The notes under the pieces are model-generated. The model searched no databases, was not told the origin of the DNA, and saw nothing but the letters and a program-made list of their open reading frames with translations. Shown piece by piece: positions 1 through 64,000 of a DNA stretch of 64,000 bases. Source of the DNA: Chloroflexota bacterium (GTDB lineage Bacteria > Chloroflexota > Dehalococcoidia > UBA2247 > JAUWOP01); NCBI GenBank assembly GCA_030612045.1, contig JAUWOP010000002.1, positions 5,894-69,893 on the forward strand, given 5' to 3'. The number at the start of each line of letters is the position of its first letter. Positions within the stretch are counted from its first letter, which is position 1. Both the position numbers and the translations under genes were made by a program.

Positions 1-892
1 GGTTCCTGTTTTGAAATTTATTACACTCAACAAGGCTAGCTTCATTGGGGGTCTCAATACCAACAAACACTGTATCAAACCCCGCCTTGACCATCAGATT
101 CATGAGCTCATCATCATCCGAGAGATTTATAGATGCTTCAGTGAAGAATGAAAAGGGGTAAGTTTTCCTATCCATCCATTCAATTACAGCAGGCAGGATA
201 TCCCTCTTCAGTTTCATCTTATGCCCTATGAAGTTATCATCCACGATGAATACACCCCCCCGCCACCCATGATTATGCAATGTGTCAAGCTCTCCGAGTA
301 ATTGCTCTCTGCTTTTTGTTCGCGGTACATGCCCATTCAACACAACAATATCACAAAACTCACAATCAAAGGGGCAGCCTCGAGAATATTGAATACTCAT
401 CGAAGAATATTTCTTCATATTAATAAGGTTCCAGAGAGGAACAGGACTCATCTTTATGTCTGGCCATTTATCAGATGCATAGATGTGCTGGGCACATCCA
501 TTGTCCAGGTCTTGTAAAAAGGGCGCAAGTGTAATTTCAGCCTCGCCAAGCACAAGATGGTCTACTTCCTTAAATTCCTCATACTCGGTAGTAAAAAGAG
601 GTCCACCAGCCACAGTCTTAATGCCCAACCCCTTACATTTCCGGACAACCCTTTTCGCCGACTCTCTTTGTACTGCCATAGCACCGATAAATACATAGTC
701 AGCCCACTCGATGTCCTTATCCTTCAAGGTGGTCACATTCATATCTACAAGCTTTCTCTCCCACTCTCTGGGAAGCATTGCTGCTACAGTTAATAAACCC
801 AGGGGTGGGAAGGATGCCTTCTTAGAGATAAATTTCAAGGCATGCTTAAAACTCCAGAAAGTATCCTTGTACTGTGGATAAATAAGAATTAT
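1..892 (-). CDS. B12-binding-domain radical SAM protein (class B), N-terminal part; the 3' end runs off the window
   Basis: Reverse-strand translation gives MKLKIILIYPQYKD...FISKKASFPPLGLLTVAAMLP (B12-binding-like region) followed by SRGCPFDCEFC (CxxxCxxC radical SAM cluster motif). A GAGGAGG RBS precedes a TTG/AAG start near 890. Not listed in the ORF track because it is open at the window edge. Confidence 0.6.
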   Translation of the reverse strand, partial: MILIYPQYKDTFWSFKHALKFISKKASFPPLGLLTVAAMLPREWERKLVDMNVTTLKDKDIEWADYVFIGAMAVQRESAKRVVRKCKGLGIKTVAGGPLFTTEYEEFKEVDHLVLGEAEITLAPFLQDLDNGCAQHIYASDKWPDIKMSPVPLWNLINMKKYSSMSIQYSRGCPFDCEFCDIVVLNGHVPRTKSREQLLGELDTLHNHGWRGGVFIVDDNFIGHKMKLKRDILPAVIEWMDRKTYPFSFFTEASINLSDDDELMNLMVKAGFDTVFVGIETPNEASLVECNKFQNRN

Positions 893-894
893 TT

Positions 895-1782
895 TCAACT
901 TGTGCCTCCTCGCATACTATTCTCAGGTTCAATACCTATAATCTGATAGTAGAGCTTACCTGAAGGAGTAACCACCTCTATAGAATCTCCCACTTCCCGA
1001 TGCAACAGTGCTCTGCCCACAGGTGAGGCTGTAGATATCTTACCCTCTACCACATTAAGTTCATTGGGACTAACCAGAATATAACTCAGCTTCTCATCTA
1101 TATCAGCTCTTCTCACTGCGACTCTACTGCCCATGTTCACCCTCAAAGAATCAACCTCTTCCTTCTCATCTGCTACCATTGCCAACTGAAGCATTGACCT
1201 CAGTTCCTTAATCTGAGCTTCTATCTGTTCATGCTCCTCTCTGGCTGCTTCCAAAGGAGCGTTCTCACTGAAATCCTTATCCGCTGCTGCCCGCCGTATC
1301 TCCTCAGCAATCCGAGGGCGTTCTTTCTCCAATGTGGATATCTGTGCCTTCAATTGCTCATAGGCTTGTGCTGTCAGCGTTGTTCGCTTTTCTCTCTCTT
1401 GTTTATTGAGAGATGGTGATTTTCTCTTGGAAGGACCTTTTTTTACCCCTAAATGCGAAGAGAGACTAATAGGAACTAGCCTTTCTTTCTTGGCATAAGT
1501 CAAAAATGCCCTCACTGGGATTAACTTTTGTGCTGCCCCATTCTTCACAGCACTTATGTTAGTTGAACTCATTATCCACTCTGCATAACTTCCTACCTCA
1601 GGGGCAGTAAGCTCATGTATAAGTCGGCCTCTACCATTCCACTCAACGAAACGATTGACCTCCTGCTGGTATTCTTTCCTCTGTTCAGGTGACAGACTAA
1701 GGAGGAAACTCTGGGCTGCTTCATCAATGCTCATATCTCGATTCAAACTCTTCGCCACATGCTCCTTTCTCAAAGGTATCAC
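895..1782 (-). CDS. GreA/GreB-family transcript cleavage factor with a ~135-aa N-terminal extension
   Basis: The C-terminal ~160 aa match GreA (DFSENAPLEAAREEHEQIEAQIKELRSMLQLA...ISTASPVGRALLHREVGDSIEVVTPSGKLYYQIIGIE). The N-terminal 135 aa are unrelated to GreA, and there is no internal ATG at the domain boundary. Confidence 0.6.
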   Translation of the reverse strand: MIPLRKEHVAKSLNRDMSIDEAAQSFLLSLSPEQRKEYQQEVNRFVEWNGRGRLIHELTAPEVGSYAEWIMSSTNISAVKNGAAQKLIPVRAFLTYAKKERLVPISLSSHLGVKKGPSKRKSPSLNKQEREKRTTLTAQAYEQLKAQISTLEKERPRIAEEIRRAAADKDFSENAPLEAAREEHEQIEAQIKELRSMLQLAMVADEKEEVDSLRVNMGSRVAVRRADIDEKLSYILVSPNELNVVEGKISTASPVGRALLHREVGDSIEVVTPSGKLYYQIIGIEPENSMRGGTS

Positions 1783-1832
1783 TAACCTGCCATGATACCT
1801 ATTTTAGGTATCTCTACTTCTAAGCGTCAACT

Positions 1833-2570
1833 TTACCATCCATAGCTCAGGCGCGTTGCTAGCCGGTGAGGTAATCCTGCTTGTATCATCTTATTCTGAG
1901 TGGCATTAACATCATAATCCACTCGGTAGTGGCAGAATATCTTCCTCTCGGTATCGATTAAAGCATAACTGGCACGGGAGTCACCATCCCGAGGTTGACC
2001 CACTCCACCGGGATTGACAATCAGGCGGATTCCTTCCTGCTCAAGAGATAAGCTTTCAAAAAGCTTGCAAAGATGGCAAATACGATTAGCGGCAGAACAC
2101 CTGAAAAGCAGCGGAATATGGGAATGGGCAATGAGACAATGAGGTGTCTCAAACCACTCAAGATTCTCTGCAGCATCCTGTGCTGAAAGAAGATATTCCC
2201 ATACGGGTTCACGAGGGCTACCGTGAACAAGAGTAAACTCACCACGGCACAATCTCAAAGGCAGGTTACCCAAATACTCGATACTCCGCTGACTCAACTG
2301 GGCAGCAGTCCAACGGCAAGCTAAAGCAGCCTCAGCGTTAAAATCAGAGGTGTCTATCTTCCCGATAGCAGCCCAGTCATGGTTCCCCGCTACACAGCAG
2401 TGTTGATATTGCTGCAATAGGTTTAGACACTCCTCAGGTTCAGGACCATATCCTACTACATCTCCCAAACACCATAGCTCATCGACTCCACCCCTATGCT
2501 CCACATCCGCCAGTACCGCCTTAAAGGCAGCAAGATTACCATGGATATCACCAATGATAGCATAACGCAT
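1833..2570 (-). CDS. metallophosphoesterase (calcineurin-like phosphoesterase)
   Basis: MRYAIIGDIHGN...LGDVVGYGPEP...GNHD motifs are typical of the MPP superfamily. Confidence 0.75.
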   Translation of the reverse strand: MRYAIIGDIHGNLAAFKAVLADVEHRGGVDELWCLGDVVGYGPEPEECLNLLQQYQHCCVAGNHDWAAIGKIDTSDFNAEAALACRWTAAQLSQRSIEYLGNLPLRLCRGEFTLVHGSPREPVWEYLLSAQDAAENLEWFETPHCLIAHSHIPLLFRCSAANRICHLCKLFESLSLEQEGIRLIVNPGGVGQPRDGDSRASYALIDTERKIFCHYRVDYDVNATQNKMIQAGLPHRLATRLSYGW

Positions 2571-2650
2571 ACTTTATATATTATAGCATACTATACCTGG
2601 TCAAGGATAATAAGGTATACTTTCACGTAAGAGGCGATTCCAGTAACATC

Positions 2651-3232
2651 ATGCTGTTGATAGTTGATAACTATGATTCCTTTGTCTATAACCTTGCTCA
2701 GTATGCAGGAGAACTGGGTTGGGAACCCTTAGTCTACCGTAATGATAAGCTCCGCATGATGGAGATCGAACAACTGACTCCTAGCCACATCATTATTTCT
2801 CCAGGACCTCGTACTCCTCTGGAGGCAGGAATATCCAACGAGGTTATCCGTCACTTTGAAGGTAGGATTCCTATTCTGGGAGTTTGCCTGGGTCATCAAT
2901 GTATTGGACATGTCTATGGTGGTGTGGTTACCCGCTCTCAGATTCCTGTGCATGGTAAAACCTCACTCATACACCATGATGGTAGAACTGTATTCAACGG
3001 AATCCCTAACCCATTCGAAGCCGGACGCTATCATTCCCTGATAGTTGAGCCGGACTCTCTGCCTGACTGCCTGGAAATTTCAGCATGGACTGCTGATGGG
3101 AAGATAATGGGACTGCGCCACAAAGAATATATCGTAGAGGGGGTTCAGTTCCACCCTGAATCCATTCTAACAGCGGTTGGACACACAATCTTACGGAACT
3201 TTCTGAGTCAGTCCTACCCTATCCAAGAATGA
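2651..3232 (+). CDS. anthranilate/aminodeoxychorismate synthase component II (class I glutamine amidotransferase)
   Basis: LIVDNYDSFVYNL...ILGVCLGHQCIG...VQFHPES is the TrpG/PabA GATase signature with the catalytic Cys and His. Confidence 0.8.
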   Translation: MLLIVDNYDSFVYNLAQYAGELGWEPLVYRNDKLRMMEIEQLTPSHIIISPGPRTPLEAGISNEVIRHFEGRIPILGVCLGHQCIGHVYGGVVTRSQIPVHGKTSLIHHDGRTVFNGIPNPFEAGRYHSLIVEPDSLPDCLEISAWTADGKIMGLRHKEYIVEGVQFHPESILTAVGHTILRNFLSQSYPIQE

Positions 3233-4416
3233 ATAATCGGTTGACCCTGGTCACCATCTATGTAGTAATTCTCTTTACTCATATCGGCTTCAGTATGCTT
3301 TTCCCCGTGAATCCCCGCTATGCTATCTACGTGGGGGCTTCTGTTTCTCATATTGGATTAATTGTCGGCACCTTCGCTTATGTTACTGCTCTTACTATGA
3401 TACCCTTCGGCTTGCTTGCTGACAGAATAGGGAAACGCTCCCTATTACTCATAGGAGTAACAGCGTGTATTGCAGTTCCCTGGCTTTACCCCCAGGCTAG
3501 CACTCCATCCCAACTGGTACTGGTTATCGGACTTCACGGGCTTGCTACAGCCAGCTTTATTCCTGCCGCCAATGCCTTGCTGGTTGACATCACGCCCCCT
3601 CCTAAATGGGGACGAATCTTAGGGCAATTTACGGCTATTGCTCTACTGGGTATGGCTATTGGTCCCGCAATTGGCGATTTTCTCCTGGAGAACTGCGGCT
3701 TCAACACTGTGTTCCATACCTGTAGTCTGATGCCAATTCCAGGGCTTCTGCTCATAGCAATCGTCTTCAGACGCATCCCACACGAACCCAGCCAGGCAGG
3801 TCGCCCGACGTCGGGTGACCCTACCCTGCCTCGAAGCTCACGAGGTTGGTTGAAAAGCCCTGCAGCACTTATCGCTCTGCTTACGCCGCTATTCATAACC
3901 GTCGGGTCCGGAACTATTTGCGCCTACATGCCCCTCTATGCTGATGAGCTTGGAATCACCTGGGGTGGTGCTGCTGGTTTTCTTATTATGGCGCTTTATG
4001 GTGGGTCGGTGGTGTCGCGCGACCCAGCGGGTAGGATTTCAGATAAGATAGGGAGATTTCCTGTTATCCTCTTTGGATTCGGCATCAGCGTCATTTCCCT
4101 TGCCTGCATCTCTATGGTCACTTCCTTCCCTGCATTAATAGTAACTACTACCTTCTTTGGAGTAGGGATGGGGATTGCTATGCCTCCCGGTTTTGCCCTT
4201 ATGGCGGATGTAGCTCCCGCTGAGATGAGGGGGTTCGGTTTGGGCATAGCAAACAGTTCCCTTCAAGTTGGGGTTGCCGTGGGAGGTAGCTTGATGGGAC
4301 TCGTGGTAGGCACATGGGGTTATGAGATAATGCTATATTGCTGCACCTTGGTAGTAGCTATAGGGATGCTAATCGTGCTGGTGCTCGGCTATTATGCTAG
4401 AAAAAAGAGGCAATAG
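3229..4416 (+). CDS. MFS transporter
   Basis: ~12 predicted TM segments, a GxLADRxGKR-like motif after TM2, and typical MFS architecture. The start overlaps the upstream stop by 4 nt. Confidence 0.7.
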   Translation: MNNRLTLVTIYVVILFTHIGFSMLFPVNPRYAIYVGASVSHIGLIVGTFAYVTALTMIPFGLLADRIGKRSLLLIGVTACIAVPWLYPQASTPSQLVLVIGLHGLATASFIPAANALLVDITPPPKWGRILGQFTAIALLGMAIGPAIGDFLLENCGFNTVFHTCSLMPIPGLLLIAIVFRRIPHEPSQAGRPTSGDPTLPRSSRGWLKSPAALIALLTPLFITVGSGTICAYMPLYADELGITWGGAAGFLIMALYGGSVVSRDPAGRISDKIGRFPVILFGFGISVISLACISMVTSFPALIVTTTFFGVGMGIAMPPGFALMADVAPAEMRGFGLGIANSSLQVGVAVGGSLMGLVVGTWGYEIMLYCCTLVVAIGMLIVLVLGYYARKKRQ

Positions 4417-4564
4417 GGAATACTAGAGACAACAAGTGGAAACCGCCGATGGCTCAATTAATGCATAGCGATAACGAGGGTTGCATCTGATTTCCCATTG
4501 GAGTACCTGTTAACAGACTTTGGTTTGCTGTAACCTTCATAGTACCCGAGAAAGAAGCAAACAC

Positions 4565-4770
4565 ACATGGACGGCTGCCCACCAACGAACCATGAAAATA
4601 AGTTGTCATTGCGAGTCTTTTCCCCTTGTCATTGCGAGCAAAGCGAAGCAATCCCATCGCCACTCCCACCGCCGAGGTTGCTTCGGCACTGCGTGCCTCG
4701 CAATGACACACTATGGGGACGCTCCTCGCAATGGCAGATGTGGGGATGAGGCTATTTTCGGAATAAAGAG
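4565..4770. repeat. composite hairpin repeat array: linker module (ggctgcccaccaacgaaccatgaaaata) followed by nested GTCATTGCGAG...CTCGCAATGAC inverted-repeat unit
   Basis: Nearly identical modules recur at 20941-21030, 24817-24960, 30908-31015, 56327-56395 (inverted), 56902-57060 and 61327-61455. Each has an internal GAAGCAATC(T/C)C / GAG(A/G)TTGCTTC hairpin and ends AATGACA(N)ATGGGG. Confidence 0.85.
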
Positions 4771-4839
4771 TTTGCTATTCAGTAGCCTTGTCCTTATGAT
4801 ATAGTTCACTTTTGCGTATAAGAGAAGGGTGTATCAGGG

Positions 4840-6543
4840 ATGTTGGATGAGTTTAGTCTTATACTGGATATAGCTATTGTTCTGGGTGCAGCTTTAGCAG
4901 GAGGGTTGGTCGCCCGCTTCTTGAAGCAGCCTACCATAATAGGTTACCTCCTGGCTGGAGTTATCATTGGTCCTCATGTGTTTGGCTTAATTCATGAATC
5001 GGATGAAATAAGGGTACTGGCTACTATTGCGATTGTGCTACTCCTCTTCACTCTTGGGATAAAGTTCTCGCTACGGGAAATGATTCGGGTGAGGAAGGTA
5101 GCTATTGGGGGTGGTATATTTCAACTTCTGGCTACTACAGGGTTGGGAATAGGTATTGCCACCCTCCTTGGATGGTCGCTTCATGAGGCAGTAATCTTCG
5201 GCTTTCTAATTGCCCTCAGCAGCACGATGGTAGTAATCGGTATGCTTACCGAGCGTGGGGAGTTGGAATCAGTACATGGTCGGGTGATGATAGGAATCCT
5301 CCTGATGCAGGATATTGCTGCCGCTTTCATGATGTTCATCCTTCCAGCACTGGGAGACTCAGGTGGGAACCTGCCCCCCGTACTGGGGATGGCAGTCCTT
5401 AAAGCTGTGCTATTCCTAGCTTTAGTCTTGCTCCTGGGAGCATGGGTAGTACCTCGATTCATAAGGCGTGTAGCGGGTCAAGGACCCAGGGACAGGGAGC
5501 TGTTCATACTTTCCAGTGCTGTGTTGTGCTTCGGAGGTGCCTTTGGCGCCTACTATTTTGGTTTGTCGGCGGCTTTGGGTGCTTTTGCCATCGGGCTTCT
5601 CATTAGTGAATCTGACTTCGCCCATCAGGTGCTTGGCGATATGATACCCCTGCGTGATATCTTCTCCGCCCTTTTCTTTGTGTCAGTAGGAATGCTTGTT
5701 GACATATCTTTTATGGCGGGAAGTATCGGCACTGTCATTGTAGTAGCTCTAGTGGTTATTCTGGGTAAGTTTCTTATCTGCTCTGCTACCGCCAGGCTCT
5801 TCGGTTATAGGGGTAAGACAGTACCCCTGGTGGGGGCGGGAATGATACAAGTTGGGGAATTCAGCTTCGTGTTAGCAGAGCTTGGGCTAGAGACAGGGGG
5901 AATTTCAGAGCACCTATATTCGCTGATTCTTGCCAGTGGTATGATTTCCATTATCCTCACCCCATTTGTCTACACACTGACAACCAACCTCAGCACCAGA
6001 TTGATTCGAGTGAGAGGGCTGAGGTCTCTCACAGGGGTTGGTGCACCACAATTAGTTGAGGAGGTAGCGAAGATTTCTGACCATGTAGTTATTTGTGGTC
6101 ATGGTCGTGTAGGTGGTAGTGTAGCCCGGATGCTGGGGCAGTTAGAGATTCCATATTTGGTCATTGACCTCGACCCGGCGATTATCTCCAATCTCCGGGA
6201 TGAGGGGATTCCCTGCGTCTACGGGGATGCTGGTAACCGGGAGGTGCTTTCCAAGGTGGGACTTAAGGATGCAGCCCTTTTGCTGATTGCTATGCCTGAC
6301 CCTATGGCAGCGAGGCTTACTCTCGACCACGCTCTCCATATTAACCCTCATCTGGATGTTGTGGCACGTGTTCATAGCGATTTCGAGCTTGATTTCTTGC
6401 GGGGAAGGGGAGCTTCTGTGCTGGTCCAGCCGGAGTTTGAGGCAAGCATAGAGATGGTGCGGCATGTCTTGTGCCGATTGGGATTGCCCGAGGACAAGGT
6501 GAAGGAGTTTGTCAACAACTGGAGAGCAACATGCCCTGTATAA
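4840..6543 (+). CDS. Kef-type (CPA2) cation:proton antiporter with C-terminal RCK/TrkA-N domain
   Basis: N-terminal Na+/H+ exchanger TM domain, then a VVICGHGRVGGSVARML Rossmann (TrkA-N) motif. Confidence 0.8.
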   Translation: MLDEFSLILDIAIVLGAALAGGLVARFLKQPTIIGYLLAGVIIGPHVFGLIHESDEIRVLATIAIVLLLFTLGIKFSLREMIRVRKVAIGGGIFQLLATTGLGIGIATLLGWSLHEAVIFGFLIALSSTMVVIGMLTERGELESVHGRVMIGILLMQDIAAAFMMFILPALGDSGGNLPPVLGMAVLKAVLFLALVLLLGAWVVPRFIRRVAGQGPRDRELFILSSAVLCFGGAFGAYYFGLSAALGAFAIGLLISESDFAHQVLGDMIPLRDIFSALFFVSVGMLVDISFMAGSIGTVIVVALVVILGKFLICSATARLFGYRGKTVPLVGAGMIQVGEFSFVLAELGLETGGISEHLYSLILASGMISIILTPFVYTLTTNLSTRLIRVRGLRSLTGVGAPQLVEEVAKISDHVVICGHGRVGGSVARMLGQLEIPYLVIDLDPAIISNLRDEGIPCVYGDAGNREVLSKVGLKDAALLLIAMPDPMAARLTLDHALHINPHLDVVARVHSDFELDFLRGRGASVLVQPEFEASIEMVRHVLCRLGLPEDKVKEFVNNWRATCPV

Positions 6544-6548
6544 AAATG

Positions 6549-6840
6549 TAACTACTCAGACAGGATAACAGGATACACATCAGGTAGAGATAGAGACCCT
6601 CCCCCCTCTATCTCTGTTGTTTGGACTGTTAGACAGTTAAACAAGGGGTTGCAACCTCTTGTTCATTTCCTCAGTGTCCTCGGTGAACTCTGTGGCTTAC
6701 CATAGTCGTTGAATGGTTGGGCTGCTGGTTTTGGTTGTCGTTAATCGTTAAAGGTCTTGACGAGTTGCGCAACCCTTTATCCTTCACCGTTCCCTTTCCT
6801 CTGTGAACTCTGTGGCTATCAATTACTGGCTGAGTAGTTA
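6549..6840. repeat. intergenic repeat cluster (family D): GTAACTACTCAG...CTGAGTAGTTAC inverted termini, with internal direct repeats CTCGGTGAACTCTGTGGCT and CTCTGTGAACTCTGTGGCT
   Basis: The GGTAACTACTCAGCC...GATAGCCACAGAG module recurs at 20855-20900, 27805-27835, 52612-52650 and 13990-14003. Confidence 0.7.
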
Positions 6841-8292
6841 CCTTATCTCTTTATGATACCTCTCCAAACCATCTAGCAAAACCCCCAGATTATAGTGGGC
6901 TTCGGCATAGTTCGGATTTACTCTCAATGCCTCCCTGAACTCAGCCTTTGCCTCTTCATACCTCTCCAAATCCTTCCCTAGTAAAATCCCCAGATTATTA
7001 TGGGCTTCGGCATAGTTCGGATTTACCCTCAGTGCCTCTCCGTATTCAGCCTCTGCCTCTTCACATCTCTCCAAATTACTTAACAAAATCCCCAGATTAT
7101 TATGGGTTTCGGCAAGGTCTGGATTTACCCTCAATGCCTCCCTGAACTCAGTCTCTGCCTCTTCACATCTCTCTAAATCCCCTAGCAAATTCCCCAGATT
7201 ACTATGGGCTTCGGCATAGTTCGGATTTATCCTCAATGCTTCCCTGTATTCAGCCTCTGCCTCTTCATGCTTCTCTAAATTCCCTAACAAAACCCCCAGA
7301 TTATTATGGGCTTCGGCAAGGTCTGGATTTATCCTCAATGCTTCCCTGTATTTAGCCTCTGCCTCTTCATGCCTCCCTAGATTCCCTAGCAAATTCCCCA
7401 GATTATTATGGGCTTCGGCATCGTTCGGATTTACTCTCAATGTTTCCCTGAACTCAGCCTCTGCCTCTTCATACCTCTCCAAATCCTTCCCTAGTAAAAT
7501 CCCCAGACTATTATGGGCTTCGGCATAGTTCGGATTTAGCCTCAGTGCCTCTCTGTATTCAGCCTCTGCCTCTTTAAAATCCTCGGCGTAGTAGCAGGCA
7601 TTGCCGCGGTAGAAATGACCCTCTGTGGTGAGATCCTTGATTTTCTTCAGCACCTCTGCCATCACAGCAGCTTCTCTCCTGGCGGCATCCGAAATCCCCT
7701 CCACCTTCCCTACAGTGCTGAGGGAAACAGGGGACTCCACGGCTACCTTTGCCGCCTCCCTAGCTTCTTCAGGCTTGATGCTGATTATGCGGGCTATCTC
7801 ATCTTCTATCTTTTCCATAGCACTCTGGAAGCTTATATTTTTCGTTAGCTCACTTATAATCATTTCCTTATCGGCATCACCGTGGTATGAAAGGATGGTC
7901 GTGCCATTCTTATCAGAAAGGGCTTCAGTAAGGTCTATATGGGCGTTTTTATTTCCAAGGGGGACAACGAACTTCTCCAGTCCGTCCAGCAGTCCCCATT
8001 CATAGGAGATGTTATGTCTCAGCTCATTATAGATGACGATACCGAAGTAGCACCTCCTCATTATCTCCCTGAGTCCCTCATCCGTTTTCACTCCTGCCGA
8101 TATCTCTCTCCCCGTGTGAACCTCAAACCCCCTCCCCTTAAGATAATCTATCAAGATGCGCTCTATCCGGCTTGGATTATCTCCCGATGTAAATGCGAGG
8201 GCTAAGAATACGGACTTGGGGTTAACCCTCTGCTCAGTTTCCATATTAATTCTCCGTCCTCCGTAGCTGCTAATAAAAGGAGAGTTGGTCAA
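6838..8292 (-). CDS. TIR-like (flavodoxin-fold) N-terminal domain protein with nine C-terminal TPR repeats
   Basis: The N-terminus SVFLALAFTSGDN...IERILIDYLKGRGFEVHT...CYFGIVIYNELRHNISYEWGLLDG resembles TIR/DUF1863-type domains. The C-terminus has nine 34-aa repeats of the form NPNYAEAHNNLGxLLGxLERxEEAEAEYREALR. The repeats are near-identical at the DNA level. Confidence 0.55.
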   Translation of the reverse strand: MTNSPFISSYGGRRINMETEQRVNPKSVFLALAFTSGDNPSRIERILIDYLKGRGFEVHTGREISAGVKTDEGLREIMRRCYFGIVIYNELRHNISYEWGLLDGLEKFVVPLGNKNAHIDLTEALSDKNGTTILSYHGDADKEMIISELTKNISFQSAMEKIEDEIARIISIKPEEAREAAKVAVESPVSLSTVGKVEGISDAARREAAVMAEVLKKIKDLTTEGHFYRGNACYYAEDFKEAEAEYREALRLNPNYAEAHNSLGILLGKDLERYEEAEAEFRETLRVNPNDAEAHNNLGNLLGNLGRHEEAEAKYREALRINPDLAEAHNNLGVLLGNLEKHEEAEAEYREALRINPNYAEAHSNLGNLLGDLERCEEAETEFREALRVNPDLAETHNNLGILLSNLERCEEAEAEYGEALRVNPNYAEAHNNLGILLGKDLERYEEAKAEFREALRVNPNYAEAHYNLGVLLDGLERYHKEIR

Positions 8293-8346
8293 ATTTCCTT
8301 CATCGAGTTAAATTGGCTTCGACAGCCTGATTTAATAGGTGACTTA

Positions 8347-9615
8347 ATGGTAAGATACCTTGCTGAGTTTATGCTGTCAACTTTGGGAGGGGGGCTTGTC
8401 CGTGTTGTTACTCTGCTGGATTTGCTATACTATAAGAGTTGTAGAGAGTATTTATGGTTACCAAAGATGAACTCTTTTTATCTCCATCAAACCCCTGACC
8501 TCTCCACAAAGGTCAAGGAGCTGGGGAAAGCCTCCGGAGAGGATGCCTTCAGCTCTTATGAACAAGTGGATTCCCTTCCATTTCGATGCTGGATATATTC
8601 CGCCTCATCTCAGGGCAGGGCTATACCTATATTTAAGGTATTGATGAGCAATTCCTGCAGGAACAACTGCCTTTATTGTGCTAGCCGTTCGGGTCGTGAT
8701 TTTCCCAGATATTCTCTTAAGCCAGAGGAGCTTGCTCACGCCTTTGCTGAATTATATAGCTCGAGAATGGTAGAAGGAATCTTTTTAAGCTCAGCAATCG
8801 AAGATAACCCTGACAGGACAATGGAGCAGATGATTCGTGCTATTGAGCTCATTCGCTTCCAGTATAAGTTCAGAGGCTATGTTCACCTTAAACTCATGCC
8901 CGGTGCTAAATTACATTATGTGGAGAGGGCAATCGAGCTTGCGGACAGGGTCTCGGTAAACCTGGAAGCACCAAACCAAAGCCGTCTTAGCAAGATAGGT
9001 CCGAATAAGGAGTTTGCCCATGCCTTAAAGCAGATGGAATATGCTAAGAAGCTAATAGAGCAGGGCATGGGTAGGGCAAGAAGCCAGACAACTCAGTTTG
9101 TGCTTGGAGCATCGGGAGAGTCAGATGAGGAGATTCTTGATACCTTAAACCTCGTCTATGAGAATTTTAACCTCAGGCGCTGCTACTTCAGGTGTTTTCA
9201 TCCTGTGCCTGATACGCCCCTGGAGGGGTATCCACCAACCGTGAAGTGGAGAGAGCGAAGGCTCTATCAGAGTGATTTCCTCATCAGAAACTATGGCTTT
9301 AAGCCCGATGAGATGGTACTTGATGCGGGTGGAAACCTTCTCCTCAATATTGACCCAAAGCTAGCCTGGGTGAATTGCCATCCTGAGCTTTTCCCTGTTG
9401 AGATAAACACTGCTGAGCCTGAGGAGCTGCTGAGAGTGCCCGGATTTGGTCCCCGCACCGTCTCACGAATTTTGGAGCTGAGGAGCAGAGGGAAGCTTAA
9501 CCCCGGTGATTTAAGGCGGGTGGGGGTTCCCTTAAAGCGTGCAGCTCCCTTCCTTCTGGTCGATGGGAGAAGGATAGACAGCAAGGATTGTCCTATCAGG
9601 CTGAGCTTGCTATAA
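8347..9615 (+). CDS. putative DNA modification/repair radical SAM protein with C-terminal helix-hairpin-helix domain; the true start is probably internal (~8467)
   Basis: SCRNNCLYC is a CxxxCxxC motif. The C-terminus PGFGPRTVSRILELR is HhH. The domain organisation matches the radical-SAM DNA-repair-like family that is usually paired with a UDG-like gene; that partner is absent here. Confidence 0.6.
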   Translation: MVRYLAEFMLSTLGGGLVRVVTLLDLLYYKSCREYLWLPKMNSFYLHQTPDLSTKVKELGKASGEDAFSSYEQVDSLPFRCWIYSASSQGRAIPIFKVLMSNSCRNNCLYCASRSGRDFPRYSLKPEELAHAFAELYSSRMVEGIFLSSAIEDNPDRTMEQMIRAIELIRFQYKFRGYVHLKLMPGAKLHYVERAIELADRVSVNLEAPNQSRLSKIGPNKEFAHALKQMEYAKKLIEQGMGRARSQTTQFVLGASGESDEEILDTLNLVYENFNLRRCYFRCFHPVPDTPLEGYPPTVKWRERRLYQSDFLIRNYGFKPDEMVLDAGGNLLLNIDPKLAWVNCHPELFPVEINTAEPEELLRVPGFGPRTVSRILELRSRGKLNPGDLRRVGVPLKRAAPFLLVDGRRIDSKDCPIRLSLL

Positions 9616-9653
9616 TCACCTTTGGAGAGTGTGAAGGGTAAGGGGGATACTTT

Positions 9654-11180
9654 GTGGTGATTGCAAAGGTAAACTCTGCTGCTGTGGTTGGTATTGAGGG
9701 GCGATTGGTTGAGGTAGAGGCAGATATTTCGAGTGGATTGCCCTCAATGACCATCGTAGGCTTACCTGATACTGCAGTGCAGGAAGCAAGAGAACGGGTA
9801 CGCTCTGCTATTAGAAACTCTGGTTATATCTTTCCCAACCGCAGGATAACGGTTAATCTTGCTCCTGCTGACCTTAAGAAAGAGGGCCCTGCCTATGACT
9901 TGCCTATAGCTGTAGGCATCCTGCTCAGCTCTGAACAGGTGAGCGCTGATGTATCTCAGATATTCTTCCTGGGTGAGCTTTCCCTCAATGGTAAGGTGCG
10001 CCACACCTATGGTATTCTCCCCATGACGGCTCTCGCTAAAGAGCATGGGCTCTCTCAGGTTTTTGTGCCTGCTGAGGATGCCTTTGAAGCCTCTCTGATA
10101 GACGGGATGCAGGTATTCCCGGTGAATTCGTTGGCTGAGGTGTTGGGACATCTGCGGGGAGAAAATCCCATTCCGCTATATGTCCCACCCCCGATTACGG
10201 AGAGGCAGAGTCCTCAGTATGAGCGAGCTATTGACCTCACACATATCAAGGGGCAGGAGCACATTAAGCGGGCGCTGGAGGTGGCTGCTGCTGGAGGACA
10301 TAACATGCTGATGAGTGGGCCACCGGGCAGTGGTAAGACAATGCTTGCCCGTGCTCTCCCATCCATCCTCCCTGAGATGAGCTCTGAGGAGTCACTGGAT
10401 GTTACCAGAATATACAGTGTGAGCGGGCTTCTTCCCCATGATGTTCCTCTGATTACTCAGCGTCCCTTCCGTGCCCCTCATTACACTATCTCTCATGCTG
10501 GATTAGTAGGAGGGGGACGCTGGCCCCGACCGGGTGAGGTAAGCCTGAGTCATCGAGGAGTGCTTTTCCTGGATGAACTTCCTGAATTTGGCCGCTCGGT
10601 GCTGGAAGTGCTGCGCCAACCTCTGGAGGATAAGGTGGTAACCATCAGTCGCGCTCAGGGGGTTATTACCTTCCCTGCTAATTTTATGCTGGTAGCTGCC
10701 ATGAATCCTTGCCCCTGTGGCTACTATGGAGACCCTGTGAAGGAGTGCCGCTGTTCCCCGAGAGAAATATCTCGATACCAGAGGCGAATCAGTGGACCTT
10801 TATTAGACAGGATTGATATATTCGGTGAGGTTCCTCGCGTGGAATATGAGAAACTTGTAGATGAACGACAGGGGGAAACCTCTGAACAAGTCAGAGCCAG
10901 GGTTGAGACAGCACGGAATATTCAGAGGGAGCGTCTCAGTAAGTCAGGACTTATTTGTAATGCGGAGATGACTCCACTGGAGGTGCGTGATTTTTGTCAG
11001 GTTAACCCTACATCTCAGAGTTTGCTCCGTACAGCGATGAGTCAGTTCTCATTATCCGCGCGTGCCTTCCATCGTATCCTTAAACTTGCTCGTACTATAG
11101 CAGACCTTGATGGTGCTGATATAATCAAGACGCACCATCTGGCAGAGGCATTGCAGTATCGTCCCAGGGGTTTGATGTAA
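9654..11180 (+). CDS. comM: YifB/ComM family Mg-chelatase-like AAA+ ATPase
   Basis: Lon-protease-like N-terminal domain ([15 protein letters not shown]...), Walker A GPPGSGKT, and a C-terminal ChlI domain. Confidence 0.85.
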
Positions 11181-11241
11181 CACGGGCATTGGACTCTCAA
11201 CTCGATAGAATTTCTCAAGGGATGAGTAGGAGGGAAATCCT

Positions 11242-11925
11242 ATGACTATAGACAGGGTGGTTGTCAGTTGTGAAGAGGCAGTGGCAGATATTCCAGATGG
11301 CGCTACCATCCTGTTTGGTGGAGTAGCAGCCAGAGGCACACCCGATCACCTGATTGTAGCACTAGCTAGAAAAGGCACCAGGGATATAACGGCCATAACT
11401 ATTGAGTGTACTGGTGGATGGGGTTCCTCCGATGATATATCTCTTCTAATTGAGACAGGACAAGTTAAAAAGGTGATCACTTCCTACGCCGTCTCAATCG
11501 TGCTCTCAAAAATCAACGCTTTTGAGAGGAGGTATCGAGAGGGGGACATTGAATTGGAGATGGTTCCCTTCGGTACGATGGCAGAAAGGATTCGCTGTGC
11601 GGGAGCAGGTCTGGGAGGGGTCTACGTGCCTACAGGGGTAGGCACGCTTATGGAGGAGGGAAAGGAAAAGAGGGTCATCAATGGTAAAGAGTATCTCCTT
11701 GAGTTGCCTCTACACGCCGATTTTACCCTGATTAAAGCCTACAAGGCTGACAGGATGGGTAACCTGACCTACAGGGTATCAGCGAGAAATATGAACCCAG
11801 TTATGGCAACGGCAGCTCGAGTAACCATTGCCGAGGTTGAGGAGATTATAGAGACAGGGAAACTTGACCCCGAAACTATTGTTACCCCGGCAATTTATGT
11901 ACACCGTGTAGTAGAAATACGCTGA
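11242..11925 (+). CDS. 3-oxoacid CoA-transferase subunit A
   Basis: Glutaconate/3-oxoacid CoA-transferase A signature, adjacent to subunit B. Confidence 0.8.
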   Translation: MTIDRVVVSCEEAVADIPDGATILFGGVAARGTPDHLIVALARKGTRDITAITIECTGGWGSSDDISLLIETGQVKKVITSYAVSIVLSKINAFERRYREGDIELEMVPFGTMAERIRCAGAGLGGVYVPTGVGTLMEEGKEKRVINGKEYLLELPLHADFTLIKAYKADRMGNLTYRVSARNMNPVMATAARVTIAEVEEIIETGKLDPETIVTPAIYVHRVVEIR

Positions 11926-11939
11926 AGGGGAAGACAGCC

Positions 11940-12605
11940 ATGATGAAGAATAGGCTAAGTGAAGAGACAATCGCTATGCGAGTAGCTAAGGAGATTGAAG
12001 ACGGTTTTTTTATCAATCTAGGGATTGGTATCCCTACTCTGGTCTCCGATTTCGTTCCTGAAGATAGGATGGTGATGTTCCAGTCGGAGAATGGTATTCT
12101 AGGTATGGGGGGACTCTTCCCTGCAGGAGAGGGAGACTTCGACCTGGCTAATATGTCCGGGCAGTCCGTAAAGCTCGTGCCTGGCGCCTCTTTCTTCGAT
12201 TGTGTCTACTCCTTCGACATGATTAGAGGCAAACATCTCGATGCGGCTGTATTGGGGGGATTTCAGGTATCAGAGAAGGGTGACCTGTCGAACTGGATGC
12301 TGAACGAGAGAAAAGTGGGTGGGGTAGGAGGGGCAATGGATGTAGCAGTAGGTGCCAAGAGGCTTTTCATCGCCATGACGCATACTGATAAGAACGGGAA
12401 TGCCAAAATAGTCAAGGAATGCACCCAGCCTGTTACCGCCCAAAGGTGTGTAAACACAATATTTACCGACTTGGCGGTTATTGAGGTAACTGAGGAAGGG
12501 CTATTACTGAAAGAAATAGCCCCCGGTTGGCAGGTAGAGGAGGTTCAAGCACTCACTGAACCCAGGCTTCTAGTAAGTAGCGACCTTAGAGAGATTACCC
12601 TCTAG
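11940..12605 (+). CDS. 3-oxoacid CoA-transferase subunit B
   Basis: ENGxLGxG motif (SENGILGMGG) carrying the catalytic Glu. Confidence 0.8.
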   Translation: MMKNRLSEETIAMRVAKEIEDGFFINLGIGIPTLVSDFVPEDRMVMFQSENGILGMGGLFPAGEGDFDLANMSGQSVKLVPGASFFDCVYSFDMIRGKHLDAAVLGGFQVSEKGDLSNWMLNERKVGGVGGAMDVAVGAKRLFIAMTHTDKNGNAKIVKECTQPVTAQRCVNTIFTDLAVIEVTEEGLLLKEIAPGWQVEEVQALTEPRLLVSSDLREITL

Positions 12606-12750
12606 TGTAGTGTAATTGTAATAACTATACAGTTTGTCATTCCGTGCTTGACACGGAATCCATCCCTGGACCTTCTGGATTCCCGCTTTCGCGGGAATGA
12701 CATGGGGCGCTTCATTGTCGAGTCATTTAGGAGACACTACACTAGAAGTA
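12601..12750. repeat. MITE-like element (family B): perfect 11-bp terminal inverted repeats CTAGTGTAGTG/CACTACACTAG flank a two-hairpin core TGTCATTCCgtg..cacGGAATCC...GATTCCCGCtttcGCGGGAATGACATGGGG
   Basis: A near-identical copy including the flanks lies at 43030-43206. Core variants lie at 57145-57215, 61201-61267 and 25847-25886 (inside a CDS). Confidence 0.8.
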
Positions 12751-12843
12751 TCATGTTGACACTACTACCTCTTGTTGTTATCCTTTACGATTAGTAATTG
12801 TCTGAGAGAGCAACCTGATACATTCGAAGAATTAAGAGGAACT

Positions 12844-13257
12844 ATGATTTGCCCGGTATGTAAGGAAGATATGATTGTGGTAGAGCACGAGAGAATCGAG
12901 CTTGACTACTGTGTGAAGTGCTTCGGTGTTTGGTTTGATGCCGGAGAGCTAGAACTCCTGCTTGAATCCCTGGGACTAGAGGAGTCAGGATTTCGGATGG
13001 AGGAGATAATGGCTCTGCCTGAGAAGAGAGCAACTGAGGAGGTGCGCAAGTGCCCCATCTGCAGGAAGAAGATGCGGAAGGTTACCATCGGTCATACCCC
13101 TGCGGTGCTCATCGATGCCTGCCCTCAGGGAGATGGACTGTGGTTCGACGGTGGTGAGGTAAATCAGGTTATAAGGCAGCTTGTGGACACTTCCCCTGGT
13201 GATACACAGGGGCAGGTTGTCACCTTTCTGGGAGAGGTTTTTAAGGCTAGAGAATAG
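12844..13257 (+). CDS. tandem zinc-ribbon (zf-TFIIB-like) protein
   Basis: Two CPxC...CxxC modules (MICPVCKED...CVKCFGVWFD; CPICRKKM...CPQGDGLWFD). Confidence 0.5.
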   Translation: MICPVCKEDMIVVEHERIELDYCVKCFGVWFDAGELELLLESLGLEESGFRMEEIMALPEKRATEEVRKCPICRKKMRKVTIGHTPAVLIDACPQGDGLWFDGGEVNQVIRQLVDTSPGDTQGQVVTFLGEVFKARE

Positions 13258-13365
13258 CACTATTATGGTCTCCTCTCCCCTTCGGGGTAGACTAACTGAC
13301 ATCAGTTAATCTATTATTCTAATGAGTAGAGTGTTAGGGTGAACTGTTTATTTTGGAGGTAGGAT

Positions 13366-13923
13366 ATGGTCTATATCATTATTGGGGTTGTTGTTGTCCT
13401 GATTGGACTATTTGTGCTTGCCTATAATGGGCTGGTGCGGTTGCGCAATCAGATGAAAAATTCCTGGTCTCAGATTGATGTACAGCTCAAGAGGCGGCAT
13501 GACCTGATACCCAATTTGGTAGAGACAGCCAAGGGGTATATGACCCACGAGAGGGAGACACTGGAGAGTGTAACCAATGCCAGGAACCTGGCGCACCAAA
13601 CTAGCGGTGGTGGTGTAGCCGAGCAGGCAAAGTCTGAGCAAGCACTCAGTGGAGCATTGAGCCGCTTCTTTGCTGTTGTGGAGAGGTATCCTGACCTCAA
13701 AGCCAATCAGAACTTCCTTGCCTTGCAGGAAGAGCTTACCTCGACTGAGAACAAGATAAGCTTTGCTCGCCAGTATTACAATGATACAGTCTTAAATTAT
13801 AACAATAAGACTCAGGCAATCCCTACTAATATTGTGGCTAGTATTGGTAAGTTCAAATCGGGAGAATTCTTTGAACTGGAAGCACCGGCAGAGCGAGAGG
13901 TTCCTAAGGTAAGCTTCTCGTAA
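13366..13923 (+). CDS. lemA: LemA family protein
   Basis: N-terminal TM helix followed by NGLVRLRNQMKNSWSQIDVQLKRRHDLIPNLVE, the LemA signature. Confidence 0.8.
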   Translation: MVYIIIGVVVVLIGLFVLAYNGLVRLRNQMKNSWSQIDVQLKRRHDLIPNLVETAKGYMTHERETLESVTNARNLAHQTSGGGVAEQAKSEQALSGALSRFFAVVERYPDLKANQNFLALQEELTSTENKISFARQYYNDTVLNYNNKTQAIPTNIVASIGKFKSGEFFELEAPAEREVPKVSFS

Positions 13924-14005
13924 TAGAGTTATAGAGTTCATAGAGTTATAGAGTTTGTTGAGTTGGGGGGGAACTCAATGAACTCAACAACCTGAGTAGT
14001 TACTG
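13922..14005. repeat. intergenic repeat family C (AGAGTTATAGAGTT tandem motifs + GGGGAACTCAATGAACTCAA)
   Basis: Related copies lie at 20905-20935 and 25003-25090. The element ends in a CCTGAGTAGTTAC family-D fragment. Confidence 0.7.
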
Positions 14006-14044
14006 CGAATTTGCATCGGATTATACAGGAGAGCATAAATACCC

Positions 14045-15256
14045 ATGTGGGAGCAAATTAGAGCCAACAGGATAAAATCAACAGGGTTGGTGATAGGCAT
14101 GGCTTGCCTGCTTTTCATTATAGGTTACTTTGTAGGGATACTAGTTTTGGGGTCACCACTTGCTGGTCTCATCATAGCCTTAATAATATGGATTATAATG
14201 ACCCTTGTTGCCTATTATCAGGGCAACAGCATTTTCCTTTCAATATCGAAGGCGAAGAAAATAAGCCATAAGGACCATCCCCAGCTCTTCAATATAGTAG
14301 AAGAGATGAAGATTGCTTCAGGGCTCCCTGTTATGCCAGAGATATATATTATTGATGACCCTGCTCCTAATGCCTTTGCCACAGGCAGGGACCCTCAGCA
14401 TGCTGCTGTGGCAGTCACTTCAGGATTGCTGCAAAGACTCAACCGCGACGAGCTACAGGGTGTGATTGCCCATGAGATGTCACACATTAAGAACCGTGAT
14501 GTTCTCCTAATGATGATGTCTGGGGTCATGATGGGAAGCATCATTATACTTGCCGACATAGCCTTGTGGTATCTTATTTTGGGAGGTGGTCGTTCCGGAC
14601 GGCGTTCCTCCTCATCGGGAGGTGGAGGACAGGCACAACTTATCATACTGGTAGTGGGGATAGTGTTCATAATCCTTGCTCCTATTCTGGCTCAATTGCT
14701 CTACTTCGCTATCTCTCGTAAGAGAGAATACATGGCTGATGCCTCGGCAGCGTTATTTACTAGATACCCTGAGGGACTGGCTTCAGCCCTGGAGAAGATA
14801 TCCTCATCCCCTGCCAAGCTAGCTTCAGCCAACCGTACTACTGCACCCATGTATATTATCAATCCACTTAAGAGGAAGGGGAAGAAAGCCAGCGACCTTA
14901 CCAGTACTCATCCACCAATCTCTGAGAGAATAAGGATACTGCGGAGCATGGGGGGTGGCAGTTCGCTGTTAGATTACGAGAGCGCGTTTGAGCAGGCTCA
15001 TAAAGGGGGAGGCAGGATTATGCCTGCTTCTGCTCTCGCCGGAGTATCTCCTCTTACCGCGCGTGAGCCAGGTGCAGCAGTGGAGCCATCGAAGATTGAC
15101 AGGGCAAGAGAAACATCAGATCTTATGTGGAAGCTTAACCAGTATAGCTCCTTAACCTGTGCCTGTGGGACAAAATTCAAGATTCCACCCAAGTTTAAGG
15201 CTGCTACCATCAAGTGCCCTCATTGTGGGGTGATTAATCACATACCTGGCAGGTAG
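14045..15256 (+). CDS. HtpX-like M48 zinc metalloprotease with C-terminal zinc-ribbon
   Basis: TM helices, HEMSHIKNRD (HExxH) and a downstream Glu. The C-terminus has CACGTKF...CPHCG. The LemA-M48 pairing is a common two-gene module. Confidence 0.8.
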   Translation: MWEQIRANRIKSTGLVIGMACLLFIIGYFVGILVLGSPLAGLIIALIIWIIMTLVAYYQGNSIFLSISKAKKISHKDHPQLFNIVEEMKIASGLPVMPEIYIIDDPAPNAFATGRDPQHAAVAVTSGLLQRLNRDELQGVIAHEMSHIKNRDVLLMMMSGVMMGSIIILADIALWYLILGGGRSGRRSSSSGGGGQAQLIILVVGIVFIILAPILAQLLYFAISRKREYMADASAALFTRYPEGLASALEKISSSPAKLASANRTTAPMYIINPLKRKGKKASDLTSTHPPISERIRILRSMGGGSSLLDYESAFEQAHKGGGRIMPASALAGVSPLTAREPGAAVEPSKIDRARETSDLMWKLNQYSSLTCACGTKFKIPPKFKAATIKCPHCGVINHIPGR

Positions 15257-15287
15257 AATCATCCTTCCAAGCACATCGTAGCCAGAA

Positions 15288-15305
15288 GGTGGGTTTTCAC
15301 CCACC
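15288..15305 (+). terminator. GC hairpin GGTGGGT-tttc-ACCCACC downstream of the htpX-like gene
   Basis: 7-bp perfect stem 32 nt after the stop codon. No strong U-tract follows. Confidence 0.3.
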
Positions 15306-16080
15306 CTACGAAATCTTCACTGCTCGAAGTCTGGCAGCGCCGCAGCAAGCTCTTGGAAGAGACAATCCCTCTGCTCTACGTTGAGGGATTGTCGACGAGA
15401 GACTTCAAACGAGCTCTCAGTCCGCTATGGGGTAAGAGCGGTCTCTCCCACTCCAGTGTTTCACGGGCGAATAAAGCCCTCAAGGAGGCCTTCAACAACT
15501 GGCATCACCGTGACCTATCCCTCAAGGAGATAATTTTCCTCTTTCTGGACGGCATCTACCTGGGGGTAGGGGGTAACAGCCGCAATAGGGAAGCTGTGCT
15601 GGTAGCCCACGGTATTACTAGCGAAGGGAAACGGGTAGTCCTGCACCTGAGCCTCGGGGGCAGGGAGAGCACCGAGTCATGGAAGGGAGTGCTAAATGAC
15701 CTGGTGGGGGGCGTGGCTTAAGGCGGCCTCAGCTATTCATTACTGATGGTAACCAGGGGCTGCTTAGGGCGATAAAAGATGTCTGGACGATGCCCGGGAT
15801 GAAGCCAAGCAGTTTCTGTCCCGTTACAGCAGGGAGGTCCCCACTGCTTGTGAGACCTTAGCCAGACACATCGAGGAATGCCTCACCTTCTATCGCTTCC
15901 CTGAGCGTCACTGGAAACACATCCGCACCAGTAATGTCATTGAACGAGCCTTTAAGGAGGTTAAGAGAAGGACCAGTGTGGTTGGTCGCTTTCCGAATGA
16001 AACCTCGGCCCTGGTGATGGTTTTCAGTATTCCGAATGAGGAGCGGTTGAAGTGGCAGAAAGTCAGGATGAGGGCTTGAG
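15290..16080 (+). pseudogene. IS256-family (mutator-type) transposase remnant, 5'-truncated and frameshifted
   Basis: The ORF fragment LYVEGLSTRDF...IFLFLDGIYLGV...LVAHGITSEGKRVV is the IS256 transposase middle region. The C-terminal part (DAREEAKQFL...FPERHWKHIRTSNVIERAFKEVKRR) continues in another frame at 15720-16080. No N-terminal region and no terminal inverted repeats were found. Confidence 0.7.
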
Positions 16081-16305
16081 GATATCGCCTGGATAGGGGA
16101 AGCATCAAAGGCATTAGAGCAGGAGCCAATCAGATTGGAATTCTTAGAGGAAGCACTGATTGCTTAAAGGGATTGACTGAGATGGCAGAAGGGTATGGGA
16201 TATGGCCAAGAGAATTTCCACCAGTTATGGGACGCAGCCCCAAAAAGTGTATGTGCAATCTTAATGTGCACTTGTTATAATAAATCTCGTGGAGGTAGCC
16301 AAAGT

Positions 16306-16476
16306 ATGAGAAGCAATTTAAGATGCCCGAAAAGTGATGAAGAATTTGAATATAGATGGCTACCCATGGTATCTTTTCTGAGCATAAGGTGGATGGGGAA
16401 AAGATATATGCGCTGTCCAAAATGCCACAGATTCTCATGGTTTAACGTACGGAGTACGAGAGTTAGTGACAAATAA
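16306..16476 (+). CDS. small zinc-ribbon protein (56 aa) in an AT-rich islet
   Basis: MRSNLRCPKSDEEF...RCPKCHRF carries two CxxC-type pairs. A GGAGG RBS sits 8 nt upstream and a TATAAT-like box (ttgttataataaa) upstream of that. A hairpin follows at 16495-16520. Confidence 0.35.
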   Translation: MRSNLRCPKSDEEFEYRWLPMVSFLSIRWMGKRYMRCPKCHRFSWFNVRSTRVSDK

Positions 16477-16494
16477 ATGAGCGGTAGAACTCTG

Positions 16495-16520
16495 CGGAAA
16501 CCTTCGCGGTTTCCTTGTCT
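16495..16520 (+). terminator. stem-loop GGAAACC-ttcgc-GGTTTCC followed by a T-rich tract
   Basis: Inverted repeat immediately after the small ORF stop. Confidence 0.4.
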
Positions 16521-17166
16521 TGCCTTCCACTCGGGCATATAACATATGTAAACTGGCCATGAGACTTTTTCTGGAGTTGACCGCCCAAATATTGCATTAG
16601 ACGCTTTTCGCATGTAACAAAAGTCCTTAAAGTTGCTACATAGGGGTTAAAAACCAACGAGGGGGGGGTTGGGTGGTCACACAAGCAGGGGGAACACTCT
16701 CGCCCTGAGGGTGTCATGTTACAGTAAGTGCTCCCGCAAGGTCTTTGGAGGCATAGTATCTAAGGTAAGCGTCCACATCATCTGCATCAAGAAGTCCCAT
16801 AACATCTGCATCAGGTCCCATCAAGCCGTAACCGACACTTCCTCCCTCTGTGTAACCGAGGACTGCTATGACATCATAGCTTCCTGCCTGTGAGGAAAGG
16901 TAGGACTGCATTCGATTCCAAACTTCTACCCCGATGCCCAGGGTACGGGTAACCCCTAATGTCCCTACATACCATCGCCCAGGTGACTAGAAGGGTCCCG
17001 AGGTGTACTCACAGAAGCTGCCATTCTGCTTGAGAATGAAACCTACCAGAACACCAGACCCGGGGGCTATGCGCCAATCCTTCGGCTTTGCTCAGGACAA
17101 GTTTATCCAGTGTATCTCAGCCAGGATAGTTCTCTGGCTGGGCACTGTTAGGGGAAGTACAGGGAC

Positions 17167-17195
17167 TTGAAATCGTCCCCGTGGGAGTGTAGTAT
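17167..17195 (+). promoter_or_regulatory. sigma70-like promoter TTGAAA-N17-TAGTAT upstream of the tRNA cluster
   Basis: Consensus-like hexamers with 17-nt spacing, ~33 nt upstream of tRNA-Leu. Confidence 0.35.
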
Positions 17196-17228
17196 ATTCG
17201 AATGTAGAGTAGTTTCGACTAGCTTCCT

Positions 17229-17311
17229 GCCGAAGTGGCGGAATGGCAGACGCGCTACGTTCAGGGCGTAGTGCCCTCAGGGGCATGGGAGTTCAAGTCT
17301 CCCCTTCGGCA
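17229..17311 (+). tRNA. tRNA-Leu (anticodon CAG)
   Basis: Manual cloverleaf. Acceptor GCCGAAG/CTTCGGC, anticodon loop TTCAGGG, long variable arm (type II), T-loop GTTCAAGTC. CCA is not encoded. Confidence 0.8.
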
Positions 17312-17331
17312 TTAAATCAAGGGCTAAGGGA

Positions 17332-17405
17332 GCGCTTGTAGCTCAGTAGGATAGAGCGCAGCCCTGCGGAGGCTGAGGTCGTGGGTTCGAGACCCACCAA
17401 GCGCG
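17332..17405 (+). tRNA. tRNA-Arg (anticodon GCG by manual fold)
   Basis: Acceptor GCGCTTG/CAAGCGC, anticodon stem CAGCC/GGCTG, loop CTGCGGA with U33 and G37, T-loop GTTCGAGAC. Confidence 0.65.
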
Positions 17406-17410
17406 CTAGA

Positions 17411-17483
17411 GGGCGATTAGCTCAGCGGTGAGAGCACCAGTTTTACACACTGGGGGTCAGAGGTTCAAATCCTCTATCGCCCA
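17411..17483 (+). tRNA. tRNA-Val (anticodon TAC)
   Basis: Acceptor GGGCGAT/ATCGCCC, anticodon loop TTTACAC, T-loop GTTCAAATC. Confidence 0.8.
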
Positions 17484-17501
17484 CTTACTCACATAAGGAA
17501 T

Positions 17502-18344
17502 ATGCCCACACTTTACCTTGTTGGCACCCCAATTGGTAATCTGGAGGATATCACTCTACGTGCTCTCCGTATCCTCGATGAGGTGGAGCTTATTGCTGCT
17601 GAGGATACACGCCGAGCACGACAGCTTCTCTCTGCCTATAATATCAAGACCCCTCTAACAAGCTACTATGAATACAGCTCAAGAGCAAAGCTCTCCTCTC
17701 TATTACAGCAACTTCAGGAAAAAGATATAGCTATTATCTCTGAAGCAGGTATGCCAGGGCTGAATGACCCAGGCTACCAGCTTGTTAATGCGGCACTTCA
17801 CCAGGGTATCAGGGTAGAGCCAGTCCCCGGCGCTTCTGCTTTAGTTACTGCCGCAGTAGTTTCCGGATTACCTGTAGAGCAATTCTTATACCTCGGCTTC
17901 CTCCCACGCCGTAAGGAAAAGAGGAGCCAGTTGCTGAAATCAATCATAGCAGAGCCTTACACCATTATAGCCCTTGAAGCTCCCCATCGCATACAATCTA
18001 CTCTAGTTGACCTTTTGGCTATCCTGGGCGATAGACAAATCGCTGTTGCCAGAGAGCTAACCAAGATTCACGAAGAGGTGTTTCATGGTAGAATAAGTGA
18101 AGCCAAGGAATGGTTTTCTCAGCCCAAAGGTGAATTTACCCTCGTCATCGAAGGGAACAGAAGGGAAGATGAGGAGTTCTCTCTTTCCGAGATAGAGGAG
18201 AGATTATCTCAGTTATATCACAAAGGTATTAAAGCCAAAGAAGCAGTTTCTGAGGTAGCAGGGGTAACTGGTTTATCGAAAAGGGAAATCTATGGGATTT
18301 GGGTACATTTATCAGAAACAATACATAAGGAAGAATCACCATAA
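17502..18344 (+). CDS. rsmI: 16S rRNA (cytidine1402-2'-O)-methyltransferase
   Basis: MPTLYLVGTPIGNLEDITLRALRIL...AAEDTRR is the tetrapyrrole-methylase-fold RsmI N-terminus. Confidence 0.85.
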   Translation: MPTLYLVGTPIGNLEDITLRALRILDEVELIAAEDTRRARQLLSAYNIKTPLTSYYEYSSRAKLSSLLQQLQEKDIAIISEAGMPGLNDPGYQLVNAALHQGIRVEPVPGASALVTAAVVSGLPVEQFLYLGFLPRRKEKRSQLLKSIIAEPYTIIALEAPHRIQSTLVDLLAILGDRQIAVARELTKIHEEVFHGRISEAKEWFSQPKGEFTLVIEGNRREDEEFSLSEIEERLSQLYHKGIKAKEAVSEVAGVTGLSKREIYGIWVHLSETIHKEESP

Positions 18345-18394
18345 GGTTACCTGATGGCTGATAGCCAACAGCTAACAGTGAAAAAGGGGGTATC

Positions 18395-20059
18395 TTGGGC
18401 GAAGTAATCTTTATCGGTGTGGCATGGCCCTATGCTAACGGACCCCTGCACCTGGGACATGTTGCTGGCGCTTACCTGCCAGCGGATATTTTTGCTCGGT
18501 ATCATCGTGCTAAGGGTGACAGGGTGCTCATGGTCTCCGGGAGTGACCAGCATGGTACACCGATAACCCTGCGTGCTAAACAAGAGGGTGAGGAACCCCA
18601 GGCAATAGCTGCCAGATACCATCAGAGCTTTCTTCAGTGCTGGGAGAAACTAGGGATAAGCTTTGACCTTTTTACCTCTACAAACACACCTAATCATATG
18701 AAGGTAACCCATGATGTTTTTCTTACCCTGCTCAACAAGGGCTATATTTCTCGGCACACCATGCCACTACCTTACTGCCCTCAATGTAAGCGGTACTTGC
18801 CCGACCGTTATTTAGGAGGCACCTGTCCCTACTGTAATTCCCCCGATGCCCGAGGCGACCAATGCAATACCTGCGGCAAGCCACTAAATTCGGTTGACCT
18901 CATTGCACCCCACTGTCAATTATGCGGCGCTCCCTCCCACGTCAGAGACTCCGAGCACTTCTTTCTTCGTCTTGATGCCTTCCAGGATAGGCTTATCCAA
19001 TGGGTAAAGCAGCAGACTCATTGGAGAGAGAGTGTACGGCACTTTACCATCAACCTTCTGGAAGAAGGATTAAAGAAGCGAGCTATTACCAGGGACATCG
19101 ACTGGGGGGTAACTATACCTCAGCCTGGTTTTGAAAATAAACGAATATATGTGTGGTTTGAAGCGGTCATCGGATATCTCTCTGCGAGTCAGGAATGGGC
19201 ATTATCCCAGGGAGACTCCCAGGGATGGCAGCCCTTTTGGCAGCCAGGGACAAAAAGTTACTACTTTATTGGAAAGGATAACATCCCTTTCCACACCATT
19301 ACCTGGCCTGCAATGTTGATGGGATATGAAGGACTCGCCCTTCCCTATGATGTCCCTGCCAATGAATTTCTTACCTTAGAAGGGAAGCAGTTCTCCACCA
19401 GCCGCAATTGGGCAGTATGGCTACCAGATTACCTGGAGCATTATGCCCCTGACCCTCTGCGATACATGCTATCAATAAATATGCCCGAAGGGGCGGATAC
19501 AGATTTTTCCTGGAGGGAGCTTGTCCGCCGGAATAATGATGAATTAGTGGCTACCTATGGGAATCTAGTGCACCGTGTTCTCACCTTCACTCAGCGTCAG
19601 TTTGGGAGAGAAGTACCTGCTCATGGCGAGTTTGACCCTGTAGACAACGCACTACTACATGAATCAGAAACTACCTTTACAAAAGCGGGCTCTCTTCTTG
19701 ATAAGTGTCACTTTCGAGATAGTATTCAATCTGCAATGTCCCTAGCCCACGAGGCAAATCGCTATCTGGAGAAGAAATCTCCCTGGAAGATGATTAAGCA
19801 AGATAGGCAAGCTACTGCTACATCACTTTATGTTGCTCTCTCTGTAATCTCCTGCCTCAAAACTATACTCTATCCTTTCTTACCTTTTAGCTCCCAGAAG
19901 CTCCATCACCTACTAGGATTTTCCGGGAAAATAGAGGATAGTGGCTGGACTTACCCTGTTTTGCCTCCAGGACAGGAGATGGCACCTCCCGAGCCTCTAT
20001 TCACTAAACTTGATGAAGAGGTAGTAGCGAATGAGACCACCAGGCTAGGAGGAACGTGA
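18395..20059 (+). CDS. metG: methionine--tRNA ligase (short form, no C-terminal tRNA-binding domain)
   Basis: PYANGPLHLGHVAG (HIGH), KMSKS-region analogue, and a zinc knuckle CPQC...CPYC. TTG start with an AAAAAGGGGG RBS. Confidence 0.85.
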   Translation: MGEVIFIGVAWPYANGPLHLGHVAGAYLPADIFARYHRAKGDRVLMVSGSDQHGTPITLRAKQEGEEPQAIAARYHQSFLQCWEKLGISFDLFTSTNTPNHMKVTHDVFLTLLNKGYISRHTMPLPYCPQCKRYLPDRYLGGTCPYCNSPDARGDQCNTCGKPLNSVDLIAPHCQLCGAPSHVRDSEHFFLRLDAFQDRLIQWVKQQTHWRESVRHFTINLLEEGLKKRAITRDIDWGVTIPQPGFENKRIYVWFEAVIGYLSASQEWALSQGDSQGWQPFWQPGTKSYYFIGKDNIPFHTITWPAMLMGYEGLALPYDVPANEFLTLEGKQFSTSRNWAVWLPDYLEHYAPDPLRYMLSINMPEGADTDFSWRELVRRNNDELVATYGNLVHRVLTFTQRQFGREVPAHGEFDPVDNALLHESETTFTKAGSLLDKCHFRDSIQSAMSLAHEANRYLEKKSPWKMIKQDRQATATSLYVALSVISCLKTILYPFLPFSSQKLHHLLGFSGKIEDSGWTYPVLPPGQEMAPPEPLFTKLDEEVVANETTRLGGT

Positions 20060-20910
20060 TGCTGGCAGATTCCCACGCTCACCTTGATTGGGATGCCTTT
20101 GACGAGGATAGAGAGCAGGTAATCTCTCGAGCTCGGGAGGCAGGAATAGAGCTTATCCTGACTGTAGGGTGTAACCTGGAATCAAGCCGAACAGCTATCA
20201 GACTGGCGGAGGAGCATCAAGACATTCTGGCTGCTGTGGGCTTTCATCCCAATGATACCACTGGGGTAAAAGAGAGTGATTTGGAAACTCTAGCAGAACT
20301 TTCTCAGCACCCCAGAGTAGTAGCTATCGGTGAAATTGGATTAGATTTCTACAGGGAATGGTCACCGCACGAAACTCAGATTGAGGTATTTCGACACCAG
20401 TTGAGATTAGCTCAAGAAGTAGACCTCCCTGTAGTAATCCACTGCCGTAATGCACACTTAGAGATGTTAGAAATTCTCGACTACTGGGTTAGCCATCTTA
20501 CCTTACATCACAGTAACCATCCCCCAGGAGTTATTCACTGCTTCAGTGGTGATGTCGCCATTGCACAGAGGTACATTAGCCTGGGATTTCTTATATCTCT
20601 AGCGGGACCTGTTACCTATCCTTCTGCTCGTAATACTGTGAAGGTAGCGCAATATTTGCCTCCAGAATCCCTCCTAATAGAGACAGATAGCCCCTTCCTC
20701 GCCCCCCAGGACCATCGTGGCAAACGCAACGAACCAGCCTACCTGACTACTACAGCCAAAAAGGTAGCACAGGTTAGGGAAATGTCTCTCGAATCAGTCT
20801 GTAAATCTACCACCCAAAATGTCCGGTGCCTCCTCCGTCTGGAGGATAAAAACAATGTAACTACTCAGCCGACGATTGATAGCCACAGAGAACACGAAAA
20901 GGGTTATTGA
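20056..20910 (+). CDS. tatD: TatD family metal-dependent hydrolase, with a ~25-aa C-terminal tail encoded by a family-D repeat
   Basis: SHAHLDWDAF...GFHPN...GEIGLDFY is the TatD signature. The ORF is 284 aa, versus ~255 aa typical for TatD. The last ~55 nt (20855-20910) belong to the GTAACTACTCAGCC...GATAGCCACAGAG repeat. Confidence 0.8.
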   Translation: MMLADSHAHLDWDAFDEDREQVISRAREAGIELILTVGCNLESSRTAIRLAEEHQDILAAVGFHPNDTTGVKESDLETLAELSQHPRVVAIGEIGLDFYREWSPHETQIEVFRHQLRLAQEVDLPVVIHCRNAHLEMLEILDYWVSHLTLHHSNHPPGVIHCFSGDVAIAQRYISLGFLISLAGPVTYPSARNTVKVAQYLPPESLLIETDSPFLAPQDHRGKRNEPAYLTTTAKKVAQVREMSLESVCKSTTQNVRCLLRLEDKNNVTTQPTIDSHREHEKGY

Positions 20911-21045
20911 GTTTATAGAGTTCATTGGGTTCATTACGAGCCTTTCCCCTTTGTCATTGCGAGCGAAGCGAAGCAATCTCAGTGGGGGGAGGGGCGATGA
21001 GATTGCTTCGTCGCTAGCGCTCCTCGCAACGACATGGGGATGATG
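20855..21045. repeat. repeat cluster: family D, family C and one GTCATTGCGAG hairpin unit
   Basis: See the family descriptions above. 20941-21030 is a single A-type hairpin. Confidence 0.8.
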
Positions 21046-21100
21046 CTCCGCACAAATTCTCCTATAGAGACGATAGCCAGGTGAGAATGAATCAGACAAT

Positions 21101-22075
21101 TCAGTTTGGCTTCAATGCCTTTCCATGCTTATCAAGTAGTACATCGATAGCCGTGATATCTTCCTCAGAGAGCGTCTGGTCTGCAGCGATAACAGTTTCC
21201 TCAACCTGAGATGGACGCCTTGCACCTACAATAGCTGCTGTTACTTCAGAATGCCGCAAGACCCATCCTATGGCTAATTGTACTATAGTCCTGCCGCTCT
21301 TTTCAGCAATAGGACGCAAGCCCTCAACCAGTTCAAGATTGGCGCTTAATGCAGGCTCCTGAAAATGTGGCTGATTACGTCGGTGGTCATCCTGTGGCAG
21401 GTTTTGAATATATTCCTTGCTAAACTTTCCTGTAAGCAGTCCCCTTTGCATGGGACTATACACAATAACCCCAATCCCATTCATGGCACAATAATCTAGC
21501 AATCCCTCTTCAACACCCCGCTCAAGCATACTGTAAGGTGGTTGGAGAGAGGCTACAGGGTGGATAGGTTGGATGCGTTTAAGCTGTTCCGCGCTGAAAT
21601 TGGATACGCCAGCATAACGGACCTTGCCCTCCTTTACCAGGTTTGCCACAGTGCCCCATGCCTCCTCAATGTCTTCACCAGGATGTGGCCAGTGAATTTG
21701 ATAGAGGTCAATAACATCTACCTGGAGTCGCCTCAGGCTCGCCTCAATCTCGGAACGGATACTCTCTTTCTTCAGGCGATTGGATATATTCCCATCTTCA
21801 TCCCAGACCAGACCACACTTGGTAGCAATGATAGGTCTCTCATGCTTATACTTGATAGCCTTACCCACAACCTCTTCAGAATGGCCAAGCCCATAAACCG
21901 GAGCTGTGTCTATCCAATTCACGCCCTTTTCTAGAGCAGACAAAATGGCAGCCGTTGACTCCCTGTCATCTTGCGGTCCCCAACCGAACTCCCAACCACC
22001 ACCTCCTATTGCCCATGTGCCGAGTCCAATAGCCGACAAGTTAAGAGATGTCCTACCCAAAGCTCTTGTTTCCAT
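21101..22075 (-). CDS. aldo/keto reductase
   Basis: METRALGRTSLNLSAIGLGTW...WIDTAPVYG is an AKR signature. The ORF-track N-terminal 40 aa are probably not translated; the call starts at the internal METRALG. Confidence 0.75.
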   Translation of the reverse strand: METRALGRTSLNLSAIGLGTWAIGGGGWEFGWGPQDDRESTAAILSALEKGVNWIDTAPVYGLGHSEEVVGKAIKYKHERPIIATKCGLVWDEDGNISNRLKKESIRSEIEASLRRLQVDVIDLYQIHWPHPGEDIEEAWGTVANLVKEGKVRYAGVSNFSAEQLKRIQPIHPVASLQPPYSMLERGVEEGLLDYCAMNGIGVIVYSPMQRGLLTGKFSKEYIQNLPQDDHRRNQPHFQEPALSANLELVEGLRPIAEKSGRTIVQLAIGWVLRHSEVTAAIVGARRPSQVEETVIAADQTLSEEDITAIDVLLDKHGKALKPN

Positions 22076-22215
22076 GACCTCATCCTTTCCATAAGTGCTA
22101 CTCCACCAATAAATAGAGTAGATGCTAGAAATAGCATTGTCAATAGTGGTTCCAAACGGGCTGTCCAAAAAGGGTAACGTTAGCAAGGCGTCCACTCCTG
22201 TGGCAAGGAATTCTT

Positions 22216-22237
22216 CGTCGTGACAGGGGTCACGACG
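22216..22237. promoter_or_regulatory. perfect 9-bp palindrome CGTCGTGAC-aggg-GTCACGACG in the divergent intergenic region (AKR / moaB)
   Basis: Seen directly in the sequence. Candidate operator or structured element. Confidence 0.25.
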
Positions 22238-22406
22238 CTACGCAGAATGGGGTTTCTGGACACCCTGCAAATAACCATGTTTTAAGGTGATGATAGATTA
22301 TGCAAGGATAATCGGGTTTACAGTTAAAGAAGCAACCTCTATACTTAGGGAGTAAGAAGTGAGGATGAATCTCAGCGAGCTATGAAAGAAGAAGCGAGGA
22401 GGGGTA

Positions 22407-22910
22407 ATGGGGTATCAGGAACATAAGAGCAAAGCTCACGCGAGCATCAGCTGTGCTATAATCACTGTCTCTGATACCAGAACGGAAGAGGATGATGTCT
22501 CAGGAAGAATCATAAGGCAGAAACTTGAAGAAAAAGCACACAAAATAGTTTCCTCCTATATCCTCAAGGATAATGTCACACTGATTAGGGATAAAGTCCA
22601 GCAATTGCTGGGCAACGGGGGGATACAGGTCATCATAACTAATGGTGGCACCGGCATTAGCAAAAATGATGTTACAATAGAAGCAATATCCCCTCTTCTG
22701 GAGAAGAGATTAGATGGATTTGGTGAGGTCTTCAGGTTCCTGAGCTATCAGGAGATAGGAAGCGGTAGTATCATGAGCCGTGTTATGGCGGGAACTACAG
22801 GGGGGAAGATTATAATCTGCCTGCCAGGTTCGATAGATGCAGTGCGATTGGCAATGGAAAACCTAATCTTGCCCGAGATTAGCCATATGGTCTGGGAGGC
22901 AGCAAGGTGA
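22407..22910 (+). CDS. moaB: molybdenum cofactor biosynthesis protein B (MoaB/MogA family)
   Basis: VIITNGGTGISKNDVTIEA carries the GGTG motif. Size and fold are typical. Confidence 0.75.
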   Translation: MGYQEHKSKAHASISCAIITVSDTRTEEDDVSGRIIRQKLEEKAHKIVSSYILKDNVTLIRDKVQQLLGNGGIQVIITNGGTGISKNDVTIEAISPLLEKRLDGFGEVFRFLSYQEIGSGSIMSRVMAGTTGGKIIICLPGSIDAVRLAMENLILPEISHMVWEAAR

Positions 22911-24766
22911 ATCATATTTCCTGGCAAGAGCGATATAAAGACAAGCTATCTTCACCCCGCGATGCCCTCAAGTGCATCAAGAGAGGACACCGTGTTTTTA
23001 TTGGCTCGGCTTGTGCTGAGCCACAACTTCTGGTAGAAGAATTAGGACGAATCGGAGCTCACCTATCAGATACAGAAATTATCCATACCTTGACCCTTGG
23101 TGCAGCTCCATATACAGAACCCAGATTCATTGATAATTTCCGTCATAGCGCCTTTTTTATTGGTCCCAATGTGCGCCAGGCAGTTTCTGAAGGTCAAGCT
23201 GACTATATTCCCGCCTTTCTATCTGAAGTGCCTGCCATATTTCGAAGCGGTCGCATCCCTATTGATGTTGCCCTTATTCAGGTATCTCCTCCTGATGAAT
23301 ACGGGTTTTGCAGCTATGGGATATCCGTGGATATTGTAAAATCTGCCACCGAGAGTGCCAGGATTGTCGTTGCTGAAGTAAATCCTCAGATGCCCAGAAC
23401 TCTGGGTGATAGCTTTATTCACATCGATGACATTGACATCCTGGTAGAGAGCGACAGACCTATCCTGGAAGTGCATCCTGTTATCCCTGATAAGGCGATT
23501 GCTTCTCAAATTGCTGAAAATGTGGCTCAGCTCATCGAAGATGGCGATACATTTCAGATGGGTATAGGGAGGCTTCCCTATGCTATCATCCCCTTCCTCA
23601 AGGGTAAGAAGGACCTGGGAGTTCACACTGAGATGTTTGATGATGGAATCATGGACCTCATTAAATCAGGTACAGTTACTGGTAAAAAGAAGACCATACA
23701 TCCCGGAAAGGTTATAGCCAGCTTTTGCATGGGCTCCCGGCGCCTCTACGACTTTGTAAATAATAACCCCATTTTCGAATTCCACCCCTCGGACTATACC
23801 AGTAACCCCTTCATTATCAGCCAAAATGATAATATGGTAGCCGTTAATGCAGCGCTAGAGGTTGACCTTACAGGGCAGGTGTGTGCCGATTCTCTAGGTC
23901 ACGTCTTTTACAGTGGCATCGGCGTACACTGTGAGTTTATTCGTGGTGCTGCCTGCTCCAAGAGAGGCAAGCCAATTATTGTCCTCCCTTCAACCACCAG
24001 TGATGGCTTGAGGTCTCGAATTGTTCCTCACCTTAGTGAGGGTGCTGGAGTAGTTACTACCAGGGGAGATGTTCATTATGTAGTTACTGAATACGGAATT
24101 GCTAATCTACATGGGAGAAATATTCGCCACCGAGCGATGGATTTAATTCAAATTGCCCACCCCAAATTCAGGGAGGAGCTTCTAGCAGCAGCTAAGGAAT
24201 ATCACTATGTCTATCCAGACCAGGTGCTGCCACCACAGGCTGCACGATACCCCAGGGAATTAGAGATGCGTGAGACATTCAAGGATAACCTGCTCATCTT
24301 CTTCAGACCGGTAAAGCCAACAGACGAGCGCATGCTTCAAGAATTCTTCTATTCCCTTTCAGACAAGTCAGTATATCACCGCTATTTTACCGCCAAAAAG
24401 ACTATGCTCCACAGTGAGGCACAGTGGTTAGTGAACCTCGATTATAAAAAGCACATGGCAATTGCAGGGATAAGAAAGGATGAAAATGGGAATGAAAGAA
24501 TAATCGCTGTGGGACGTTATATCCTGAATCACTTTACCAACATGGCTGAAGTAGATTTTGGCATCAATGACCAATATCAGAATAAGGGCATAGGAAGCTT
24601 TCTGCTCAAATACTTAATCCAGATTGCTAAGGAACAAGGTATTTCTGGATTCACAGCGGAGGTTCTGGCAACTAATCCTAGCATGCTATGTGTCTTTCAT
24701 AGAAGTGACCGTATCGTTGAAAGCATCCTGGACAGTGGAACCTATTCCATCTTGCTCAGATTCTGA
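22907..24766 (+). CDS. acetyl-CoA hydrolase/transferase family protein fused to a C-terminal GNAT N-acetyltransferase domain
   Basis: The N-terminal ~430 aa match the AcH/4-hydroxybutyrate CoA-transferase family. The C-terminal ~170 aa carry a GNAT acetyl-CoA binding motif (QNKGIGSFLLKYLIQ). The start overlaps the moaB stop by 4 nt. Confidence 0.7.
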   Translation: MNHISWQERYKDKLSSPRDALKCIKRGHRVFIGSACAEPQLLVEELGRIGAHLSDTEIIHTLTLGAAPYTEPRFIDNFRHSAFFIGPNVRQAVSEGQADYIPAFLSEVPAIFRSGRIPIDVALIQVSPPDEYGFCSYGISVDIVKSATESARIVVAEVNPQMPRTLGDSFIHIDDIDILVESDRPILEVHPVIPDKAIASQIAENVAQLIEDGDTFQMGIGRLPYAIIPFLKGKKDLGVHTEMFDDGIMDLIKSGTVTGKKKTIHPGKVIASFCMGSRRLYDFVNNNPIFEFHPSDYTSNPFIISQNDNMVAVNAALEVDLTGQVCADSLGHVFYSGIGVHCEFIRGAACSKRGKPIIVLPSTTSDGLRSRIVPHLSEGAGVVTTRGDVHYVVTEYGIANLHGRNIRHRAMDLIQIAHPKFREELLAAAKEYHYVYPDQVLPPQAARYPRELEMRETFKDNLLIFFRPVKPTDERMLQEFFYSLSDKSVYHRYFTAKKTMLHSEAQWLVNLDYKKHMAIAGIRKDENGNERIIAVGRYILNHFTNMAEVDFGINDQYQNKGIGSFLLKYLIQIAKEQGISGFTAEVLATNPSMLCVFHRSDRIVESILDSGTYSILLRF

Positions 24767-24799
24767 GTCCTTCGGCTTCGCTCAAGGTAAACTCCGCGA

Positions 24800-25160
24800 A
24801 GGTAATCGTTCACCTGTGTCATTGCGAGCCCTTTCCCCCTGTCATTGCGAGCGAAGCGAAGCAATCTCATCGTTACTTCCCCCGCCGAGATTGCTTCGGC
24901 ACTGCGTGCCTCGCAATGACAGATTATGGGGACGCTCTTCGCAATGACAGATGTGGGGATCAGTCTATTTTCAGAGCAAAGAATCTCATTGGAGTGGAGA
25001 TGATGAGTTTATAGAGTTTGTAGTGTTATAGAGTTGATGGGGTTGGTGGGGAACTCAATAAACTCAATAAACTCAAAGAACTCATCGAGGGAGGGATGTC
25101 ATTTCGACCGAAGGGAGAAATCTTGAGCGTAAGATTCCTCACATGCGTTCGGAATGACAA
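24800..25160. repeat. dense intergenic repeat array: two nested A-type hairpin units, a family C unit and a degenerate B-type unit (25097-25158)
   Basis: The flank ATCGTTCACCTGTGTCATTGCGAG is shared with the 30903 copy. Confidence 0.85.
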
Positions 25161-25166
25161 TTTGGC

Positions 25167-27866
25167 ATGGGTGATAGGTTACTACGCTTCCTCAAAGCGC
25201 ATAAGCATTATGTATTTGCCCTCTTGATTCAGTTAGCACTGGCAGGATTCTTCTTCAACACCTGGGATGGCTTTGTATTCCTCACCTCCACACAGCAGTT
25301 TTTGGAAGGCATCTCCCCCTATCAGATAGGACTGGAAGCTCCACCATATGTATTCTACTCCCTCTTCGACACTGCGGAGAACTGGTATTCCTACCCACCC
25401 CTGCCCTTGTTCATGTTCTGTATCGGCTATGCCCCCTACTTCTGTCTGGGAGGAGATAGTCTCATCCCAGCACGGATACTTATCAAGCTTACCTTCATTC
25501 TGGGGAACTTGCTCTGTGCCTACCTGGTTTATAGATTCGTTGCCAGGACAAGTTCACAGAAGAGGGCTTCCCATGCAGAGAAATTAATCCTGTATAATCC
25601 CTTTCTCATCTATATCGCAGCAGTATGGGGGATGTTTGATATCTGGATGGTGAACTTCGTGCTGCTAAGTCTACTCTGCCTCCGCGGGAAGAGATGGGTT
25701 AGGGGTGGCATCTGCTTGGGGCTGAGCATTCTTACTAAACCACTGACCCTGATACTTGCTCCTCTTCTCGCTGTCCATGTGTGGAACAAGTCCGATACAA
25801 ATAGAGGCAAAGATAGAGAAAGGGAACACTCAGTCACTTCCTGTCATTCCCGCGAAGGCGGGAATCCAGGTGGGGTGGGACGGTCTCTGTCTCGATTCTC
25901 TATCTTTAAGCCCCTCCTGTTTCTCATCTGTGCCGCAGCTATCTTTATGCTGGTCTCTCTCCCCTTCATACTCCAATCCCCTGATGGATTCATCCACCAG
26001 GTCGTAGGTGAACATGCTGACCGCCCTCCCTTTGGCTGGTCTACCATGCAACTACTCTATGGGGGACAACACCTCAATGATTACTTCAGTATTAGCTTCA
26101 TCCCCTGGCTGCCCTGTTCGACAATTACCATCATTTCCACCGTCCTGATGATAATAGCGGCTGGAATAATCATCCTCTATTACCGCCTGTATCGCCAGCA
26201 GAGCGAAAAGTCGCTTCTGACCATGCTGTTCCTGACAATGTTATGCTTCGTCGTTTTCAGCAAGGGTGTAAGCCCCCAACACCTCGTTATCCCCATTGTC
26301 CTCTCTCTGACTCTTCTTTATGCCTACAGCGATTATAAATTTATACGGCAACGTGAACTCAGCCGCTATTATAAGATTGTTACCTTCTGTGGTCTGGGAG
26401 GAGTCTTCCTCGATGGGGGGCACTTCTTACACTTCCTCCAGCCAGATATTATCCTCTCCCTGACGGGGAAGACCGCCCTGGAGATGGAACAGGTGATAGC
26501 AGGAAGCTTTCCTGCCTCACCATATCTCTACTATGCTCTGACAGGGGCGATAACTCTAGCTTTTATCATCTGCACTGTAGTTATAGCAGCCATCATATTG
26601 TTTCGAGCCCTGGGGGGTATTATCCCCGCTATTGCCAGAAAGAGTGCCGGAGCAGTGCTACGGACAGGTCTGACTTCGAAACGGAGATTGGCTGAAAGGA
26701 TAGTAGCAGTCTTTCTGGTGTGTGCCTTTATTTTCATCCCTCTGTTGGCAGGCGGAGCAGATTTGCGGGGGGCAGAGCGAAACCACCCTCCCCCACCTCC
26801 CCCCTCCTCTTTCTATCGTCAGGATAAGCTTACAGGTGTGCTATATTACTGCTGGTGGAGAAACTCCTCATTTGACCCCACCAGGCAGTGTGATAACTGG
26901 CAGTGGGCAGGACTGACACCTGAGGAGGGCTACTATCACATCAATCAAGCTTACCTCAGAGAAGACATCCTTCAGATGAAACAGTCAGGCATAGACTTCG
27001 CCATAGTTCCCATTTCAGGTGAGATGAGAGAGAGCTACAATGCCTTCGCCATGGCTGCTGAGGAGGAGAACTTCCGCTTTGCTCCTATGATAGAGTTGTA
27101 TAACCTTGATATCGATAGACCCATTGTAGAGAAGGAAGGTCTCGACTCAGTGTCAGAGGTAAAAGAGGATTTACTGGATAAGATAGATGCTGCCCTGGCA
27201 AGAAGGAATTCTCCTGCCTACCTGTGGTATGAGGATAAACCAGTAGTATTCTTGCATCCCGATGTCTACTTTATATCTGAAGGTAACCTGCCCTCACCCT
27301 ATAGCACAGCAGAGTTCTGGCAGGAGATTGAATGCGAGGTAGAGCAAAAATATCATGAGGATATCTTTTGGGTAGCTGACTATAGCAGTTGGCGGGAGAA
27401 GGGAGAAGATATGGCGGTAGCGCCTGACTGTTTTGATGCAGTATTCTTCCGCTCTCCCTCTACAGTATGGGCTAGCAGCAACGGGAATGATTCAGCCCTT
27501 GATACATGGCAGGCGGAGATGCAGAGATTAAAAAGCTACTGCTTAGGGCAAGATATGCCCTATATCACAACAGTCATGCCCTACTATAATGACAAAACCA
27601 TGCGGGAACCAGGAATGGAGATACCCCAGGATATTGGCGGCGATTCTACATACGATTTACTATGGGAAATAGCTCTTGAGGAACGACCAAACCTGATTAT
27701 AATAGCCAGTTGGAATGAATACTTCGAGAGTTCCTGCATCGAGCCTACCCGGGAGTTTGGCACGCTCTTTCTTAACAGAACACAAGACTGGAACAGCAAA
27801 TTTAAAGGTAACTACTCAGCCACAGCCCTGACCTCCAATCATTCTCTGCAAATAGATACTTACTAG
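25167..27866 (+). CDS. large polytopic membrane protein: N-terminal GT-C-like multi-TM glycosyltransferase-like domain, a Pro-rich linker, and a C-terminal soluble glycoside-hydrolase-like domain
   Basis: More than 10 TM helices in the first 520 aa, a PPPPPPSS linker, and a C-terminal ...IIASWNEYFESS motif reminiscent of GH99/TIM-barrel families. Contains an in-frame B-type repeat insertion (25847-25886). The C-terminal tail is encoded by a family-D repeat. Confidence 0.55.
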   Translation: MGDRLLRFLKAHKHYVFALLIQLALAGFFFNTWDGFVFLTSTQQFLEGISPYQIGLEAPPYVFYSLFDTAENWYSYPPLPLFMFCIGYAPYFCLGGDSLIPARILIKLTFILGNLLCAYLVYRFVARTSSQKRASHAEKLILYNPFLIYIAAVWGMFDIWMVNFVLLSLLCLRGKRWVRGGICLGLSILTKPLTLILAPLLAVHVWNKSDTNRGKDREREHSVTSCHSREGGNPGGVGRSLSRFSIFKPLLFLICAAAIFMLVSLPFILQSPDGFIHQVVGEHADRPPFGWSTMQLLYGGQHLNDYFSISFIPWLPCSTITIISTVLMIIAAGIIILYYRLYRQQSEKSLLTMLFLTMLCFVVFSKGVSPQHLVIPIVLSLTLLYAYSDYKFIRQRELSRYYKIVTFCGLGGVFLDGGHFLHFLQPDIILSLTGKTALEMEQVIAGSFPASPYLYYALTGAITLAFIICTVVIAAIILFRALGGIIPAIARKSAGAVLRTGLTSKRRLAERIVAVFLVCAFIFIPLLAGGADLRGAERNHPPPPPPSSFYRQDKLTGVLYYCWWRNSSFDPTRQCDNWQWAGLTPEEGYYHINQAYLREDILQMKQSGIDFAIVPISGEMRESYNAFAMAAEEENFRFAPMIELYNLDIDRPIVEKEGLDSVSEVKEDLLDKIDAALARRNSPAYLWYEDKPVVFLHPDVYFISEGNLPSPYSTAEFWQEIECEVEQKYHEDIFWVADYSSWREKGEDMAVAPDCFDAVFFRSPSTVWASSNGNDSALDTWQAEMQRLKSYCLGQDMPYITTVMPYYNDKTMREPGMEIPQDIGGDSTYDLLWEIALEERPNLIIIASWNEYFESSCIEPTREFGTLFLNRTQDWNSKFKGNYSATALTSNHSLQIDTY

Positions 27867-27957
27867 CTCCAACTCATTACTGCGATATAACAAGAATGCC
27901 TCCTGCCAGAGCCATCGTTGAACACTTTGCTAAAGTGTTCACTCTACGACTTGCAGC

Positions 27958-29406
27958 CTATTCTTCCTCAATGTCCTGGTAGATGCTGCTGAACTGGGTC
28001 AGGGCAGATTCGAGGTTGTCGGCAATTTCCCGGGCGAGGATGTCTGGCTCTGGTAAGTTTGCGGAATCCTCAAGGCTTTCATCCTTTAGCCAGAATATGT
28101 CGAGGTTTACCTTGTCCCGTTGCATCAACTCCTCATAAGTGAAAGCTCTAAATCTCTCGGCTTCTTTTCTTTCGTGTCGATTCTGGGGATTGTAGCAGCG
28201 GACAAAATCTAGCAGGTCATCATCTCGCAAGGTATTGGTTTTAAGAGTAAAGTGCATATTGGTTCTAAAATCATATATCCAGAGCTTGTCTGTCCATGGC
28301 TTTTCGCTGCCCGGCTTGCGGTCAAAGAAGAGGACATTTGCCTTGACGCCAGGGCGGTAGAATACACCTGTGGGCAACCTCAAAAGAGTATGAACATCAC
28401 ACTCCTGAAGTAGTTTCATTCTCACTGTCTCACCGGCGCCACCTTCAAAGAGGACATTGTCAGGCACGACTATAGCAGCCCGACCATTAGTCTTGAGGAG
28501 TGTTTTCACATGCTGGAGGAAATTCAATTGTTTATTAGATGTGGTCGCCGAGAAGTCTGGACGTTCATAGACCTGTGATTCCTTATCAGCCTTTCCCTCA
28601 CCATTAACTATGGTGTAGCTGCTTTTCTTGCCGAAGGGCGGATTGGTGAGTACCATATCAAAACGCTCACCGGGGTCAGCTATGAGGCTATCCCCGCTTT
28701 CAACAGGAGTCTCAATCCCATGTAGATAGAGATTCATCACACAGAGTCTGACCACACCATCAACAATATCCTTCCCTCTGAAAGCGTTGAATTTAAGGAA
28801 TTCCTTCTGGTCTATGTCCAGGTTATTGTGTTTGGGGATATAGTCATAGGCTGCCAGCAAAAAGCCACCTGTGCCACAGGCAGGGTCGCAAATAATCATT
28901 TCCGGCTCAGGTCTCATAGCCTCAACAATAGCTTTGATGAGAGCCCTAGGGGTGAAATACTGCCCAGCGCCGCTCTTAACATCCTCGGCGTTCTTCTGCA
29001 GAAGACCCTCATATATCTCCCCTTTGACATCGACATCCAGCCCAACCCAGGTTTCGGCATTGATAAGTTCAATAAGGCGCTTGAGCTTGGCTGGGTCTTG
29101 AATCCTGCTTTGAGATTTGCGAAAGATAATGCCGAGCATACCGCTCTCTTTGCTCAGGGACTCAAGGATAAGACGGTAATGAGCCTCCAGGGCGGCTCCA
29201 TCCCTCTCCCGCAGGCTTAGCCAATCAAAGCCCATGGGAATGGTTGAGGGCTTGTTGAAAGGATGCCTGGTCTGTTCATCAGCCATCTTCAGAAACAGCA
29301 GGTAAGTTAGCTGTTCCACATAGTCGCCATAGCTTACACCGTCATCACGAAGCACATGGCAGTAGTTCCACACTTTTGAGACAATTGTCGATGATTCATT
29401 GGGCAT
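27958..29406 (-). CDS. hsdM: type I restriction-modification system methyltransferase subunit
   Basis: HsdM N-terminal domain and N6-adenine MTase motif DMVLTNPPFGKK (NPPF). Confidence 0.9.
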   Translation of the reverse strand: MPNESSTIVSKVWNYCHVLRDDGVSYGDYVEQLTYLLFLKMADEQTRHPFNKPSTIPMGFDWLSLRERDGAALEAHYRLILESLSKESGMLGIIFRKSQSRIQDPAKLKRLIELINAETWVGLDVDVKGEIYEGLLQKNAEDVKSGAGQYFTPRALIKAIVEAMRPEPEMIICDPACGTGGFLLAAYDYIPKHNNLDIDQKEFLKFNAFRGKDIVDGVVRLCVMNLYLHGIETPVESGDSLIADPGERFDMVLTNPPFGKKSSYTIVNGEGKADKESQVYERPDFSATTSNKQLNFLQHVKTLLKTNGRAAIVVPDNVLFEGGAGETVRMKLLQECDVHTLLRLPTGVFYRPGVKANVLFFDRKPGSEKPWTDKLWIYDFRTNMHFTLKTNTLRDDDLLDFVRCYNPQNRHERKEAERFRAFTYEELMQRDKVNLDIFWLKDESLEDSANLPEPDILAREIADNLESALTQFSSIYQDIEEE

Positions 29407-29879
29407 TAGCCACTATTTCCCCTCAAACTTTGATCTATATACTCAACTTTCAAAAACACACCATTAAGGTGGTCAAAATCATGGTCTGTTGTTAAAAGCA
29501 AAGCGTTAATCACCGAACCTGTAGCAGCAATCCATATATCATTCTTACCCATATTTCGTGAAGATACCCCTTGAAGTAGTTTTTTTGAGGGATGTTTGCC
29601 CTGGCTATACGCATCAATTTCTGCATACTTCTCCAATATCTGATGGTCACCAATGTCAGCGAAAGGGATTTTTCCTAAGATGTCCCCGATCTTTCGCTTT
29701 TTTTCTTCACTCCACCCAAATTGTAGAGATACAGAATAGATTTCCCCAACTGTTACCACAGAAATAAGTGCAATATTGGGTGGCATGGATACCCCAAAAC
29801 GCTTCTCTACATACTCGGCGTAGCCTGCCCCTCGCACATAGCCCAGAATGATGCCCGTATCTAGGAGGTAAGTAGTCAT
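29406..29879 (-). CDS. PIN-domain nuclease (VapC-like)
   Basis: LLDTGIIL at the N-terminus and LLTTDHDF near the C-terminus give the PIN acidic residues. 157 aa. Confidence 0.7.
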   Translation of the reverse strand: MTTYLLDTGIILGYVRGAGYAEYVEKRFGVSMPPNIALISVVTVGEIYSVSLQFGWSEEKKRKIGDILGKIPFADIGDHQILEKYAEIDAYSQGKHPSKKLLQGVSSRNMGKNDIWIAATGSVINALLLTTDHDFDHLNGVFLKVEYIDQSLRGNSG

Positions 29880-30835
29880 AAGGTTTCTACGGATGCCTGC
29901 CTCAATACAGAAAGAATTTCGTCAATTGATTCTTCTCCTGGCCACTGTCCCCAAATCTCCGTCAGCGGGCTTTTGGTGCCTTGCTTTCTTTTCAATTCCT
30001 CGATTAACCTGTGAGGTGACTTTGATTCCGTAATATTCTGGAATATCTCCTCTCCAACCTCAAATGGTTTGATTATTTGTGCTTCAATAAAGCGCACCTT
30101 ACGGGAGGCATTGAAGTGAGCCGTCCCTTTAATCGTGACCTTCTTCCCCCAGAGACCTCTCATTTTCCCCTCTGTAATTAAGGGTGAGTCTGCCCTCCCA
30201 CGTACCTTTTGACCGTCTTCTAACTCAAGTTGGAACTGCCTCCGAGCATGTTCAATCAAATCGAATAAACCTGCAACGACAATAGCGTGAGACTGCGGTG
30301 TTTCTGTCTCCATGTGGCTTATCTTCTCTAACTCTTCGCGCCCTATCTTGAAATTATCCCTTTCCCTGATCTTGGAATTTACCTCAAGCTCACTCATGTA
30401 TTTCTTAAGAGGAGATCTGAAAGAGAGCAGAGCGTTTAACACTCCTCGGTCATAGTATTCGCTTTCCAATTGCTCGGAGGTTGCATCTGATACTGACCTG
30501 GAAAGCAAGGACATCGCAGTATCTTCCGGATTGGGCAGTGTATACCAAAGGGTCTGCTGCTGAACCTGTTCGGGGGCTGATTCTGCCAAAGTCGGCGCTT
30601 CAATCTCCAGTACTGTTGAGCCTTTACTGATTCCGGCAATCGTGAATTCAAGGGATTTACTTAACCATTCTGGATTCTTTCCTCTTTTCACGCTCCTGCC
30701 TTCGATCGAAAGGCGTAGTGCTCGTTCGCATCCCTGCAAAAGTGTATCAGAGATATCCCTGAGAGCTCTCAGGGGGATAGTGCCTTCTGGCGTTTTAAGC
30801 CCGGTAATTCTAATCGTGTAATGGATGCCGTTCAC
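29876..30835 (-). CDS. hypothetical protein (319 aa), immediately upstream of and overlapping the PIN gene
   Basis: Long ORF with good codon usage and no recognisable motif. Overlaps the PIN ORF by 4 nt (29876-29879). Confidence 0.5.
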   Translation of the reverse strand: MNGIHYTIRITGLKTPEGTIPLRALRDISDTLLQGCERALRLSIEGRSVKRGKNPEWLSKSLEFTIAGISKGSTVLEIEAPTLAESAPEQVQQQTLWYTLPNPEDTAMSLLSRSVSDATSEQLESEYYDRGVLNALLSFRSPLKKYMSELEVNSKIRERDNFKIGREELEKISHMETETPQSHAIVVAGLFDLIEHARRQFQLELEDGQKVRGRADSPLITEGKMRGLWGKKVTIKGTAHFNASRKVRFIEAQIIKPFEVGEEIFQNITESKSPHRLIEELKRKQGTKSPLTEIWGQWPGEESIDEILSVLRQASVETL

Positions 30836-30902
30836 TTTCTGCCACCCCCTCTTTATTCTACCCTAACTCACAGTGCCTGTCCCCTTTTTGCCTTCTCCTC
30901 CC

Positions 30903-31015
30903 TTGTGATCGTTCACCTGTGTCATTGCGAGCGAAGCGAAGCAATCTCGTTCTCCCCTTACCGAGATTGCTTCGTCGCTACGCTCCTCGCAATGACATGA
31001 GAGCGGGTGAACGGT
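30903..31015. repeat. A-type hairpin unit with outer CGTTCACC...GGTGAACG inverted flanks
   Basis: It overlaps the 3' end of hsdS and supplies its last residues (...MSLRGA) and stop codon. Confidence 0.8.
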
Positions 31016-32495
31016 TACCCTCCCTTATCCTTTCCAGCAGCTTGTCAGCAGGTTCGTCGCTGGGGTCTTGAGGAACCAGTTTACCCTCAAAGGCTCTCTT
31101 TAGAATACTCTGGCGCAATCTTACCGACTGCTTGAGGCTCTGGTCAACGGCTTTTCCTATCTCATCAGCTACCGAAAGGCGGCGCTCGATTTCCTCAACG
31201 ATTTTGTGTTGTTCGGTGAATGAGGATAATGGAAGTGGAAGGATTCGCAGGTGTTCGAGAGGAATGAACTTCTGTGTCGTTCCCTTCGAAAGTTTCCCCT
31301 TTTCCAATATCTCATTGAATGTCCAGCTTGCCAACCAAAACTTGAGGTATTTTGACCTGAGAAAGGATTGATTCTTCTTAAATAACCCCACGTTTTTAAT
31401 ACTAAAGAGCCTGTCTGTCTGAACTACTACAGGATTTCCCACCGTTCCTATCATTGCAAAGAGTATGTCCCCATTCTCAACCCCAGAACGTACACTAATT
31501 TTTTTGTGGTCTTCGATGCTAATATTCTTGGTCGTTGTGAAGTCTAAGCCATCTTCTTTGAGGTTTTTTGATGTCACCAACGGGATTCCCTCTTCAACAT
31601 ACCTAGGGGTATCGTGTGTACCATCTCTTACAGAAGAACAAACATCACTTGTTATCGTCCACACCCACCCCTCTGGCAAATCGGGCAAATCGGATGTATC
31701 CAATGACGGAAGTTCTTTGTATTTGCCCTGGGCATTTTTTGGGTGTTCTCTCTTGATGCGCTCCAGGAGCGCGGAGGCGGGCTCCAGTTCTCCCTTGTGG
31801 TCCTCTCGCCACTCCTGCGTCAGTTTTCCCTGGAAGGCATCCCTCAAAACTGCCTGGCGGTAGCGTTTTAACTGAGCCTTTATTTTCTTCAGCGCCGCTA
31901 CCCCGGCATCCAGCCTGGTGAAAAGCCCCTCAATCCTGGCAACGATGCGGTGCTGCTCAGGGAGGGGCGGGAGAGGGATGGGAATTTGGTGCATATAATG
32001 AACTGGCACCCTTAATTGACCTGCAGAGCCTGTCATATTTCTTTGGGCATCCCTTCTGAGGTCTTCTCGTATCAAAAAGAAGAAGAGCAACTTCCTTGGA
32101 AATGATTCAGGCAATCTGATAACATGGAACTCAGTTGAACCGAAACCGATACCGTTTTTCAAACCATGAGCTATTGCCACTTTCCCGTTTTCCATACAAG
32201 GTGTAATTTTGGCAAAAAGTAAGTCACCCTCTATGAATGGTGTATACCCTTTTTTTACTTCTGATAATCTCCTCGTAAAGAATAAATTGAGATGTCCTGT
32301 TAATTCCTCAACGCATTTCATCGGTAGAAATGCAACTTCTGTGTCGTCTGTGAGATATTCGCCTGTAAATTTCGGATTGATTTCTGCAATCTCCCCCAAC
32401 CTCATCCACACCCACCCCTTAGGCAATTGACGAGTGTTCACTCCTTCATCTCCTACGCTGCTAGCTCTTGAATATGTTCGTCCCGGCAACTCCAC
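30978..32495 (-). CDS. hsdS: type I restriction-modification system specificity subunit
   Basis: Two target-recognition domains, each followed by a conserved PLPPLPEQHRIV / LPLPLSSFTEQHKIV coiled-coil repeat. The true start may be the internal MRLGEIAEI (~32405). Confidence 0.85.
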   Translation of the reverse strand: MELPGRTYSRASSVGDEGVNTRQLPKGWVWMRLGEIAEINPKFTGEYLTDDTEVAFLPMKCVEELTGHLNLFFTRRLSEVKKGYTPFIEGDLLFAKITPCMENGKVAIAHGLKNGIGFGSTEFHVIRLPESFPRKLLFFFLIREDLRRDAQRNMTGSAGQLRVPVHYMHQIPIPLPPLPEQHRIVARIEGLFTRLDAGVAALKKIKAQLKRYRQAVLRDAFQGKLTQEWREDHKGELEPASALLERIKREHPKNAQGKYKELPSLDTSDLPDLPEGWVWTITSDVCSSVRDGTHDTPRYVEEGIPLVTSKNLKEDGLDFTTTKNISIEDHKKISVRSGVENGDILFAMIGTVGNPVVVQTDRLFSIKNVGLFKKNQSFLRSKYLKFWLASWTFNEILEKGKLSKGTTQKFIPLEHLRILPLPLSSFTEQHKIVEEIERRLSVADEIGKAVDQSLKQSVRLRQSILKRAFEGKLVPQDPSDEPADKLLERIREGNRSPALMSLRGA

Positions 32496-33220
32496 AGGAT
32501 ATCTTTCACATCATATCGACGAAGGGCATTGATAAGGTCTGGATTTAACGGGCGTTCGGTATCATTTAGGACCGCATAGGCAGTAGATTCGGGCAGTCTT
32601 ACCTTTTTGGTATCAGTCCATGCAAAGATAAGCGTTGTGATACTCTGACGGTCAGGCCGATTAATGGCTCTGAGTACTCTTTCAGGTTTTACACGGGAGG
32701 CAGGAATTACGAAGTCGAAAGAATTGTCCAAGCCGCTTTTTCCGGTGAATTTGACTGAAGGGGTAAAGCGAATATCATGGGCACGCAGATATGTCTCAAC
32801 ATCTTCTCGAAAAATACTCATCACCATTGGGGCAGCCATCACAAAGAGGTCATTTATTGCGAGCATGGCTTGAATCAGGTTGTGTTTCTTCTGCGGAAAG
32901 TTATCAGGGCGTGCCTCTACAATAAGCTCCTCACCCTGAAGACGAACTCCAAAGCCATTTAAAACAGCATTAAGCATCTGCCGTCTCTTCTCCGTCGTGA
33001 ACTCACATCCACTCAAGCGGAGGTCTCGGATAATGTAGCCATCGTCTGTGAGGGTAAATCCCTCTTTAGACCGCTTGATATATATCTGTAGATAGTCATT
33101 GTGACGGTCAACAAAGGGAGTGGTAATCTCACAAACACCATCTATATCCTGAATACTCATCTTTTGACCAAGCCATCTAATATAGACTTGAACAAGATCA
33201 CTGCACTCATTTGAAATCAT
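32453..33220 (-). CDS. hypothetical protein (255 aa) embedded between hsdR and hsdS
   Basis: ORF with no recognisable catalytic motif. Its start overlaps the upstream ORF stop (ATGA, 33217-33220). Confidence 0.5.
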   Translation of the reverse strand: MISNECSDLVQVYIRWLGQKMSIQDIDGVCEITTPFVDRHNDYLQIYIKRSKEGFTLTDDGYIIRDLRLSGCEFTTEKRRQMLNAVLNGFGVRLQGEELIVEARPDNFPQKKHNLIQAMLAINDLFVMAAPMVMSIFREDVETYLRAHDIRFTPSVKFTGKSGLDNSFDFVIPASRVKPERVLRAINRPDRQSITTLIFAWTDTKKVRLPESTAYAVLNDTERPLNPDLINALRRYDVKDILWSCRDEHIQELAA

Positions 33221-33714
33221 AGCAACCTCCTTTGAATCAAAGGCTGTTCAATAACATTACAAAATCGAAAGAAGTCCTCAAGAGTTGAAAACAGATCGTT
33301 TGTTTGGGGGAACTTATTGCTTGGTGCTGGAATTGCCCACTTATCCATAAATCCTTCCACATATAAGTGAAGATGAGGGGTTGGTAAGGTGACACCATTA
33401 TAAGGTTCGAGGAAAGAAAGTGGCACTGCCTCAACTTCTGGATTCGGGTGAGGGGAACCATCTACATCCAACCGCACAAGGATGAATGTGCCTTGATACC
33501 GTTCTTGATATGAGCATTTTGTCAGTCGAATTTGACCTCTGTTTACATCTATTAGGAAAGTCTCTATCTCATCAGTTGAAACAATGGGAATGACTAAAGA
33601 GCTCCCTGGGTAGGGGAAGAAATAGTTCTCGTTTCTGGCTCTTTTTTTTGGCATCTTTATTAAGAAATCTGCTTCACTCTGCGAAGGCATTCTGCTCCTT
33701 CCTAATTTGCTCAA
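33217..33714 (-). CDS. hypothetical protein (165 aa) embedded between hsdR and hsdS
   Basis: ORF starting 7 nt after the hsdR stop, translationally coupled to the next ORF. Confidence 0.45.
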   Translation of the reverse strand: MSKLGRSRMPSQSEADFLIKMPKKRARNENYFFPYPGSSLVIPIVSTDEIETFLIDVNRGQIRLTKCSYQERYQGTFILVRLDVDGSPHPNPEVEAVPLSFLEPYNGVTLPTPHLHLYVEGFMDKWAIPAPSNKFPQTNDLFSTLEDFFRFCNVIEQPLIQRRLL

Positions 33715-33720
33715 TTTGCT

Positions 33721-36468
33721 TCATGCTACCAGCACCTTATTCAGCTCTTCTAGAATACTGTCCAGCTCATGTTCGAAGAGATTGTATGCCTTTATTGCTC
33801 CACCCTTCCCAGCAAATGGCGTAAGCTCAAAGTGGTCTATGCTGATGCTTAAAGAAGCAGCGATGTGGTATTTTATCATCTCCAGCCACTCCATCTGCTC
33901 TGGGGTAAATTCTCGTCCTAAGCTCGCCTGCTCGGAAATCCATTCATTGAATCGCTTATCTACTGTCTCAGAGAAGGGTTCCAGCACATCAGTTTCCCCT
34001 ACAGCAAAGCGTATGAGTGAGATGATATTGGTTAGGAGTTTCTGGGTTCCAGCGTCCCTGACCTTGGAGCTCTCCAAATGTTCATAAGCCTGCCACAATA
34101 GCTCAGGTGTAAGATTATAAGGTGGCTTTTTGATAGCACTGGCAAGCTGCTTTATCTCCTGGTAGGTCAAACGGCGCTTGCTGTAAGGCTTACTATAAAT
34201 CACCTGCAAAGCGGTAAGCTCGTCCTTGTTCTCCTCTATGAATTTGTGAAAGGTATCAACGATGGTTCGAGCCTTTTCTTTCGCCTGAGCATCAAAGCCA
34301 GCAAAAATTAGCTTGTCCTGACTCACGGTATCAATAACCTGCTCACTTTCTCTCTTGAGGTCAATGAGCATATCACGCAGTTTAGGATTATCAAAGGGAC
34401 TGCAAGCAATTGTAGTCAGTTCATTACTAGCTTTCTTAACCTGTTCCTCTGTGGGTGCTTCTGTGTTGAAGAGCTCTTTCGCCTTATCTATTTGCTTGTC
34501 CGGGTCAACGGCGTCCAGCAAGCTATTGGTGAGCTGTTTTGGAGATATACCCCCTGTGGCACTTTGGATTTGCTGGCGGTCTTCTTCCTCAATCTCCTTA
34601 TCCAGTTGAGCGAGTCTTCCTGCCAGAGAAGTGAGCATGTCCTCATCTCTATTACCCAGAGCAACGGACATAAGCAGCTTATCGAAGGGGAGACTCTTGT
34701 TCCTTTCCAGAGGTTGGGAGTCTTGTTTCTCATTCTCGCACACGCCGACGGCATCCACGATTACGAAATTTGTCTTGTGAGATGCATCCGGGGTAACGGC
34801 GTTAAAATCCGTGGGCAGGATTGTCCTGCTGCCGCGTCCTTTCATCTGCTCAAACAGCAGCCGAGATTTAACATCTCTCATAAAGATGATGCACTCCAGA
34901 GGTCTAATATCGGTCCCGGTAGCAATCATATCCACTGTCACCGCGATGCGGGGATGATACGAGTTACGAAAGCTGGTAATCAGGTCCTCGGGCTTCTCGG
35001 TCTTGTAGGTTATCTTCTTACAGAGTTCATTTCCCTTACCGAATTCCTCCCTCACAATATGGACAATATCCTCAGCATGGGAATCGCTCTTGGCAAAGAT
35101 TAGGGTTTTGGGGACCTCAGTCCTGCCGGGGAATATCTCGGTAAAGAGTTTCTCCTTGAAGGTTTTGACCACTGTTCTTATCTGGTCTGGAGCAACTATG
35201 CTGCGGTCGAGTTGCTCTGGGGGGTAATCGAGAGCCTCATCCAACTGCTCCCAGCGGATTTGCCTGGTGAGCTTGTTTCGCTTATCTATATAATAGTCTG
35301 CTTTTATGGTGCTTCCCTCTTTGGTAATCTTTGTCTGGATGAGGTAAACATCGTAGCCTACATTAACGCCATCTGCCACAGCCCGCTCGTGGCTGTATTC
35401 CATAACCAGGTTCTGATTGAAAAAGCCCAGGGTTTGCTTTGATGGAGTTGCGGTGAGTCCGATAATAAAGGCATCAAAATACTCCAGCACCTGACGCCAG
35501 AGGTGATATATTGAGCGGTGACATTCATCGGTGATGATGAAGTCAAAGGTCTCAATGGGGATAGCGGGGTTATAGGAGATTTCTTTCGGTGGAAGAACTC
35601 CCAGTGGCATGCTGGGGAGAGACTGTTCCTCAAGCTCGGCATCAAAGTCTGGCTCTCCCTTGAGCATGGAATAGAGCCGCTGTATGGTGGTGATACAAAC
35701 TCGACTTACTGGGTCCAGGGTATTAGAGGTAACATGCTGGATATTATAGAGCTCAGTAAATTTCCTGCCGTCATCGGGTGTATCATATTGCTGGAACTCC
35801 CTTCTTGTTTGGCGGCCCAGGTTACTCCTATCAACAAGGAAGAGAACCCTTTTAGCATTGGCGAACTTTATCAGACGGTAAACAGAGCTCACGGCGGCAT
35901 AGGTCTTACCAGTTCCCGAGGTCATCTGGATAAGCGCTCGCGGCCTTTCCCCTGCAAAGGATTCCTCAAGATTTCCAATCGCCTCAATTTGGCAATCCCT
36001 CAATCTGTCAGTTTTTAGCGGAGGCATAGTTTTGAGTCTGGCTCTGAGAGTGTCCTGCTGAGTTAGCCATTCATTAAGCGTTTCGGGACGATGAAAGCTA
36101 AACACCCTTCGAGAGCGGGGTGCTGGGTCTCTTAAATCTCTGAAGGAGGTTTCTGTGCCTGTGCTCTCATAAACAAAGTGAAGAGGCTCCTGGACATGGG
36201 GGAGATTTTCAGGGGAAGCTGTTGAGTATTTTCCAGACTGTTCAGCTACACCACTTAAGGTAGTACCGACTGGTTTAGCCTCCACAACCCCAACAGCTTT
36301 TCTGTCAACAAAAAGGACATAATCAGCCGTTCCAGATTTCAGGGGAAATTCACGGACGGCTACTCCTGGAGAAGCTCCGAGATTCAGTTGCCGCAGGTCC
36401 TGAACAGCCCAACCGGCAGTCTCCAGCATCTGGTCAATCCTTTGTCTTGCCTTTTCCTCTGGTTTCAT
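33721..36468 (-). CDS. hsdR: type I restriction enzyme R subunit (helicase-nuclease)
   Basis: N-terminal nuclease domain, SF2 helicase motifs MTSGTGKT (Walker A) and DECHRS (DEAH), and a C-terminal domain. 915 aa. Confidence 0.9.
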   Translation of the reverse strand: MKPEEKARQRIDQMLETAGWAVQDLRQLNLGASPGVAVREFPLKSGTADYVLFVDRKAVGVVEAKPVGTTLSGVAEQSGKYSTASPENLPHVQEPLHFVYESTGTETSFRDLRDPAPRSRRVFSFHRPETLNEWLTQQDTLRARLKTMPPLKTDRLRDCQIEAIGNLEESFAGERPRALIQMTSGTGKTYAAVSSVYRLIKFANAKRVLFLVDRSNLGRQTRREFQQYDTPDDGRKFTELYNIQHVTSNTLDPVSRVCITTIQRLYSMLKGEPDFDAELEEQSLPSMPLGVLPPKEISYNPAIPIETFDFIITDECHRSIYHLWRQVLEYFDAFIIGLTATPSKQTLGFFNQNLVMEYSHERAVADGVNVGYDVYLIQTKITKEGSTIKADYYIDKRNKLTRQIRWEQLDEALDYPPEQLDRSIVAPDQIRTVVKTFKEKLFTEIFPGRTEVPKTLIFAKSDSHAEDIVHIVREEFGKGNELCKKITYKTEKPEDLITSFRNSYHPRIAVTVDMIATGTDIRPLECIIFMRDVKSRLLFEQMKGRGSRTILPTDFNAVTPDASHKTNFVIVDAVGVCENEKQDSQPLERNKSLPFDKLLMSVALGNRDEDMLTSLAGRLAQLDKEIEEEDRQQIQSATGGISPKQLTNSLLDAVDPDKQIDKAKELFNTEAPTEEQVKKASNELTTIACSPFDNPKLRDMLIDLKRESEQVIDTVSQDKLIFAGFDAQAKEKARTIVDTFHKFIEENKDELTALQVIYSKPYSKRRLTYQEIKQLASAIKKPPYNLTPELLWQAYEHLESSKVRDAGTQKLLTNIISLIRFAVGETDVLEPFSETVDKRFNEWISEQASLGREFTPEQMEWLEMIKYHIAASLSISIDHFELTPFAGKGGAIKAYNLFEHELDSILEELNKVLVA

Positions 36469-36639
36469 ACAGCTATAGCTCTAGGGAGATAAGTTCGGAT
36501 AGGACTATTTCCCACATATAATAGCACACAAAAGCTCACCTTGTATTGAAAGAGACTGTCAATAGTATTTATTACTAAATTATCGGAATACGATAAGTTA
36601 GGTATTGACATATTTCATATAGCGGATTACAATGTAAAT

Positions 36640-36939
36640 GTGGAGGTAATATTTGCTACTGAAGATTTAGACCGTTTGGAAGTAGATGGGTCTTTTACGG
36701 CTGGATTTAACCAAACGTTAGTAAAAGCATACCGCAATAAAATCAATATTATCAGGCAAGCTGTTGATGAAAGGCTCTTTTACGCTATTAAATCTCTTCA
36801 CTTTGAGAAGCTGGAAGGTAAACGAAAACATCAGCACTCTATACGCTTAAACAATAAATATAGCCTGATTGTCGAATTGGTCGAACGCAAACCGGAAAAC
36901 AAAGCCGTTAGGATAGTAGAAATCACAGATTATCATTAG
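36640..36939 (+). CDS. higB: HigB-like (RelE/ParE superfamily) toxin, GTG start
   Basis: The KSLHFEKLEGKRKHQHSIRLNNKYSLIVEL motif is typical of the HigB/plasmid-maintenance-killer family. The toxin gene precedes the antitoxin-like gene, as in hig loci. Confidence 0.7.
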   Translation: MEVIFATEDLDRLEVDGSFTAGFNQTLVKAYRNKINIIRQAVDERLFYAIKSLHFEKLEGKRKHQHSIRLNNKYSLIVELVERKPENKAVRIVEITDYH

Positions 36940-36957
36940 AGAAAGGAGGAATCTGAC

Positions 36958-38106
36958 ATGATGACTGCTATGAAGGAGAGAATACCGGCCGAAGGCTTCC
37001 TGCCTGGAGATTTAATCAAGGGGGAGTTGAAGGAAAGGGGTTGGACACAAGAGGACTTAGCAGAAATACTAGGGCGTACTACTAGTGCCGTAAATGAGAT
37101 AATTACTGGCAGAAGAGGTATTACGGTTGATACTGCAAAGGGTCTAGGAGAAGCGCTTGGAACTGGGGCACAGTTTTGGCTTAACATGGAATCAGCTTAT
37201 CGCTTGTCTTTGGAAAGAACTAGGCCGGAATCTGTATCTCGCAAGGCAGTTTTGTACGAAGCAGCACCAATTCGTGCCATGATAAAGAGAAATTGGATTG
37301 AATCCTCGACAAATATTGAAGTTCTGGAGCAAAGGCTCCGTGAATTTTTCGGAACTTCGGATTTGTCTCAAATTCCGCGTTTGAACTGTATGACCAGAAA
37401 GTCTACAGAGGAACTTACACCAGCACAAAGAGCCTGGCTATTTCGAGCAAAAAATCTTGCTATGGCTGTTCATGCAGGAAAATACACAAAAAGTCGTCTG
37501 AATATGGCATTGGAACGATTGAAGGATATGAGAGCTAACGAGGCAGATATTAGGCTGATACCTAAGGTCTTAGCCGATGCTGGTATAAGGTTGCTTATTA
37601 TTGAACCTTTTCCTCAATCTAAGATAGATGGTGCTAGTTTTTGGGTCAATGGGTCACCAGTCATAGCATTATCGCTTAGGTATGATAGAATAGATTCTTT
37701 TTGGCATACGTTAATGCATGAGATAGGACATGTAAAGAACGAAGATGGATTAATTGACAACTGTATGATTCTGGATACCGATTTGCTTGATGAATACAAT
37801 GATGTTAAACCCTACGAAAGAGCGGCGGATGAATTTGCGGTTAATTTCTTAGTTCCACAAAAAGAATTAAACGATTTTATAGCTCGTATTCAACCAATAT
37901 ATTCTAAGTCCAAAATCGTAGGCTTTGCGAACAGGATAAAAGTTCATCCGGGCATAGTGATAGGACAATTACATCATCGAGGTAAGGAACGAGGTGGTCT
38001 TGATTATTCCCATAGTCGTGAGATGCTGGTTAAGGTTAGACATCTTATTACAAGAGCAGCGACGACCGATGGATACGGACAAATATTGTCTTTGAATCTA
38101 AGTTGA
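36958..38106 (+). CDS. HigA-like HTH-XRE domain fused to an ImmA/IrrE-family zinc metallopeptidase domain
   Basis: N-terminal HTH (KERGWTQEDLAEILGRTTSAVNEIITG). C-terminal region with HEIGHV (HExxH) and a downstream Glu, typical of COG2856/ImmA. 382 aa. Confidence 0.7.
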   Translation: MMTAMKERIPAEGFLPGDLIKGELKERGWTQEDLAEILGRTTSAVNEIITGRRGITVDTAKGLGEALGTGAQFWLNMESAYRLSLERTRPESVSRKAVLYEAAPIRAMIKRNWIESSTNIEVLEQRLREFFGTSDLSQIPRLNCMTRKSTEELTPAQRAWLFRAKNLAMAVHAGKYTKSRLNMALERLKDMRANEADIRLIPKVLADAGIRLLIIEPFPQSKIDGASFWVNGSPVIALSLRYDRIDSFWHTLMHEIGHVKNEDGLIDNCMILDTDLLDEYNDVKPYERAADEFAVNFLVPQKELNDFIARIQPIYSKSKIVGFANRIKVHPGIVIGQLHHRGKERGGLDYSHSREMLVKVRHLITRAATTDGYGQILSLNLS

Positions 38107-38115
38107 GGTAAGAGT

Positions 38116-38574
38116 ATGACTTACAATGAACAATTACAGAGGCTTGTGAACAAATACATCGAAGCTGGCGAAATATGGCCTGCAACCTCGCATGAATTGG
38201 CTGCTTGGGCTTTGAATAATAAGTTGTGGGCACCCCAAAAGAGTGAAGTTTTAAATATATGTGCAGAACAACTAGCTCGTGCTATGCGAGAAGAATATAT
38301 AGTCGACCCGCAAGGTCGCAAGGTAAGATCGAAGCATGCTGCTAGAATCAAACAGGCAGTCTTATGGGATGATATTAGAACAGCGAGTCGTGAACACATG
38401 CAGATAGCATTTCAGCAGAGAAGGCAGCAAATAGTTGGTGATTGCCACCAGCTCAAATTGGACGTAGACAGCTACAATGAAAATAAGAGTGCTGGCATAC
38501 CAATCCAGATGGTATTTGATTTTACTTTCGATTTGATTGAAATGGAGAAGAAGCCAGAACTAGCCAAAGCCTAA
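38116..38574 (+). CDS. hypothetical protein (152 aa) directly downstream of the HTH-peptidase gene
   Basis: ORF 10 nt after the upstream stop, likely co-transcribed. No recognisable motif. Confidence 0.4.
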   Translation: MTYNEQLQRLVNKYIEAGEIWPATSHELAAWALNNKLWAPQKSEVLNICAEQLARAMREEYIVDPQGRKVRSKHAARIKQAVLWDDIRTASREHMQIAFQQRRQQIVGDCHQLKLDVDSYNENKSAGIPIQMVFDFTFDLIEMEKKPELAKA

Positions 38575-38611
38575 CTAATCTCTTTTTCGCCAACGAACAC
38601 TTGCTACTAGT

Positions 38612-38851
38612 TTAGCTTATTTCTTTGCGTTGCTCGGGTGTTAGCTTCTCAGTCCTAGCTTTACCACCATTCAATCCCCCAAGGTGCCCTAATACCACAG
38701 GGTCAAATTTCTTTTCTTTATCCGTGTTGACTTGCTCTGATTCAGTTTTACTTTGCCCTGTAGCTTCTTGTACTACACGGAAGGCTGTAACGCTGAAGTC
38801 ATGCTCTTTCCTCTTCTTTTTCTTCTCTACCATACTTAAATGGTAAATCAT
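38612..38851 (-). CDS. small basic hypothetical protein
   Basis: Lys-rich N-terminus and a GHLGGLNGGKARTEKLTPEQRKEI C-terminal motif. Weak call. Confidence 0.3.
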   Translation of the reverse strand: MIYHLSMVEKKKKRKEHDFSVTAFRVVQEATGQSKTESEQVNTDKEKKFDPVVLGHLGGLNGGKARTEKLTPEQRKEIS

Positions 38852-39220
38852 CGCTCAAGCATTTCAAAATGATACACTACCCAATATTTAGCAGGATATC
38901 ACCTATTCATCCCTTTGTAGCTTCATAGCTACACTATGTCATTCAGGTTGAGGCTGTGCCCAATCAAATTAACAGTCTACTATGGCCAGAGGGATTAACA
39001 GGCTCAGCCCTGCTAAATGTCTCAGCTGCCTTCTCCATCTCATGGAAAGTCCTGCCATCTTTGAGTATGTAATAAATCCGCTCCAGTAGCTTTCTTGCAG
39101 TTGGAAGAGACTCTCCCTTGACTCAGTGAAGGGGGGAAAGGTATGCTAAAGGGTAATCAGACTTCTTTTCGTAATGCTTATGCTAGTATTTAGGAAAAGG
39201 CTTAATCGGTTAGTTCAAAG

Positions 39221-40534
39221 ATGCCATTATATAAAGCACCACGAGGCACACAAGACATCCTCCCATCAGAGCAGCCTTACTGGAGATTTATAACCCAGAA
39301 GGCAGAGGCGCTATGCCAGCTTTATGGTTATAAGCGTATCGATACTCCAGTGTTTGAAGAAACAAGGCTGTTTAGCCGAAGTATAGGTGAGGGCACCGAC
39401 ATCGTGGAAAAGGAGATGTATACATTCACCGACCAGGGAAAAACTATGATAACCCTCCGCCCCGAGGGTACAGCACCAGTCTGTCGTGCCTACCTCGAAC
39501 ATGGATTGCATAACGCTCCTCAACCAGTGAGAGTATACTATCTTACCTCTATATTTAGATATGAGAGGCCACAGTCGGGACGATACCGCCAACATCAGCA
39601 GTTTGGCTGTGAAGCCCTGGGGGTTGCCGACCCTGCGCTGGATGCAGAAATCATTGACCTGGTATGGCAATTCTACATCTCGGTAGGACTAAGAGACCTT
39701 ACCCTGCACCTTAATAGTATTGGTTGTCCTGACTGCCGTCCAAACTACCTGCAGGCTCTCAAGCATCACTACTCACAGCAAACTGGTGTCCTGTGTCAGG
39801 ACTGTAAGGTCAGATTGGAAAGAAACCCCCTGCGTCTACTAGATTGTAAGAATCCTTCATGTCAGGAGATTATTCACAGCGCTCCTAAAATTACCGATTT
39901 TCTCTGTGAGCAGTGCGCTGAGCATTTCCAGCAGGTGAAGGAATACCTTCAGGATATTGACATCCCCTTTACCCTTAACCCCTATCTGGTACGAGGTCTG
40001 GATTATTATGCCAGGACAGTTTTTGAGGTTCAACCGGGTAGATTGACCGACGTCGGTCAACCTACCCTCTCTCAGCAGAGTACTATTGGAGGGGGAGGAC
40101 GCTATGACCTTCTGATTGAAGAGCTAGGGGGGAATGCTACTCCGGCAGTGGGTTTTGCTACAGGTCTGGAGAGGATTATTCTCAATCTAAAGAAGCAGAA
40201 CATTGTCGTACCACCGATTCCTGAGCCGATGGTTTATGTCGCTTATACTGGAGAGGAAGGTAAGCATGATGCTGTAAAAATAGCAGCAGTACTGCGTCGT
40301 GCGGGAATAGGGGCTATCCTCTCTATGGGTAAGAGAAGTCTCAAGGCACAACTGAAACAGGCAAATGTGCTGGGTGCAAGCCAAGCCATAATCATAGGTG
40401 AAGATGAGCAACGCCGTGGGATGATAGTGTTGCGTGACCTCATCGAGGGGAAGCAAAGAGAGGTCCCTTACGAAGGAATAGCGGAGGCGGTCTTGCCGCC
40501 AATTGATAGCTATCAGAGATCAGCTATTAGCTAA
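39221..40534 (+). CDS. hisS: histidine--tRNA ligase
   Basis: Class II aaRS motifs (RPEGTAP, FRYERPQSGRYRQHQQFG) and a C-terminal anticodon-binding domain. Confidence 0.9.
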   Translation: MPLYKAPRGTQDILPSEQPYWRFITQKAEALCQLYGYKRIDTPVFEETRLFSRSIGEGTDIVEKEMYTFTDQGKTMITLRPEGTAPVCRAYLEHGLHNAPQPVRVYYLTSIFRYERPQSGRYRQHQQFGCEALGVADPALDAEIIDLVWQFYISVGLRDLTLHLNSIGCPDCRPNYLQALKHHYSQQTGVLCQDCKVRLERNPLRLLDCKNPSCQEIIHSAPKITDFLCEQCAEHFQQVKEYLQDIDIPFTLNPYLVRGLDYYARTVFEVQPGRLTDVGQPTLSQQSTIGGGGRYDLLIEELGGNATPAVGFATGLERIILNLKKQNIVVPPIPEPMVYVAYTGEEGKHDAVKIAAVLRRAGIGAILSMGKRSLKAQLKQANVLGASQAIIIGEDEQRRGMIVLRDLIEGKQREVPYEGIAEAVLPPIDSYQRSAIS

Positions 40535-40563
40535 TAGCTCGTATAGCACAGGCAGTAACTATA

Positions 40564-41319
40564 ATGAATATGGCATTAACAGGTATACTAGGTGCTCACC
40601 TTGCAGAGGTAAATCCCATCGTAAATGCTCTGGCAGCAAGGGAAGTTAGTATGGGAATGGGGAAAAGGTTTGCCCTCGGGACTATATCGGGGCATTCCCT
40701 GGTTGTTACTACCTCCGGGGTAGGTAAGGCACGCACTGCGGCGCGGTGCCAATTTCTCTTAGACAATTACAACATTGCCAGGATTATCTTTACAGGTGTG
40801 GCAGGAGCTCTCAATCCTGACCTCAAGCCAGGTGATACTATAGTTTCCCGATATATTATAGAGCATGACTTCAAACTCGGGGTGGACGCCGACCAGACCC
40901 TATTTCAGAGTGATTGCGCCGAACACAGCATCTCCAGACCTATCTACGAAGCTGACCCGATGCTGATTGAGGCAGCTCTAGCAGCAGGGGAAAGATTGGG
41001 AGGGGAGGGGAGGATATGTGCAGGCACGATACTGAGCGGTGATGAGGCTATCCTGCAGCACTCCCGCAAGCAGCAGTTGAGACAAGCCTTCGGTGGTGAC
41101 TGTGTGGAGATGGAGGGGGCTGCTATGGCTGCAGTCTGCCAGCTCAATAGCACAAGCGCTACGAAAAGGATTCCCTTCGTAGCTATCCGCACCATGTCTG
41201 ACATGGCAGATGAGGATGCTGCAGATACTTTTAACCATTGGTTCCGACAGGCAGCGGAACGCTCTGCTTCTCTGGTGATTGAAATGCTGAAGGAGTTTCC
41301 TAAACCCTCGATTGCATAA
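40564..41319 (+). CDS. 5'-methylthioadenosine/S-adenosylhomocysteine nucleosidase (PNP/UDP family)
   Basis: The TSGVGKARTAA and FTGVAGAL motifs are typical of MtnN/Pfs. Confidence 0.7.
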   Translation: MNMALTGILGAHLAEVNPIVNALAAREVSMGMGKRFALGTISGHSLVVTTSGVGKARTAARCQFLLDNYNIARIIFTGVAGALNPDLKPGDTIVSRYIIEHDFKLGVDADQTLFQSDCAEHSISRPIYEADPMLIEAALAAGERLGGEGRICAGTILSGDEAILQHSRKQQLRQAFGGDCVEMEGAAMAAVCQLNSTSATKRIPFVAIRTMSDMADEDAADTFNHWFRQAAERSASLVIEMLKEFPKPSIA

Positions 41320-41391
41320 GTAGTCATCAGTGGGTAGCTGTCAGCTAGAGTGAAGATTGATAGTGGTGAACTGAAAGCTGAGGACTGAACA

Positions 41392-42168
41392 GTGAATTAC
41401 GATACTATCAAATATGAGAAGAGTGGTGCCATCGGGCGTATAACTCTTAATCGCCCTGAGAAGGGCAATACCATCAATTCCATAATGGAAGGGGAGCTGA
41501 TAGATGCATGTCGTCACCTTAATCAGCAGGATGACCTCAGAGTAGTCATAATTACCGGTGCCGGGGATAGGGATTTTTGTTGTGGCGAGGAGCTGGAAGG
41601 CTTGCCAAATACTATAGATGGAGAGGAATATCCGGCGTGGTACCCCAGCTTAACTGCTGCAGTGCTGGGTGTTGAAGTCCCGCTGATTGCCGCCATGAAC
41701 GGTAATACCCTGGGAATAGGTCTTGCTCTGGCTCTGGGATGTGATATCAGGATACTTTCACAGGATGCTATGGTAGGTGTACCAGATGTAGCCCAGGGGT
41801 TCCGCTATGCCAGTGGAATTACTCAACTGCTGCCCCGCATCGTGGGCAGGGGAAAGGCATTGGAATTGATACTTACCGCAACATCGATTGATGCCTCTGA
41901 GGCATATCACATAGGGCTAGTTCATAAGGTAGCTCCTCATCATGAGGTGCTTCCTGAAGCAGAAAAGCTGGCACAAGGCATTGTCTCCAGTGCACCCATC
42001 GCTCTCAAATATGCCAAAGAGTCTATATGCAAGGGACTGGACCTGACCCTGGAGCAGGGTCTGAGGCTGGAATGTGACCTTTATATGATTCTGCATACTA
42101 CTGCTGACCGCACCGAGGGTGTTCGGGCATTTCAGCAGAAAAGGTCTCCCGAGTTTAGGGGTGAATGA
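41392..42168 (+). CDS. enoyl-CoA hydratase/isomerase family protein
   Basis: Crotonase fold (IAAMNGNTLGIGLALALGCDIRI). Confidence 0.8.
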   Translation: MNYDTIKYEKSGAIGRITLNRPEKGNTINSIMEGELIDACRHLNQQDDLRVVIITGAGDRDFCCGEELEGLPNTIDGEEYPAWYPSLTAAVLGVEVPLIAAMNGNTLGIGLALALGCDIRILSQDAMVGVPDVAQGFRYASGITQLLPRIVGRGKALELILTATSIDASEAYHIGLVHKVAPHHEVLPEAEKLAQGIVSSAPIALKYAKESICKGLDLTLEQGLRLECDLYMILHTTADRTEGVRAFQQKRSPEFRGE

Positions 42169-42932
42169 ATAATCAGAGTGTTATTATCTATGAGAAATCC
42201 CATAGTATTGGCTACATTACCCTGAATCGTCCCCAGGTAATGAATGTCTATAACCTTGAAATGCGAGATGGGCTCTACCAGATACTGGAAGCTATCAGGG
42301 ATGACCCTGATGTAAGAGTAGTTATCCTCAAGGGGGCAGGAGAAAGGGCTTTCTGTGCTGGTGCAGATTTAAGTGAATTTCTCACTGCGCCATCTCCAGT
42401 GATAGCCCGTCGGGTACGGTGGGAACGAGATGTGTGGGGTCTCTTTCTGGGCTTGCCCCAGCCCCTGATTGCTGCTCTTCATGGCTATGTCTTGGGCTCA
42501 GGTATCGAGATGTCTCTCTGCTGTGACCTGAGGATTGCCGCCGAGGGCACCAGGTTTGGGCTTCCTGAGACCTCCCTGGGACTCATCCCTGCTGCCGGGG
42601 CTACCCAAACACTGCCTCGTACTATCGGTAGAGCTAGAGCATTGGAGATGCTTCTCTGTGGCAAGTGGCTCAATGCGACAGATGCCTGTGATGCCGGACT
42701 GGTCAATCAGGTAGTTCCACGCGATGAGCTTCTGACCCGTTCAGAGGAGATAGCCCACCGTATTCTCTCCCATCCCTATGCTGCAGTAAGGTGCGCTAAG
42801 CAGGCAGTCCATCGTGGTCTCGACATGAGCTTAGAGAATGGACTGGAGCTAGAAGGAAGGCTTCTTGTGGCATGTGGGCTTGTCCCTCACAAAGTTTCTG
42901 CCGAGGGTAAGCCTCGGCACTACGATACTTAG
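42165..42932 (+). CDS. enoyl-CoA hydratase/isomerase family protein (second paralog)
   Basis: Crotonase motif IAALHGYVLGSGIEMSLCCDLRIA. Overlaps the upstream stop. Confidence 0.8.
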   Translation: MNNQSVIIYEKSHSIGYITLNRPQVMNVYNLEMRDGLYQILEAIRDDPDVRVVILKGAGERAFCAGADLSEFLTAPSPVIARRVRWERDVWGLFLGLPQPLIAALHGYVLGSGIEMSLCCDLRIAAEGTRFGLPETSLGLIPAAGATQTLPRTIGRARALEMLLCGKWLNATDACDAGLVNQVVPRDELLTRSEEIAHRILSHPYAAVRCAKQAVHRGLDMSLENGLELEGRLLVACGLVPHKVSAEGKPRHYDT

Positions 42933-43029
42933 CGTGTGTCATGAAATAAGTGTAGCAAGTCCGTATCTGTCGAGATTGCTGTAAATTGAGATAGTTATTT
43001 CGTGTCAGGCACTTAGTGGCATATTTGAT

Positions 43030-43206
43030 TTTTGGTAAGTAGTGTAGTGTAATCGTAATAACTATACAGTTTGTCATTCCGTGCTTGACACGGAATCCAT
43101 CCCCTAGACCTTCTGGATTCCTGCTGGAGTTTACCCCGTACTTGATACGGGGCAGGAATGACATGGGGTACCCTATTGTCAGGTCATTTAAGAGACACTG
43201 CACTAG
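43030..43206. repeat. MITE-like family-B element (second full copy with TIRs TAGTGTAGTG / CACTGCACTAG)
   Basis: Identical flanks and core to 12601-12750, plus an extra internal hairpin CCCCGTActtgaTACGGGG. Confidence 0.8.
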
Positions 43207-43217
43207 AATATTTGAGT

Positions 43218-45155
43218 TCAGTCGTATATAGTTTCGCATTCTAGAAGTGCCACAGGAATGCCTATTCCCCTCTCTATTTCCAGGTAAACCTTGCCTGTAA
43301 TGTCTCTTCCCCAGTCACCCAGACTAAATGGCGAGGAGGGAATCACTATCAAATCAGGAGTCCATTCCCCCTCAACATACTCCTTCAAATAGTCAATAAA
43401 GTCTTGCACTACCAGTAAGTCACCCATAAATATGTTTCCACCAAAGAATCTATTGGGCGGCACCTCTACACGGAGGTCAACACCGCCAAAAAGTGGAGAA
43501 ATGGCAAGGGACTGTTCGAGGACTGGTCTCACCAGTTGGGAAGAAAGTAGCAGCACCTTTTTCGTAGTACTGGCATAAGCATTATGAGATATGCTTTTTA
43601 TCCCGGAAAGACTAATAACACCCTTGAGCTTCTCCAGAGTACCCACCCGGAATCCCATGCCCATAAAGATAATCCCAAAGTGGTGGTCTATCTCTAGTGA
43701 ATAGGGATAGGAGAACTGGCCTGGGTTCAGACCTAATTGTAAAACATCTGCATTCCTTTGAACCTCGAGAATAACCCCTTGCTCTGAACCCCGTTGCACT
43801 GCTCGAAGCAGGTCACGCCCTTGCGGTCGATTAGAAACAGGTATTCCATTCAACTTTAGAAGCAGGTCACCCTTCCTTAGACCAGAGTATGCCGCAGGGG
43901 AGTTCTTTACCAGTCCAATAGCTCGGGGTAGATTCTTGGTTTGCTCATAGAGATTCTCTTCATACATCTCAGGCATTACTACAATAGGACACTCAGTCTT
44001 CTCTCTTAATTCCCGCACCAGTGAAACTATCGCTGCCCACACCTCTTCTCTATCGAAGAGTTTCTCTTTCACCACACTTACTCTGGTAGAGAAGAACTGC
44101 GTGTAGCCAGGCAGGTTAATCTCTACAAGGTGGGCACTATGCTTATCAGCATAAGCTACTGTCTCTGTAATATCATTCAGCATCTCATCTAGCATAGATG
44201 CTGGAGAAAGAGAATGTAGTGGCCAGGGAACAATTACCACCGCATAGGGGATTTCTCTATCACTAAGGTGATGGGGAGCACTCAGGGCTACCATAGAGTT
44301 ACTAGCATGCATCAGCTTCTGTCGACGCTGCAAAGATGCACTATTCAAGGAAAGATAGATATAGATAGGCTTCAATTTTGCTAGAGCTTTGATAACATCC
44401 GTGGTAAGGTTTTCACCATTAGTAGCTATTCTGAATGGTAAGGGGGTTTTTTCACGCAATGAGGGCAATATATCCATAGAGTAGGGATGAGCTAAAACTT
44501 CATGTATGCCTCCCAGAGTAGGGAAAAGGCAGCGCCTTGCAGAAGGGGAAAAGTACTTTACCCGTGTCAGTGCTTCCTGGTATTCCTCCTCAACTGACCT
44601 ATGAGGGTGAATTAGAGAAACAGAGGGTGGATTCCCCTTCAGATAACAGAACTCACAATTACAGTTACATCTTGTGGCGAGATGTTCAAACACCTCAGCA
44701 GGGTCACCACCGGAGCTTACCAGCCAATCCTGAAGATTCTTCAACCGAAACTCATCCACCTCTACTCTTTTACCATTCTTTTCTAATTCTACTACTGATA
44801 GAAGGCTCTCCAGTTGCTGTTTAATAAGAACTATTCGTGGTTCGTACAAGGAAGCATTCTGAATACACTGTGGGCAGAGATTTGAGACCGAGGCTGCTTC
44901 TCCTTCATTTTCTGTTTGCTGTCTCTCTCTTTGGGGAAATACCTCATACGCTATATCTTGCTGATTCAGTAGCTTGAAGCCATCAATCTTTACTTCCTTC
45001 CCTTGCTGGAGCGGGATGAGAAGGTCAAGAAGAGACGCTAATTGCAACCGTATCATCTCGGTAAGTCGGTCGTGATAGAAGCCCTCCCTATCCTGATTCA
45101 GAGCCAGCGGGTAGCGGAATACATAATCACCCGAATCATTATCTTTTGGAGACAC
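43218..45155 (-). CDS. radical SAM protein with C-terminal PDZ domain (DUF512-like), 645 aa
   Basis: CNCNCEFC is a CxxxCxxC motif. The PDZ-like region is GLVKNSPAAYSGLRKGDLLLKLNG. There is an extra N-terminal domain. Confidence 0.6.
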   Translation of the reverse strand: MSPKDNDSGDYVFRYPLALNQDREGFYHDRLTEMIRLQLASLLDLLIPLQQGKEVKIDGFKLLNQQDIAYEVFPQRERQQTENEGEAASVSNLCPQCIQNASLYEPRIVLIKQQLESLLSVVELEKNGKRVEVDEFRLKNLQDWLVSSGGDPAEVFEHLATRCNCNCEFCYLKGNPPSVSLIHPHRSVEEEYQEALTRVKYFSPSARRCLFPTLGGIHEVLAHPYSMDILPSLREKTPLPFRIATNGENLTTDVIKALAKLKPIYIYLSLNSASLQRRQKLMHASNSMVALSAPHHLSDREIPYAVVIVPWPLHSLSPASMLDEMLNDITETVAYADKHSAHLVEINLPGYTQFFSTRVSVVKEKLFDREEVWAAIVSLVRELREKTECPIVVMPEMYEENLYEQTKNLPRAIGLVKNSPAAYSGLRKGDLLLKLNGIPVSNRPQGRDLLRAVQRGSEQGVILEVQRNADVLQLGLNPGQFSYPYSLEIDHHFGIIFMGMGFRVGTLEKLKGVISLSGIKSISHNAYASTTKKVLLLSSQLVRPVLEQSLAISPLFGGVDLRVEVPPNRFFGGNIFMGDLLVVQDFIDYLKEYVEGEWTPDLIVIPSSPFSLGDWGRDITGKVYLEIERGIGIPVALLECETIYD

Positions 45156-45202
45156 ACCTCACCTCTACCCTATCATTCATGGTGGTACCTCCCTGTCTAT
45201 CT

Positions 45203-46105
45203 CTACTTCTCAAAGCTCTCATCCTGAGTTGGATAATTGAGCTTATTGACTAACCATGATATCCATTGGCGCCGCACCTTACCTGGTAGCAAAGGGGTAG
45301 AATGAAATCCCTTAGCGTACAACAACTCCCTTTTCGTGATACCTGTGCGGGGCTTGGGAATACTCTGATACAGTAACAGTACCAGTACTCCTCCAGCAGA
45401 AACCCTGCGGTCTTCGCCACAGGTTACCCAGAGGAGAGGGCAAGGGATTCCATTCTGTAATGAAGTTAAAAGACTGTGCTCAGTCCTTGATGCTAACGAG
45501 GCTTCCCAATCAACACACATTCGATAATCCCGTACTCGCATCCAGAGCCAGGAAAAGACACCCATGAATAAACTAAACCCAGGTATTAAACCATCTTGCG
45601 GATACTCAAATACTGTTCTCCCTTCTCTCTCAAGATGATGCCGAGCATAAACGGCAATTTTATCCTCTTCAGAGAGCTTCTCATCTGGAGGACAAGAAAG
45701 TATAACTGCTGCACAGATATTATCAAGTTCAGGAAGGGCATGAATGACTCCCATTGCACCCAGACTGTGCCCTACCAATGCAATTCGCTTTCTATCAACC
45801 CAGGGATGAGCAACAACCTTATGATAAGCGGCATTAACCTCAGGAGCGATATCACCTCTCATCACACCACCACTTTCCCCATGTCCTGGCAAATCAAAGA
45901 TAAAAGTGGCAACACCCTTTCTCACTATTTGTTCTGCGCATGGCTTCATTGCCCGATGGTCTGTCCCCATACCATGACATAGAATAGCTAAAGGAAAGGG
46001 ACTATCCCCATTTTGTGGGAATAGAAACTGACCATAAATATCTTCACCGCGACTGGTGAAGTTCCCCCTCTGGGAGGAAAATCTCTGGTATGAAAAGAAG
46101 CCCAT
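45203..46105 (-). CDS. alpha/beta hydrolase
   Basis: GHSLG nucleophile elbow and HGxG oxyanion motif. Confidence 0.7.
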   Translation of the reverse strand: MGFFSYQRFSSQRGNFTSRGEDIYGQFLFPQNGDSPFPLAILCHGMGTDHRAMKPCAEQIVRKGVATFIFDLPGHGESGGVMRGDIAPEVNAAYHKVVAHPWVDRKRIALVGHSLGAMGVIHALPELDNICAAVILSCPPDEKLSEEDKIAVYARHHLEREGRTVFEYPQDGLIPGFSLFMGVFSWLWMRVRDYRMCVDWEASLASRTEHSLLTSLQNGIPCPLLWVTCGEDRRVSAGGVLVLLLYQSIPKPRTGITKRELLYAKGFHSTPLLPGKVRRQWISWLVNKLNYPTQDESFEK

Positions 46106-46185
46106 ACTCCTACAGATAGTGACCTGAGAATGTTATTTCTACAAAAGTAGGAAACAGAGACCCCACACCTTCTCTCTATTATCTC

Positions 46186-47028
46186 CTATCGGACAGCCGC
46201 TTGTTGCGAAGCAAGGCGAATAAGCCGCTCTACGGATTCAGAGGGAAGGCTTACATTTCCCAGGGGAGTCTCAACATTATTTGGCAGTCCATGATAGTCA
46301 CTTCCTCCACAGGGAATGAGATTATACTTGCTGCTGAGTGAGGCTAGTTGTCTGATAACGCCAGCATTATATCCATTATAGTACACCTCCATCCCTACCA
46401 AGCCCTCTCTCTGAAGATTGGAAATCAGCTCCTCCAGACCATCAATATTGGCAGGGTGAGCCAGTACCGGCAGACCCTTCCCCTCTTTCACTATTATTCT
46501 TACTGCCTCAGCAGGTGTCATCTTTTCCCGTTCCACATAAGCAGGACCATCCCGACCAATATACCGTTGGAATGCCTCTTTAAGGGATTGGATATATCCC
46601 TGCTCTAGCATTACTCTGGCAATATGAGGGCGTCCGAATGACCCACTACCAGCTAATTCCACAACCCGTTCCCAGTCAATATAGATATTCATATCCCTCA
46701 GTTTGGATACCATCTTCTCGGCTCTCACCCTCCTGGAGTCCCGTGACCTTACTAGAATACGCAAGAAGTTGGGGCTCTGCCAGTCGATGAAATATCCCAG
46801 GATATGCACCTCTCCATGGGGAACATCAGTGCTTAGCTCTACTCCGGGAATGACCAAAAGTGGAGGAAACTTCTGTGCCTCAGCGAGTGCCTCTTCTATC
46901 CCATTAACAGTATCATGGTCAGTTATCGCAATTATGCTGAGGCCTAAGCCTGCTGCCTTAGAGACAATTTCCGCGGGGCTGGATGTCCCATCAGAAGCGC
47001 TAGTATGAATATGTAGATCCGTTTTCAT
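46186..47028 (-). CDS. PHP-domain phosphoesterase
   Basis: MKTDLHIHTSASDG...ITDHD is the PHP signature. Confidence 0.75.
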   Translation of the reverse strand: MKTDLHIHTSASDGTSSPAEIVSKAAGLGLSIIAITDHDTVNGIEEALAEAQKFPPLLVIPGVELSTDVPHGEVHILGYFIDWQSPNFLRILVRSRDSRRVRAEKMVSKLRDMNIYIDWERVVELAGSGSFGRPHIARVMLEQGYIQSLKEAFQRYIGRDGPAYVEREKMTPAEAVRIIVKEGKGLPVLAHPANIDGLEELISNLQREGLVGMEVYYNGYNAGVIRQLASLSSKYNLIPCGGSDYHGLPNNVETPLGNVSLPSESVERLIRLASQQAAVR

Positions 47029-47033
47029 ATTCT

Positions 47034-47804
47034 TTAATCTATCTCCCGATCCAGACGGGAGATATTAATAGCTCTCCCCATAGTCTCATCCAAATCGAGC
47101 AGTACCGAGTTAAATATCAGCCTACCCTTCTTAGCTACCTGCAGCCGATGAGGCATCTGAGTAAGGAACCTCTGAATCACATTTTCGACATCATCACCAA
47201 TTACGGATTCTTTAGGTCCCGTCATGCCTACATCTGTGACATAAGCTGTACCCTTGGGTAAGATGCAAGCATCTATTGTACCCACATGAGTATGAGTCCC
47301 CACCACAGCACTAACCCGCCCATCGAGGTAGCGTCCCAGAGCATTCTTCTCTGATGTAGCTTCAGCATGAAAATCAACGATAATCAGTCGGACATTATCA
47401 TCTGTTTTCGATAGAAGCTCATCCATAGCACGGAAGGGGCAATCAGCATTTCCCATAAAGACACGTCCAGCAAGGTTAACCACCATTACTTGCTTCCACA
47501 AAAGATACCCTCTCCCTATCACATATGGGGAATAATTTAAGGGGCGGAGAATTGGCATCCCATCATCAAGCAGGGGGAATATATCCTTTTGAGCCCAGAT
47601 GTGGTTACCAGAGGTCATCACATCAACCCCTGCATCCATAAGCTCTTCTGCTGTTACTGGTGTCACACCTTTCCCGCCCGCAACATTCTCAGCATTGGCA
47701 ACAACCATGTCAATCTCATATTCACAACGCAGGTCTGGCAACAAACTGCTCACCGCTAATCTGCCAGGTTTGCCAATTACATCCCCAATCATCAATATGC
47801 GCAA
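47034..47804 (-). CDS. ymdB: YmdB-family metallophosphoesterase (2',3'-cyclic-nucleotide phosphodiesterase)
   Basis: MRILMIGDVIGKPGR...VVANAEN...SGNH matches the TIGR00282-type family. Immediately downstream of rny, as in Bacillus. Confidence 0.8.
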   Translation of the reverse strand: MRILMIGDVIGKPGRLAVSSLLPDLRCEYEIDMVVANAENVAGGKGVTPVTAEELMDAGVDVMTSGNHIWAQKDIFPLLDDGMPILRPLNYSPYVIGRGYLLWKQVMVVNLAGRVFMGNADCPFRAMDELLSKTDDNVRLIIVDFHAEATSEKNALGRYLDGRVSAVVGTHTHVGTIDACILPKGTAYVTDVGMTGPKESVIGDDVENVIQRFLTQMPHRLQVAKKGRLIFNSVLLDLDETMGRAINISRLDREID

Positions 47805-47888
47805 AAGGTACTCCCTTCCGTGAGTTATCGATTATTACCCTTCAGTCAACTATGATCTAAGAGATGGAAACTCATCCTCTCTTTATCT

Positions 47889-49427
47889 CTACTTAGCGTA
47901 CTCCACTGCCCTTGTCTCTCGTATGACGGTAACCCTTATCTGCCCGGGGTAACTTAGACTATCCTCAATCCTCTTAGCAATGTCTCTTGCTAATCTCATT
48001 GCACTGATATCATCTATCATCCCTGGTTTGACCATAACACGGATTTCTCTTCCTGCCTGGACAGCGTAGGTTTTCTCCACACCACTAAAACCTTTGGCGA
48101 TATTCTCCAGTTCCTCCAGGCGTTTCAGATATTTCTCCAGGGATTCACGCCTTGCTCCAGGTCTCGCTCCACTTACTGCATCAGCACTAGAAACGATAAA
48201 CCCTTCTACAGAAGTGATAGGCACTTCCTCGTGGTGTGAGGCAACAATCTTAGCAACAAGAGGTGATTTCTCCCATTGCCTGACAATCTCACCACCTATA
48301 TGAGCATGAGAGCCTTCCATCTCAAAGTCTACAGCCTTGCCGATATCATGAAGCAGTCCCGCTCTCCTTGCTATATCAACATTTGCTTTCAGCTCTGAAG
48401 CCATTATAGCTGAGAGCAAAGCCACTTCCACACTATGAGTCAACACGTTCTGCCCGTAACTGAAGCGGTATTTCAGACGTCCCAGTAGCCTGATTAACTC
48501 AGGATGTAGCCCGGAAACCTTTGCCTTAAGGGCAGCTTGCTCACCCTCCTTTTGAATAATTACCTCCATCTCCTCCCTGACTTTTTGGACGGTCTCCTCG
48601 ATACGAGCTGGGTGTATACGCCCATCGAGGATGAGCCTGTTCAAAGCAAGACGAGCAATCTCACGACGCACAGGGTCAAAACATGAAAGTGTTACACTCT
48701 CAGGGGTATCATCAATAATCAATTCTACCCCGGTAGCATGCTCTAGTGCCCGAATATTACGACCCTCACGTCCGATAAGTCGTCCCTTTATTTCATCACT
48801 CGGGAGAGATACTGTAGAGACAGTGCTTTCAGACACTACTTCAGTAGTACAACGCTGTATAGCCTGGGCTAGTATACAGCGGCTTTTTTCCTCACACTCC
48901 TCCTTCACTTTTTCTTCCATCCGCCTCACACGGCAGGAAGCCTCCTCCTGAATCTCACTCTCTATCCTCTCAAGCAACATCTCCCTGGCTTCAGAAGAAG
49001 AGATGCGAGAGATTACTTCTAACTGGGTTATTTGTCTGTTTCTTAACTCTGCTGCCTCAGACCGTATTTTCTCCAATTCCTTATCCTTGGTAGTGATAGT
49101 CTGCTCTCGCTGCTCAAGATTAGCTAACTTACGCTCCAGGTTCTCCTCCTTTTGAATAAGGCGCCTTTCCTGCTTTTGTAACTCAGAGCGTCGTTCCCGG
49201 GCCTCTTTCTCAGCACCTGATTTTATCTCCAAAGACCCTTCTTTAGCATGAAGAAGAATCCCCTTACTCTCATCATTAGCATGGGATAGTAGCTCCCTTG
49301 CCTCTATCTCTGCCTTATGAAACCTGCGGACAGCCAACTGGTGTCTAAGGAAAAATGCTATCACCCCCCCACAGATGAAACAAGCCAGACCAACCAGTAT
49401 CAATATTAAACTATGGGGCATTATCAC
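47889..49427 (-). CDS. rny: ribonuclease Y
   Basis: N-terminal TM helix, coiled coil, KH domain, and HD domain (HSVEVA...[10 protein letters not shown]). Confidence 0.9.
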
Positions 49428-49701
49428 CTCTCTTTCTGCCTACAAAATTATAACCACTTACCTATGCCATTCTAACTAAGTGCAGCGACCGAAGAATCCT
49501 GGATGTCCCTTCGCTTTAGTCAAGGTGACACAGGAGTAGCTAAATACTCATCATGAATTTACAGTGTGAGGATAGATTACCCTATCTCTAGAGTTCCATT
49601 AAACCTCTTTCCAGAAGTGATGTCAAGGTAAAAGGTCTGATAATCCAGGGAATTGACAGCGGACTCAGACTAGGATAGACTTAGACACGATGAAGTGAGG
49701 A

Positions 49702-51387
49702 ATGTTTTGGGAAGGAGGATTGTTTATGGGTGTGCCGAGTAAGAGCAAGCAGGATTGGATAAATGGCACCTTTGAGCCTGCTGTAAAACGTGCTCCTGAG
49801 CGTCAGGAAAGGTTTGAAGGTAGCTCCCGAATAGAATTCAAGGCATTATATACACCGGAGGATTTAGAGGGGTTCAACTATAATGAAGCGCTAGGATACC
49901 CCGGTGAATACCCATTTACCCGAGGTGCGCAACCTTCTATGTATAGAGGGAAGCTGTGGACTATGCGGCAGTACTCCGGTTTTGCCTCTGCGGAGGAATC
50001 TAATCGGCGCTACCGTTATCTTCTGGAGCAGGGTCAAACAGGGCTCAGTATCGCTTTCGATCTTCCTACACAAATCGGATACGATTCTGACCACCCTCTA
50101 TCTGAGGGTGAGGTAGGCAAAGTAGGAGTCCCAATCGATTCCTTGCAAGACATGGAGATACTCTTTCAGGAAATACCTCTGGAGAAGGTAAGTACCTCCA
50201 TGACTATTAATTCTACCGCCCCTATTCTCCTGGCAATGTATATTGCCATGGCAAGGAAGCAGGGAGCTAATCCAGCGAAACTAAATGGGACTATTCAGAA
50301 TGATGTGCTCAAGGAATATATTGCACGAGGAACTCATATCTTCCCACCTCGGCCCTCAATGCGTTTAATTACCGACATATTCAAGTATTGTCGTGAAAGT
50401 ATTCCCCGCTGGAACACCATAAGTATTAGCGGTTACCATATAAGGGAAGCAGGAGCAACTGCTGCGCAGGAGGTCGCCTTCACCCTGGCTGATGGAATTG
50501 CCTATGTGCAGGCGGCTATTGATGCTGGGCTTGATGTCGATGAGTTTGCCGGCAGATTATCATTCTTCTTCGATGCTCACAATAATTTCTTTGAAGAAGT
50601 GGCGAAATTCCGAGCAGCAAGGAGGATGTGGGCAAAGATTATGAAGGAGCGTTTCAAGTCGAAGGATCCTCGTTCCTGCACACTACGCTTTCATACTCAG
50701 ACTGCTGGTTGCAGCTTGACAGCTCAACAGCCCCACAATAATATTGTGAGGACAGCGATAGAAGCTCTGGCGGCTGTCCTGGGAGGCACACAGTCACTGC
50801 ATACTAATTCCTATGACGAGGCTTATGCTATCCCCGGCGAGGAAGCAGTTACAGTAGCATTACGCACCCAGCAGCTTCTTGCCAACGAGAATCGTGTGGG
50901 TGATTGCATTGACCCCATGGGTGGCTCTTATTTTATAGAGACCCTTACTGATGCTCTAGAGAAGGAGGCTACAAAATATATCGAGAATATCGATAAGTTA
51001 GGGGGTGCCCTCGCTGCTATTGAGCATGGTTACCAGCAACGAGAGATTCAAGAGAGTTCTTATCAATACCAGAAGGATATTGAGAGCGGGAAACAAGTAA
51101 TCGTGGGAGTTAATAAGTTCATCTCCGACTATCCAAAGATAACTGGCTTGACCCGCATTGACCCGGCGGAAGCAAGAAGGCAAAAGGAAAAACTGGCGCG
51201 AGTTAAGGCAGAGAGAGACCAGGCTAAGGTTACTGCAGCTCTGAAAAGGTTGGAGGAGGTAGCACGCGGAACAGAGAATACTATGCCTGCTTTCGTAGAA
51301 TGTGTTGAATCCTATGCGACGCTGGGTGAGATATGTGATACATTGCGGAATATATTCGGGGTGCAGAGGGAAGTGCTGGTCTTCTAA
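49702..51387 (+). CDS. methylmalonyl-CoA mutase family, catalytic (substrate-binding) subunit
   Basis: MCM N-terminal TIM-barrel signature ([21 protein letters not shown]). The B12-binding domain is encoded separately at 53252-53677. Confidence 0.85.
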
Positions 51388-51445
51388 TAGGAGAATTAGC
51401 TGACGGTTATCAGTTAATGACTGCCAGAGGAACGGCAAAATTTAT

Positions 51446-52603
51446 ATGCAAGGAGATTGCCAAATGGACTTTTCCTTCAATGAAGAACAGTTGATGTTTC
51501 AGAAGATGGTGCGGGATTTTGCTGCAAAGGAGATTGCGCCTGTAGCAGCACAGGTAGACGAAACAGCAGAGTATCCTGCTGAGCAGATAAAGAAGATAGG
51601 CGATTTGGGGCTTATGGGGATAACTATCCCTGAGGAATATGGGGGAAGTGGCAAAGGCAGGGTGGACTTTTGTATTGCTGTGGAGGAGCTTAGTCATGCC
51701 TCTGCTGCTATCTGCGCTCCCTTCCGTATTAGCCTGTCTTTAGGGCTCACCCCTATTCTTATGCATGGCTCAGATGACCAGAAGCAGAGGTATCTGGTTC
51801 CTCATGCCAAAGGGGAGGAACTGGCTTGCTTTGGGCTAACTGAAGCTGGCGCCGGAAGTGACCCAGCAGCTCTGGTAACCTCTGCCAGGCGGGAGGACGA
51901 CCACTATGTTATTAATGGTAATAAGCTCTTCATTAGTAATGGTGCAGAGGCAGATATAGCAGTGATATTTGCCACTATGGATAAATCATTGGGCTATCGT
52001 GGGATAACTGCTTTTATCGTGGATAAGGGTACCCCAGGGTTCTCTGTAGGTAAGCACGAGAATAAGTTAGGATTTCGTGGTTTGTCTGCAACAGAACTCA
52101 TATTTGAGGAATGCCGCGTGCCAGCAGCGAATCGGATTGAGGCGGAGGGTAAAGGTTTTAGAGTAGGACTTGAAGCCCTGGATGAAAGCAGGACTACGGT
52201 GGGTGCTGAAGCCCTAGGCATCTCCAAAGCCGCCTTTGATGCTGCTGTAAGCTATGCTAAGGAGCGCCAACAATTTGGACAAGCGCTCTCCAGCCTTCAG
52301 GCAATTCAGTGGATGTTAGCCGATATGGCAGTACACATTGAAGCTGCCAGACTCCTGACATATCAGGCAGCCTACTTCCAGGACCATGGGTTACCTTTCA
52401 TAAAGGAGGCAGCTATAGCTAAACTGTTCTCTTCTGAGGCTTCCAGTATGGTAACTAATAAGGCACTTCAGATTCATGGTGGATATGGCTACACCAAGGA
52501 TTATCCTCTGGAGCGTTATCTCCGGGATGCCAAGCTAACTGAGATATATGAAGGGACTTCGGAGATGCAACGCATGACCATTGCCAGGCATGTACTGCGC
52601 TAA
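51446..52603 (+). CDS. acyl-CoA dehydrogenase
   Basis: ACAD N-terminal, middle and C-terminal domain motifs (GLTEAGAGSD; catalytic region YEGTSEMQR). Confidence 0.85.
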   Translation: MQGDCQMDFSFNEEQLMFQKMVRDFAAKEIAPVAAQVDETAEYPAEQIKKIGDLGLMGITIPEEYGGSGKGRVDFCIAVEELSHASAAICAPFRISLSLGLTPILMHGSDDQKQRYLVPHAKGEELACFGLTEAGAGSDPAALVTSARREDDHYVINGNKLFISNGAEADIAVIFATMDKSLGYRGITAFIVDKGTPGFSVGKHENKLGFRGLSATELIFEECRVPAANRIEAEGKGFRVGLEALDESRTTVGAEALGISKAAFDAAVSYAKERQQFGQALSSLQAIQWMLADMAVHIEAARLLTYQAAYFQDHGLPFIKEAAIAKLFSSEASSMVTNKALQIHGGYGYTKDYPLERYLRDAKLTEIYEGTSEMQRMTIARHVLR

Positions 52604-52611
52604 CGGTAACA

Positions 52612-52760
52612 TATTGGTAACTACTCAGCCACAGAGGACACCGAGGTCATATAAAGGTTCTTTTAATGTGACTACTCAGGTTATTAGGTTCATGGTTCAC
52701 GGTTACTGGGTTCAACTCTGAACCTTGAACTCGGGAACTGTGAACCTGTGTAGTTACGCA
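52612..52760. repeat. intergenic family-D/C-related repeat cluster (GTAACTACTCAGCCACAGAGGACACCGAGG...)
   Basis: Sequence similarity to 6660-6840 and 20855-20900. Confidence 0.6.
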
Positions 52761-52865
52761 TATTGTTTATAGTCTTTCACCTGACTCCCTCTTATCAAGA
52801 GAGATGGTAGGATAGAGATGAGCTATAAGGAATTTTGCAGTTGATTACTGCAGGAGGAGGTACGA

Positions 52866-53267
52866 ATGGTAAAGAAGATAGACCATGTAGCTATTGGTGT
52901 GAAGAATCTAGATGAGGCATTGCAACTTTATGAGAAATTGTTCGGGCTCAAGCCTTCTTGTATTGAAACTATCCCTGCCCAGGGAGTGAAGGCAGCCATC
53001 CTACCCGTTGGGGATGGCAGTGAGCTTGAGTTGCTGGAGCCTATCGACCCTCAGAGTGGAGTAGGGAAGTTTGTAGAAAAGAGTGGTGGTGGCATTCACC
53101 ATATTGCCATTGAGGTAGATGATGTGGATAAAGAGCTCGATATTCTCGCGGGAAAAGGTGTAGCTCTCATAGATAAGAAAGGTAGACCCGGATTGGCAGG
53201 AAAGGTTGCGTTTATTCATCCCAAGTCGATGGGAGGCGTGCTTGTTGAGCTGTGCCAGAAGGTCTAA
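52866..53267 (+). CDS. methylmalonyl-CoA epimerase (VOC/glyoxalase fold)
   Basis: [15 protein letters not shown]...HHIAIEVDD metal-binding His/Glu motifs, in context with the mutase. Confidence 0.75.
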
Positions 53268-53677
53268 AAGAGAGGGAGGTAAGAATTGTGGTAGAAGCAG
53301 TGAAGCGTGTTTTAGTAGCAAAACCCGGTTTAGATGGGCACGACCGTGGCGCTAAGATAGTAGCCCGAGCATTACGGGATGCAGGAATGGAGGTAATCTA
53401 CACAGGAATTCGCCAGACCCCAGAGATGATTGCCGAAACAGCTCTCCAGGAGGATGTAGAGGTGGTGGGACTGAGTATTCTCTCTGGTGCTCACCTGGAG
53501 CTTTTCCCTCTAGTTATAGACCAGCTTAAGAAGAGGGGAATGAGTAAGGTTAGAGTAATTGCCGGTGGGATTATACCCGAAGAAGATGTATCTGCTTTAA
53601 AGGAGATAGGAGTGTCAGCGGTTTTTGGGCCCGGAACTCCAACTCAACAGATTATCGATTGTGTACAAGGATCATAG
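53252..53677 (+). CDS. methylmalonyl-CoA mutase B12-binding subunit
   Basis: The DxHxxG cobalamin-binding motif ([11 protein letters not shown]) and a GG...IIP C-terminal motif. Confidence 0.8.
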
Positions 53678-53776
53678 GTAGCTAGAATTTCCCTGAGATG
53701 GGTGGTGCTAGGGGCTTAATTGGAAACCACTCATAGTGAAAAGCACCACTTCTAGGATTAGGTCACAAACATCATC

Positions 53777-53849
53777 GGGGATATAGCTCAGTTGGGAGAG
53801 CGCTGCGTTCGCATCGCAGAGGTTGGGGGTTCGAATCCCCCTATCTCCA
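53777..53849 (+). tRNA. tRNA-Ala (anticodon CGC)
   Basis: Acceptor GGGGATA/TATCTCC with a G3:U70 wobble pair (the Ala identity element). Anticodon loop TTCGCAT, T-loop GTTCGAATC. Confidence 0.8.
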
Positions 53850-54048
53850 CTCTTTTCATCTCTTTCTTAACACTGTATCTCATTCTTACCCTGAAATGGT
53901 TATAGCTATCCCCCGGTGAGCTTTCCCATAAAGTGACCTATCCCCAACAACCACGATAAAATAGAAGCTTAACCAATCAATGCTGCTCCAGCTTGACAAA
54001 AGAAGGGAAACCCTATACGATGAAGAGGTTAATTTTAAATTGGAGGTA

Positions 54049-54195
54049 ATGATGAGAAAGATAGGATTAGCAACGACCATTATTTTCCTAATAGCATTGC
54101 TTGTTAGTTGTGTGGGGCTTAGTGGTTGTGGTGGTAATGGTAATGGTGACGGTAATGGAGGGGGAACAATAACTGAGCTGCCAGGAACCTATTAG
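54049..54195 (+). CDS. lipoprotein signal peptide fragment (lipobox LSGC) with a Gly/Asn-rich tail, ending at an in-frame TAG
   Basis: MMRKIGLATTIIFLIALLVSCVGLSGCGGNGNG... The same reading frame continues into ORF 54232-54792 after a single TAG. Confidence 0.4.
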   Translation: MMRKIGLATTIIFLIALLVSCVGLSGCGGNGNGDGNGGGTITELPGTY

Positions 54196-54231
54196 TTCTC
54201 CATAGAATATTCGGAATCGGATGGAGACACA

Positions 54232-54792
54232 ATGACTATGGAGGTGTGGGTGAGGGAGGATGGGAAGGCGAGGACTGACTACTGGAAATGGACAACGCCT
54301 GGTGAGCCAACAGAGACAAAAATTTTCATCAGCGATGGTGAATTTGACTGGATGTATCATCCCTCTGTTGAGAACACAGCTTATAAGTGGTCCTTAGGGT
54401 CCGGGATGAACCCAGGCATAGTTTGCGAGGCATGGTTTACCGGGTCTTACTATGGTGACTATATGACAGAGGGTGAGATACTGGCAGCAATGCAGGCTAC
54501 ATGTGCCGCTAACCCCAAATGCGCCAGTGTGACCTTGGATCATGAGACAATTTCTGAAGAGTATTGCACCAAGTTCACCTGGAACTATACCAATGGCGAC
54601 ACATACAGCTTCTGGATTCCACAAGCCCACGGCTGGCTCGCGAAGTGGCAGTATTACGAGGCATCCGAAGGTGTTACCACAACGATGCAGTTTACAGATA
54701 TAGACCTGGACCCAACAATACCAGATGACATCTTCGATGTAGACAAAGTTTTCGCCCCTGGAACCGAAATAATAGATATGACCGTGGGATAG
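54232..54792 (+). CDS. hypothetical secreted-domain protein, probable continuation of the upstream lipoprotein
   Basis: In frame with 54049-54195. No RBS of its own is evident. Confidence 0.45.
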   Translation: MTMEVWVREDGKARTDYWKWTTPGEPTETKIFISDGEFDWMYHPSVENTAYKWSLGSGMNPGIVCEAWFTGSYYGDYMTEGEILAAMQATCAANPKCASVTLDHETISEEYCTKFTWNYTNGDTYSFWIPQAHGWLAKWQYYEASEGVTTTMQFTDIDLDPTIPDDIFDVDKVFAPGTEIIDMTVG

Positions 54793-54967
54793 TGAGCTGA
54801 GGTATTCGCTGCCGGACGACAGTGTCAGCTATTTAAAGGTTGGCGGCAGCGGGGGTGGCGCTGGCTGGGAATATGAGCTGACAGACCTTACCCTGGGATG
54901 AGAAGCGAGAACGCGAGCGGAGCGTGACAGTCTCAGGTTATAAGCCGTCATATAGAATGTCAAGATA

Positions 54968-54995
54968 GGGCTTGGCAATAAGCCAAGCCTTATCT
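54968..54995 (+). terminator. rho-independent terminator GGGCTTGGC-aataa-GCCAAGCC + TTATCTTG
   Basis: GC-rich 8-9 bp stem followed by a T-rich tract, ~175 nt after the stop. Confidence 0.45.
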
Positions 54996-55305
54996 TGTAT
55001 ATACTTGGCTCAAGGTTTCAACTTACTGCAGGTTAGAGGTCGATCTATTGAGCGAGCGCAAGAGTTCCTTTCGATATCTGAGAACTCAATTAAGCTCTAG
55101 TTGAATGGGAGAAGGTGTATAATACCATCCGATTTCATCAAGCATTGGTATACTTCACACCAAGGGAGTTTCTGGAATGCTATCAACAAAATCGGAGAAA
55201 GGAGGTGATGTGTCACTGATGTATTGAACAAGCACAGAGGTTGTTTATTCTCACTAGAATATGGTATTATCCCACGAAGTTTAAGCCATCGAATAAGGAG
55301 GTAAA

Positions 55306-55737
55306 ATGTTTTGTGGTAAGTGTGGCGCTGAGAACCCTGAAGGCACTACCTTTTGTCAGAAGTGTGGAGCTGTTTTGACCCCCTCTACTCCAAGTGGTGA
55401 GGCTAAGCCTACTGGATTACAACCAAATGTGGCTGGGCTACTTTGCTATGTAGTGGGCTGGATAACTGGATTGATATTCTTCCTTATGGAGAAGGAGGAC
55501 CAGTTCGTCCGCTTCCATGCTATGCAGTCTATAGTCACCTTTGGTGGTCTTACCGTAATCAGCATCGTGTTCTCTATACTCGGGTTAATCCCTTATGTAG
55601 GTCTCATATTTGGGGTATTACAGATACTTGTGGGTATCCTGGGGTTTGTCCTCTGGATACTGCTGATGGTCAAGGCGTATCAGGGCCAGAGATACAAGCT
55701 TCCTTGGGTTGGCAACTTTGCTGAAAAGTATATCTAG
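55306..55737 (+). CDS. zinc-ribbon + DUF4870-like membrane protein
   Basis: MFCGKCGAENPEGTTFCQKCG zinc ribbon followed by three TM helices. Confidence 0.6.
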   Translation: MFCGKCGAENPEGTTFCQKCGAVLTPSTPSGEAKPTGLQPNVAGLLCYVVGWITGLIFFLMEKEDQFVRFHAMQSIVTFGGLTVISIVFSILGLIPYVGLIFGVLQILVGILGFVLWILLMVKAYQGQRYKLPWVGNFAEKYI

Positions 55738-55825
55738 GAAAGTGCCCCAAAATGCCAGCCGTGCCAATTTGGAGGTAGTACCTCTAGTAATTATCTGGGG
55801 GTTTCATCGATAGAAAGGAGGTAAA

Positions 55826-56218
55826 ATGTTTTGTGGTAAGTGTGGCGCCGAGAATCCTGAAGATGCAGCCTTTTGTGGTAAGTGTGGAGCTGACCTGGCC
55901 TCACCTGCCCCGAGTGAGCCCATGTCCGCCAGGGAAAGTACCGTGATGCAGCCAATGGAAGAGCGCAAAGCGATGGTGAGCTTCCAACTTTCTGTTGGAC
56001 CTATTCTCAGGTACCTGGCTTATGCGGCAGCAGGGTGTTTTGTGATTGCTGGCATCTGCTCCGCTGCCCAATCTGGTCACTTCAACGGAGCTATTAGGGC
56101 TAGCTGGCTTTTTGTTTATTTCGGTCAGGCAGCTTTTTATGGTGGCTTACTATATGCCTTTTCATACCTGGTGCCCTGGCTTCTTGAGCTCAAAAGGGCT
56201 GAGGGGAAGACAGAATAG
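55826..56218 (+). CDS. zinc-ribbon membrane protein, paralog of 55306-55737
   Basis: Identical N-terminus MFCGKCGAENPE and an identical 5' region including the RBS (gaaaggaggtaaaATGttttgtggtaagtgtggcgc). Confidence 0.6.
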   Translation: MFCGKCGAENPEDAAFCGKCGADLASPAPSEPMSARESTVMQPMEERKAMVSFQLSVGPILRYLAYAAAGCFVIAGICSAAQSGHFNGAIRASWLFVYFGQAAFYGGLLYAFSYLVPWLLELKRAEGKTE

Positions 56219-56326
56219 GAGAAGGCTGTTCTCAGGTAAGCACCTTTTAGAAGGCTGTTGACACAGCTAAATTAGGTTATTCTGATTATAGCATCTTGCA
56301 AAAATAACCGTATTATGTCATTGCGA

Positions 56327-56395
56327 GGAGCGCTAGCGAGATTGCTTCGCTTTGCTCGCAATGACAACCTATTTTCATGATTCGTCGGTGAGCAG
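56327..56395. repeat. A-type hairpin + linker module in inverted orientation
   Basis: GTCATTGCGAGgagcgctagcGAGATTGCTTCGctttgCTCGCAATGAC, then CCTATTTTCATG (reverse complement of CCATGAAAATAGG). Confidence 0.8.
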
Positions 56396-56446
56396 TTACA
56401 CATGGGGATTTGCTATCTTAATTCTTATTCTCGCGAGGAGATTTCC

Positions 56447-56935
56447 ATGGTAGAGCCACTGGAGCAGATTTTCGCTTCGTGTAAAGTTGAAAGGAAAGAG
56501 CTTATTCCCTTACTACAGGAAATTCAGGAAAAGCTGGGCTATCTCTCTGATGATGCCATGAAGGCTGCTGCCGAATTTCTGCATATTCCTCCGAGTGCTG
56601 TCTATGGAGTGGCTACCTTCTATAACCAGTTCCGTTTTGTTCCTGCGGGGAAACATCCCCTGAAGATCTGCCTGGGGACTGCCTGTCACATACAGGGGAG
56701 CAAGCTCATTATGGAAGCTATGGAGCGAGAGTTGGATATTAAGGCGGGGAATGTTACCCCTGACCATGAGTTCAGCCTGGATAGGGTTGCCTGTGTGGGG
56801 TGCTGCGCTCTGGCTCCAGTAATAATAGACAAAAAGACAGTCTACCCCCGGATGACCCCCTTCAAGGTAGAGGAGGTGCTGGCTCTTCTCAAGGAAGAAA
56901 ATGCCCATGGGCGGTTGCCCACCAACGAACCATGA
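56447..56935 (+). CDS. NuoE-like thioredoxin-fold [2Fe-2S] ferredoxin subunit (NADH dehydrogenase 24 kDa / HoxF-HydC type)
   Basis: The four Cys (C..C...C..C: CLGTACHIQG...CVGCCALAP) of the NuoE family. The C-terminal tail HGRLPTNEP and the stop codon are supplied by the repeat linker module. Confidence 0.8.
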   Translation: MVEPLEQIFASCKVERKELIPLLQEIQEKLGYLSDDAMKAAAEFLHIPPSAVYGVATFYNQFRFVPAGKHPLKICLGTACHIQGSKLIMEAMERELDIKAGNVTPDHEFSLDRVACVGCCALAPVIIDKKTVYPRMTPFKVEEVLALLKEENAHGRLPTNEP

Positions 56936-57240
56936 AAATAGGCTGTCATTGCGAGCGAAGCGAAGCAATCTCGGTGGGGCGGCGATGAGATTGCTTCGTC
57001 GCTACGCTCCTCGCAATGACACATTATGGGGGCGTGCCTCGCAATGACAAATGTGGGGTCAGTCTATTTTCGGAATAAACACTCATGGGCGGCTGCCCAC
57101 CAACGAACCATGAAAATAGTGCTTCCTTGCAACGACTTTGCCTGTCATTCCTGCGGAAGCAGGAATCCATGTGGGGTGGGTGTAGATTCCCGCCTGCGCG
57201 GGAATGACATAGTCTATTTTCGAAGCAAAGAGTGTGAATC
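56902..57240. repeat. 340-bp repeat array: linker, nested A-type hairpin unit, linker (CTATTTTCGGAATAAACACTCATGGGCGGCTGCCCACCAACGAACCATGAAAATAG), B-type two-hairpin unit, linker
   Basis: Same module order (in a different arrangement) as 61195-61455. Confidence 0.85.
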
Positions 57241-57243
57241 AGG

Positions 57244-59136
57244 GTGACCTTTGAAGAGATTCAGCACCATGCCATGGCGGAGTGGGAAGCCCTCCATGCA
57301 GGTGAGATACCGTGTGTCCGTATTGGTACGGCTACTTGTGGTAGAGCAGCCGGTGCACTATCAATAGCTCACATCTTTGCCACAGAGATTGAAAGGCGGG
57401 GTATTGAGGCTGCTCTCCTGCAGGTAGGCTGTTTAGGGCTATGTTATGCTGAGCCTATCGTGGTGATAAGCAAGCCAGGGATGCCCCTAATTTGTTACTC
57501 TAATGTAACCCCGGAGATTGCCCTACGGTTGATAACAGACTACCTTGAAGATGATGACCCCTGCCTCGACCTGGCAATGGGGACACTGGAGGGTGGTGGT
57601 GAGGAGCTCCTTTATATCCCTGAGCTCACCCGGTTTGAGTATGAACAGCACTTTCTCCTGAAACGGTGTGGATATATAGACCCACTAAACATCAATCACT
57701 ATATTGCTACCGGCGGTTACCATTGTTTGAATAAGATGTTACAAACTCCTCCTCATGTAATAATTGATGAGATAGAGCGTTCCGGACTCAGGGGGAGGGG
57801 CGGGGCAGGATTCCCTACTGGTCTGAAGTGGCGGCTGTGTCATGATGCCGTTAACCTTCTCAGATATATAGTATGTAATGCTGACGAAGGAGACCCCGGT
57901 GCCTTTGTGGACCGCGTCATCCTGGAGAGTGACCCTCATGCCATCCTGGAAGGGCTACTTATTGGCGCCCATGCAGTAGGTGCCTCCAGGGGTTATGTTT
58001 ATTGCCGCTCAGAGTATCCTCTGGCTCTGCAGTGCCTTCACCATGCTGTTACCCAGATGAAAGATTATGGACTTCTGGGCAACCACATTCTGGGTTCAGA
58101 TTTCAATTTTCACCTTGAGATAGTTGAGGGCGCAGGAGCATTCGTGTGTGGTGAGGAGACGGCGCTTCTGGCTTCTATCGAAGGTAGACGTGGTATGCCA
58201 CGCCCTCGTCCTCCCTATCCTGTCGAGTCTGGCTTATGGAACAAGCCTACACTGGTTAATAATGTAAAAACCTTTGCTTGTATTCCTCTCATACTCGACT
58301 ATGGTGCTGACTGGTTTACCAGTATTGGGACAGAAAGAAGCAAAGGGACACAGGTATTCGCCTTAACAGGTAAGGTGAGACACACCGGATTGGCAGAGGT
58401 GCCAATGGGCACGACTCTCCACCAACTGATATATGACATTGGTGGCGGGATACAAGGAGACAAGACATTCAAGGCAGTCCAGATAGGGGGACCCTCAGGG
58501 GGATGCCTTCCTGCAGGGTTATTGCATACCCCAATAGATTTTGATTCCCTTGTTAATGTAGGTGCTATGATGGGTTCGGGTGGGATAGTAGCGATGGATG
58601 AAACCAGCTGTATGGTAGATATTGCCCGTTACCTTCTCGATTTTATTCAGAAGGAATCCTGTGGAAAGTGCTCTCTATGCCGCCTGGGGACCAGACAAAT
58701 GCTTCAGATATTAGAGGATATTGTGAGTGGGAAGGGTAAGGAAGGAGATATTGAGCTACTTACCAATCTTGCCGAGGATATTCAGGTGGGTTCTCTCTGT
58801 GGGCTGGGTAAGACAGCACCTAACACTGTTCTTACTACCCTGCGTTACTTCCGAGAGGAATATGAAGCCCATATTCGAGAGAAATGCTGCCCAGCACTAG
58901 TATGCAAAGACCTTATCGCCTACTATATCCTGCCTGAGAGGTGTAGTGGCGCCTGCGACCATTGTGTAGTTACTTGCTCTACCAAGGCAATCAGTAGCAA
59001 TGAAGTAGGAGTAAAGGTTATTGACCAGAGCAAGTGTGTCAAGTGCGGGACATGCCTTGAAGTCTGTCCTCTAGAGTACAGTGCAGTAATTAAGGTATCA
59101 CCTCCTGACTCTATACCAGAAGCGGGACAGAGATAG
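57244..59136 (+). CDS. NuoF-like NAD(P)H-binding flavoprotein subunit with N-terminal thioredoxin-like [2Fe-2S] domain and C-terminal 2x[4Fe-4S] ferredoxin domain (HndC/HoxF/FdhB type)
   Basis: GRGGAGFPTGLKW FMN site, a C-x2-C-x2-C-x3-C soluble-ligand cluster, and C-terminal CxxCxxCxxxCP x2. Confidence 0.85.
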   Translation: MTFEEIQHHAMAEWEALHAGEIPCVRIGTATCGRAAGALSIAHIFATEIERRGIEAALLQVGCLGLCYAEPIVVISKPGMPLICYSNVTPEIALRLITDYLEDDDPCLDLAMGTLEGGGEELLYIPELTRFEYEQHFLLKRCGYIDPLNINHYIATGGYHCLNKMLQTPPHVIIDEIERSGLRGRGGAGFPTGLKWRLCHDAVNLLRYIVCNADEGDPGAFVDRVILESDPHAILEGLLIGAHAVGASRGYVYCRSEYPLALQCLHHAVTQMKDYGLLGNHILGSDFNFHLEIVEGAGAFVCGEETALLASIEGRRGMPRPRPPYPVESGLWNKPTLVNNVKTFACIPLILDYGADWFTSIGTERSKGTQVFALTGKVRHTGLAEVPMGTTLHQLIYDIGGGIQGDKTFKAVQIGGPSGGCLPAGLLHTPIDFDSLVNVGAMMGSGGIVAMDETSCMVDIARYLLDFIQKESCGKCSLCRLGTRQMLQILEDIVSGKGKEGDIELLTNLAEDIQVGSLCGLGKTAPNTVLTTLRYFREEYEAHIREKCCPALVCKDLIAYYILPERCSGACDHCVVTCSTKAISSNEVGVKVIDQSKCVKCGTCLEVCPLEYSAVIKVSPPDSIPEAGQR

Positions 59137-59206
59137 AAAATCGGGACACAGGGAAGGAGAATCATGAGTTTCTATCCTAGCCTCTACTTGAAGCAGGAGA
59201 CAATAG

Positions 59207-59968
59207 GTGGAAGCTGAACTTGTTACCCTGACCATTGATGATATCAAGGTTAAAGCTAAGAAGGGAATCAAGGTCCTGGATGCTGCCCTGGGAGCCGGTA
59301 TCTACATCCCTCACCTCTGTTACCTGCCTGAGGCTGAGGTTCCTCTTGCCTCCTGCCGTCTATGTTATGTGGAAATTGAGGGAAGGGGGATGGTTACTGC
59401 CTGTACCGAGCTAGTAGCTGAGGGGATAGTGGTGCATACTCACAATCCCCGGATTGATAGGCTGCGTCATACCACGATGAGGCTTATCCTTGCTAACCAC
59501 CCCATTGATTGTAGCTCCTGCCCTAGAAACAGAGATTGTGAACTTCAGAGGATTGCTGCCTACCTTCATATAAAGCTGGGAAATCCTTCTGGGTCCCCTT
59601 CCCTAAAGGGGGATTTAGGGGGATTTAGGGAAATGCCTCTCCGTGACCTTCCTATAGATGACAGCCATTCCCTGTTTATCTACGACCCCAATAAGTGTGT
59701 TCTCTGTGGTAAGTGTGTGATGATTTGTAATGAGCGTATGGGAGTAGGCGTTCTTAACTTTATCTTCCGTGGCTATAATACCAGGGTTGGCACCTTCAGG
59801 GAGATACCGTGGGGAGAAGCAGGGTGTATTTCTTGTGGAGCATGTGTAGCTGCCTGTCCTGTAGGCGCCCTGGTTCCTAAGAATATCAAGGTACTCTCCT
59901 TTACAACATCACCAGGTTGTTACGATGCACCACTTCATCACCATATTCATAGCCCAGGAGATCGGTAA
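59207..59968 (+). CDS. NuoG N-terminal-like iron-sulfur protein ([2Fe-2S] + [4Fe-4S] domains only, 253 aa)
   Basis: CRLCYVE...TAC 2Fe-2S motif, HPIDCSSCPRNRDCELQ, CVLCGKCVMIC and CISCGACVAACP. No downstream catalytic domain. The 3' end overlaps convergent proB by ~68 nt. Confidence 0.7.
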   Translation: MEAELVTLTIDDIKVKAKKGIKVLDAALGAGIYIPHLCYLPEAEVPLASCRLCYVEIEGRGMVTACTELVAEGIVVHTHNPRIDRLRHTTMRLILANHPIDCSSCPRNRDCELQRIAAYLHIKLGNPSGSPSLKGDLGGFREMPLRDLPIDDSHSLFIYDPNKCVLCGKCVMICNERMGVGVLNFIFRGYNTRVGTFREIPWGEAGCISCGACVAACPVGALVPKNIKVLSFTTSPGCYDAPLHHHIHSPGDR

Positions 59969-61123
59969 TCCTATTGGAGTGAGTCCCTTTAATTATATCA
60001 ATATCAGCCGAGCTATAGTTAGATATACCATGAGCAATAGAGTTCCCTTCAGGGTCAACAATATTGACTATATCCCCTCGCTGAAAATTCCCTCTTACTG
60101 CCTTTATGCCAGCGGGTAATAAACTGCCCCTCTCTTTGAGTGCCTGGGCAGCTCCAGTATCAATAAGGATTTCTCCTTTTTCGTAACGCTTCCGTTTATA
60201 TCCCAACCCACTTAGCATCCACCGCTTGCGACTCTCCAGTTGTGTAGTGATGGGAAGGAAACGGGTTCCTATCTGTTCTCCCTTTATGAGGCGAGGAATA
60301 ATTTCAGGGGTTCGCCCATCAGCAATAACTGTCATAACTCCTGAACTGGTAGCTAATCTGGCTGCTTCTACCTTGGTGACCATGCCACCAATGCCACGCT
60401 GTGAGAGGGTATCCCCGGCTAGCTGCTCAATGTGGCTGTCTATTCTCTCCACTACGGGTATGAGTTGAACTTCAGAATCAAGGTGAGGGTCAGCAGTGTA
60501 GAGTCCACCCACATCACTGAGGAGTACTAGTAAGTCAGCATCTACCAGATTTGCTACCATGGCTGAAAGGTTGTCATTATCACCAAATTTAGCTTCCCTA
60601 ATCTCATCGATAGCCACAACATCATTCTCATTTACTATAGGTAATACTCTGAGTTCCAATAGTCCCAGGAGGGTGTTACGCGCATTAAGGTAGCCAGCAC
60701 GGTCAGACATATCATTTTTGGTAAGCAGTGCCTGGGCTATAGTAATATTATGCCAGGAGAAGAGTTGCTCATAGGCATGCATCAGGCAGTTCTGCCCCAC
60801 TGCAGCCAGAACCTGTTTTTTCGTAGTGCTTGCACCTTTTCGTAGTGCTTGCACCTTTTTACGGTACTCACACTGGCAGCCTCATGCTCTTGAATGAGAC
60901 CAAGCTTGTGTCTACCTGCAGCAATTGCCCCTGAGGAAACGAGGACTATTTCTGCCCCCTGGCGATGCATTCGGGCTATTTGACCTACAAGGCTAGACAT
61001 TATCCCCAACTCGAGGTAATCGCCACCCCCAGTTATCAGATTAGCTCCTAGCTTTACCACCGCACGGTGATGATAAATATTTTCTATTTCGCCCATTCCA
61101 GTATTATATATCCTGAGTAACAA
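59901..61123 (-). pseudogene. proB: glutamate 5-kinase interrupted by a tandem 2x19-bp insertion (frameshift)
   Basis: ORF 60782-61123 encodes the ProB N-terminus (AVVKLGANLITGG...VLVSSGAIAAGRHKLGL). ORF 59901-60854 encodes the rest (KKQVLAAVGQ...PUA domain). The two are joined at a tandem duplication of cgtagtgcttgcacctttt (60822-60859). Confidence 0.75.
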
Positions 61124-61194
61124 ATCTTCAAAGCGATGCCTTAATTAAACTTCTTCTCGACGATGCTGAGCTTAAATTGATATAATACACCCGC

Positions 61195-61455
61195 ACCCAT
61201 TGTCATTCCTGCGGAAGCAGGAATCCAGGTAAGGCAGGTGTAGATTCCCGCGTAGGCGGGAATGACATATTCTATTTTCGAAGCAAACACTCATGGGCGG
61301 CTGCCCACCAACGAACCATGAAAATAGCCTGTCATTGCGAGCCTTTCCCCTCTGTTATTGCGAGCGAAGCGAAGCAATCTCGGTGGGGTAGAAGAGATTG
61401 CTTCGTCGCCATGCTCCTCGCAAAGACACATCGAGAATCTATTTTCGGAATAAAT
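61195..61455. repeat. repeat array: B-type two-hairpin unit, linker, nested A-type unit, linker
   Basis: 61201-61267 matches 57145-57215. 61327-61425 matches 56941-57050. Confidence 0.85.
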
Positions 61456-62119
61456 GGTAATGGTAGAGGAACGAATTACCTTCCCAGCAGCGGATATACA
61501 GTTGGAGGGCATACTGCACTTGCCTGAGCAGGGAGAAAACTTTCCTGCGGTAGTAGTATGTCATCCCCATCCTCTCTATGGTGGTGATATGAGCAATAAT
61601 GTAGTGGTGGCAGTCTGCCATGCTCTGGCTAAGCAATCCACTGCCTCTCTCAGGTTCAACTTCAGAGGAGTTGGCAGGAGCGAGGGACAGTATAGTGATG
61701 GAGTAGGAGAGAGGGAAGACCTGGGGGCAGCCCTTGATTTCCTCTCATCAAGGGAAATGGTGGATAGTGGCAGGATTGGTCTGGTGGGATATTCCTTTGG
61801 TGCTGCTGTAGCACTGCCGGTAGCACTTCAGGACAAGCGCATTCGGGCACTGGCTCTTATTTCCCCACCTCTACCTATCACAGAGCTGGAAGAGCTAAAG
61901 GATTATCCTCAGCCAAAGCTTGTCCTTTGTGGTGAGACAGATATCTTTGCTTCGGAGCAAGCCTTACAATTCCAGCAAGTTATTACTCAGACAGAGGTTC
62001 AGGGAATGGTGCAATGTGAGTTGATACAGGGGGCTGACCATTTCTGGTGGGGCTGTGAGGGGAAGGTAGGAGACATGGTATCAGATTTTCTCTCAGTAGC
62101 CCTGGGTACATCTGCTTGA
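61454..62119 (+). CDS. alpha/beta hydrolase (dienelactone-hydrolase-like)
   Basis: GYSFGA nucleophile elbow and an HPHPLYGG oxyanion region. Confidence 0.7.
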   Translation: MVMVEERITFPAADIQLEGILHLPEQGENFPAVVVCHPHPLYGGDMSNNVVVAVCHALAKQSTASLRFNFRGVGRSEGQYSDGVGEREDLGAALDFLSSREMVDSGRIGLVGYSFGAAVALPVALQDKRIRALALISPPLPITELEELKDYPQPKLVLCGETDIFASEQALQFQQVITQTEVQGMVQCELIQGADHFWWGCEGKVGDMVSDFLSVALGTSA

Positions 62120-62502
62120 TAGAACTTATTCCCAAGCTATATAGAATGACATAATTAAATGTGCATACACTGGAATTAAACTCTAATCTCTAAGTTCTAA
62201 ATCCTAAACAATACCCAAATTAGAATAAGCAAAACCTTCTAGCTGCAGAGCTTTGTGTCTTTAACTTGCGGCTCTAACGCACCCTAAAAGATGCGGCTAT
62301 GGCTGGTTTTGAGATTGTGATTTGGGTCATTTGAATTTGTTTAGAGTTTAGAAATTCCTCATATATCCTATGCGCAAATACTTGTGTCGTCACATATAGA
62401 GCATAATTAGTGCTTTGGCAAGCCTTTAGAGATATAGTTAATTTAGAGTAGCAAATAAGGCAGACAGGATTGTTCGGCTTGATATGATTTATCTACGCCT
62501 CA

Positions 62503-62532
62503 TTGACAGGGCTTGTCTTGGTAGTTTACAAT
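62503..62532 (+). promoter_or_regulatory. sigma70-like promoter TTGACA-N18-TACAAT inside a ~530-bp AT-rich leader
   Basis: Consensus -35 and near-consensus -10, ~120 nt upstream of the 62655 start. Confidence 0.35.
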
Positions 62533-62654
62533 ACTAAGGATTTAATCTGGCAGAATCAGGTGTGCATTTTGTGGGAAAGCTAAGTGTTTGCCCGCTCCTT
62601 ATATGTCGCTCCGACCCTGAATGGTTACCAAGAAGGTTAATGTGGAGGTGAAGC

Positions 62655-63614
62655 ATGTCAGGAAGCACTATTCGGAAACGGAGAGTAAAAAGGGTTCAGG
62701 TTATTACTTCGAAACTCAACCCTCACAGGATTCCGAGGATTCCCTTTCAGTTACTGTCTCAGAAGGTATTACCCCTTCTGTTGGCAGGTTTGTTGGTGAT
62801 GACCTTTGCTGGAGTAGGCCTGATAATTCCCTCACCAGCTTTGGCACAAGCTGACCAGAATGAGCTGACCGCAAGCTACATGCCTGCTGATATTGACTTT
62901 TACCTTAGTCTCAAGTCCGAATTGAGTGGCGACCAGCTTACCAATTTCTGGAGGGTGGCAAACAACTGGTGGCAGGATGCCGGTGTGCAGTCAAAATGGC
63001 AAGAGGCAATTGATGAAGTTAAGAGCGAAAGTGATACTAATATAGATATTCCGCAAGATGTCCTCCCCTGGCTGGGACCTGAGCTTGCCGCAGGAATGCG
63101 TAATATCTATACTGAGGAGCCAGATATTATTGTCTTTATCGGCACCAAAGACAAGAGCGCCTCAGATAGCTTCTTCTTCGATAAGCTCGCTCCTGAGATA
63201 GCAGAAGAGGGGACTACTCCTCCCTCAGCACCCACAGGCTCCTATGCCGGGATAGAAACCCTCTACAACTTTCTCGATACCACCACATTCTGGGCTTTCA
63301 CTAATAGCTACATTATATTATCCAGTAACCAGCAGCTTCTTGAGGAGTGTTTAGACTTGCTCTCTGGCTCCTCCTCAGATTCCCTGGCTAACACATCAAA
63401 CTTCCAGGCAGCCCAGAGTAACCTTCCTGCTGAGCGAGCAGGAATGCTCTATGACAACATAGAGAATATCTGGATTGACATTCTCTCCATTATTCCCCCA
63501 GAGCAGCAGGCTATATTTAATGTCATGGGTTCCTACTACCCCCCCCTATTTTACTGCCTCAGTTCAATTTACCGAAGATGGGATAACAGTTACAGGATAT
63601 TGTCCCTTTCCTGA
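62655..63614 (+). CDS. signal-anchored secreted protein, 5' part; the frame is broken at a C8 homopolymer (63539-63546)
   Basis: N-terminal TM/signal (VLPLLLAGLLVMTFAGVGLIIPSPALA). The +1 frame continues as an open ORF to the window end. Confidence 0.5.
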   Translation: MSGSTIRKRRVKRVQVITSKLNPHRIPRIPFQLLSQKVLPLLLAGLLVMTFAGVGLIIPSPALAQADQNELTASYMPADIDFYLSLKSELSGDQLTNFWRVANNWWQDAGVQSKWQEAIDEVKSESDTNIDIPQDVLPWLGPELAAGMRNIYTEEPDIIVFIGTKDKSASDSFFFDKLAPEIAEEGTTPPSAPTGSYAGIETLYNFLDTTTFWAFTNSYIILSSNQQLLEECLDLLSGSSSDSLANTSNFQAAQSNLPAERAGMLYDNIENIWIDILSIIPPEQQAIFNVMGSYYPPLFYCLSSIYRRWDNSYRILSLS

Positions 63615-64000
63615 AGGTATAACCCCACCAACTACCGCGGGTGATGAACTTAAGAGCGCCTCTATAGTCCCTGGTGATGCCTGGCTCTTTGACTCAGAAG
63701 AGGATGTCAACGCCTGCTGGCAGGAGATGAAGTCCTACTTAAGTGATAACTGGGCAGATATAGGTGAAGCAACTGGAATGGGTGAGGAATGGCCCGCCTC
63801 TCTTAATGATGCTCTTACTCAGCTCCAAGAGCAACTGGGCTTCAATATAGACAGCGATGTCTTCGGCTGGATGAATGGTGAGGTATCTATGGTACTACTG
63901 CCACTTTCCTTCCCAACAAGTGAAGAGGTTCTCATCGGTGAACCGGTAATCCCTGATGTTCTCGTTCTATTTGAGGTCAGTGATACCAGTGCAGTGCAGG
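63547..64000 (+). CDS. continuation of the 62655 protein in the +1 frame (partial; runs off the window)
   Basis: Uninterrupted 151-codon ORF (YFTASVQFTEDGITVTGYCPFPEG...) to the window edge. Absent from the ORF track only because it has no stop. Confidence 0.45.

Follow-up and report, generated by a model that had tools for sequence, protein, structure and literature searches.

The two genes that lie between hsdR and hsdS in the window, the 64,000-nucleotide stretch of DNA analyzed here, almost certainly form a copy of PDC-M24, which is already catalogued in PADLOC as a candidate anti-phage system. Gene A encodes a DUF6978 protein (PDC-M24A), and gene B encodes a DUF1828+DUF1829 protein (PDC-M24B). 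PDC-M24 (cassette CAS_00098, FAM_00129>>FAM_00065) was predicted by "guilt-by-embedding" (Payne et al. 2024, bioRxiv 10.1101/2024.01.29.577857). Embedding in a type I restriction–modification (R-M) operon, as seen here, is the route by which the candidate was first found, and the pair is an ordinary, typical copy that no feature sets apart. Searchable literature on PDC-M24, DUF6978, DUF1828, DUF1829, and HipAD yielded the catalogue entry and a mention of DS-6B only, and no report of a PDC-M24 assay.

The assignment is carried by profile matches of both proteins. A scores 126 bits against Pfam DUF6978 (gathering threshold 29.6), and B scores 106.4 bits against DUF1828 (9e-31; threshold 22) and 97.9 bits against DUF1829 (5e-28; threshold 22.2). 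With the PADLOC profiles, A matches PDC-M24A (PDLC04538) at 2.2e-49 over positions 11–163 of the 165-amino acid ORF, and B matches PDC-M24B (PDLC04539) over its full length at 6.3e-105. The genes are adjacent, on the same strand, and arranged A then B, which is the order of the catalogue entry. The two ORFs were initially described as unknown, a label that these named families replace. Because the Pfam scores lie far above the cut-offs and homologues of A and B number in the thousands, both are evidently real genes and no chance ORFs.

Several other identities were considered and rejected. Pfam, NCBIfam, and PADLOC gave no match of A or B to PrrC, RloC, or their ATPase, to Abi proteins, or to a classical type II toxin–antitoxin family, and neither protein matches DUF262 or DUF1524 (HNH), as a GmrSD-like type IV enzyme would. 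The sequence-only reading had likewise seen no PrrC, RloC, Abi, or GmrSD likeness by eye. It had also named a split gene, such as a second hsdS half, as the finding that would overturn its view; Methylase_S is confined to the ORF at 30978–32495 and absent from A and B.

All features of the locus (hsdR, the A–B pair, and hsdS) are encoded on the minus strand. In the type I R-M operon that hosts the pair, hsdR (EcoEI_R_C / ResIII; 33721–36468) ends with a TGA at 33723–33721 and is followed by A (33217–33690, 157 amino acids) and B (32453–33220, 255 amino acids). Next comes hsdS (30978–32441), which starts at ATG 32405 according to gene callers (475 amino acids) or at GTG 32441, and hsdM (27958–29406, minus strand) completes the operon context. 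The pair occupies a cargo slot of the operon, as had been proposed from its position by the same embedding logic that led to the catalogue entry. The operon carries two cargo modules, PDC-M24 in the R–S slot and an orf319+PIN pair in the S–M slot. In a strain variant, a DUF3800 gene replaces the cargo of this second slot.

The TGA of A and the ATG of B share an ATGA (33217–33220, minus strand), and the two genes are translationally coupled by this overlap, as the first inspection had recognized. B additionally possesses its own AAGGAGG, located 5 nt 5′ of its ATG. The GC content of A–B is slightly below that of hsdR. Searches for promoter and terminator signals at the cassette returned chance-level matches only, and no internal promoter rose above chance.

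The start of A needed revision. The mechanical ORF reaches back to TTG 33714 (165 amino acids), and for this ORF the earlier statement that it begins at the 7th base past the hsdR stop is correct. The biological start, however, is almost certainly ATG 33690 (157 amino acids), because a strong Shine–Dalgarno sequence, GGAAGGAG (33695–33702, minus strand; read off the coding strand), precedes this ATG with a 4-nt spacer, and because gene callers and the starts of homologues agree with it. Gene callers give 157 amino acids for A on four public contigs of identical sequence, and homologues of A start at the same point (MLTQSEAD...).

Species genomes with a relative of B number at least 577 and span Bacteria and Archaea, and PDC-M24 is also found on temperate phages and plasmids. 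Of 80 loci, 68 have A immediately 5′ of B; the first window criterion gave 67 of them, and locus L048 was added to these. A 4-nt overlap is present in 47 of these 68 pairs (ATGA in 46), and nine more overlap by 1 nt. Distances among A and among B correlate (r = 0.876, Mantel p = 0.001), indicating that A and B co-evolve. Prophage copies and a copy on an IncP plasmid still hold the pairing at about 25–30% identity. B occurs without full-length A in about 11 of the 80 loci, one of which (L040) retains a C-terminal A fragment. A check of 1267 A-family clusters for domain fusions gave one A–DUF1828 fusion, one 8xMP fragment, and otherwise only N-terminal extensions that hold no domain.

The association with R-M systems is real but not obligatory. 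Type I R-M embedding was seen in 20 of 45 well-flanked loci (about 44%), and about half of the loci show no R-M association. The insertion slot varies, with the arrangement M-S-[AB]-R in 21 loci and R-[AB]-S-M in two loci plus the present window. At other loci the pair sits in a type III-like R-M system, flanked by a ResIII helicase and an N6_N4 methyltransferase, or directly 3′ of HmaB of the Hma system. In temperate phages, it is located between repressor and integrase beside a superinfection-exclusion gene, that is, in the lysogeny module. Some cassettes stand alone among housekeeping genes, and another resides on the IncP plasmid. Further neighbors are PDC-S05/RhuM, PDC-S23, Fic, AbiJ, and MNT/HEPN. 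PDC-M24 is best read as a horizontally mobile two-gene cargo cassette, in line with the 60–78% identity of B homologues between phyla and between Bacteria and Archaea and with the slightly lower GC of A–B. The Hsd proteins are not needed for its existence, because it is also found without them.

These contexts bear on the idea that the pair is an accessory that functions only jointly with its host R-M or methylase–helicase system, acting as a guard that responds when an anti-restriction protein blocks the Hsd complex, like PrrC with EcoprrI, or processing restriction products. Repeated same-strand embedding in three methylase–helicase systems (type I, type III-like, and Hma), the short intergenic gaps, and the internal promoter signal at chance level would fit such a role. 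The host systems are unrelated, however, the slot is variable, and the cassettes among housekeeping genes, in lysogeny modules, and on the IncP plasmid stand alone; we consider the accessory role improbable. The anticodon nucleases PrrC (EcoprrI) and RloC are likewise co-oriented cargo between hsd genes and plausibly a second line of defense. PDC-M24 differs from them in comprising two genes instead of one, in showing neither an ABC-ATPase domain, an anticodon-nuclease motif, nor a sequence or profile match, and in occurring also away from R-M systems, whereas PrrC is almost exclusively embedded.

Mobility also raises the possibility of a selfish, homing-like nuclease cassette that inserts into conserved operons with no benefit to the host. 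The nuclease-like fold of B, the location of the pair at gene junctions, and the very high identity between distant phyla (B homologues are 60–78% identical between phyla and between Bacteria and Archaea) are compatible with this explanation. A search for flanking repeats or target duplications around the cassette, on the other hand, gave chance-level matches only, a recombinase or intein/intron context is absent, the insertion sites are diverse instead of one cognate site, and strong purifying selection acts on A and B together. A selfish origin is therefore highly improbable.

An addiction module resembling toxin–antitoxin (TA) systems, which would mainly stabilize the carrier R-M island, prophage, or plasmid instead of blocking phages, agrees with two overlapping, highly mobile genes that prophages and plasmids as well as R-M operons carry and whose neighbors are rich in TA genes (HigB-like, MNT/HEPN, and PIN). 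Yet the pair contains no small DNA-binding antitoxin domain and, as stated above, no member of a TA family, and TA and defense roles can coexist. We regard addiction as the main role as quite unlikely.

The AlphaFold2 model of B (pLDDT 88.4) consists of two domains. Residues 1–103 (32912–33220, minus strand) form the DUF1828 domain, which is predicted to assume a type III secretion chaperone-like fold with an invariant TDDG loop (Asp-59 and Asp-60). This domain resembles class I type III secretion chaperones (Spa15, SicP, SpcU, and InvB) and YbjN-like proteins; in B it is fused to a nuclease-like domain and occurs outside any secretion-system context, and its partner would be A. The DUF1829 domain (residues 150–255; 32456–32773, minus strand), together with a long helix (residues 105–147), is modeled as a restriction endonuclease-like (PD-(D/E)xK) fold with the αβββαβ core of these nucleases.

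Whether this fold would be catalytic depends on residues that are unevenly conserved. Asp-140, Asp-169, Glu-180, Arg-181, and Asp/Glu-203 are conserved in the R-M-embedded clade, with Asp-169, Glu-180, and Arg-181 invariant or nearly so. The canonical (D/E)xK lysine was not found, no lysine being in the ExK register. Because Asp-169 and Glu-180 are lost in the most distant (Javan phage) homologues, the nuclease domain of B may be inactive or binding-only. Alignment of this domain with the N-terminal nuclease domain of HsdR by hhalign gave a probability of 0.2% and no register of catalytic motifs. Type II enzymes of the PspGI, EcoRII-C, NgoMIV, and Cfr10I fold and the nuclease domains of Can2/Card1, NucS, AF1548, and XisH share 5–13% identity with B and no profile-level similarity. 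In contrast to this set, B showed no canonical catalytic lysine, and PDC-M24 comes with neither a dedicated methyltransferase nor a CARF domain.

The structure of A is predicted with confidence, yet it matches no solved or viral fold; Foldseek returned no match to viral structures at E ≤ 0.001. Profile searches with the A and B alignments against all PDB chains gave nothing meaningful (best E 0.097, a PTS IIB protein). A contains a conserved His/Asn cluster, in which Arg-73, His-81, and Asn-83 are invariant and His-106-x-His-108 is nearly invariant. No feature is better conserved than this cluster across the entire family, phage copies included.

Such conservation, along with the loss of putative catalytic residues of B in distant homologues, would suit a reversal of roles, in which A is a small metal-dependent effector acting through the cluster and B is a sensor or regulator whose nuclease-like domain binds nucleic acid or neutralizes A. 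The validated system HipAD / DS-6 lends this some weight. It shares DUF1829 and the two-gene layout with PDC-M24, and its DUF1829-bearing protein DS-6B (DUF3037+DUF1829) has been modeled as binding or neutralizing the kinase like an antitoxin, not as an effector. DS-6, however, pairs this protein with a HipA-like kinase instead of DUF6978, and the N terminus of DS-6B is DUF3037, not DUF1828. Against a reversal, A resembles no known enzyme fold, Asp-169, Glu-180, and Arg-181 of B are kept in the R-M-embedded clade, and the loci with B but without A (about 12%) would be hard to explain if B merely regulated A. We judge reversed roles to be rather unlikely.

We infer from the defense-related neighborhoods of the cassette, and from the presence of DUF1829 in the validated HipAD / DS-6 system, that PDC-M24 probably has a defense role. 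The preferred reading, with about even chances, is a module that acts against phages autonomously and may work by abortive infection. A more tentative proposal is that B is its nuclease effector and that A, bound to B, gates it. In this reading, the cassette between hsdR and hsdS is expressed with the type I R-M operon around it, and A and B are made in a fixed proportion, as the ATGA-coupled ORFs in the sequence show. A would then be held in a complex by the N-terminal chaperone-like DUF1828 domain of B, and infection may alter the state of this complex such that the C-terminal DUF1829 domain cuts nucleic acid. Embedding would bring co-regulation and co-transfer and possibly a back-up when restriction fails. 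Shedu (SduA) and PARIS (AriA/AriB) offer a working analogy: in Shedu an N-terminal domain, and in PARIS a partner protein, holds a nuclease effector inactive until infection. They show no homology to PDC-M24, their domains being DUF4263 (Shedu) and an ABC ATPase plus Toprim (PARIS). It is conceivable, though we would not expect it, that DUF6978 represents a new fold with a His/Asn (probably metal) site, which serves as a sensor or a new effector and is held by the secretion chaperone-like domain against the restriction endonuclease-like domain until infection, an arrangement with no described counterpart among characterized defense systems.

PDC-M24 is abundant and very strongly conserved across Bacteria, Archaea, temperate phages, and plasmids and is still only a candidate. 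The present locus is a clean natural case of one type I R-M operon with two independent cargo modules. Its structural reading, with a chaperone-like and restriction endonuclease-like B and an A that combines a His cluster with no known fold, leads to a testable hypothesis with named residues. If validated, PDC-M24 would add a widespread family to the known defense systems, and DUF6978 might gain both a new fold and a new function.

Every gene of the region lies on the minus strand. Read directly on the coding strand, hsdR (36468–33721) ends in a TGA stop at 33723–33721, and the mechanically defined ORF of the next gene, here called A, runs from a TTG at 33714, the 7th base past that stop, to 33217 (165 amino acids). 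The following gene, B (33220–32453, 255 amino acids), starts with an ATG that overlaps the TGA of A as ATGA, and hsdS is next, beginning at GTG 32441 or ATG 32405. The arrangement described in the sequence-only reading, with an ORF 7 nt past hsdR, an ATGA overlap, and hsdS thereafter, was thus confirmed. The true start of A is most likely ATG 33690, which gives a protein of 157 amino acids: a Shine-Dalgarno sequence (GGAAGGAG) sits 4 nt upstream, gene callers choose this start on public contigs of identical sequence, and the homologues of A begin at the matching position. The start of hsdS is ambiguous within 32405–32495. Its longest ORF (GTG 32495) overlaps B, and the gene-caller start ATG 32405 loses a conserved N-terminal LPKGWVW motif that GTG 32441 would keep. 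The operon reads hsdR-A-B-hsdS-orf319-PIN-hsdM with tiny or overlapping gaps throughout, and internal promoter-like or terminator-like matches between hsdR and hsdM were at chance level only.

A belongs to Pfam DUF6978 (1.6e-36), and B consists of DUF1828 (9e-31) followed by DUF1829 (5e-28). In PADLOC-DB, A matches PDC-M24A (2.2e-49) and B matches PDC-M24B (6.3e-105); no NCBIfam model was found for either. All testable features of PDC-M24 and of the three Pfam families are present in the window copy. Those of PrrC/RloC, GmrSD, a split HsdS, and the classical toxin–antitoxin (TA) families are not, and neither protein matches PrrC, RloC, Abi, GmrSD, TA families, or Methylase_S. The earlier impression that the two ORFs resemble none of PrrC, RloC, Abi, or GmrSD therefore holds, and the split-hsdS alternative falls with the absence of a Methylase_S match; the pair is, however, an already catalogued candidate defence cassette rather than two unknown proteins. 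Its likeness to R-M-embedded second-line modules is one of position only. Having passed for PDC-M24 and failed for the other families, the pair is one more member of a known but uncharacterised kind.

PDC-M24 comes from a set of 145 "phage defence candidates" whose genes were found inside BREX, DISARM, or type I R-M systems (Payne et al., bioRxiv 10.1101/2024.01.29.577857); the supplementary table there lists it as CAS_00098, FAM_00129>>FAM_00065, with the figure 153 and the remark "Assign as candidate PDC-M24". The assays of that study covered only nine Hma-embedded candidates, those of a later study eight others that did not include PDC-M24, and the candidate was not found in the main text of papers in the literature searched.

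Both families are large. B has 3619 matches in a protein collection clustered at 90% and relatives in at least 577 genomes (one genome per species), and an exhaustive profile search recovered 1267 clusters of A at 50% identity, nearly all stand-alone proteins of 145–165 residues. The top 120 matches of B share 61–78% identity despite coming from Bacillota, Planctomycetota, Armatimonadota, Methanosarcinales, Thermoplasmata, and other sources. A lies directly upstream of B in 68 of the 80 best loci (67 under the first window criterion; A of the 68th, L048, was recovered afterwards). These 68 pairs overlap by 4 nt in 47 cases (46 as ATGA) and by 1 nt in 9, pairwise distances of A and B are correlated (r = 0.876, Mantel p = 0.001), and one database protein has DUF6978 fused to the start of DUF1828. 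Full-length A is missing from ∼11 of the 80 loci though room exists; the upstream gene is then another defence candidate (PDC-S11, PDC-M41B/M30B, or a CARF protein) or, at L040, what is left of A itself. On a Methanofollis contig (L075:871-1653), a B homologue that stands without A is immediately preceded by the gene of a CARF-domain protein (PADLOC CARF3, 2.5e-57), and the modelled nuclease-like domain of B resembles its counterparts in Can2 and Card1, both CARF nucleases.

In the 45 loci whose flanks reach 8 kb or more on either side, the pair is enclosed by type I hsd genes of the same strand in 20 and has hsd genes on a single side in 3, and a search with hsd profiles detected none in 22. 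The order is M-S-[AB]-R in 21 of the 27 embedded loci (of 80) and R-[AB]-S-M, that of the window, in 2. In two hsd-negative loci, the pair sits between an ∼870-residue ResIII helicase and an N6_N4 methyltransferase; in the closest genome relative it directly follows an HmaB methylase, and in another Bacillota genome it stands alone among housekeeping genes. Other immediate neighbours are PDC-S05/RhuM, PDC-S23, PDC-M41B, Fic, AbiJ, MNT/HEPN, and Schlafen/AlbA_2 proteins. The pair also occurs on an IncP conjugative plasmid, again overlapping by 4 nt.

Temperate phages carry distant copies (25–34% identity); examples are Lactobacillus prophage Lj965, Staphylococcus phage 37, and Streptococcus phages Javan197 and Javan249. 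The B homologue adjoins the integrase in all four phages inspected; in Lj965 and phage 37 its other side faces the repressor region, with a superinfection-exclusion gene close by in Lj965. Three of these phages have an ORF of ∼150 residues ahead of B; for Lj965 and phage 37, this ORF is a homologue of A (hhalign probability 95–96.5%) that keeps the RL-x-x-G-x-x-H-x-N ... H-x-H-x-Y core. Together, these data show that A and B are a co-translated, conserved, and co-evolving unit, one that is transferred horizontally and settles within defence operons and the lysogeny modules of prophages.

The window holds a second embedded cargo pair between hsdS and hsdM (29406–30835, minus strand). orf319 encodes 319 residues without a Pfam domain and with weak PADLOC matches only (PDC-M32A, 8e-7); it overlaps by 4 nt the gene of a 157-residue PIN/VapC-like protein, and the stop of that gene in turn overlaps the start of hsdM. 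The small orf319 family comprises 80 clusters, all of them devoid of Pfam domains, and its homologue is followed by a PIN protein of 151–158 residues in all three other contigs examined; in L098, the two again directly precede hsdM. This looks like an uncatalogued module of a large partner and a PIN protein, perhaps one of greater novelty than the PDC-M24 pair. In a Gemmatimonadales genome (L059:10827-12468), A-B is followed by orf319 and PIN homologues with no hsd genes nearby, so the two cargo modules co-occur outside R-M too. Two metagenome contigs (L003 and L004, compared with 29400–33760) are identical in DNA to the window over hsdR-3′/A/B/hsdS-5′, but their HsdS (98% identity to about residue 416) diverges beyond, and a DUF3800 protein gene replaces orf319 and PIN after hsdS. 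The S-M slot is thus a swappable cargo site with its breakpoint in the hsdS 3′ end. Divergently from hsdR, the plus strand (36640–38106) encodes a HigB-like toxin (99 residues), then an HTH_3 plus Peptidase_M78 (ImmA/IrrE-like) protein (382 residues). A similar pair lies beside a type III-like R-M bearing A-B in a WOR-3 genome (L085). Such pairs may travel with these islands as regulators or TA systems.

In the R-M-embedded clade of B, Asp-140, Glu-180, and Arg-181 are invariant and Asp-169 nearly so (one Asp-to-Glu change). Across the wider family, the sole invariants are Tyr-13, Pro-35, Asp-59, Leu-67, Gly-71, Arg-79, Leu-87, Gln-117, Asp-124, Ser-135, Phe-137, Asp-140, Val-141, and Gly-160; the most distant phage copies have lost Asp-169 and Glu-180. 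Because no lysine could be aligned to an ExK motif and an hhalign comparison with the nuclease domains of HsdR found nothing, the predicted catalytic competence of B is no more than plausible. In the most likely mechanism, A and B would form a complex, probably through the chaperone-like domain of B gripping A, and the nuclease-like domain of B would be the effector, released or activated upon infection. A has its own family-wide invariants (Leu-10, Lys-15, Leu-71, Arg-73, His-81, Asn-83, and Ala-119; nearly so His-106, His-108, and Phe-140), a sequence pattern suggestive of a catalytic or metal site and of an N-terminal segment that is conserved too. A serious rival, by analogy, reverses the roles: A would be the enzyme and B a regulator that binds DNA, as has been suggested for DS-6B. 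DUF1829 was newly tied to defence as part of this partner of a HipA-like kinase (HipAD), in which DS-6B is modelled as binding both the kinase and DNA. Less likely readings are a pure addiction role, an accessory depending on the host system, and a selfish nuclease, given the diverse contexts, the lack of TA-family similarity, and the fact that neither flanking repeats nor a single target site were found for the cassette.

The structural reading and the nominated residues are a product of the present computations. They concern a candidate, PDC-M24, that deserves note as very widespread and strongly conserved, with one of its two proteins lacking a recognisable fold.

Follow-up and report, generated by a model that had tools for sequence, protein, structure and literature searches.

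Background and related systems

PD-λ-2 of E. coli ECOR42 (Vassallo et al. 2022; PMC9519451) is a three-gene abortive-infection system consisting of a HigB-like gene (A), a gene for a HigA-type HTH domain joined to a peptidase (B), and a third gene (C) that is required for defence. On its own the B protein is toxic, and A relieves this toxicity; the C protein is needed for defence, not for neutralisation (PMC9519451). HHpred assignments published with the system place its A protein in PF09907 (HigB_toxin) and its C protein in PF14350 over residues 5-358 (PMC9519451); beyond this 2022 paper, nothing was found in the literature on a small third gene or on the PD-λ-2 mechanism. The architecture had been predicted earlier: Makarova, Wolf and Koonin (2009) described RelE/PIN plus Xre-COG2856 combinations as a 'three-component TAS' and proposed that the protease cleaves the Xre antitoxin or repressor (PMC2701414).

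The locus described here lies in a window of 64,000 nucleotides, the whole stretch of DNA that was analysed, and consists of three genes, also designated A, B and C. It resembles the 2009 class in that an Xre HTH-COG2856 Zn protease fusion shares its operon with a toxin of the RelE family, an arrangement recorded from phages, plasmids and chromosomes, but the components of that class are toxin, HTH and protease, with no conserved extra gene like C (PMC2701414). The class is thus known, widespread and predicted since 2009, and PD-λ-2 has been tested experimentally, so the earlier note's view of the coupling of HigB/RelE, Xre and M78 as unusual does not hold; PD-λ-2 and the 2009 prediction both agree with the note's idea of a protease-regulated toxin or defence switch. 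The architecture itself is already known, and what differs from PD-λ-2 is the third gene, C.

In type II HigBA systems, too, the gene for a catalytically equipped HigB toxin of the RelE fold lies ahead of that for an Xre-type HigA antitoxin, but HigBA and GraTA comprise two genes with a single-domain antitoxin of ~100 aa, whereas the antitoxin-position protein here (382 aa) is ~300 residues longer and includes a metallopeptidase, and a conserved third gene is present. The hallmarks of ImmA/IrrE proteins (M78, COG2856), namely HExxH, a downstream Glu and a PF06114 match, are all found in B. In ImmR/ImmA (ICEBs1), DdrO/IrrE (Deinococcus) and CapH/CapP (CBASS), however, the protease has as its substrate an HTH repressor that is a protein in its own right, whereas here the HTH is HigA-type and fused to the protease, the operon has no separate HTH gene, and the output gene is a putative RNase toxin within the same operon. 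RosmerTA (Millman et al. 2022) is likewise a TA system with a role in defence, and its antitoxin, RmrA, contains a Zn-peptidase, but its toxin is of unknown function and not HigB-like, and the third gene is absent. Membership of RosmerTA was rejected, because the matches of B to the PADLOC RmrA models are partial (best E=3.3e-8, ~40 orders of magnitude weaker than the match to PD-λ-2_B) and A and C match no PADLOC model.

Organization of the locus

Gene A (36640-36939, + strand; GTG start, 99 aa), gene B (36958-38106, + strand) and gene C (38116-38574, + strand; 152 aa) are co-oriented and agree exactly with the list of open reading frames; the spacing between B and C is 9 nt, not the 10 nt once given, and that between A and B is 18 nt. 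Shine-Dalgarno-like motifs (GGAGG/GAGG) precede B and C. Each of the three has hundreds to thousands of homologues and is therefore a real gene, not a chance reading frame. Gene D (38612-38851, - strand; 79 aa), small and basic, is convergent with C.

The best promoter candidate in the region is a sigma-70-like site (36605..36633, + strand; TTGACA-17-TACAAT) scoring 11/12 matches, a consensus match only. It ends 6 nt upstream of the GTG of A, so that the transcript would be leaderless or nearly leaderless; a leaderless mRNA initiated at GTG would be unusual. An inverted repeat (36575..36601; CTAAATTATCG N5 CGATAAGTTAG; arms of 11 nt each, 91% complementary) touches the -35 box and may be an operator for the HigA-type HTH of B.

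In the locus and in PD-λ-2 alike, three genes point the same way, the first for a HigB-like protein of the RelE fold, the second for a HigA-HTH plus M78 peptidase and the last an accessory gene. B is homologous to its PD-λ-2 counterpart (PADLOC model PDLC03982, PD-Lambda-2_B; E=2e-48, 163.7 bits, residues 8-343 against positions 52-378 of the 402-position profile) and is the only component for which homology is demonstrable. The first genes belong to the same RelE fold and clan but to different families (PF09907 in PD-λ-2, PF05015 here); the third gene of PD-λ-2 encodes a P4 Beta_protein of ~360 aa (PF14350), whereas C has 152 aa and belongs to an undescribed family; and the operons measure 2,625 bp and 1,935 bp, respectively. 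The PADLOC models for the A and C proteins of PD-λ-2 miss the locus in the window. For PD-λ-2, this comparison draws on the PADLOC models and the published HHpred tables (PMC9519451); the enterobacterial system was not found in protein searches of plasmids and phages.

The putative toxin and the antitoxin-peptidase fusion

A exceeds the cut-off of the Pfam model HigB-like_toxin (PF05015; 29.6 bits, cut-off 27), which is matched by 31/32 members of its family. This HMM evidence bears out the earlier description of the first gene as HigB-like and, together with the gene order A then B, that of the module as toxin-first and hig-type. In the PDB, the family profile retrieves GraT (6f8s_B, E=1.6e-13) and Proteus HigB (4mct_B, E=1.7e-6). 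The C-terminus of A, D97-Y98-H99, is of the catalytic type and equivalent to Asp90/Tyr91/His92, which are critical in Proteus HigB (PMC5027501); among family members the terminal D and H are kept in at least 90%, and the Y in most. A is accordingly classed, from its sequence, as a predicted HigB/GraT-type ribosome-dependent mRNA endonuclease with intact catalytic residues. None of 32 family members matches PF09907 or any PADLOC model, PD-Lambda-2_A included, and A itself retrieves nothing relevant at E<=10.

B comprises an HTH domain of the HigA type (aa 16-84, nt 37003-37209, + strand; HTH_3, 36.1 bits; TIGR02607 HigA, 51.4 bits, cut-off 47.7), a helical linker (aa ~90-205) and an M78 metallopeptidase of the ImmA/IrrE/CapP-like kind (aa 213-329, nt 37594-37944, + strand; Peptidase_M78, PF06114, 40.8 bits, cut-off 22). 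The HExxH motif is H254-E255-I-G-H258 (nt 37717-37731, + strand), and the downstream Glu is E287. The three profile matches and the HEIGH motif uphold the reading of this protein as an HTH combined with a COG2856 HExxH peptidase. Across 79/79 relatives neither HExxH nor E287 varies, which argues that selection maintains the peptidase as an enzyme. By these profiles and motifs, B is a HigA-type DNA-binding antitoxin domain joined to an M78 zinc peptidase in which every catalytic residue is intact.

Pairwise divergence among A proteins tracks that of the HTH domain of B (Spearman 0.79) far more closely than that of the linker (0.28) or the peptidase (0.22), which suggests that A contacts B via the HTH domain. 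For C against B the Spearman values are 0.36, 0.45 and 0.35, with no clear domain-specific co-variation.

The third gene and its convergent neighbour

C, described in the earlier note as an orphan, belongs to a large family, with 1,728 homologues at E<=1e-3 in a database clustered at 90% and 932 representatives at 50% clustering. It begins with three helices, which are followed by a beta meander of four strands, a helix of 32 residues and short helices at the C-terminus. None of 33 family members matches PF14350 or the PADLOC model PD-Lambda-2_C, and C itself retrieves nothing relevant at E<=10; no support was found for C as a short or degenerate Beta_protein, as a SecB-like or as a winged-helix protein. 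Family and fold appear to be undescribed, and are set apart from PF14350 by the Pfam and PADLOC profiles. An Ala-Ala C-terminus occurs in 21% of 350 family members (~1% expected) and in 13% of the 50% representatives, consistent with a protease-labile C, although the idea of a degron is only partly supported by this sequence statistic.

Homologues of D lie tail-to-tail with C in about 21/61 related loci (~one third), usually with a 4-nt overlap of the stop codons. The copy in the window is without the C-terminal 'AxxAAxARWKK' segment present in the 24 other aligned homologues. The triad is present at only 17/75 loci located by way of D, whose other neighbours vary, and D was consequently rejected as a specific fourth component by general rule; it is a possible linked fourth gene of this locus.

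Conservation and genomic setting

Conservation of the three-gene arrangement had been set beforehand as a test that could refute the module, and the module withstood it: A precedes B in 71/79 assessable genomes, which come from at least 15 phyla, C follows B in 61/74 (with 2 further degraded copies), and the triad was found at 3/3 loci looked up from C. A scan of one genome per species confirmed at least 543 relatives, and plasmids and a temperate phage carry the triad as well. Cultured carriers include Pseudomonas arabinosi LT1P18, Paraburkholderia sp. FT54 (on a plasmid) and Achromobacter phage CF418P1. Close homologues come from metagenome assemblies, and some of the more distant ones are labelled Dehalococcoidia.

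In the window, the R-M island reported to adjoin the genes is present, with a type I hsdR (33721-36468, - strand) divergent from the A-B-C operon and hsdS and hsdM beyond it; this type I R-M operon contains embedded PADLOC candidate genes. Downstream is hisS, at 39221, and no ICE or prophage surrounds the locus. The GC content is 41-43% over 36-39 kb, versus about 47-48% in the flanks, a difference that counts in favour of the reading preferred below. Defence neighbours at other triads include Shedu, type I HsdR with Abi, an MmeI-type enzyme and a prophage immunity region. At 80 related loci (141 flanking ORFs scanned), the closest large neighbours are mostly mobile-element or housekeeping genes with scattered defence genes, the mobile-element genes being IS1 transposases (9), integrases (5), other transposases and one relaxase, and the rest heterogeneous. 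With neighbours so heterogeneous and defence genes so few, enrichment in defence islands is not demonstrated, and the setting neither supports nor excludes a role in defence.

Possible function and alternative readings

On balance, by analogy, the locus is best regarded as a mobile module of three genes that derives from a TA system and is of one kind with the abortive-infection system PD-λ-2, a reading given slightly better than even standing; for its putative defensive function, the following mechanism is proposed. In the uninfected cell, the HigA domain of B would bind and neutralise A, and the A-B complex would repress the operon at the inverted repeat by the -35 box and hold the peptidase of B quiet. 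Upon phage infection, a cue sensed by C or relayed through it would activate the peptidase, which would cut either B itself, in the linker or the HigA domain, or C. Freed A would then cleave ribosome-bound mRNA, so that translation would stop and the infection would be aborted. C would occupy the position that the P4 Beta-like protein has in PD-λ-2 and would accordingly set the specificity of the trigger. Counting against neutralisation of A by B is the observation that in PD-λ-2 it is B, not A, that is toxic alone (PMC9519451), which leaves the toxin and antitoxin roles of A and B here not settled; counting against a PD-λ-2-like model in general are the membership of A in another family of the RelE clan, the lack of relationship between C and PF14350, the absence of clear domain-specific co-variation of C with B, and the unusual leaderless mRNA that the predicted promoter would give.

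The PD-λ-2 experiments lend themselves to the opposite assignment, in which the peptidase of B is the toxic effector, degrading host or phage proteins, A is mainly an inhibitor, and C is a phage sensor that releases B. Such a reversal agrees with the toxicity of PD-λ-2 B, its rescue by A and the requirement for C in defence only (PMC9519451), as well as with the peptidase catalytic residues being invariant in all 79 relatives. Nevertheless, the complete D-Y-H and other residues of the active-site region are kept across the A family, which would be unexpected for a mere inhibitor, and A co-varies with the HTH and not with the peptidase domain; moreover, the A proteins of the two systems are in different Pfam families, and what was seen in E. 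coli may for that reason not apply here. The reversal is judged unlikely, a little more so than the interpretation of the locus as an ordinary addiction or stabilisation TA cassette, which would persist on mobile DNA by post-segregational killing while the peptidase and C fine-tune the turnover of the antitoxin. That interpretation, the foremost of the alternatives though itself rather improbable, draws on the transposases, integrases and relaxase that mostly flank related loci, on the occurrence of the module on plasmids and prophages, and on the bona fide HigB and HigA homology of A and of the N-terminus of B. It is weakened by the role in phage defence of the nearest characterised relative of B, by a conserved third gene and an invariant peptidase site that exceed the needs of addiction, and by the several loci, that of the window included, that adjoin R-M, Shedu or Abi genes.

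Two further readings are given little weight. SecB-like chaperones serve HigA in TAC/CmdTAC systems, and the gene order of the M. tuberculosis TAC system is HigB-HigA-chaperone. That order is matched here, and C, being small and strictly linked to B, could be a dedicated chaperone or stabiliser of B, but no support was found for a SecB-like C, and this explanation is considered improbable. Least probable is a switch of the ImmR/ImmA or CapH/CapP type, whose real output would be the transcription of genes next to it, be they the R-M operon or a mobile element, with the HigB-like gene incidental: A and C are kept while the neighbours change completely across 80 genomes, and the locus in the window is followed by hisS, with neither ICE nor prophage around it.

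Significance

A broader proposal can be made, tentatively and with less confidence than the preferred reading as a PD-λ-2-like module: the pair of HigB and HigA-M78 may be a conserved 'chassis' to which unrelated third genes have been added as infection sensors or specificity modules. The C family (a new fold, at least 932 clusters, at least 15 phyla) would then mark a large PD-λ-2-like branch that current defence-finding tools miss, with another trigger and possibly another protease substrate, and D might be an extra regulator in part of it. Within this branch neither A nor C is recognised by any PADLOC model, so automated defence annotation probably undercounts it.

PD-λ-2 is among the least understood of the TA-derived defence systems. 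The branch to which the locus in the window belongs is much larger and taxonomically broader, and has only the protease-antitoxin core in common with it. Comparing them would allow what the third component does to be tested directly, and would show whether modules of this kind consist of a fixed effector core and exchangeable sensors.

Operon structure and domain composition

The operon lies on the plus strand and consists of gene A (36640-36939, GTG start, 99 aa), gene B (36958-38106, 382 aa) and gene C (38116-38574, 152 aa), with 18 nt between A and B, 9 nt between B and C, and GGAGG/GAGG motifs 5' of B and C; the ORF list of the 33-42 kb region reproduces exactly the three plus-strand ORFs of the earlier note. 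Just upstream of A is the top-scoring sigma-70-like site of the region (TTGACA-17-TACAAT, 36605-36633), the -35 box of which is abutted by an 11-nt inverted repeat (36575-36601). All three genes (36640-38574) share one reading frame, with single stop codons plus the 18 and 9 nt between them, and in one relative from a metagenome, P0421 (489 aa, 70% identical to B), A and B are fused into a single protein with PF05015, HTH and M78 domains.

The domains that the earlier note had assigned to A (a HigB-like toxin) and B (an HTH fused to an ImmA-type peptidase) are confirmed. A matches the Pfam model HigB-like_toxin (PF05015) at 29.6 bits (gathering score 27), as do 31 of 32 syntenic members of its family, and the A-family profile matches toxins of solved structure, GraT (6f8s_B, E=1.6e-13) and Proteus HigB (4mct_B, E=1.7e-6). 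Since the C-terminal residues D97-Y98-H99 are conserved (the terminal D and H in at least 90% of the A family, the Y in most members), A is most likely an active ribosome-dependent RNase.

B begins with a HigA-type HTH (TIGR02607, 51.4 bits, cut-off 47.7; HTH_3, 36.1 bits), which has sequence matches to HigA/GraA in the PDB, and a helical linker joins this to a C-terminal Peptidase_M78 domain (40.8 bits, cut-off 22). Residues H254, E255, H258 and E287 are unchanged in 79 of 79 aligned relatives, and thus the peptidase is evidently maintained as an enzyme. Among the library matches of B, the strongest is the PADLOC model PD-Lambda-2_B (E=2e-48, residues 8-343); the RosmerTA RmrA and CapP models give weak, partial matches.

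C was called an orphan in the earlier note, a label contradicted by its 1,728 homologues in a 90%-clustered database (E≤1e-3; many of them 65-91% identical) and, at 50% clustering, its 932 representatives, which with few exceptions are stand-alone proteins of 150-200 aa. The window copy and 33 family members have no match in Pfam, NCBIfam, PADLOC or PHROGs, C has no sequence match in the PDB, and no mention of this small third gene was found in the literature. An Ala-Ala C-terminus is present in 73 of 350 full-length family members (21%, against about 1% expected from composition; alignment A2, P0001-P0381) and in 22 of 33 C proteins of the syntenic genome set; the final residue is Ala in 39% of the family, and the window copy terminates in LAKA. 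Such ends are reminiscent of ssrA-type ClpXP recognition tails, a lead to possible proteolytic lability of C. The C gene is fragmented beside intact A and B in two Thauera loci (L003:4208-4357 and L020:5121-5467) and in a third related locus (L048:2394-2519). Thus, C can be lost without immediate loss of A-B, which fits a protein unneeded for neutralisation.

Conservation and genomic context

Scanned with the B alignment, a set of one genome per species yielded at least 543 confirmed relatives, the best 80 of which are 37-49% identical to B and come from at least 15 phyla. Among these best 80, an intact C homologue lies directly 3' of B in 61 of the 74 loci with enough downstream sequence (degraded remnants in 2 further loci), and an A homologue directly 5' of B in 71 of 79 assessable (tblastn plus HMM); look-ups from C homologues on long contigs gave A-B-C in 3/3. 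The three-gene arrangement is therefore kept in related genomes, and the loss of synteny that the earlier note had named as evidence against its reading was not found. Triads are also carried by a Paraburkholderia plasmid, with a type I HsdR and an Abi gene as neighbours, by the temperate Achromobacter phage CF418P1, where the integrase gene lies upstream, and by Telmatospirillum, in an immunity region that is prophage-like; on a Methylocapsa plasmid, B and C are annotated alone beside Shedu, and tblastn for A at that locus was negative. Pairwise divergence of A tracks the HTH of B (Spearman 0.79) much more closely than its linker (0.28) or peptidase (0.22), which fits a HigB-HigA-type contact; divergence of C has no clear preference (0.36, 0.45 and 0.35, respectively).

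A 79-aa ORF, gene D (38612-38851, minus strand), is convergent with C. Its family comprises conserved small basic proteins of 75-100 aa with the motif GGKARAxKLTPEQRxEIAxxAAxARW, which have no recorded Pfam hit and match no sequence in the PDB. In about 21 of 61 related loci, among them the closest relatives of the window, a D homologue is arranged tail-to-tail with C, and the two stop codons usually share a 4-nt overlap. Convergent minus-strand copies are found at L089:6460-6696, L090:6474-6740 and L001:4568-4819, besides about 20 more loci. The window D alone among 25 copies lacks the final segment (~13 residues), through an earlier stop codon. D is not a triad-specific component: the triad is present at just 17 of 75 D-anchored metagenome loci with a judgeable neighbourhood, and elsewhere its neighbours are varied, large serine recombinases among them. 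D is possibly an accessory gene of the module.

On the A side, the operon faces away from a type I hsdR (33721-36468, minus strand), beyond which come genes for DUF6978 and DUF1828/DUF1829 proteins, hsdS, a gene for a 319-aa protein, a PIN-domain gene and hsdM; on the C side, hisS follows at 39221. GC content is 41-43% over 36-39 kb versus about 47-48% in the flanks, and the A-B-C locus was also found in an independent ENA metagenome assembly. The DUF6978 (165 aa) and DUF1828/DUF1829 (255 aa) genes (32453-33714, minus strand) are hit by the PADLOC models of a candidate defence pair, PDC-M24A (E=2e-49) and PDC-M24B (E=6e-105), and constitute a candidate system embedded in the type I R-M operon. 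The genes of the 157-aa PIN-domain protein and of the 319-aa protein upstream of it share a 4-nt overlap (29406-30835, minus strand); the 319-aa protein has no Pfam match, and the two resemble a further toxin-antitoxin-like pair, the second one embedded in this operon. Of the four plus-strand tRNA genes in the window (a cluster of three at 17229-17483, one at 53777-53849), none adjoins the defence region at 28-39 kb, which therefore has no evident tRNA-linked integration site.

Relationship to PD-λ-2 and proposed mechanism

The fusion of Xre and COG2856 domains beside RelE/HigB was described in 2009, when cleavage of the Xre antitoxin by the protease was also proposed (PMC2701414). PD-λ-2, recovered from E. 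coli ECOR42 by functional selection in 2022, consists of a HigB-like gene, a HigA-HTH plus peptidase gene and a third gene, and confers defence of the abortive-infection type (PMC9519451). HHpred assigned its A, B and C to PF09907, PF06114 and PF14350 (P4 Beta_protein, residues 5-358), respectively; its C is needed for defence and dispensable for neutralisation (PMC9519451). B is the one component shared with the present family, in which PF09907 is found in 0/32 A members and PF14350 in 0/33 C members, and PADLOC PD-Lambda-2_A and PD-Lambda-2_C match none of either set. Because the A and C families differ, strict PD-λ-2 membership fails, by these sequence models, for two of three components. 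The present module and PD-λ-2 are clearly the same kind of system; what the earlier note described is real and right at the domain level, and its reading as a protease-regulated toxin or defence switch matches a published kind of system.

From these parts and their intact active sites we infer the remaining mechanism. A would be held by the HigA domain of B, the A-B complex would repress the operon, and the peptidase of B would be a switch operated by a trigger. C, in place of the Beta-like protein of PD-λ-2, may supply or relay the infection signal, or be a labile substrate. Peptidase action would free A, leading to translation arrest and aborted infection. The roles could also be reversed, with the peptidase of B as effector and A as its inhibitor, a reading kept alive by analogy with E. 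coli, where PD-λ-2 B alone was unexpectedly toxic and was rescued by PD-λ-2 A (PMC9519451). The module may instead serve plain addiction, as related loci mostly have transposases, integrases and unrelated genes as their nearest large neighbours, and defence genes only here and there.

Within the kind of system represented by PD-λ-2, the present variant adds a widespread, undescribed third protein without a match in the structure libraries searched, a different HigB family and an occasional fourth gene.

Follow-up and report, generated by a model that had tools for sequence, protein, structure and literature searches.

Gene ends in repeated DNA at nuoE and hsdS

The window, i.e. the whole stretch of 64,000 nucleotides of Chloroflexota DNA analysed here, holds several genes whose last codons or stop codons lie in repeats. 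The original prediction was that repeat modules donate C-terminal tails and stops to at least four genes, namely nuoE, tatD, hsdS and a large membrane-protein gene; all four are found in the sequence, and two further cases raise the number to at least six. Two of the genes, nuoE and hsdS, can be compared with their state before insertion. The nuoE locus comprises the following features:

56297–56412, minus strand: repeat insertion of ~116 nt in the nuoE 5' UTR, absent from relative L002 (alignment A1)
56316–56366 and 56371–56407: parts of this insertion, a short A hairpin pair and a degenerate L in reverse orientation
56447–56935, plus strand: nuoE-like gene (2Fe-2S thioredoxin-like), the last 10 aa and the stop (56903–56935) repeat-encoded
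56902–57229, plus strand: composite repeat array inside nuoE, 328 nt, with an empty site in L002
56906–56940, 56944–57021 and 57022–57049: first half of the array, consisting of L, A hairpin pair and outer arm
57063–57079: array tail and junction TCTATTTTCGGAATAAA
57084–57118 and 57143–57209: second half of the array, consisting of L and B hairpin pair
57213–57229: array tail and junction TCTATTTTCGAAGCAAA
57228–57254, plus strand: untranslated relic of the native nuoE tail, KSVNQGDL and stop, overlapping the nuoF start region (GTG at 57244)

The real start of nuoE is at 56447 (public call P0121, 162 aa); the open reading frame version comprises 177 aa, and its Pfam domain ends at residue 163. 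As predicted, the gene ends in a repeat linker: both the C-terminal ...KEENAHGRLPTNEP and the stop at 56935 lie within the L copy at 56906–56940, and the insertion turned the junction codon from K to N. The relative L002 (89% amino-acid identity; assembly ERZ23495241), which provides the sole empty-site comparison, carries neither the 3' array nor the ~116-nt 5' UTR repeat: its positions 213–692 correspond to 56422–56901 of the window and its positions 685–758 to 57222–57295. This comparison places the array 8 codons ahead of the native stop, at an ordinary coding 8-mer, GAAGAAAA, 24 nt upstream of that stop. In silico deletion of 56902–57229 yields a NuoE of 159 aa, equal in length to the ortholog P0122, whose C-terminus reads KSVNQGDF. 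The array is bordered by the 8-mers GAAGAAAA and GAAGCAAA; we rejected this pair as an ordinary 8-bp duplication, as GAAGCAAA belongs to the repeated unit elsewhere, and repeat family D12 runs through it at 61280–61287.

The second reconstruction concerns hsdS:

30868–30896, minus strand: relic of the native hsdS tail, (E)KAKRGQAL and stop, downstream of the element (in silico reconstruction)
30905–31018, unstranded: miniature inverted-repeat element of 114 nt with an A hairpin pair, ends GTGATCGTTCACC and GGTGAACGGTTAC
30978–32495, minus strand: hsdS, ending MSLRGA and stop in the A unit

The 114-nt element is flanked by a perfect 8-bp duplication, CCTCCCTT (30897–30904 and 31019–31026), and supplies the residues NRSPALMSLRGA as well as the TAG at 30978–30980. 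The predicted ending in MSLRGA inside an A unit was correct, the repeat-derived part being longer than had been noted (12 aa). Here too, the insertion point is an ordinary coding 8-mer, AAGGGAGG, 30 nt (10 codons) before the native stop, and in silico removal of the element produces a 501-aa HsdS ending in ERIREEKAKRGQAL, which resembles the tails of homologs, Lys/Arg-rich after ...LLERI(R/K). These alignments and reconstructions directly show where the insertions begin and end, which duplications accompany them, and how the native nuoE and hsdS tails were replaced; they constitute two exact before/after views of a repeat replacing a protein C-terminus. In line with the check that had been proposed, the C-terminal tails of repeat-free orthologs differ from those in the window.

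Repeats are classic misassembly sites, and the tails might in principle be artefacts of assembly or annotation, produced by chimeric joins at repeats or by wrong stop calls; two small differences between assemblies, at 12688 and 60818, point in this direction. The nuoE, TatD and hsdS-flanking regions, however, are 99.9% identical across contigs of two samples and three assemblies, the tail-encoding repeats show no differences between assemblies, and neither duplications nor in-frame relic tails are expected from chimeras. Moreover, the nuoE array is identical in sequence in assemblies from two ENA samples (the source assembly has the ENA records ERZ4220937 and ERZ4219663), and a Logan assembly likewise contains the membrane-protein gene with the repeat at its 3' end. 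Because of this recurrence, the array and the 3' end are not assembly artefacts, and an artefactual origin of the tails is extremely improbable.

Family D and other inverted-repeat elements

Most of the remaining gene ends involve family D, the 12-nt terminus of which, GTAACTACTCAG, occurs in 6 exact copies in the window (0.01 expected). Its copies and a further inverted-repeat element are distributed as follows:

6548–6841, unstranded: facing family-D termini that fill a convergent spacer, with 4 nt between the Na+/H+ exchanger stop and the left terminus
12603–12747, unstranded: 145-nt element with ends TAGTGTAGTGT and ACACTACACTA, flanked by TA or CTAG, with two SRM-type hairpins
13924–14003, unstranded: right half of a family-D-type element, internal short repeats plus terminus CTGAGTAGTTAC, directly after the LemA stop codon
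20857–20931, plus strand: family-D element end at the TatD 3' end, terminus GTAACTACTCAG at 20857–20868, like the 6841 copy up to 20895
27808–27866, plus strand: family-D terminus in the membrane-protein gene, terminus at 27808–27819, then 41 nt unrepeated in the window
52617–52757, unstranded: complete family-D element of 141 nt with inverted termini and an 8-bp duplication, ACATATTG/GCATATTG, matching at 7/8

TatD (20059–20910) receives from the terminus at 20857 a 17-aa tail, VTTQPTIDSHREHEKGY, which is absent in homologs: the protein comprises 283 aa, compared with a median of 264 aa for 119 homologs ending in ...RLFRLPNS. The predicted lengthening by a family-D repeat therefore stands, with an excess of about 20 aa instead of ~25 aa. 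The TGA stop of the gene (20908–20910) lies in the next repeat block, TGAGTTTATAGAGTT..., which starts at 20908 and recurs at 25004, and nested A-type hairpins follow this block out to about 21036. ORF 25167–27866 (membrane glycosyltransferase/glycosidase-like) reads GTAACTACTCAG in a different frame than TatD and ends in GNYSATALTSNHSLQIDTY; of the predicted family-D copy at 27805–27866, the read-through of GTAACTACTCAG at 27808 holds, and the repeat is demonstrable for only 18 nt (27808–27825), which are identical to the 52617 copy. The sole homolog of this protein, P0392 (43% identity), stops 4 aa past the repeat start, after KFKA, and in both TatD and the membrane protein homology to relatives ends where GTAACTACTCAG begins. 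The database holds no close orthologs of these two proteins, the best being 58% and 43% identical, and consequently there are no empty sites for them.

The two further genes end in a similar way. The TPR gene (6838–8292, minus strand) uses as its stop the TAA (6838–6840) inside the right-hand D terminus of the pair at 6548–6841, whose flanking 8-mers do not match, for which reason this pair is probably compound or rearranged. The CoA-transferase gene (11940–12605) takes its stop from the first TAG of the 145-nt inverted-repeat element, located at the very end of the element; a second copy of this element (43040–43208) ends 10 nt from the stop of gene 43218–45155. The complete family-D element begins 13 nt past the acyl-CoA dehydrogenase stop. 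A second end or duplication was found for none of the TatD, membrane-protein and TPR copies (candidates at the first two gave only weak matches, 6/12 and 6/8), and hence the native stops of these three genes are not reconstructable; an 8-bp duplication was likewise not found for the D copies at 20857, 27808, 6548/6841 and 14003.

In their architecture, family D and the hsdS element correspond to MITEs. Terminal inverted repeats are present at 52617/52757 (GTAACTACTCAG/CTGAGTAGTTAC) and at 30905/31018 (GTGATCGTTCACC/GGTGAACGGTTAC), both accompanied by 8-bp duplications of the MITE type (ACATATTG/GCATATTG, 7/8, and CCTCCCTT, 8/8, respectively), and like MITEs they are small (114 and 141 nt in the window, 84–254 nt in other genomes), non-coding and multi-copy. 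GTAAC starts both end types, that of family D, GTAACTACTCAG, and that of the A-carrying variant, GTRAYCGTTCACC. Outside the window, family D was found in 87 stretches of other genomes from many phyla, including an archaeal genome. These contain 25 non-redundant inverted pairs with GTAACTACTCAG and CTGAGTAGTTAC ends, 84–254 nt apart, and the flanking 8-mers match at ≥7/8 in 16 of them (10 perfectly), compared with a chance expectation of about 7e-4 per pair; the duplications are 84% AT, the flanks 63%. A long ORF crosses 14 of 112 family-D ends in these genomes, and ten of the 14 ORFs stop at once, nine of them at the TAA that the terminus itself carries, suggesting that selection keeps the tails minimal.

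The search for an autonomous transposase with matching ends was negative: an IS256/Mutator fragment, which lacks those ends, is all that the window contains, single D termini in the 87 loci are accompanied by host genes and no transposase, and viral contigs gave 0 matches to the family-D pattern. Duplications of 8 bp are made by IS256, ISL3 and IS1595 as well as by IS66 elements. The ends of the latter begin with GTAAGCG and their duplications are 8 bp long (PMC11946415). The window MITEs have the GTAA-starting ends and the duplication length in common with the IS66 family; they differ in that the match spans only 4–5 nt and their ends are shorter. No IS66-type transposase was detected in the 64-kb window and about 3 kb more. 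We treat a possible kinship with IS66 as a lead, not as membership.

L-shell units and their hairpin cargo

The arrays are built from a different kind of unit. Besides the nuoE array, three clusters contain L units or A hairpins:

4554–4766, plus strand: L unit enclosing A-type hairpins, in the spacer of the MFS transporter and Na+/H+ exchanger genes, at a distance of 138 nt from the preceding stop and 74 nt from the following start
24802–25073, plus strand: compound cluster of a GTAATCGTTCACC end, nested A hairpins, tail TCTATTTTCAGAGCAAA and D-type internal repeats, beginning 36 nt after the upstream stop
61201–61454, plus strand: array in a divergent spacer, made up of a B hairpin pair, a tail, an L unit and A hairpins, ending 0–6 nt before the hydrolase start

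The ATG at 61454 was considered as a donated start codon and dropped, as the public call uses ATG 61460 and the array merely abuts the start. The 35-nt L module occurs in 4 copies with ≤1 mismatch (0.00 expected). An L-shell consists of CAC(T)CATG, a GGGC-N4-GCCC hairpin, ACCAACGAACCAT, a closing stem GAAAATAG/CTATTTTC that encloses variable hairpin cargo, and the 3' end GRAAKMAAA; units are arranged head to tail, with GAAGCAAA or GGAATAAA at internal array junctions. The L pattern gave 0 matches in genome contigs, 0 in viral contigs and 1 in metagenome contigs, L003, which belongs to a different organism.

The cargo hairpins are of the NTS/dRS3/SRM type. Unit B has the form TGTCATTCCCGCG-N3/4-GCGGGAATC, the hairpin copy at 12675–12702 matches 27 positions of the 28-nt NTS consensus, and the dRS3 pattern ATTCCC-N8-GGGAAT matches 4 times in the window (0.00 expected). 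The SRM pattern HGTCWY..RNCYNB matches 3 times (0.24 expected), each time in unit B; unit A (TGTCATTGCGAG...GCAATC) does not conform to the pattern as published but retains the GTCAT...ATC frame. Across copies the stems co-vary (TCCTGC/GCAGGA, TCCCGC/GCGGGA, TCCGTG/CACGGA) while GTCAT and ATC are kept. A search of the whole window against Rfam at the gathering threshold, and of the nuoE array in E-value mode, returned only tRNAs and sub-threshold noise; the repeat units are not a described RNA family. In Neisseria, dRS3/NTS, SRM and NIMEs form mosaic intergenic arrays like those of the window hairpins (PMC11893778), the differences being the Chloroflexota host, to which NTS/SRM-type hairpins are hereby extended, and the lack of ssnA within the window. 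SRM motifs are cut by Ssn nucleases in other bacteria, and ssnA, a gene of about 94 aa of the GIY-YIG type (cd10448), is often flanked by the motif (PMC11893778).

The three mosaic arrays (4554–4766, 56902–57229 and 61201–61454) are assembled from A/B palindromes, L linkers and a conserved tail, as in REP/BIME. Like the E. coli REP/BIME system with its RAYT, they are palindromic mosaics with conserved linkers that lie mostly after gene ends; in contrast to it, the units carry no GTAG-type signature and run head to tail rather than alternating, and no RAYT/TnpA was seen, nor any RAYT or Y1 transposase domain among the window genes. By this analogy the arrays may work like REP/BIME, and we claim no membership. 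They might even have been kept because they are useful at gene ends, as in E. coli, with the tails as a tolerated cost: they could stabilise the upstream mRNA, uncouple nuoE and nuoF translation, or offer sites for Ssn-type nucleases that modulate recombination. The array units fold into very stable hairpins (−50 to −73 kcal/mol), whose stems co-vary and match the motifs that Ssn nucleases cut elsewhere (PMC11893778); the close relative, however, is functional although both nuoE insertions are missing from it, no ssnA-like GIY-YIG gene emerged when the window was crudely scanned for motifs in six frames, and Rfam gave no match. We regard retention for such a function as very unlikely.

With respect to mobility, the L-shell has no inverted ends, and its left-end GGGC-N4-GCCC hairpin is conserved, also in L003. 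At the one verified site, the empty nuoE site, the host 8-mer GAAGAAAA is identical at 7/8 positions to the L-shell 3' 8-mer GAAGCAAA. IS200/IS605-type elements have neither inverted ends nor duplications; they carry subterminal hairpins and insert 3' of a short specific sequence. With its subterminal hairpin and, at this one site, a preceding 8-mer close to its own 3' end, the L-shell may by analogy resemble the products of single-strand HUH transposition. The window may hold an undescribed, site-specific mobile module without inverted repeats that inserts 3' of an 8-mer like its own 3' end, carries interchangeable SRM-type hairpin cargo and builds head-to-tail arrays, maybe mobilised by a single-strand enzyme; this reading is speculative and rather unlikely. 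An HUH transposase or an Ssn-type GIY-YIG nuclease might be the mobiliser. If such a module did exist, the L-shell would be a vehicle that spreads the widespread NTS/SRM hairpins.

Position of the insertions relative to gene ends

The original interpretation combined two statements. That repeats insert and supply new C-terminal residues and stops is supported throughout; that they prefer stop codons or terminators is not supported, the reconstructed insertion points being ordinary 8-mers 24–30 nt upstream of stops. The idea of active targeting, i.e. of a transposition machinery that recognises a 3'-end feature, draws on the six genes that run into repeats within 64 kb, on the TAA at positions 2–4 of the family-D terminus, on the one element located exactly in a TAG stop, on the AT-rich 8-bp targets, which often include TAA or TAG, and on the convergent spacers, 4/5 of which are occupied by repeats. 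Yet neither reconstructed 8-mer, 24 or 30 nt upstream of its stop, contains a stop triplet, and one of the two points is operon-internal: nuoE is succeeded directly by nuoF, and a terminator is therefore absent. Insertions also occur away from 3' ends, in the nuoE 5' UTR and beside a start codon (the array ending at 61454, 0–6 nt from it). In other genomes the nearest gene faces family-D ends tail-on in 60 cases and head-on in 50, and a terminator/promoter consensus scan showed no enrichment of terminator-like sites (17 versus 14.7 expected). We consider active targeting of stop-codon or terminator contexts unlikely.

The clustering at gene ends is compatible with short native spacers combined with selection. 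Among tandem spacers free of repeats, the median length is about 47 nt and 9 of 31 are overlaps; based on 13 repeat clusters in 64 kb, repeats occupy 4/5 convergent, 8/39 tandem and 1/6 divergent spacers. We infer that the clustering at 3' ends stems from selection, owing to short native spacers and purifying selection, together with a simple preference for AT- or purine-rich 8-mers, and not from recognition of stops or terminators. Family-D termini overlap a stop or lie ≤13 nt from one in 5/6 cases in the window and in 33/110 in other genomes, so the window termini may have an extra local bias toward stops.

Altogether, the replacement of native tails and stops is quite probably a known side effect of small mobile repeats that settle in short spacers and last codons, with no stop-targeting mechanism. 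The genome, assembled from a metagenome, would have been colonised by several families of small non-autonomous repeats: cut-and-paste MITEs with GTAAC ends that duplicate 8 bp of target; the 145-nt inverted-repeat element flanked by TA/CTAG; the NTS/dRS3/SRM-type hairpin pairs, units A and B; and the L-shell units, one of which would have inserted at nuoE immediately 3' of a host 8-mer similar to the 3' end of the unit itself. The enzymes that move them we infer. Because native spacers are very short, surviving insertions would be those in spacers or dispensable last codons. In a gene hit a few codons ahead of its stop, translation would continue into the element up to the first in-frame stop, so that element-encoded residues replace the native tail and the old tail is left as an untranslated relic.

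A literature search with the repeat sequence strings retrieved only unrelated primer matches. In Coxiella burnetii, QMITE1 and QMITE2 extend 1–50 bp into the 3' ends of functional genes and in occasional cases encode a longer C-terminal extension, such as the 33-aa tail of EnhC (PMC5896051). QMITEs and the window elements are alike in being small, with inverted ends, direct duplications, many copies and overlap with C-terminal codons; they differ in sequence and host phylum, the window allows two replaced native tails to be reconstructed exactly, and its GTAACTACTCAG terminus is common to genomes of many phyla. The results leave current understanding unchanged and fit the picture of small repeats accumulating where they are least harmful, with a possibly site-specific, array-forming unit as an addition. 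For annotation, the foreign tails of 10–19 aa in NuoE, TatD, HsdS, the membrane glycosyltransferase and others, among them AHGRLPTNEP (nuoE) and VTTQPTIDSHREHEK, should not be read as conserved; similar tails (VTTQ..., GNYS..., CHSER...) recur in unrelated genomes from the same cause.

Rickettsia palindromic elements (RPE) insert in frame inside genes, and the downstream protein continues. They share with the window the conversion of repeat DNA into coding sequence, whereas in the 3'-end cases described here the protein stops within the element and loses its native tail. The closest case to RPE is an in-frame SRM/NTS-type hairpin, TGTCATTCCCGCGAAGGCGGGAATCCAG, within the membrane-protein coding sequence at 25842–25869 (plus strand).

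Repeats at the 3′ ends of genes

The window, with a GC content of ~47–48%, comes from a metagenome-assembled contig; we defined its genes by combining ORFs with Pfam and public gene calls. Its TatD (P0001) and NuoE (P0121) recur at 100% identity on contigs of ENA ERZ4220937 and ERZ4219663 and on a 73.9-kb NCBI contig; the closest named relatives of both proteins are Chloroflexota/Dehalococcoidia MAGs at ~57–66% identity. Self-comparison of the window yielded 13 repeat clusters. The 35-nt module L (≤1 mismatch) occurs four times, always on the + strand, against 0.00 expected, and the 12-nt terminus of family D, GTAACTACTCAG, has six exact copies against 0.01 expected. The repeats are real, and contigs from two samples agree at 99.9% identity across the nuoE array, the TatD end and the stretch leading to the hsdS element, the few differences leaving the tail-encoding repeats untouched; the membrane-protein 3′ end is found at 100% identity in a Logan assembly. 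The original prediction that repeats donate C-terminal tails and stop codons to four genes is correct and can be sharpened: All four cases were confirmed, and two further genes have a repeat-derived stop, namely a TPR gene (6838–8292), which stops at the TAA in positions 2–4 of the D terminus, and a CoA-transferase gene (11940–12605), whose TAG ends a 145-nt inverted-repeat element. In LemA, repeat sequence lies directly 3′ of the stop.

Discrete elements in the window
12603–12747: 145-nt inverted-repeat element, second copy at 43040–43208; 11-nt inverted ends, TA or CTAG flanks
30905–31018: 114-nt element at hsdS, holding a hairpin unit A (30920–30997); inverted ends and 8-bp direct repeat
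52617–52757: complete family-D copy, flanks ACATATTG/GCATATTG

For nuoE, which ends within L at ...EENAHGRLPTNEP as had been stated, the filled site can be compared with an empty one: The NuoE homolog of a close relative (P0122, 89% identity) lacks the repeat and has a different C-terminus, ...LLKEEKSVNQGDF. Its 758-nt contig L002 aligns at 91–92% nucleotide identity to window 56422–56901 and then to 57222–57295, with an 8-nt overlap of the two segments, GAAGAAAA; this split places a 328-nt insertion (56902–57229) inside nuoE, 8 codons 5′ of the native stop. The native tail persists at 57228–57254 as KSVNQGDL-stop, out of frame and untranslated, overlapping the nuoF start region, and in silico removal of the insert yields a 159-aa protein, the length of P0122. 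Because tails vary among NuoE homologs, the replacement is probably tolerated. A repeat insertion of ~116 nt in the nuoE 5′ UTR (~56297–56412) is also absent from the relative.

In hsdS, the end ...MSLRGA was read correctly and the tail is repeat-derived, but it comprises 12 aa, not 6. The element has inverted ends, GTGATCGTTCACC and GGTGAACGGTTAC, and lies between two perfect copies of an 8-bp direct repeat, CCTCCCTT; in silico removal of the element with one repeat copy gives a 501-aa HsdS ending ...LLERIREEKAKRGQAL, which places the insertion point 10 codons 5′ of the native stop. HsdS homologs have a common ...PA(D/E)KLLERI(R/K) followed by variable Lys/Arg-rich tails; the restored tail is of this kind, unlike the present one, GNRSPALMSLRGA. 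The surrounding type I restriction-modification operon hsdM, hsdS, hsdR (27958–36468) is interrupted by PIN-domain, DUF1828/DUF1829 and DUF6978 genes and a 319-aa gene without Pfam match, and is followed by a divergent HTH/IrrE-like (Peptidase_M78) gene at 36958.

TatD ends in repeat sequence, ...NNVTTQPTIDSHREHEKGY, and is longer than usual, by ~20 aa over the median homolog (283 versus 264 aa) rather than by 25; its stop sits in the repeat block 3′ of the D-specific part. The membrane-protein ORF 25167–27866 does read GNYSATALTSNHSLQIDTY from the D terminus, but the demonstrable repeat within the window is only 18 nt. In both proteins homology stops where GTAACTACTCAG starts (119 relatives for TatD, one for the membrane protein), and the terminus is read in different frames (VTTQ... 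and NYS..., respectively), which marks it as a DNA-level element and not a protein motif. A TatD homolog of another Chloroflexota-like genome (P0010, 303 aa; L091 1352–1380) reads beyond the usual end ...RLPN across a single hairpin arm, TGTCATTCTGAGCGCAGCGAAGAATC, into ...SSCHSERSEESRGAQ..., a second, independent example of such read-through within this gene family.

Family D as a miniature transposable element

We scanned one genome per species for GTAACTACTCAG followed, after 0–14 nt, by CCACAGAG and obtained 87 stretches, ~16 of them expected by chance (estimate), with hosts including Leptospiraceae, Candidatus Desantisbacteria, Fibrobacterota, Planctomycetota, Chloroflexota, Nitrospirota, Thermodesulfobacteriota and a Candidatus Syntrophoarchaeum MAG. 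The identical terminus followed by CACAGAG-type short repeats (L026 7147–7230, L012 361–473 and L061 6043, for example) occurs in MAGs of at least eight bacterial phyla and in Candidatus Syntrophoarchaeum, and copies are numerous in a Leptospiraceae MAG and in Desantisbacteria MAGs. The flanks are unrelated, so the element ends exactly at the 12-mer. Inverted GTAACTACTCAG pairs lie 84–254 nt apart in 25 instances, and the flanking 8-mers match at ≥7/8 positions in 16 of these and perfectly in 10 (chance ~7e-4 each); the duplications are 84% AT, compared with 63% in the surrounding 300 nt. Inverted pairs, matching flanks and AT-rich duplications identify family D as a miniature inverted-repeat transposable element with an AT-preferring 8-bp target duplication. 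The hsdS element resembles it in its GTAAC start and 8-bp duplication.

An 8-bp duplication combined with ends starting GTAA is reminiscent of the IS66 family (PMC11946415). A transposase matching the ends of family D or the hsdS element was not found among the window genes or at loci with single D termini, so that IS66 kinship may serve as a lead only. An IS256/Mutator-family transposase fragment (15353–15721; PF00872, profile positions 105–219 of 379), broken by stops, lies in a degenerate region (15257–17228) adjoining a three-tRNA cluster (17228–17484); no ends like the MITE termini were seen at this fragment.

Hairpin units and the L-shell

Unit B is an inverted hairpin pair of the form TGTCAT-stem-loop-stem-ATC, in which the stems vary between copies in compensating fashion and GTCAT and ATC are constant. 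The Neisseria dRS3 pattern ATTCCC-N8-GGGAAT has 4 sites (0.00 expected) and the published Ssn-related motif pattern 3 matches (0.24 expected); the copy at 12675–12702 matches 27 positions of the 28-nt NTS consensus of Neisseria. In several bacteria, such NTS/SRM-type motifs are associated with small GIY-YIG Ssn nucleases, which cut them as single-stranded DNA (PMC11893778); a crude scan of the window revealed no GIY-YIG ORF. Unit A has the same frame but failed the Ssn-related pattern. The 12603–12747 element sits within the CoA-transferase TAG stop and regenerates it, thereby leaving the protein unchanged. At 12688, the second hairpin of this element is 23 nt longer in another assembly of the organism (L001 2607–2632) and there has the loop variant found in the copy at 43040–43208, which suggests copy-to-copy conversion or assembly collapse. 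A further NTS/SRM-type hairpin, TGTCATTCCCGCGAAGGCGGGAATCCAG, and some of the B spacer are in frame at 25842–25869 within the coding sequence of the membrane-protein gene (880–899 aa, glycosyltransferase/glycosidase-like), where they read ...CHSREGGNPGGVG... and resemble the internal, RPE-type repeat insertions of Rickettsia.

L and a conserved tail form a shell that comprises a small hairpin (GGGC-N4-GCCC), a single-stranded stretch and the closing stem GAAAATAG/CTATTTTC, which encloses variable hairpins and is followed by GRAAKMAAA. The same shell, with other cargo hairpins, stands 5′ of a gene start on a JGI metagenome contig of a different organism (L003, 3680–3816 and 4010–4080), near an A-type palindrome with permuted arms (GAGATTGC...CTCGCAATGAC, then GTCGTTGCGAG...GCAATCTC). 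The units have no inverted ends and follow one another head to tail, joined by an 8-mer. The nuoE array is bounded by host GAAGAAAA on the left and GAAGCAAA on the right; GAAGCAAA or GGAATAAA forms the unit joint inside other arrays, and GAAGCAAA is part of the repeated unit, as family D12 of the self-comparison runs through it. The host 8-mer immediately 5′ of the array consequently matches the array's own 3′ end at 7/8 positions. Together with the missing inverted ends and the 8-mer joints, this one verified site suggests that the L-shell may insert 3′ of a specific short sequence, as IS200/IS605- or IS91-type elements do.

Targeting or selection at gene 3′ ends

The preference for gene 3′ ends had been attributed to targeting of stop codons or terminators, for which we found no support: Cluster 4554 begins 138 nt past a stop, array 61201–61454 ends 0–6 nt 5′ of a start codon, the 56297–56412 insertion is in a 5′ UTR, and the 46–64 kb stretch shows no excess of terminator-like sites. 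In other genomes, the gene nearest a family-D end faces it with its tail in 60 cases and with its head in 50. Tail-facing genes lie ≤20 nt away or overlap in 33 of the 60, head-facing genes lie ≤20 nt away in 3 of the 50, which would follow from a need to keep promoter and ribosome-binding regions intact. ORFs of ≥100 codons cross 14 of 112 family-D ends; nine end at the terminus's own TAA, one at position 1, and four continue for 27–71 nt, giving tails such as VTTQVNRL or GNYSVWFATEAQRHRE. An immediate stop in 10 of 14, compared with one third for random frames (binomial p ~0.004), points to selection for short tails.

Within the window, repeats occupy 4/5 convergent, 8/39 tandem and 1/6 divergent spacers (convergent excess, hypergeometric p ~0.013). 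Tandem spacers without repeats measure ~47 nt at the median, and 9/31 overlap; with spacers this short, a tolerated insertion necessarily falls within a few tens of nt of a stop. The only convergent pair without repeats, ORFs 59207–59968 (253 aa, NuoG-like N-terminal Fe-S protein) and 59901–60854, overlaps by 68 nt at the 3′ ends (59901–59968). The latter ORF and 60782–61123 are parts of a glutamate 5-kinase gene (AA_kinase and PUA), frameshifted in the window, where the 19-nt tandem unit TTTTCGTAGTGCTTGCACC at 60818 is present twice; two ENA assemblies (L092/L093 14372–14390) have three copies and a 404-aa ORF.

There is precedent for small repeats over last codons and for occasional C-terminal extensions: In Coxiella, QMITE1 and QMITE2 extend 1–50 bp into gene 3′ ends, and EnhC gains a 33-aa tail from one of them (PMC5896051). 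Enterobacterial small mobile sequences are reported inside genes as well. More unusual are the identity of the D terminus across phyla, the NTS-like hairpins in Chloroflexota and the apparently site-specific, array-forming insertion of the L-shell. Elsewhere in the window, two adjacent zinc-ribbon membrane-protein genes (55306–55737 and 55826–56218) share a 102-nt 5′ segment at 80% identity (55295–55396, 55815–55916), which suggests a local gene duplication.

What the first reader, a model, noticed from the sequence alone, without database searches (positions are those of the whole stretch)
60815..60865. proB disrupted by two tandem copies of a 19-bp sequence inserted in a poly-A/T tract
The sequence ...ccgtAAAAAG[gtgcaagcactacgaaaag][gtgcaagcactacgaaaa]aacag... 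(gene strand) splits proB into two frames. Removing 38 bp and leaving an A7 tract restores ...EAASVSTVKKQVLAAVGQ..., which aligns with the conserved ProB LG-x10-KQ-LAAVGQ region. This is either genuine pseudogenisation (a proline-auxotrophy implication), an unusual mini-insertion or slippage event, or an assembly artefact.
Basis: seen in the sequence. Interest (0 to 1): 0.5.

Follow-up and report, generated by a model that had tools for sequence, protein, structure and literature searches.

The report
proB repeat array one unit short
The proline-synthesis gene proB is broken here only because a perfect 19-base tandem repeat has two copies, while other assemblies of the same organism have three copies and an intact gene, so this is a repeat miscount or slippage variant and not a dead gene.

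Summary
Window 60818-60859 holds two perfect tandem copies of a 19-bp unit (gene strand GGTGCAAGCACTACGAAAA) inside proB on the minus strand, and they split the gene into a 104-aa and a C-terminal ORF. Zero and three copies are both in frame. The only intact allele in public data has three copies: a 404-aa ProB on three ENA SPAdes contigs. The two fetched contigs have 15x and 32x coverage and are otherwise about 99.98% identical to the window. A k=31 Logan contig identical to the window ends exactly where an array of three or more copies would create a graph branch. No 0-, 1-, 4- or 5-copy product exists in the 15-billion-protein collection. The unit is absent from 185,579 species genomes and from JGI metagenomes. 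The 57-bp array is read once in each frame and adds 19 residues to a loop that AlphaFold predicts as disordered. So the lineage has a working proB, and this contig is one unit short. The cause is either assembly collapse (possible at k<=43) or a real slipped-strand contraction. Reads are needed to decide. Interest is low.

The parts
59901..61096 (-). proB (glutamate 5-kinase), AA_kinase plus PUA domains. In this window it is frameshifted at the repeat array.
   Evidence: TIGR01027 at 422.5 bits on the repaired protein. E. coli G5K 2j5t matches at E=1.4e-88. Relatives in Dehalococcoidia and Chloroflexota are at most 70% identical.
60818..60859 (-). Perfect 19-bp tandem array: 2 full units (60818-36 and 60837-55) plus 4 nt of periodic overhang, 42 nt of periodic sequence in all. 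Sister assemblies have 3 units and 61 nt.
   Evidence: L001 and L002 carry 3.0 units at 5242-5298 with identical flanks. The extra 19 nt is the only indel between the window and L002 over 9.1 kb.
60782..61096 (-). N-terminal ORF of the 2-copy allele (104 aa, P0122). It runs out of frame after the array and stops at 60782-60784.
   Evidence: This exact product is recorded only from the 73,902-bp NCBI contig.
59901..60854 (-). C-terminal reading frame of proB. The mechanical ORF starts at a GTG inside the array. The source called a 293-aa product from MHAYEQ (P0001).
60856..60860 (-). A5 tract on the gene strand, at the 5' side of the array. Four of its A's belong to the periodic sequence and give microhomology for slippage.
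   Evidence: Read directly.
60815..60821 (-). A6 tract followed by C on the gene strand, at the 3' side of the array. It forms the heptamer A_AAA_AAC in the zero frame of the 2-copy allele. A -1 slip here would restore the proB frame, but this is untested and unsupported.
   Evidence: Read. No stable downstream structure was found (z = -0.54).
60183..60200 (-). A second, in-frame, lineage-specific 18-bp (6-aa, YKRKRY) insertion at the AA_kinase-PUA linker. It is present in both alleles.
   Evidence: Alignment A1. pLDDT is below 50 at residues 303-310 of the 404-aa model. Its DNA resemblance to the repeat core is no better than chance.

Best explanation
The locus is a perfect tandem array of a 19-bp unit inside proB. 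Its normal, functional state in this population is three copies: 57 bp, in frame, with each copy read in a different frame (KRCKHYE / KVQALR / KGASTTK). This adds 19 residues to a disordered surface loop between the SGAIAAGR motif and the KQVLAAVGQ helix. The window carries one unit fewer, and that alone frameshifts the gene. I think the missing unit is most likely an under-count made during assembly or contig joining. At k<=43 every k-mer of the 2-copy path exists in 3-copy reads, and a maximal-overlap join of contig ends inside the array gives exactly two copies. On this reading the organism has an intact proB. What is shown: the 3-copy allele is real, intact and the only intact one on record, and the window differs from it by exactly one unit. 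What is inferred: that the loss happened in silico and not in vivo.
For: Zero and three copies are in frame; one, two, four and five are not. P0121, 404 aa, is exactly the predicted 3-copy protein and lies on 3 ENA contigs. The two fetched are SPAdes contigs from ERZ4220937 (15x) and ERZ4219663 (32x). Their DNA has 3.0 perfect units with the same flanks. Over window 43040-64000 they differ from the window only by the 19-bp unit, a handful of SNPs and one homopolymer indel. Logan contig L005 (SRR14865926, the same contig in 2 samples) is 100% identical to window 57180-60847 and ends 30 nt into the periodic sequence. A de Bruijn simulation at k=31 reproduces that end point and tail for three or more copies or a mixture, while a pure 2-copy array gives an unbroken unitig. 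All 2-copy k-mers are contained in the 3-copy sequence up to k=43. The 3-copy sequence has private k-mers at every k tested (35-65), so it cannot be invented from 2-copy reads. The 2-copy ORF products are recorded only from the one NCBI contig. In the AlphaFold model of the 404-aa protein (pTM 0.79), residues 70-94 have pLDDT below 50, between well-modelled helices.
Against: I had no reads, so the source sample of the NCBI contig and its assembler are unknown. Mainstream assemblers finish at k>=55, where a 61-nt periodic stretch is resolved and a 2-copy path would need real 2-copy reads. The window is not the same consensus as either ENA contig. It has SNPs at 52654 and 53671 against both, and a structural difference left of 43040, so a real allele difference between samples is plausible. 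The same population also shows a C7/C8 frameshift polymorphism in independent assemblies.
Confidence: 0.5

Rival explanations
1. The 2-copy allele is real. Slipped-strand mispairing between perfect adjacent 19-bp units deleted one unit in the (sub)population sampled by this MAG, giving a proB-null, proline-dependent variant that can revert by regaining a unit. In its strongest form, the array acts as an on/off (phase-variation-like) switch.
For: The repeat is perfect, adjacent and flanked by A-tract microhomology, and the unit length is not a multiple of 3. Copy number differs between near-identical assemblies, 2 versus 3. The window is a distinct consensus with private SNPs. The population carries another indel polymorphism at a simple repeat (C8 versus C7 at 63539-63546), seen in independent assemblies. 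At k>=44 a 2-copy contig needs real 2-copy reads. Reversible tandem duplications inside an ORF are a known switch in pneumococcal cap3A (PMC11163986).
Against: The 2-copy products occur in one assembly only, and no Logan or ENA contig carries them. A Logan contig with exactly the window haplotype shows three or more copies. proB is a housekeeping biosynthetic gene, not the usual class for contingency loci. Only two states have been seen, with no 1-, 4- or 5-copy alleles.
Confidence: 0.4
2. One reading: the ancestral gene had an A7 tract, 38 bp of extra sequence (two copies of a 19-mer) was inserted, and proB is now a pseudogene with a proline-auxotrophy implication for the lineage.
For: Deleting 38 bp gives an in-frame 385-aa ProB that scores as TIGR01027.
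Against: The zero-copy protein is not in the collection. The only intact allele has three copies. Relatives are 4 aa shorter in this loop than even the zero-copy version and have a different sequence there (KGIPF), so they do not support A7 as the ancestral state. There is no other disabling mutation, since both halves match the intact allele exactly. The 19-mer is not a mobile element: it is unique in the window and has 0 exact hits in the genome contigs and metagenome contigs collections.
Confidence: 0.05
3. The 2-copy allele is expressed through a programmed -1 ribosomal frameshift at A_AAA_AAC immediately after the array, so the split is only apparent.
For: In the 2-copy allele the heptamer lies in the zero frame, and a -1 slip gives ...ALRKN-QVLAAVGQ... 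in the proB frame (sequence). As far as I recall, A_AAA_AAC is the IS1 shift site.
Against: There is no downstream stimulatory structure (z = -0.54). The 3-copy allele needs no shift. The motif is just the A-tract that flanks the repeat. I found no conservation in relatives.
Confidence: 0.03

Closest known systems
Slipped-strand mispairing at short tandem repeats in coding DNA (the classic case is the lacI CTGG x3 hotspot, gain or loss of one unit; from my own knowledge)
   Same: Three perfect adjacent units, with the observed change being exactly one unit. The frame changes because the unit length is not a multiple of 3.
   Different: The unit here is 19 bp instead of 1-8 bp. The wild-type state is itself a triplication that is in frame only because there are three copies. 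Whether the change happened in vivo is not shown.
Reversible tandem duplications within an ORF as a switch: Streptococcus pneumoniae cap3A (Waite et al. 2001, as summarised in PMC11163986)
   Same: Perfect tandem duplication of tens of bases inside an ORF, with the off state caused by frameshift and reversion by loss of a copy.
   Different: In cap3A, ON means no duplication. Here the ON state has three copies, and the zero-copy state has never been seen. The gene is biosynthetic, not a surface structure. No switching has been measured.
Tandem-repeat collapse in short-read de Bruijn or overlap assemblies
   Same: At k between 24 and 43 the array forms a cycle. The 2-copy path uses only k-mers present in 3-copy reads. 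A k=31 assembly breaks exactly at the array.
   Different: The periodic stretch (61 nt) is shorter than the final k of most current pipelines, so collapse is possible but not expected by default.
Bacterial glutamate 5-kinase with a PUA domain (E. coli ProB, PDB 2j5t)
   Same: The same two-domain architecture, alignable over residues 7-62 and 67-365 of the E. coli enzyme.
   Different: There are 23 extra residues between E. coli positions 62 and 67, of which 19 come from the repeat array. There are 6 extra residues at the domain linker.

Membership tests
Glutamate 5-kinase ProB (TIGR01027; PF00696 + PF01472) | Full-length match above the curated cut-off, covering the AA_kinase and PUA domains | tested here: met
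   422.5 bits against a cut-off of 186, covering profile positions 2-362 of 363 on the repaired protein. Hits carry PF00696 and PF01472. E. coli G5K matches at E=1.4e-88.
Glutamate 5-kinase ProB (TIGR01027; PF00696 + PF01472) | A single uninterrupted ORF | tested here: not met
   In the window the gene is split into 104 aa plus a C-terminal ORF. The feature is met in sister assemblies, 404 aa.
Lineage-level pseudogene | The disruption is shared by other genomes of the same population | tested here: not met
   Three ENA contigs carry an intact 404-aa gene. A Logan contig indicates three or more copies.
Lineage-level pseudogene | Additional degenerative changes beyond the first lesion | tested here: not met
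   Apart from the one missing unit, the window's proB matches the intact allele with no mismatch.
Mobile mini-insertion (MITE, IS footprint or other dispersed repeat) | Further copies elsewhere in the genome or in other genomes | tested here: not met
   The unit is unique in the window at up to 3 mismatches. AAAA-core-AAAA has 0 exact hits in the genome contigs and metagenome contigs collections.
Slipped-strand contingency (phase-variable) locus | A perfect tandem repeat inside an ORF with a unit length that is not a multiple of 3 | tested here: met
   19-bp unit, 100% identity. The frame alternates with copy number.
Slipped-strand contingency (phase-variable) locus | Copy number varies among otherwise near-identical genomes | tested here: inconclusive
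   2 versus 3 copies at about 99.98% flank identity. The 2-copy state comes from a single assembly and could be a collapse.
Slipped-strand contingency (phase-variable) locus | Reversible, high-frequency switching with a phenotypic consequence | not testable with these tools
   This needs reads or cultures.
Programmed -1 ribosomal frameshift | A slippery X_XXY_YYZ heptamer in the zero frame at the frame junction | tested here: met
   A_AAA_AAC at 60815-60821 on the minus strand. A -1 slip restores the proB frame (sequence).
Programmed -1 ribosomal frameshift | A downstream stimulatory structure, and conservation of the arrangement | tested here: not met
   The downstream 83 nt fold no better than shuffles (z = -0.54). 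The 3-copy allele is in frame without any shift.
Assembly collapse of a tandem repeat | The shorter path can be built entirely from k-mers of the longer allele | tested here: met
   True for k<=43. The array breaks a k=31 assembly.
Assembly collapse of a tandem repeat | Reads of the source sample support only the longer allele | not testable with these tools
   I had no access to reads, and the source run of the NCBI contig is unknown. The accession search in papers found nothing.

The most novel reading that the evidence does not exclude
The 19-bp array is a real contingency switch in a free-living Dehalococcoidia-like bacterium. Three copies give proB ON and two or four give OFF, so subpopulations toggle between making proline and scavenging it. 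The 2-copy state might leak through a -1 slip at A_AAA_AAC. That would be phase variation of a core amino-acid biosynthesis gene in an uncultured environmental lineage.
Probability: 0.08. Interest if true: 0.6.

Novelty: new member of a known kind. Interest (0 to 1): 0.2.

Why it matters
The main value is as a caution. A metabolic reconstruction from this MAG would score proline biosynthesis as broken and call the organism an auxotroph. Other assemblies of the same population show an intact gene. The locus is also a clear example of a conserved enzyme tolerating a 19-residue loop insertion made by triplicating a 19-bp unit, with the three copies read in all three frames. Its frame depends on the copy number being a multiple of three, so the site is prone both to slippage in vivo and to miscounting in assembly.

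Tried and rejected
1. Mobile or foreign insert. The unit is unique in the window and absent from the genome contigs and metagenome contigs collections. Scans with both flanks and a variable gap also found nothing. Both collections are now exhausted.
2. A related insertion elsewhere in proB. The 6-aa YKRKRY insert at 60183-60200 shares AAGCNNTACGAAAA with the unit. A Smith-Waterman scan of the whole window did not place that site among the 14 best-scoring windows for either query, and three unrelated loci (about 41150, 43560, 39170) scored 24-29. I treat the resemblance as chance.
3. The unit as an old duplicate of the upstream AASVSTVK codons. The local alignment is no better than any of 5000 shuffles.
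4. Programmed frameshift. The heptamer is present but there is no downstream structure.
5. A hairpin or cruciform in the array DNA. The fold is unremarkable (z = -1.0).
6. An Rfam RNA overlapping the site. Only four tRNAs were found, all elsewhere.
7. proA or proC in the window. None of 10 size-matched ORFs is either one. Smaller or larger ORFs were not scanned.
8. Identifying the samples from the literature. The run and analysis accessions appear in no held paper.
9. Looking up the NCBI contig's own genes by position. They are not in the index.

Full report
**1. Observation**

The gene lies on the minus strand. Around the flagged site the gene strand reads ccgt-AAAAA-GGTGCAAGCACTACG-AAAA-GGTGCAAGCACTACG-AAAAAA-cagg.
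- Tandem Repeats Finder reports a period-19 array at 60818-60859, 2.2 copies, 100% identity, score 84.
- The 19-mer is found nowhere else in the 64-kb window, even with 3 mismatches. Chance expectation is 0.01 matches.
- The array splits the gene into a 104-aa N-terminal ORF (60782-61096 from the ATG) and a C-terminal ORF in a different frame (59901-60854).
- With the array removed, the protein is an unambiguous glutamate 5-kinase: TIGR01027 at 422.5 bits against a cut-off of 186, with AA_kinase and PUA domains.

**2. Frame arithmetic**

I rebuilt the gene with 0 to 6 copies. One, two, four and five copies frameshift. Three copies give a 404-aa in-frame protein in which the three units are read in the three different frames...STV-KRCKHYE-KVQALR-KGASTTK-KQVLAAVGQ...

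**3. What related sequences show**

- A search of 5.8 billion protein clusters found the window's own C-terminal fragment (P0001, 293 aa, NCBI, one 73,902-bp contig). All other hits were at most 70% identical, some labelled Dehalococcoidia or Chloroflexota MAGs.
- The cluster of P0001 holds a second member, P0121. It is 404 aa, comes from ENA and lies on three contigs. Its sequence is exactly the predicted 3-copy protein.
- The two contigs fetched are SPAdes contigs from different ENA analyses: ERZ4220937 NODE_463 (31.3 kb, 14.8x) and ERZ4219663 NODE_363 (33.3 kb, 32.4x). Their DNA contains 3.0 perfect units between the same flanks as in the window.
- Across window 43040-64000 these contigs differ from the window only by that 19-bp unit, SNPs at 57860, 53671, 52654 and 49506 or 54193, and a 1-bp homopolymer indel at 63546 in one of them. 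They are the same population at about 99.98% identity.
- Exact look-ups of the 0-, 1-, 4- and 5-copy products and of alternative start sites found nothing in 15 billion sequences. The 2-copy fragments occur only on the NCBI contig.

**4. Independent support from a k=31 assembly**

- Logan contig L005 (SRR14865926, the identical contig in two samples) is 100% identical to window 57180-60847. It stops 30 nt into the periodic sequence.
- In a de Bruijn simulation at k=31, a pure 2-copy array gives an unbroken unitig. An array of three or more copies, or a 2+3 mixture, ends the unitig at exactly that position with exactly that tail. That Logan uses k=31 is from my own knowledge.
- So those reads contain three or more copies, on the same haplotype as the window.

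**5. Which allele can be an artefact**

- For every k up to 43, all k-mers of the 2-copy sequence are present in the 3-copy sequence. A short-cut through the repeat cycle, or a maximal-overlap join of contig ends inside the array, can therefore yield two copies from 3-copy reads.
- From k=44 upward, a 2-copy path needs real 2-copy reads.
- The 3-copy sequence has private k-mers at every k tested (35-65), so it cannot be fabricated from 2-copy reads.
- The 3-copy allele is therefore real. The 2-copy allele may or may not be.
- Against collapse: common pipelines finish at k>=55, and the window is a slightly different consensus from both ENA contigs. The same population also shows a C7/C8 frameshift polymorphism in independent assemblies.
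- For collapse: the 2-copy state is seen in one assembly only, and the window haplotype shows three or more copies in Logan.
- I put collapse at about 0.5 and a real slipped-strand contraction at about 0.4.

**6. Is the 3-copy protein plausible as an enzyme?**

- Relatives read KLGLTKExKGIPF-KQVLASVGQ at this site. This lineage reads KLGLIQEHEAASVSTVK-[19 aa]-KQVLAAVGQ. Even without the array its loop is 4 residues longer and has a different sequence.
- Against E. coli G5K (2j5t), residues 7-62 and 67-365 align on either side of the insert.
- AlphaFold2 with 120 homologues gives pTM 0.79. Residues 70-94 have pLDDT below 50, between a helix at 57-64 and the long helix at 94-120. The insert is therefore modelled as a disordered loop on an otherwise confident fold.
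- A second lineage-specific 6-aa insertion (YKRKRY, window 60183-60200) sits at the domain linker and also has low confidence.
- That the loop is functionally tolerated is an inference. No catalytic motif is interrupted. SGAIAAG, NENDVV and GDNDNLSA are intact.

**7. Origin of the unit**

- It is not a dispersed or mobile sequence. It is unique in the window. It has no exact hit in one genome per 185,579 species or in 241 million JGI metagenome records.
- Resemblances to the second insertion and to the upstream codons do not exceed chance.
- HMMER aligns the last copy's reading, ASTTKKQ, with E. coli's ATIASKQ. This hints that one unit may be native sequence that was duplicated, but that is not established.
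- Any stepwise route to three copies passes through frameshifted intermediates, which remains unexplained.

**8. Alternatives examined**

- In the 2-copy allele, the A-tract after the array forms A_AAA_AAC in the zero frame, and a -1 slip would restore the proB frame. There is no downstream structure (z = -0.54), and the 3-copy allele needs no shift. I give this about 0.03.
- The array DNA has no notable hairpin.
- Rfam finds only tRNAs, all elsewhere.
- No proA or proC was found among ten size-matched ORFs in the window.

**9. Comparison with known systems**

- Mechanistically this matches slipped-strand gain or loss of one unit at a short tandem repeat, as at the lacI CTGG x3 hotspot (own knowledge).
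- It also resembles reversible intragenic tandem duplications such as pneumococcal cap3A (PMC11163986).
- It meets the structural criteria of a contingency locus, but switching is untested and the gene class is atypical.
- It fails the tests for a lineage pseudogene and for a mobile insertion.

**10. Verdict**

- The sequence feature is real in the window.
- The pseudogene and 38-bp-insertion readings are not supported.
- The lineage carries an intact proB with a 3 x 19-bp in-frame array, and this contig is one unit short.
- This is a new instance of a known kind of event.
- Interest is low (0.2). It would rise only if reads show real 2/3-copy switching.

Noticed in passing
window 63539-63546 (C8 run), within the DUF3352 gene 62655-63614 and onward: The window and ENA ERZ4219663 have C8, which splits a DUF3352 gene into 319 + 456 aa. 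ENA ERZ4220937 has C7 and an intact 813-aa gene, and the 813-aa protein is also recorded from Logan. This is a homopolymer frameshift polymorphism seen in independent assemblies.
   Followed up: partly
window about 42955-43040; L011 and L012 from position 12981 onward: Both ENA contigs match the window down to 43040. They then continue into different sequence with several unannotated ORFs and a PemK-like toxin. The junction lies at an 87-bp repeat that also occurs at window 12602-12687 (95% identity). This is either an island or indel difference between strains, or a misjoin at a repeat in one assembly.
   Followed up: partly
window 4554-4653, 20952-21034, 56943-57024, 61352-61431; inverted repeat 61201-61267: A family of roughly 80-100-bp intergenic repeats with GTCATTCC...GGAATGAC-type inverted arms lies just upstream of proB and elsewhere. 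Several Logan contigs start within one at 57180.
   Followed up: no
window 54193, upstream of ORF 54232-54792: A single SNP between assemblies changes a hypothetical gene from 186 (+47) aa in the window and ERZ4219663 to 246 aa in ERZ4220937.
   Followed up: no
window 60183-60200 (minus strand): An in-frame 6-aa insertion (YKRKRY) at the ProB AA_kinase-PUA linker. It is absent from all 26 aligned relatives and is modelled with low confidence.
   Followed up: yes
window 59901-59968: The 3' end of proB (minus strand) overlaps by 68 bp the 3' end of a convergent Fer2_4/NADH-G-like Fe-S protein gene (59207-59968, plus strand).
   Followed up: no
window 60711-60713: Logan contigs from three runs (SRR12623519, SRR12623520 and SRR12623521) all end here, about 105 nt before the array. 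This suggests a strain-level variant or branch inside proB in those samples.
   Followed up: no
window 6856-7574: Seven tandem copies of a 102-bp (34-aa) unit at 83% identity lie inside ORF 6838-8292 (minus strand). It looks like a TPR-like repeat protein.
   Followed up: no
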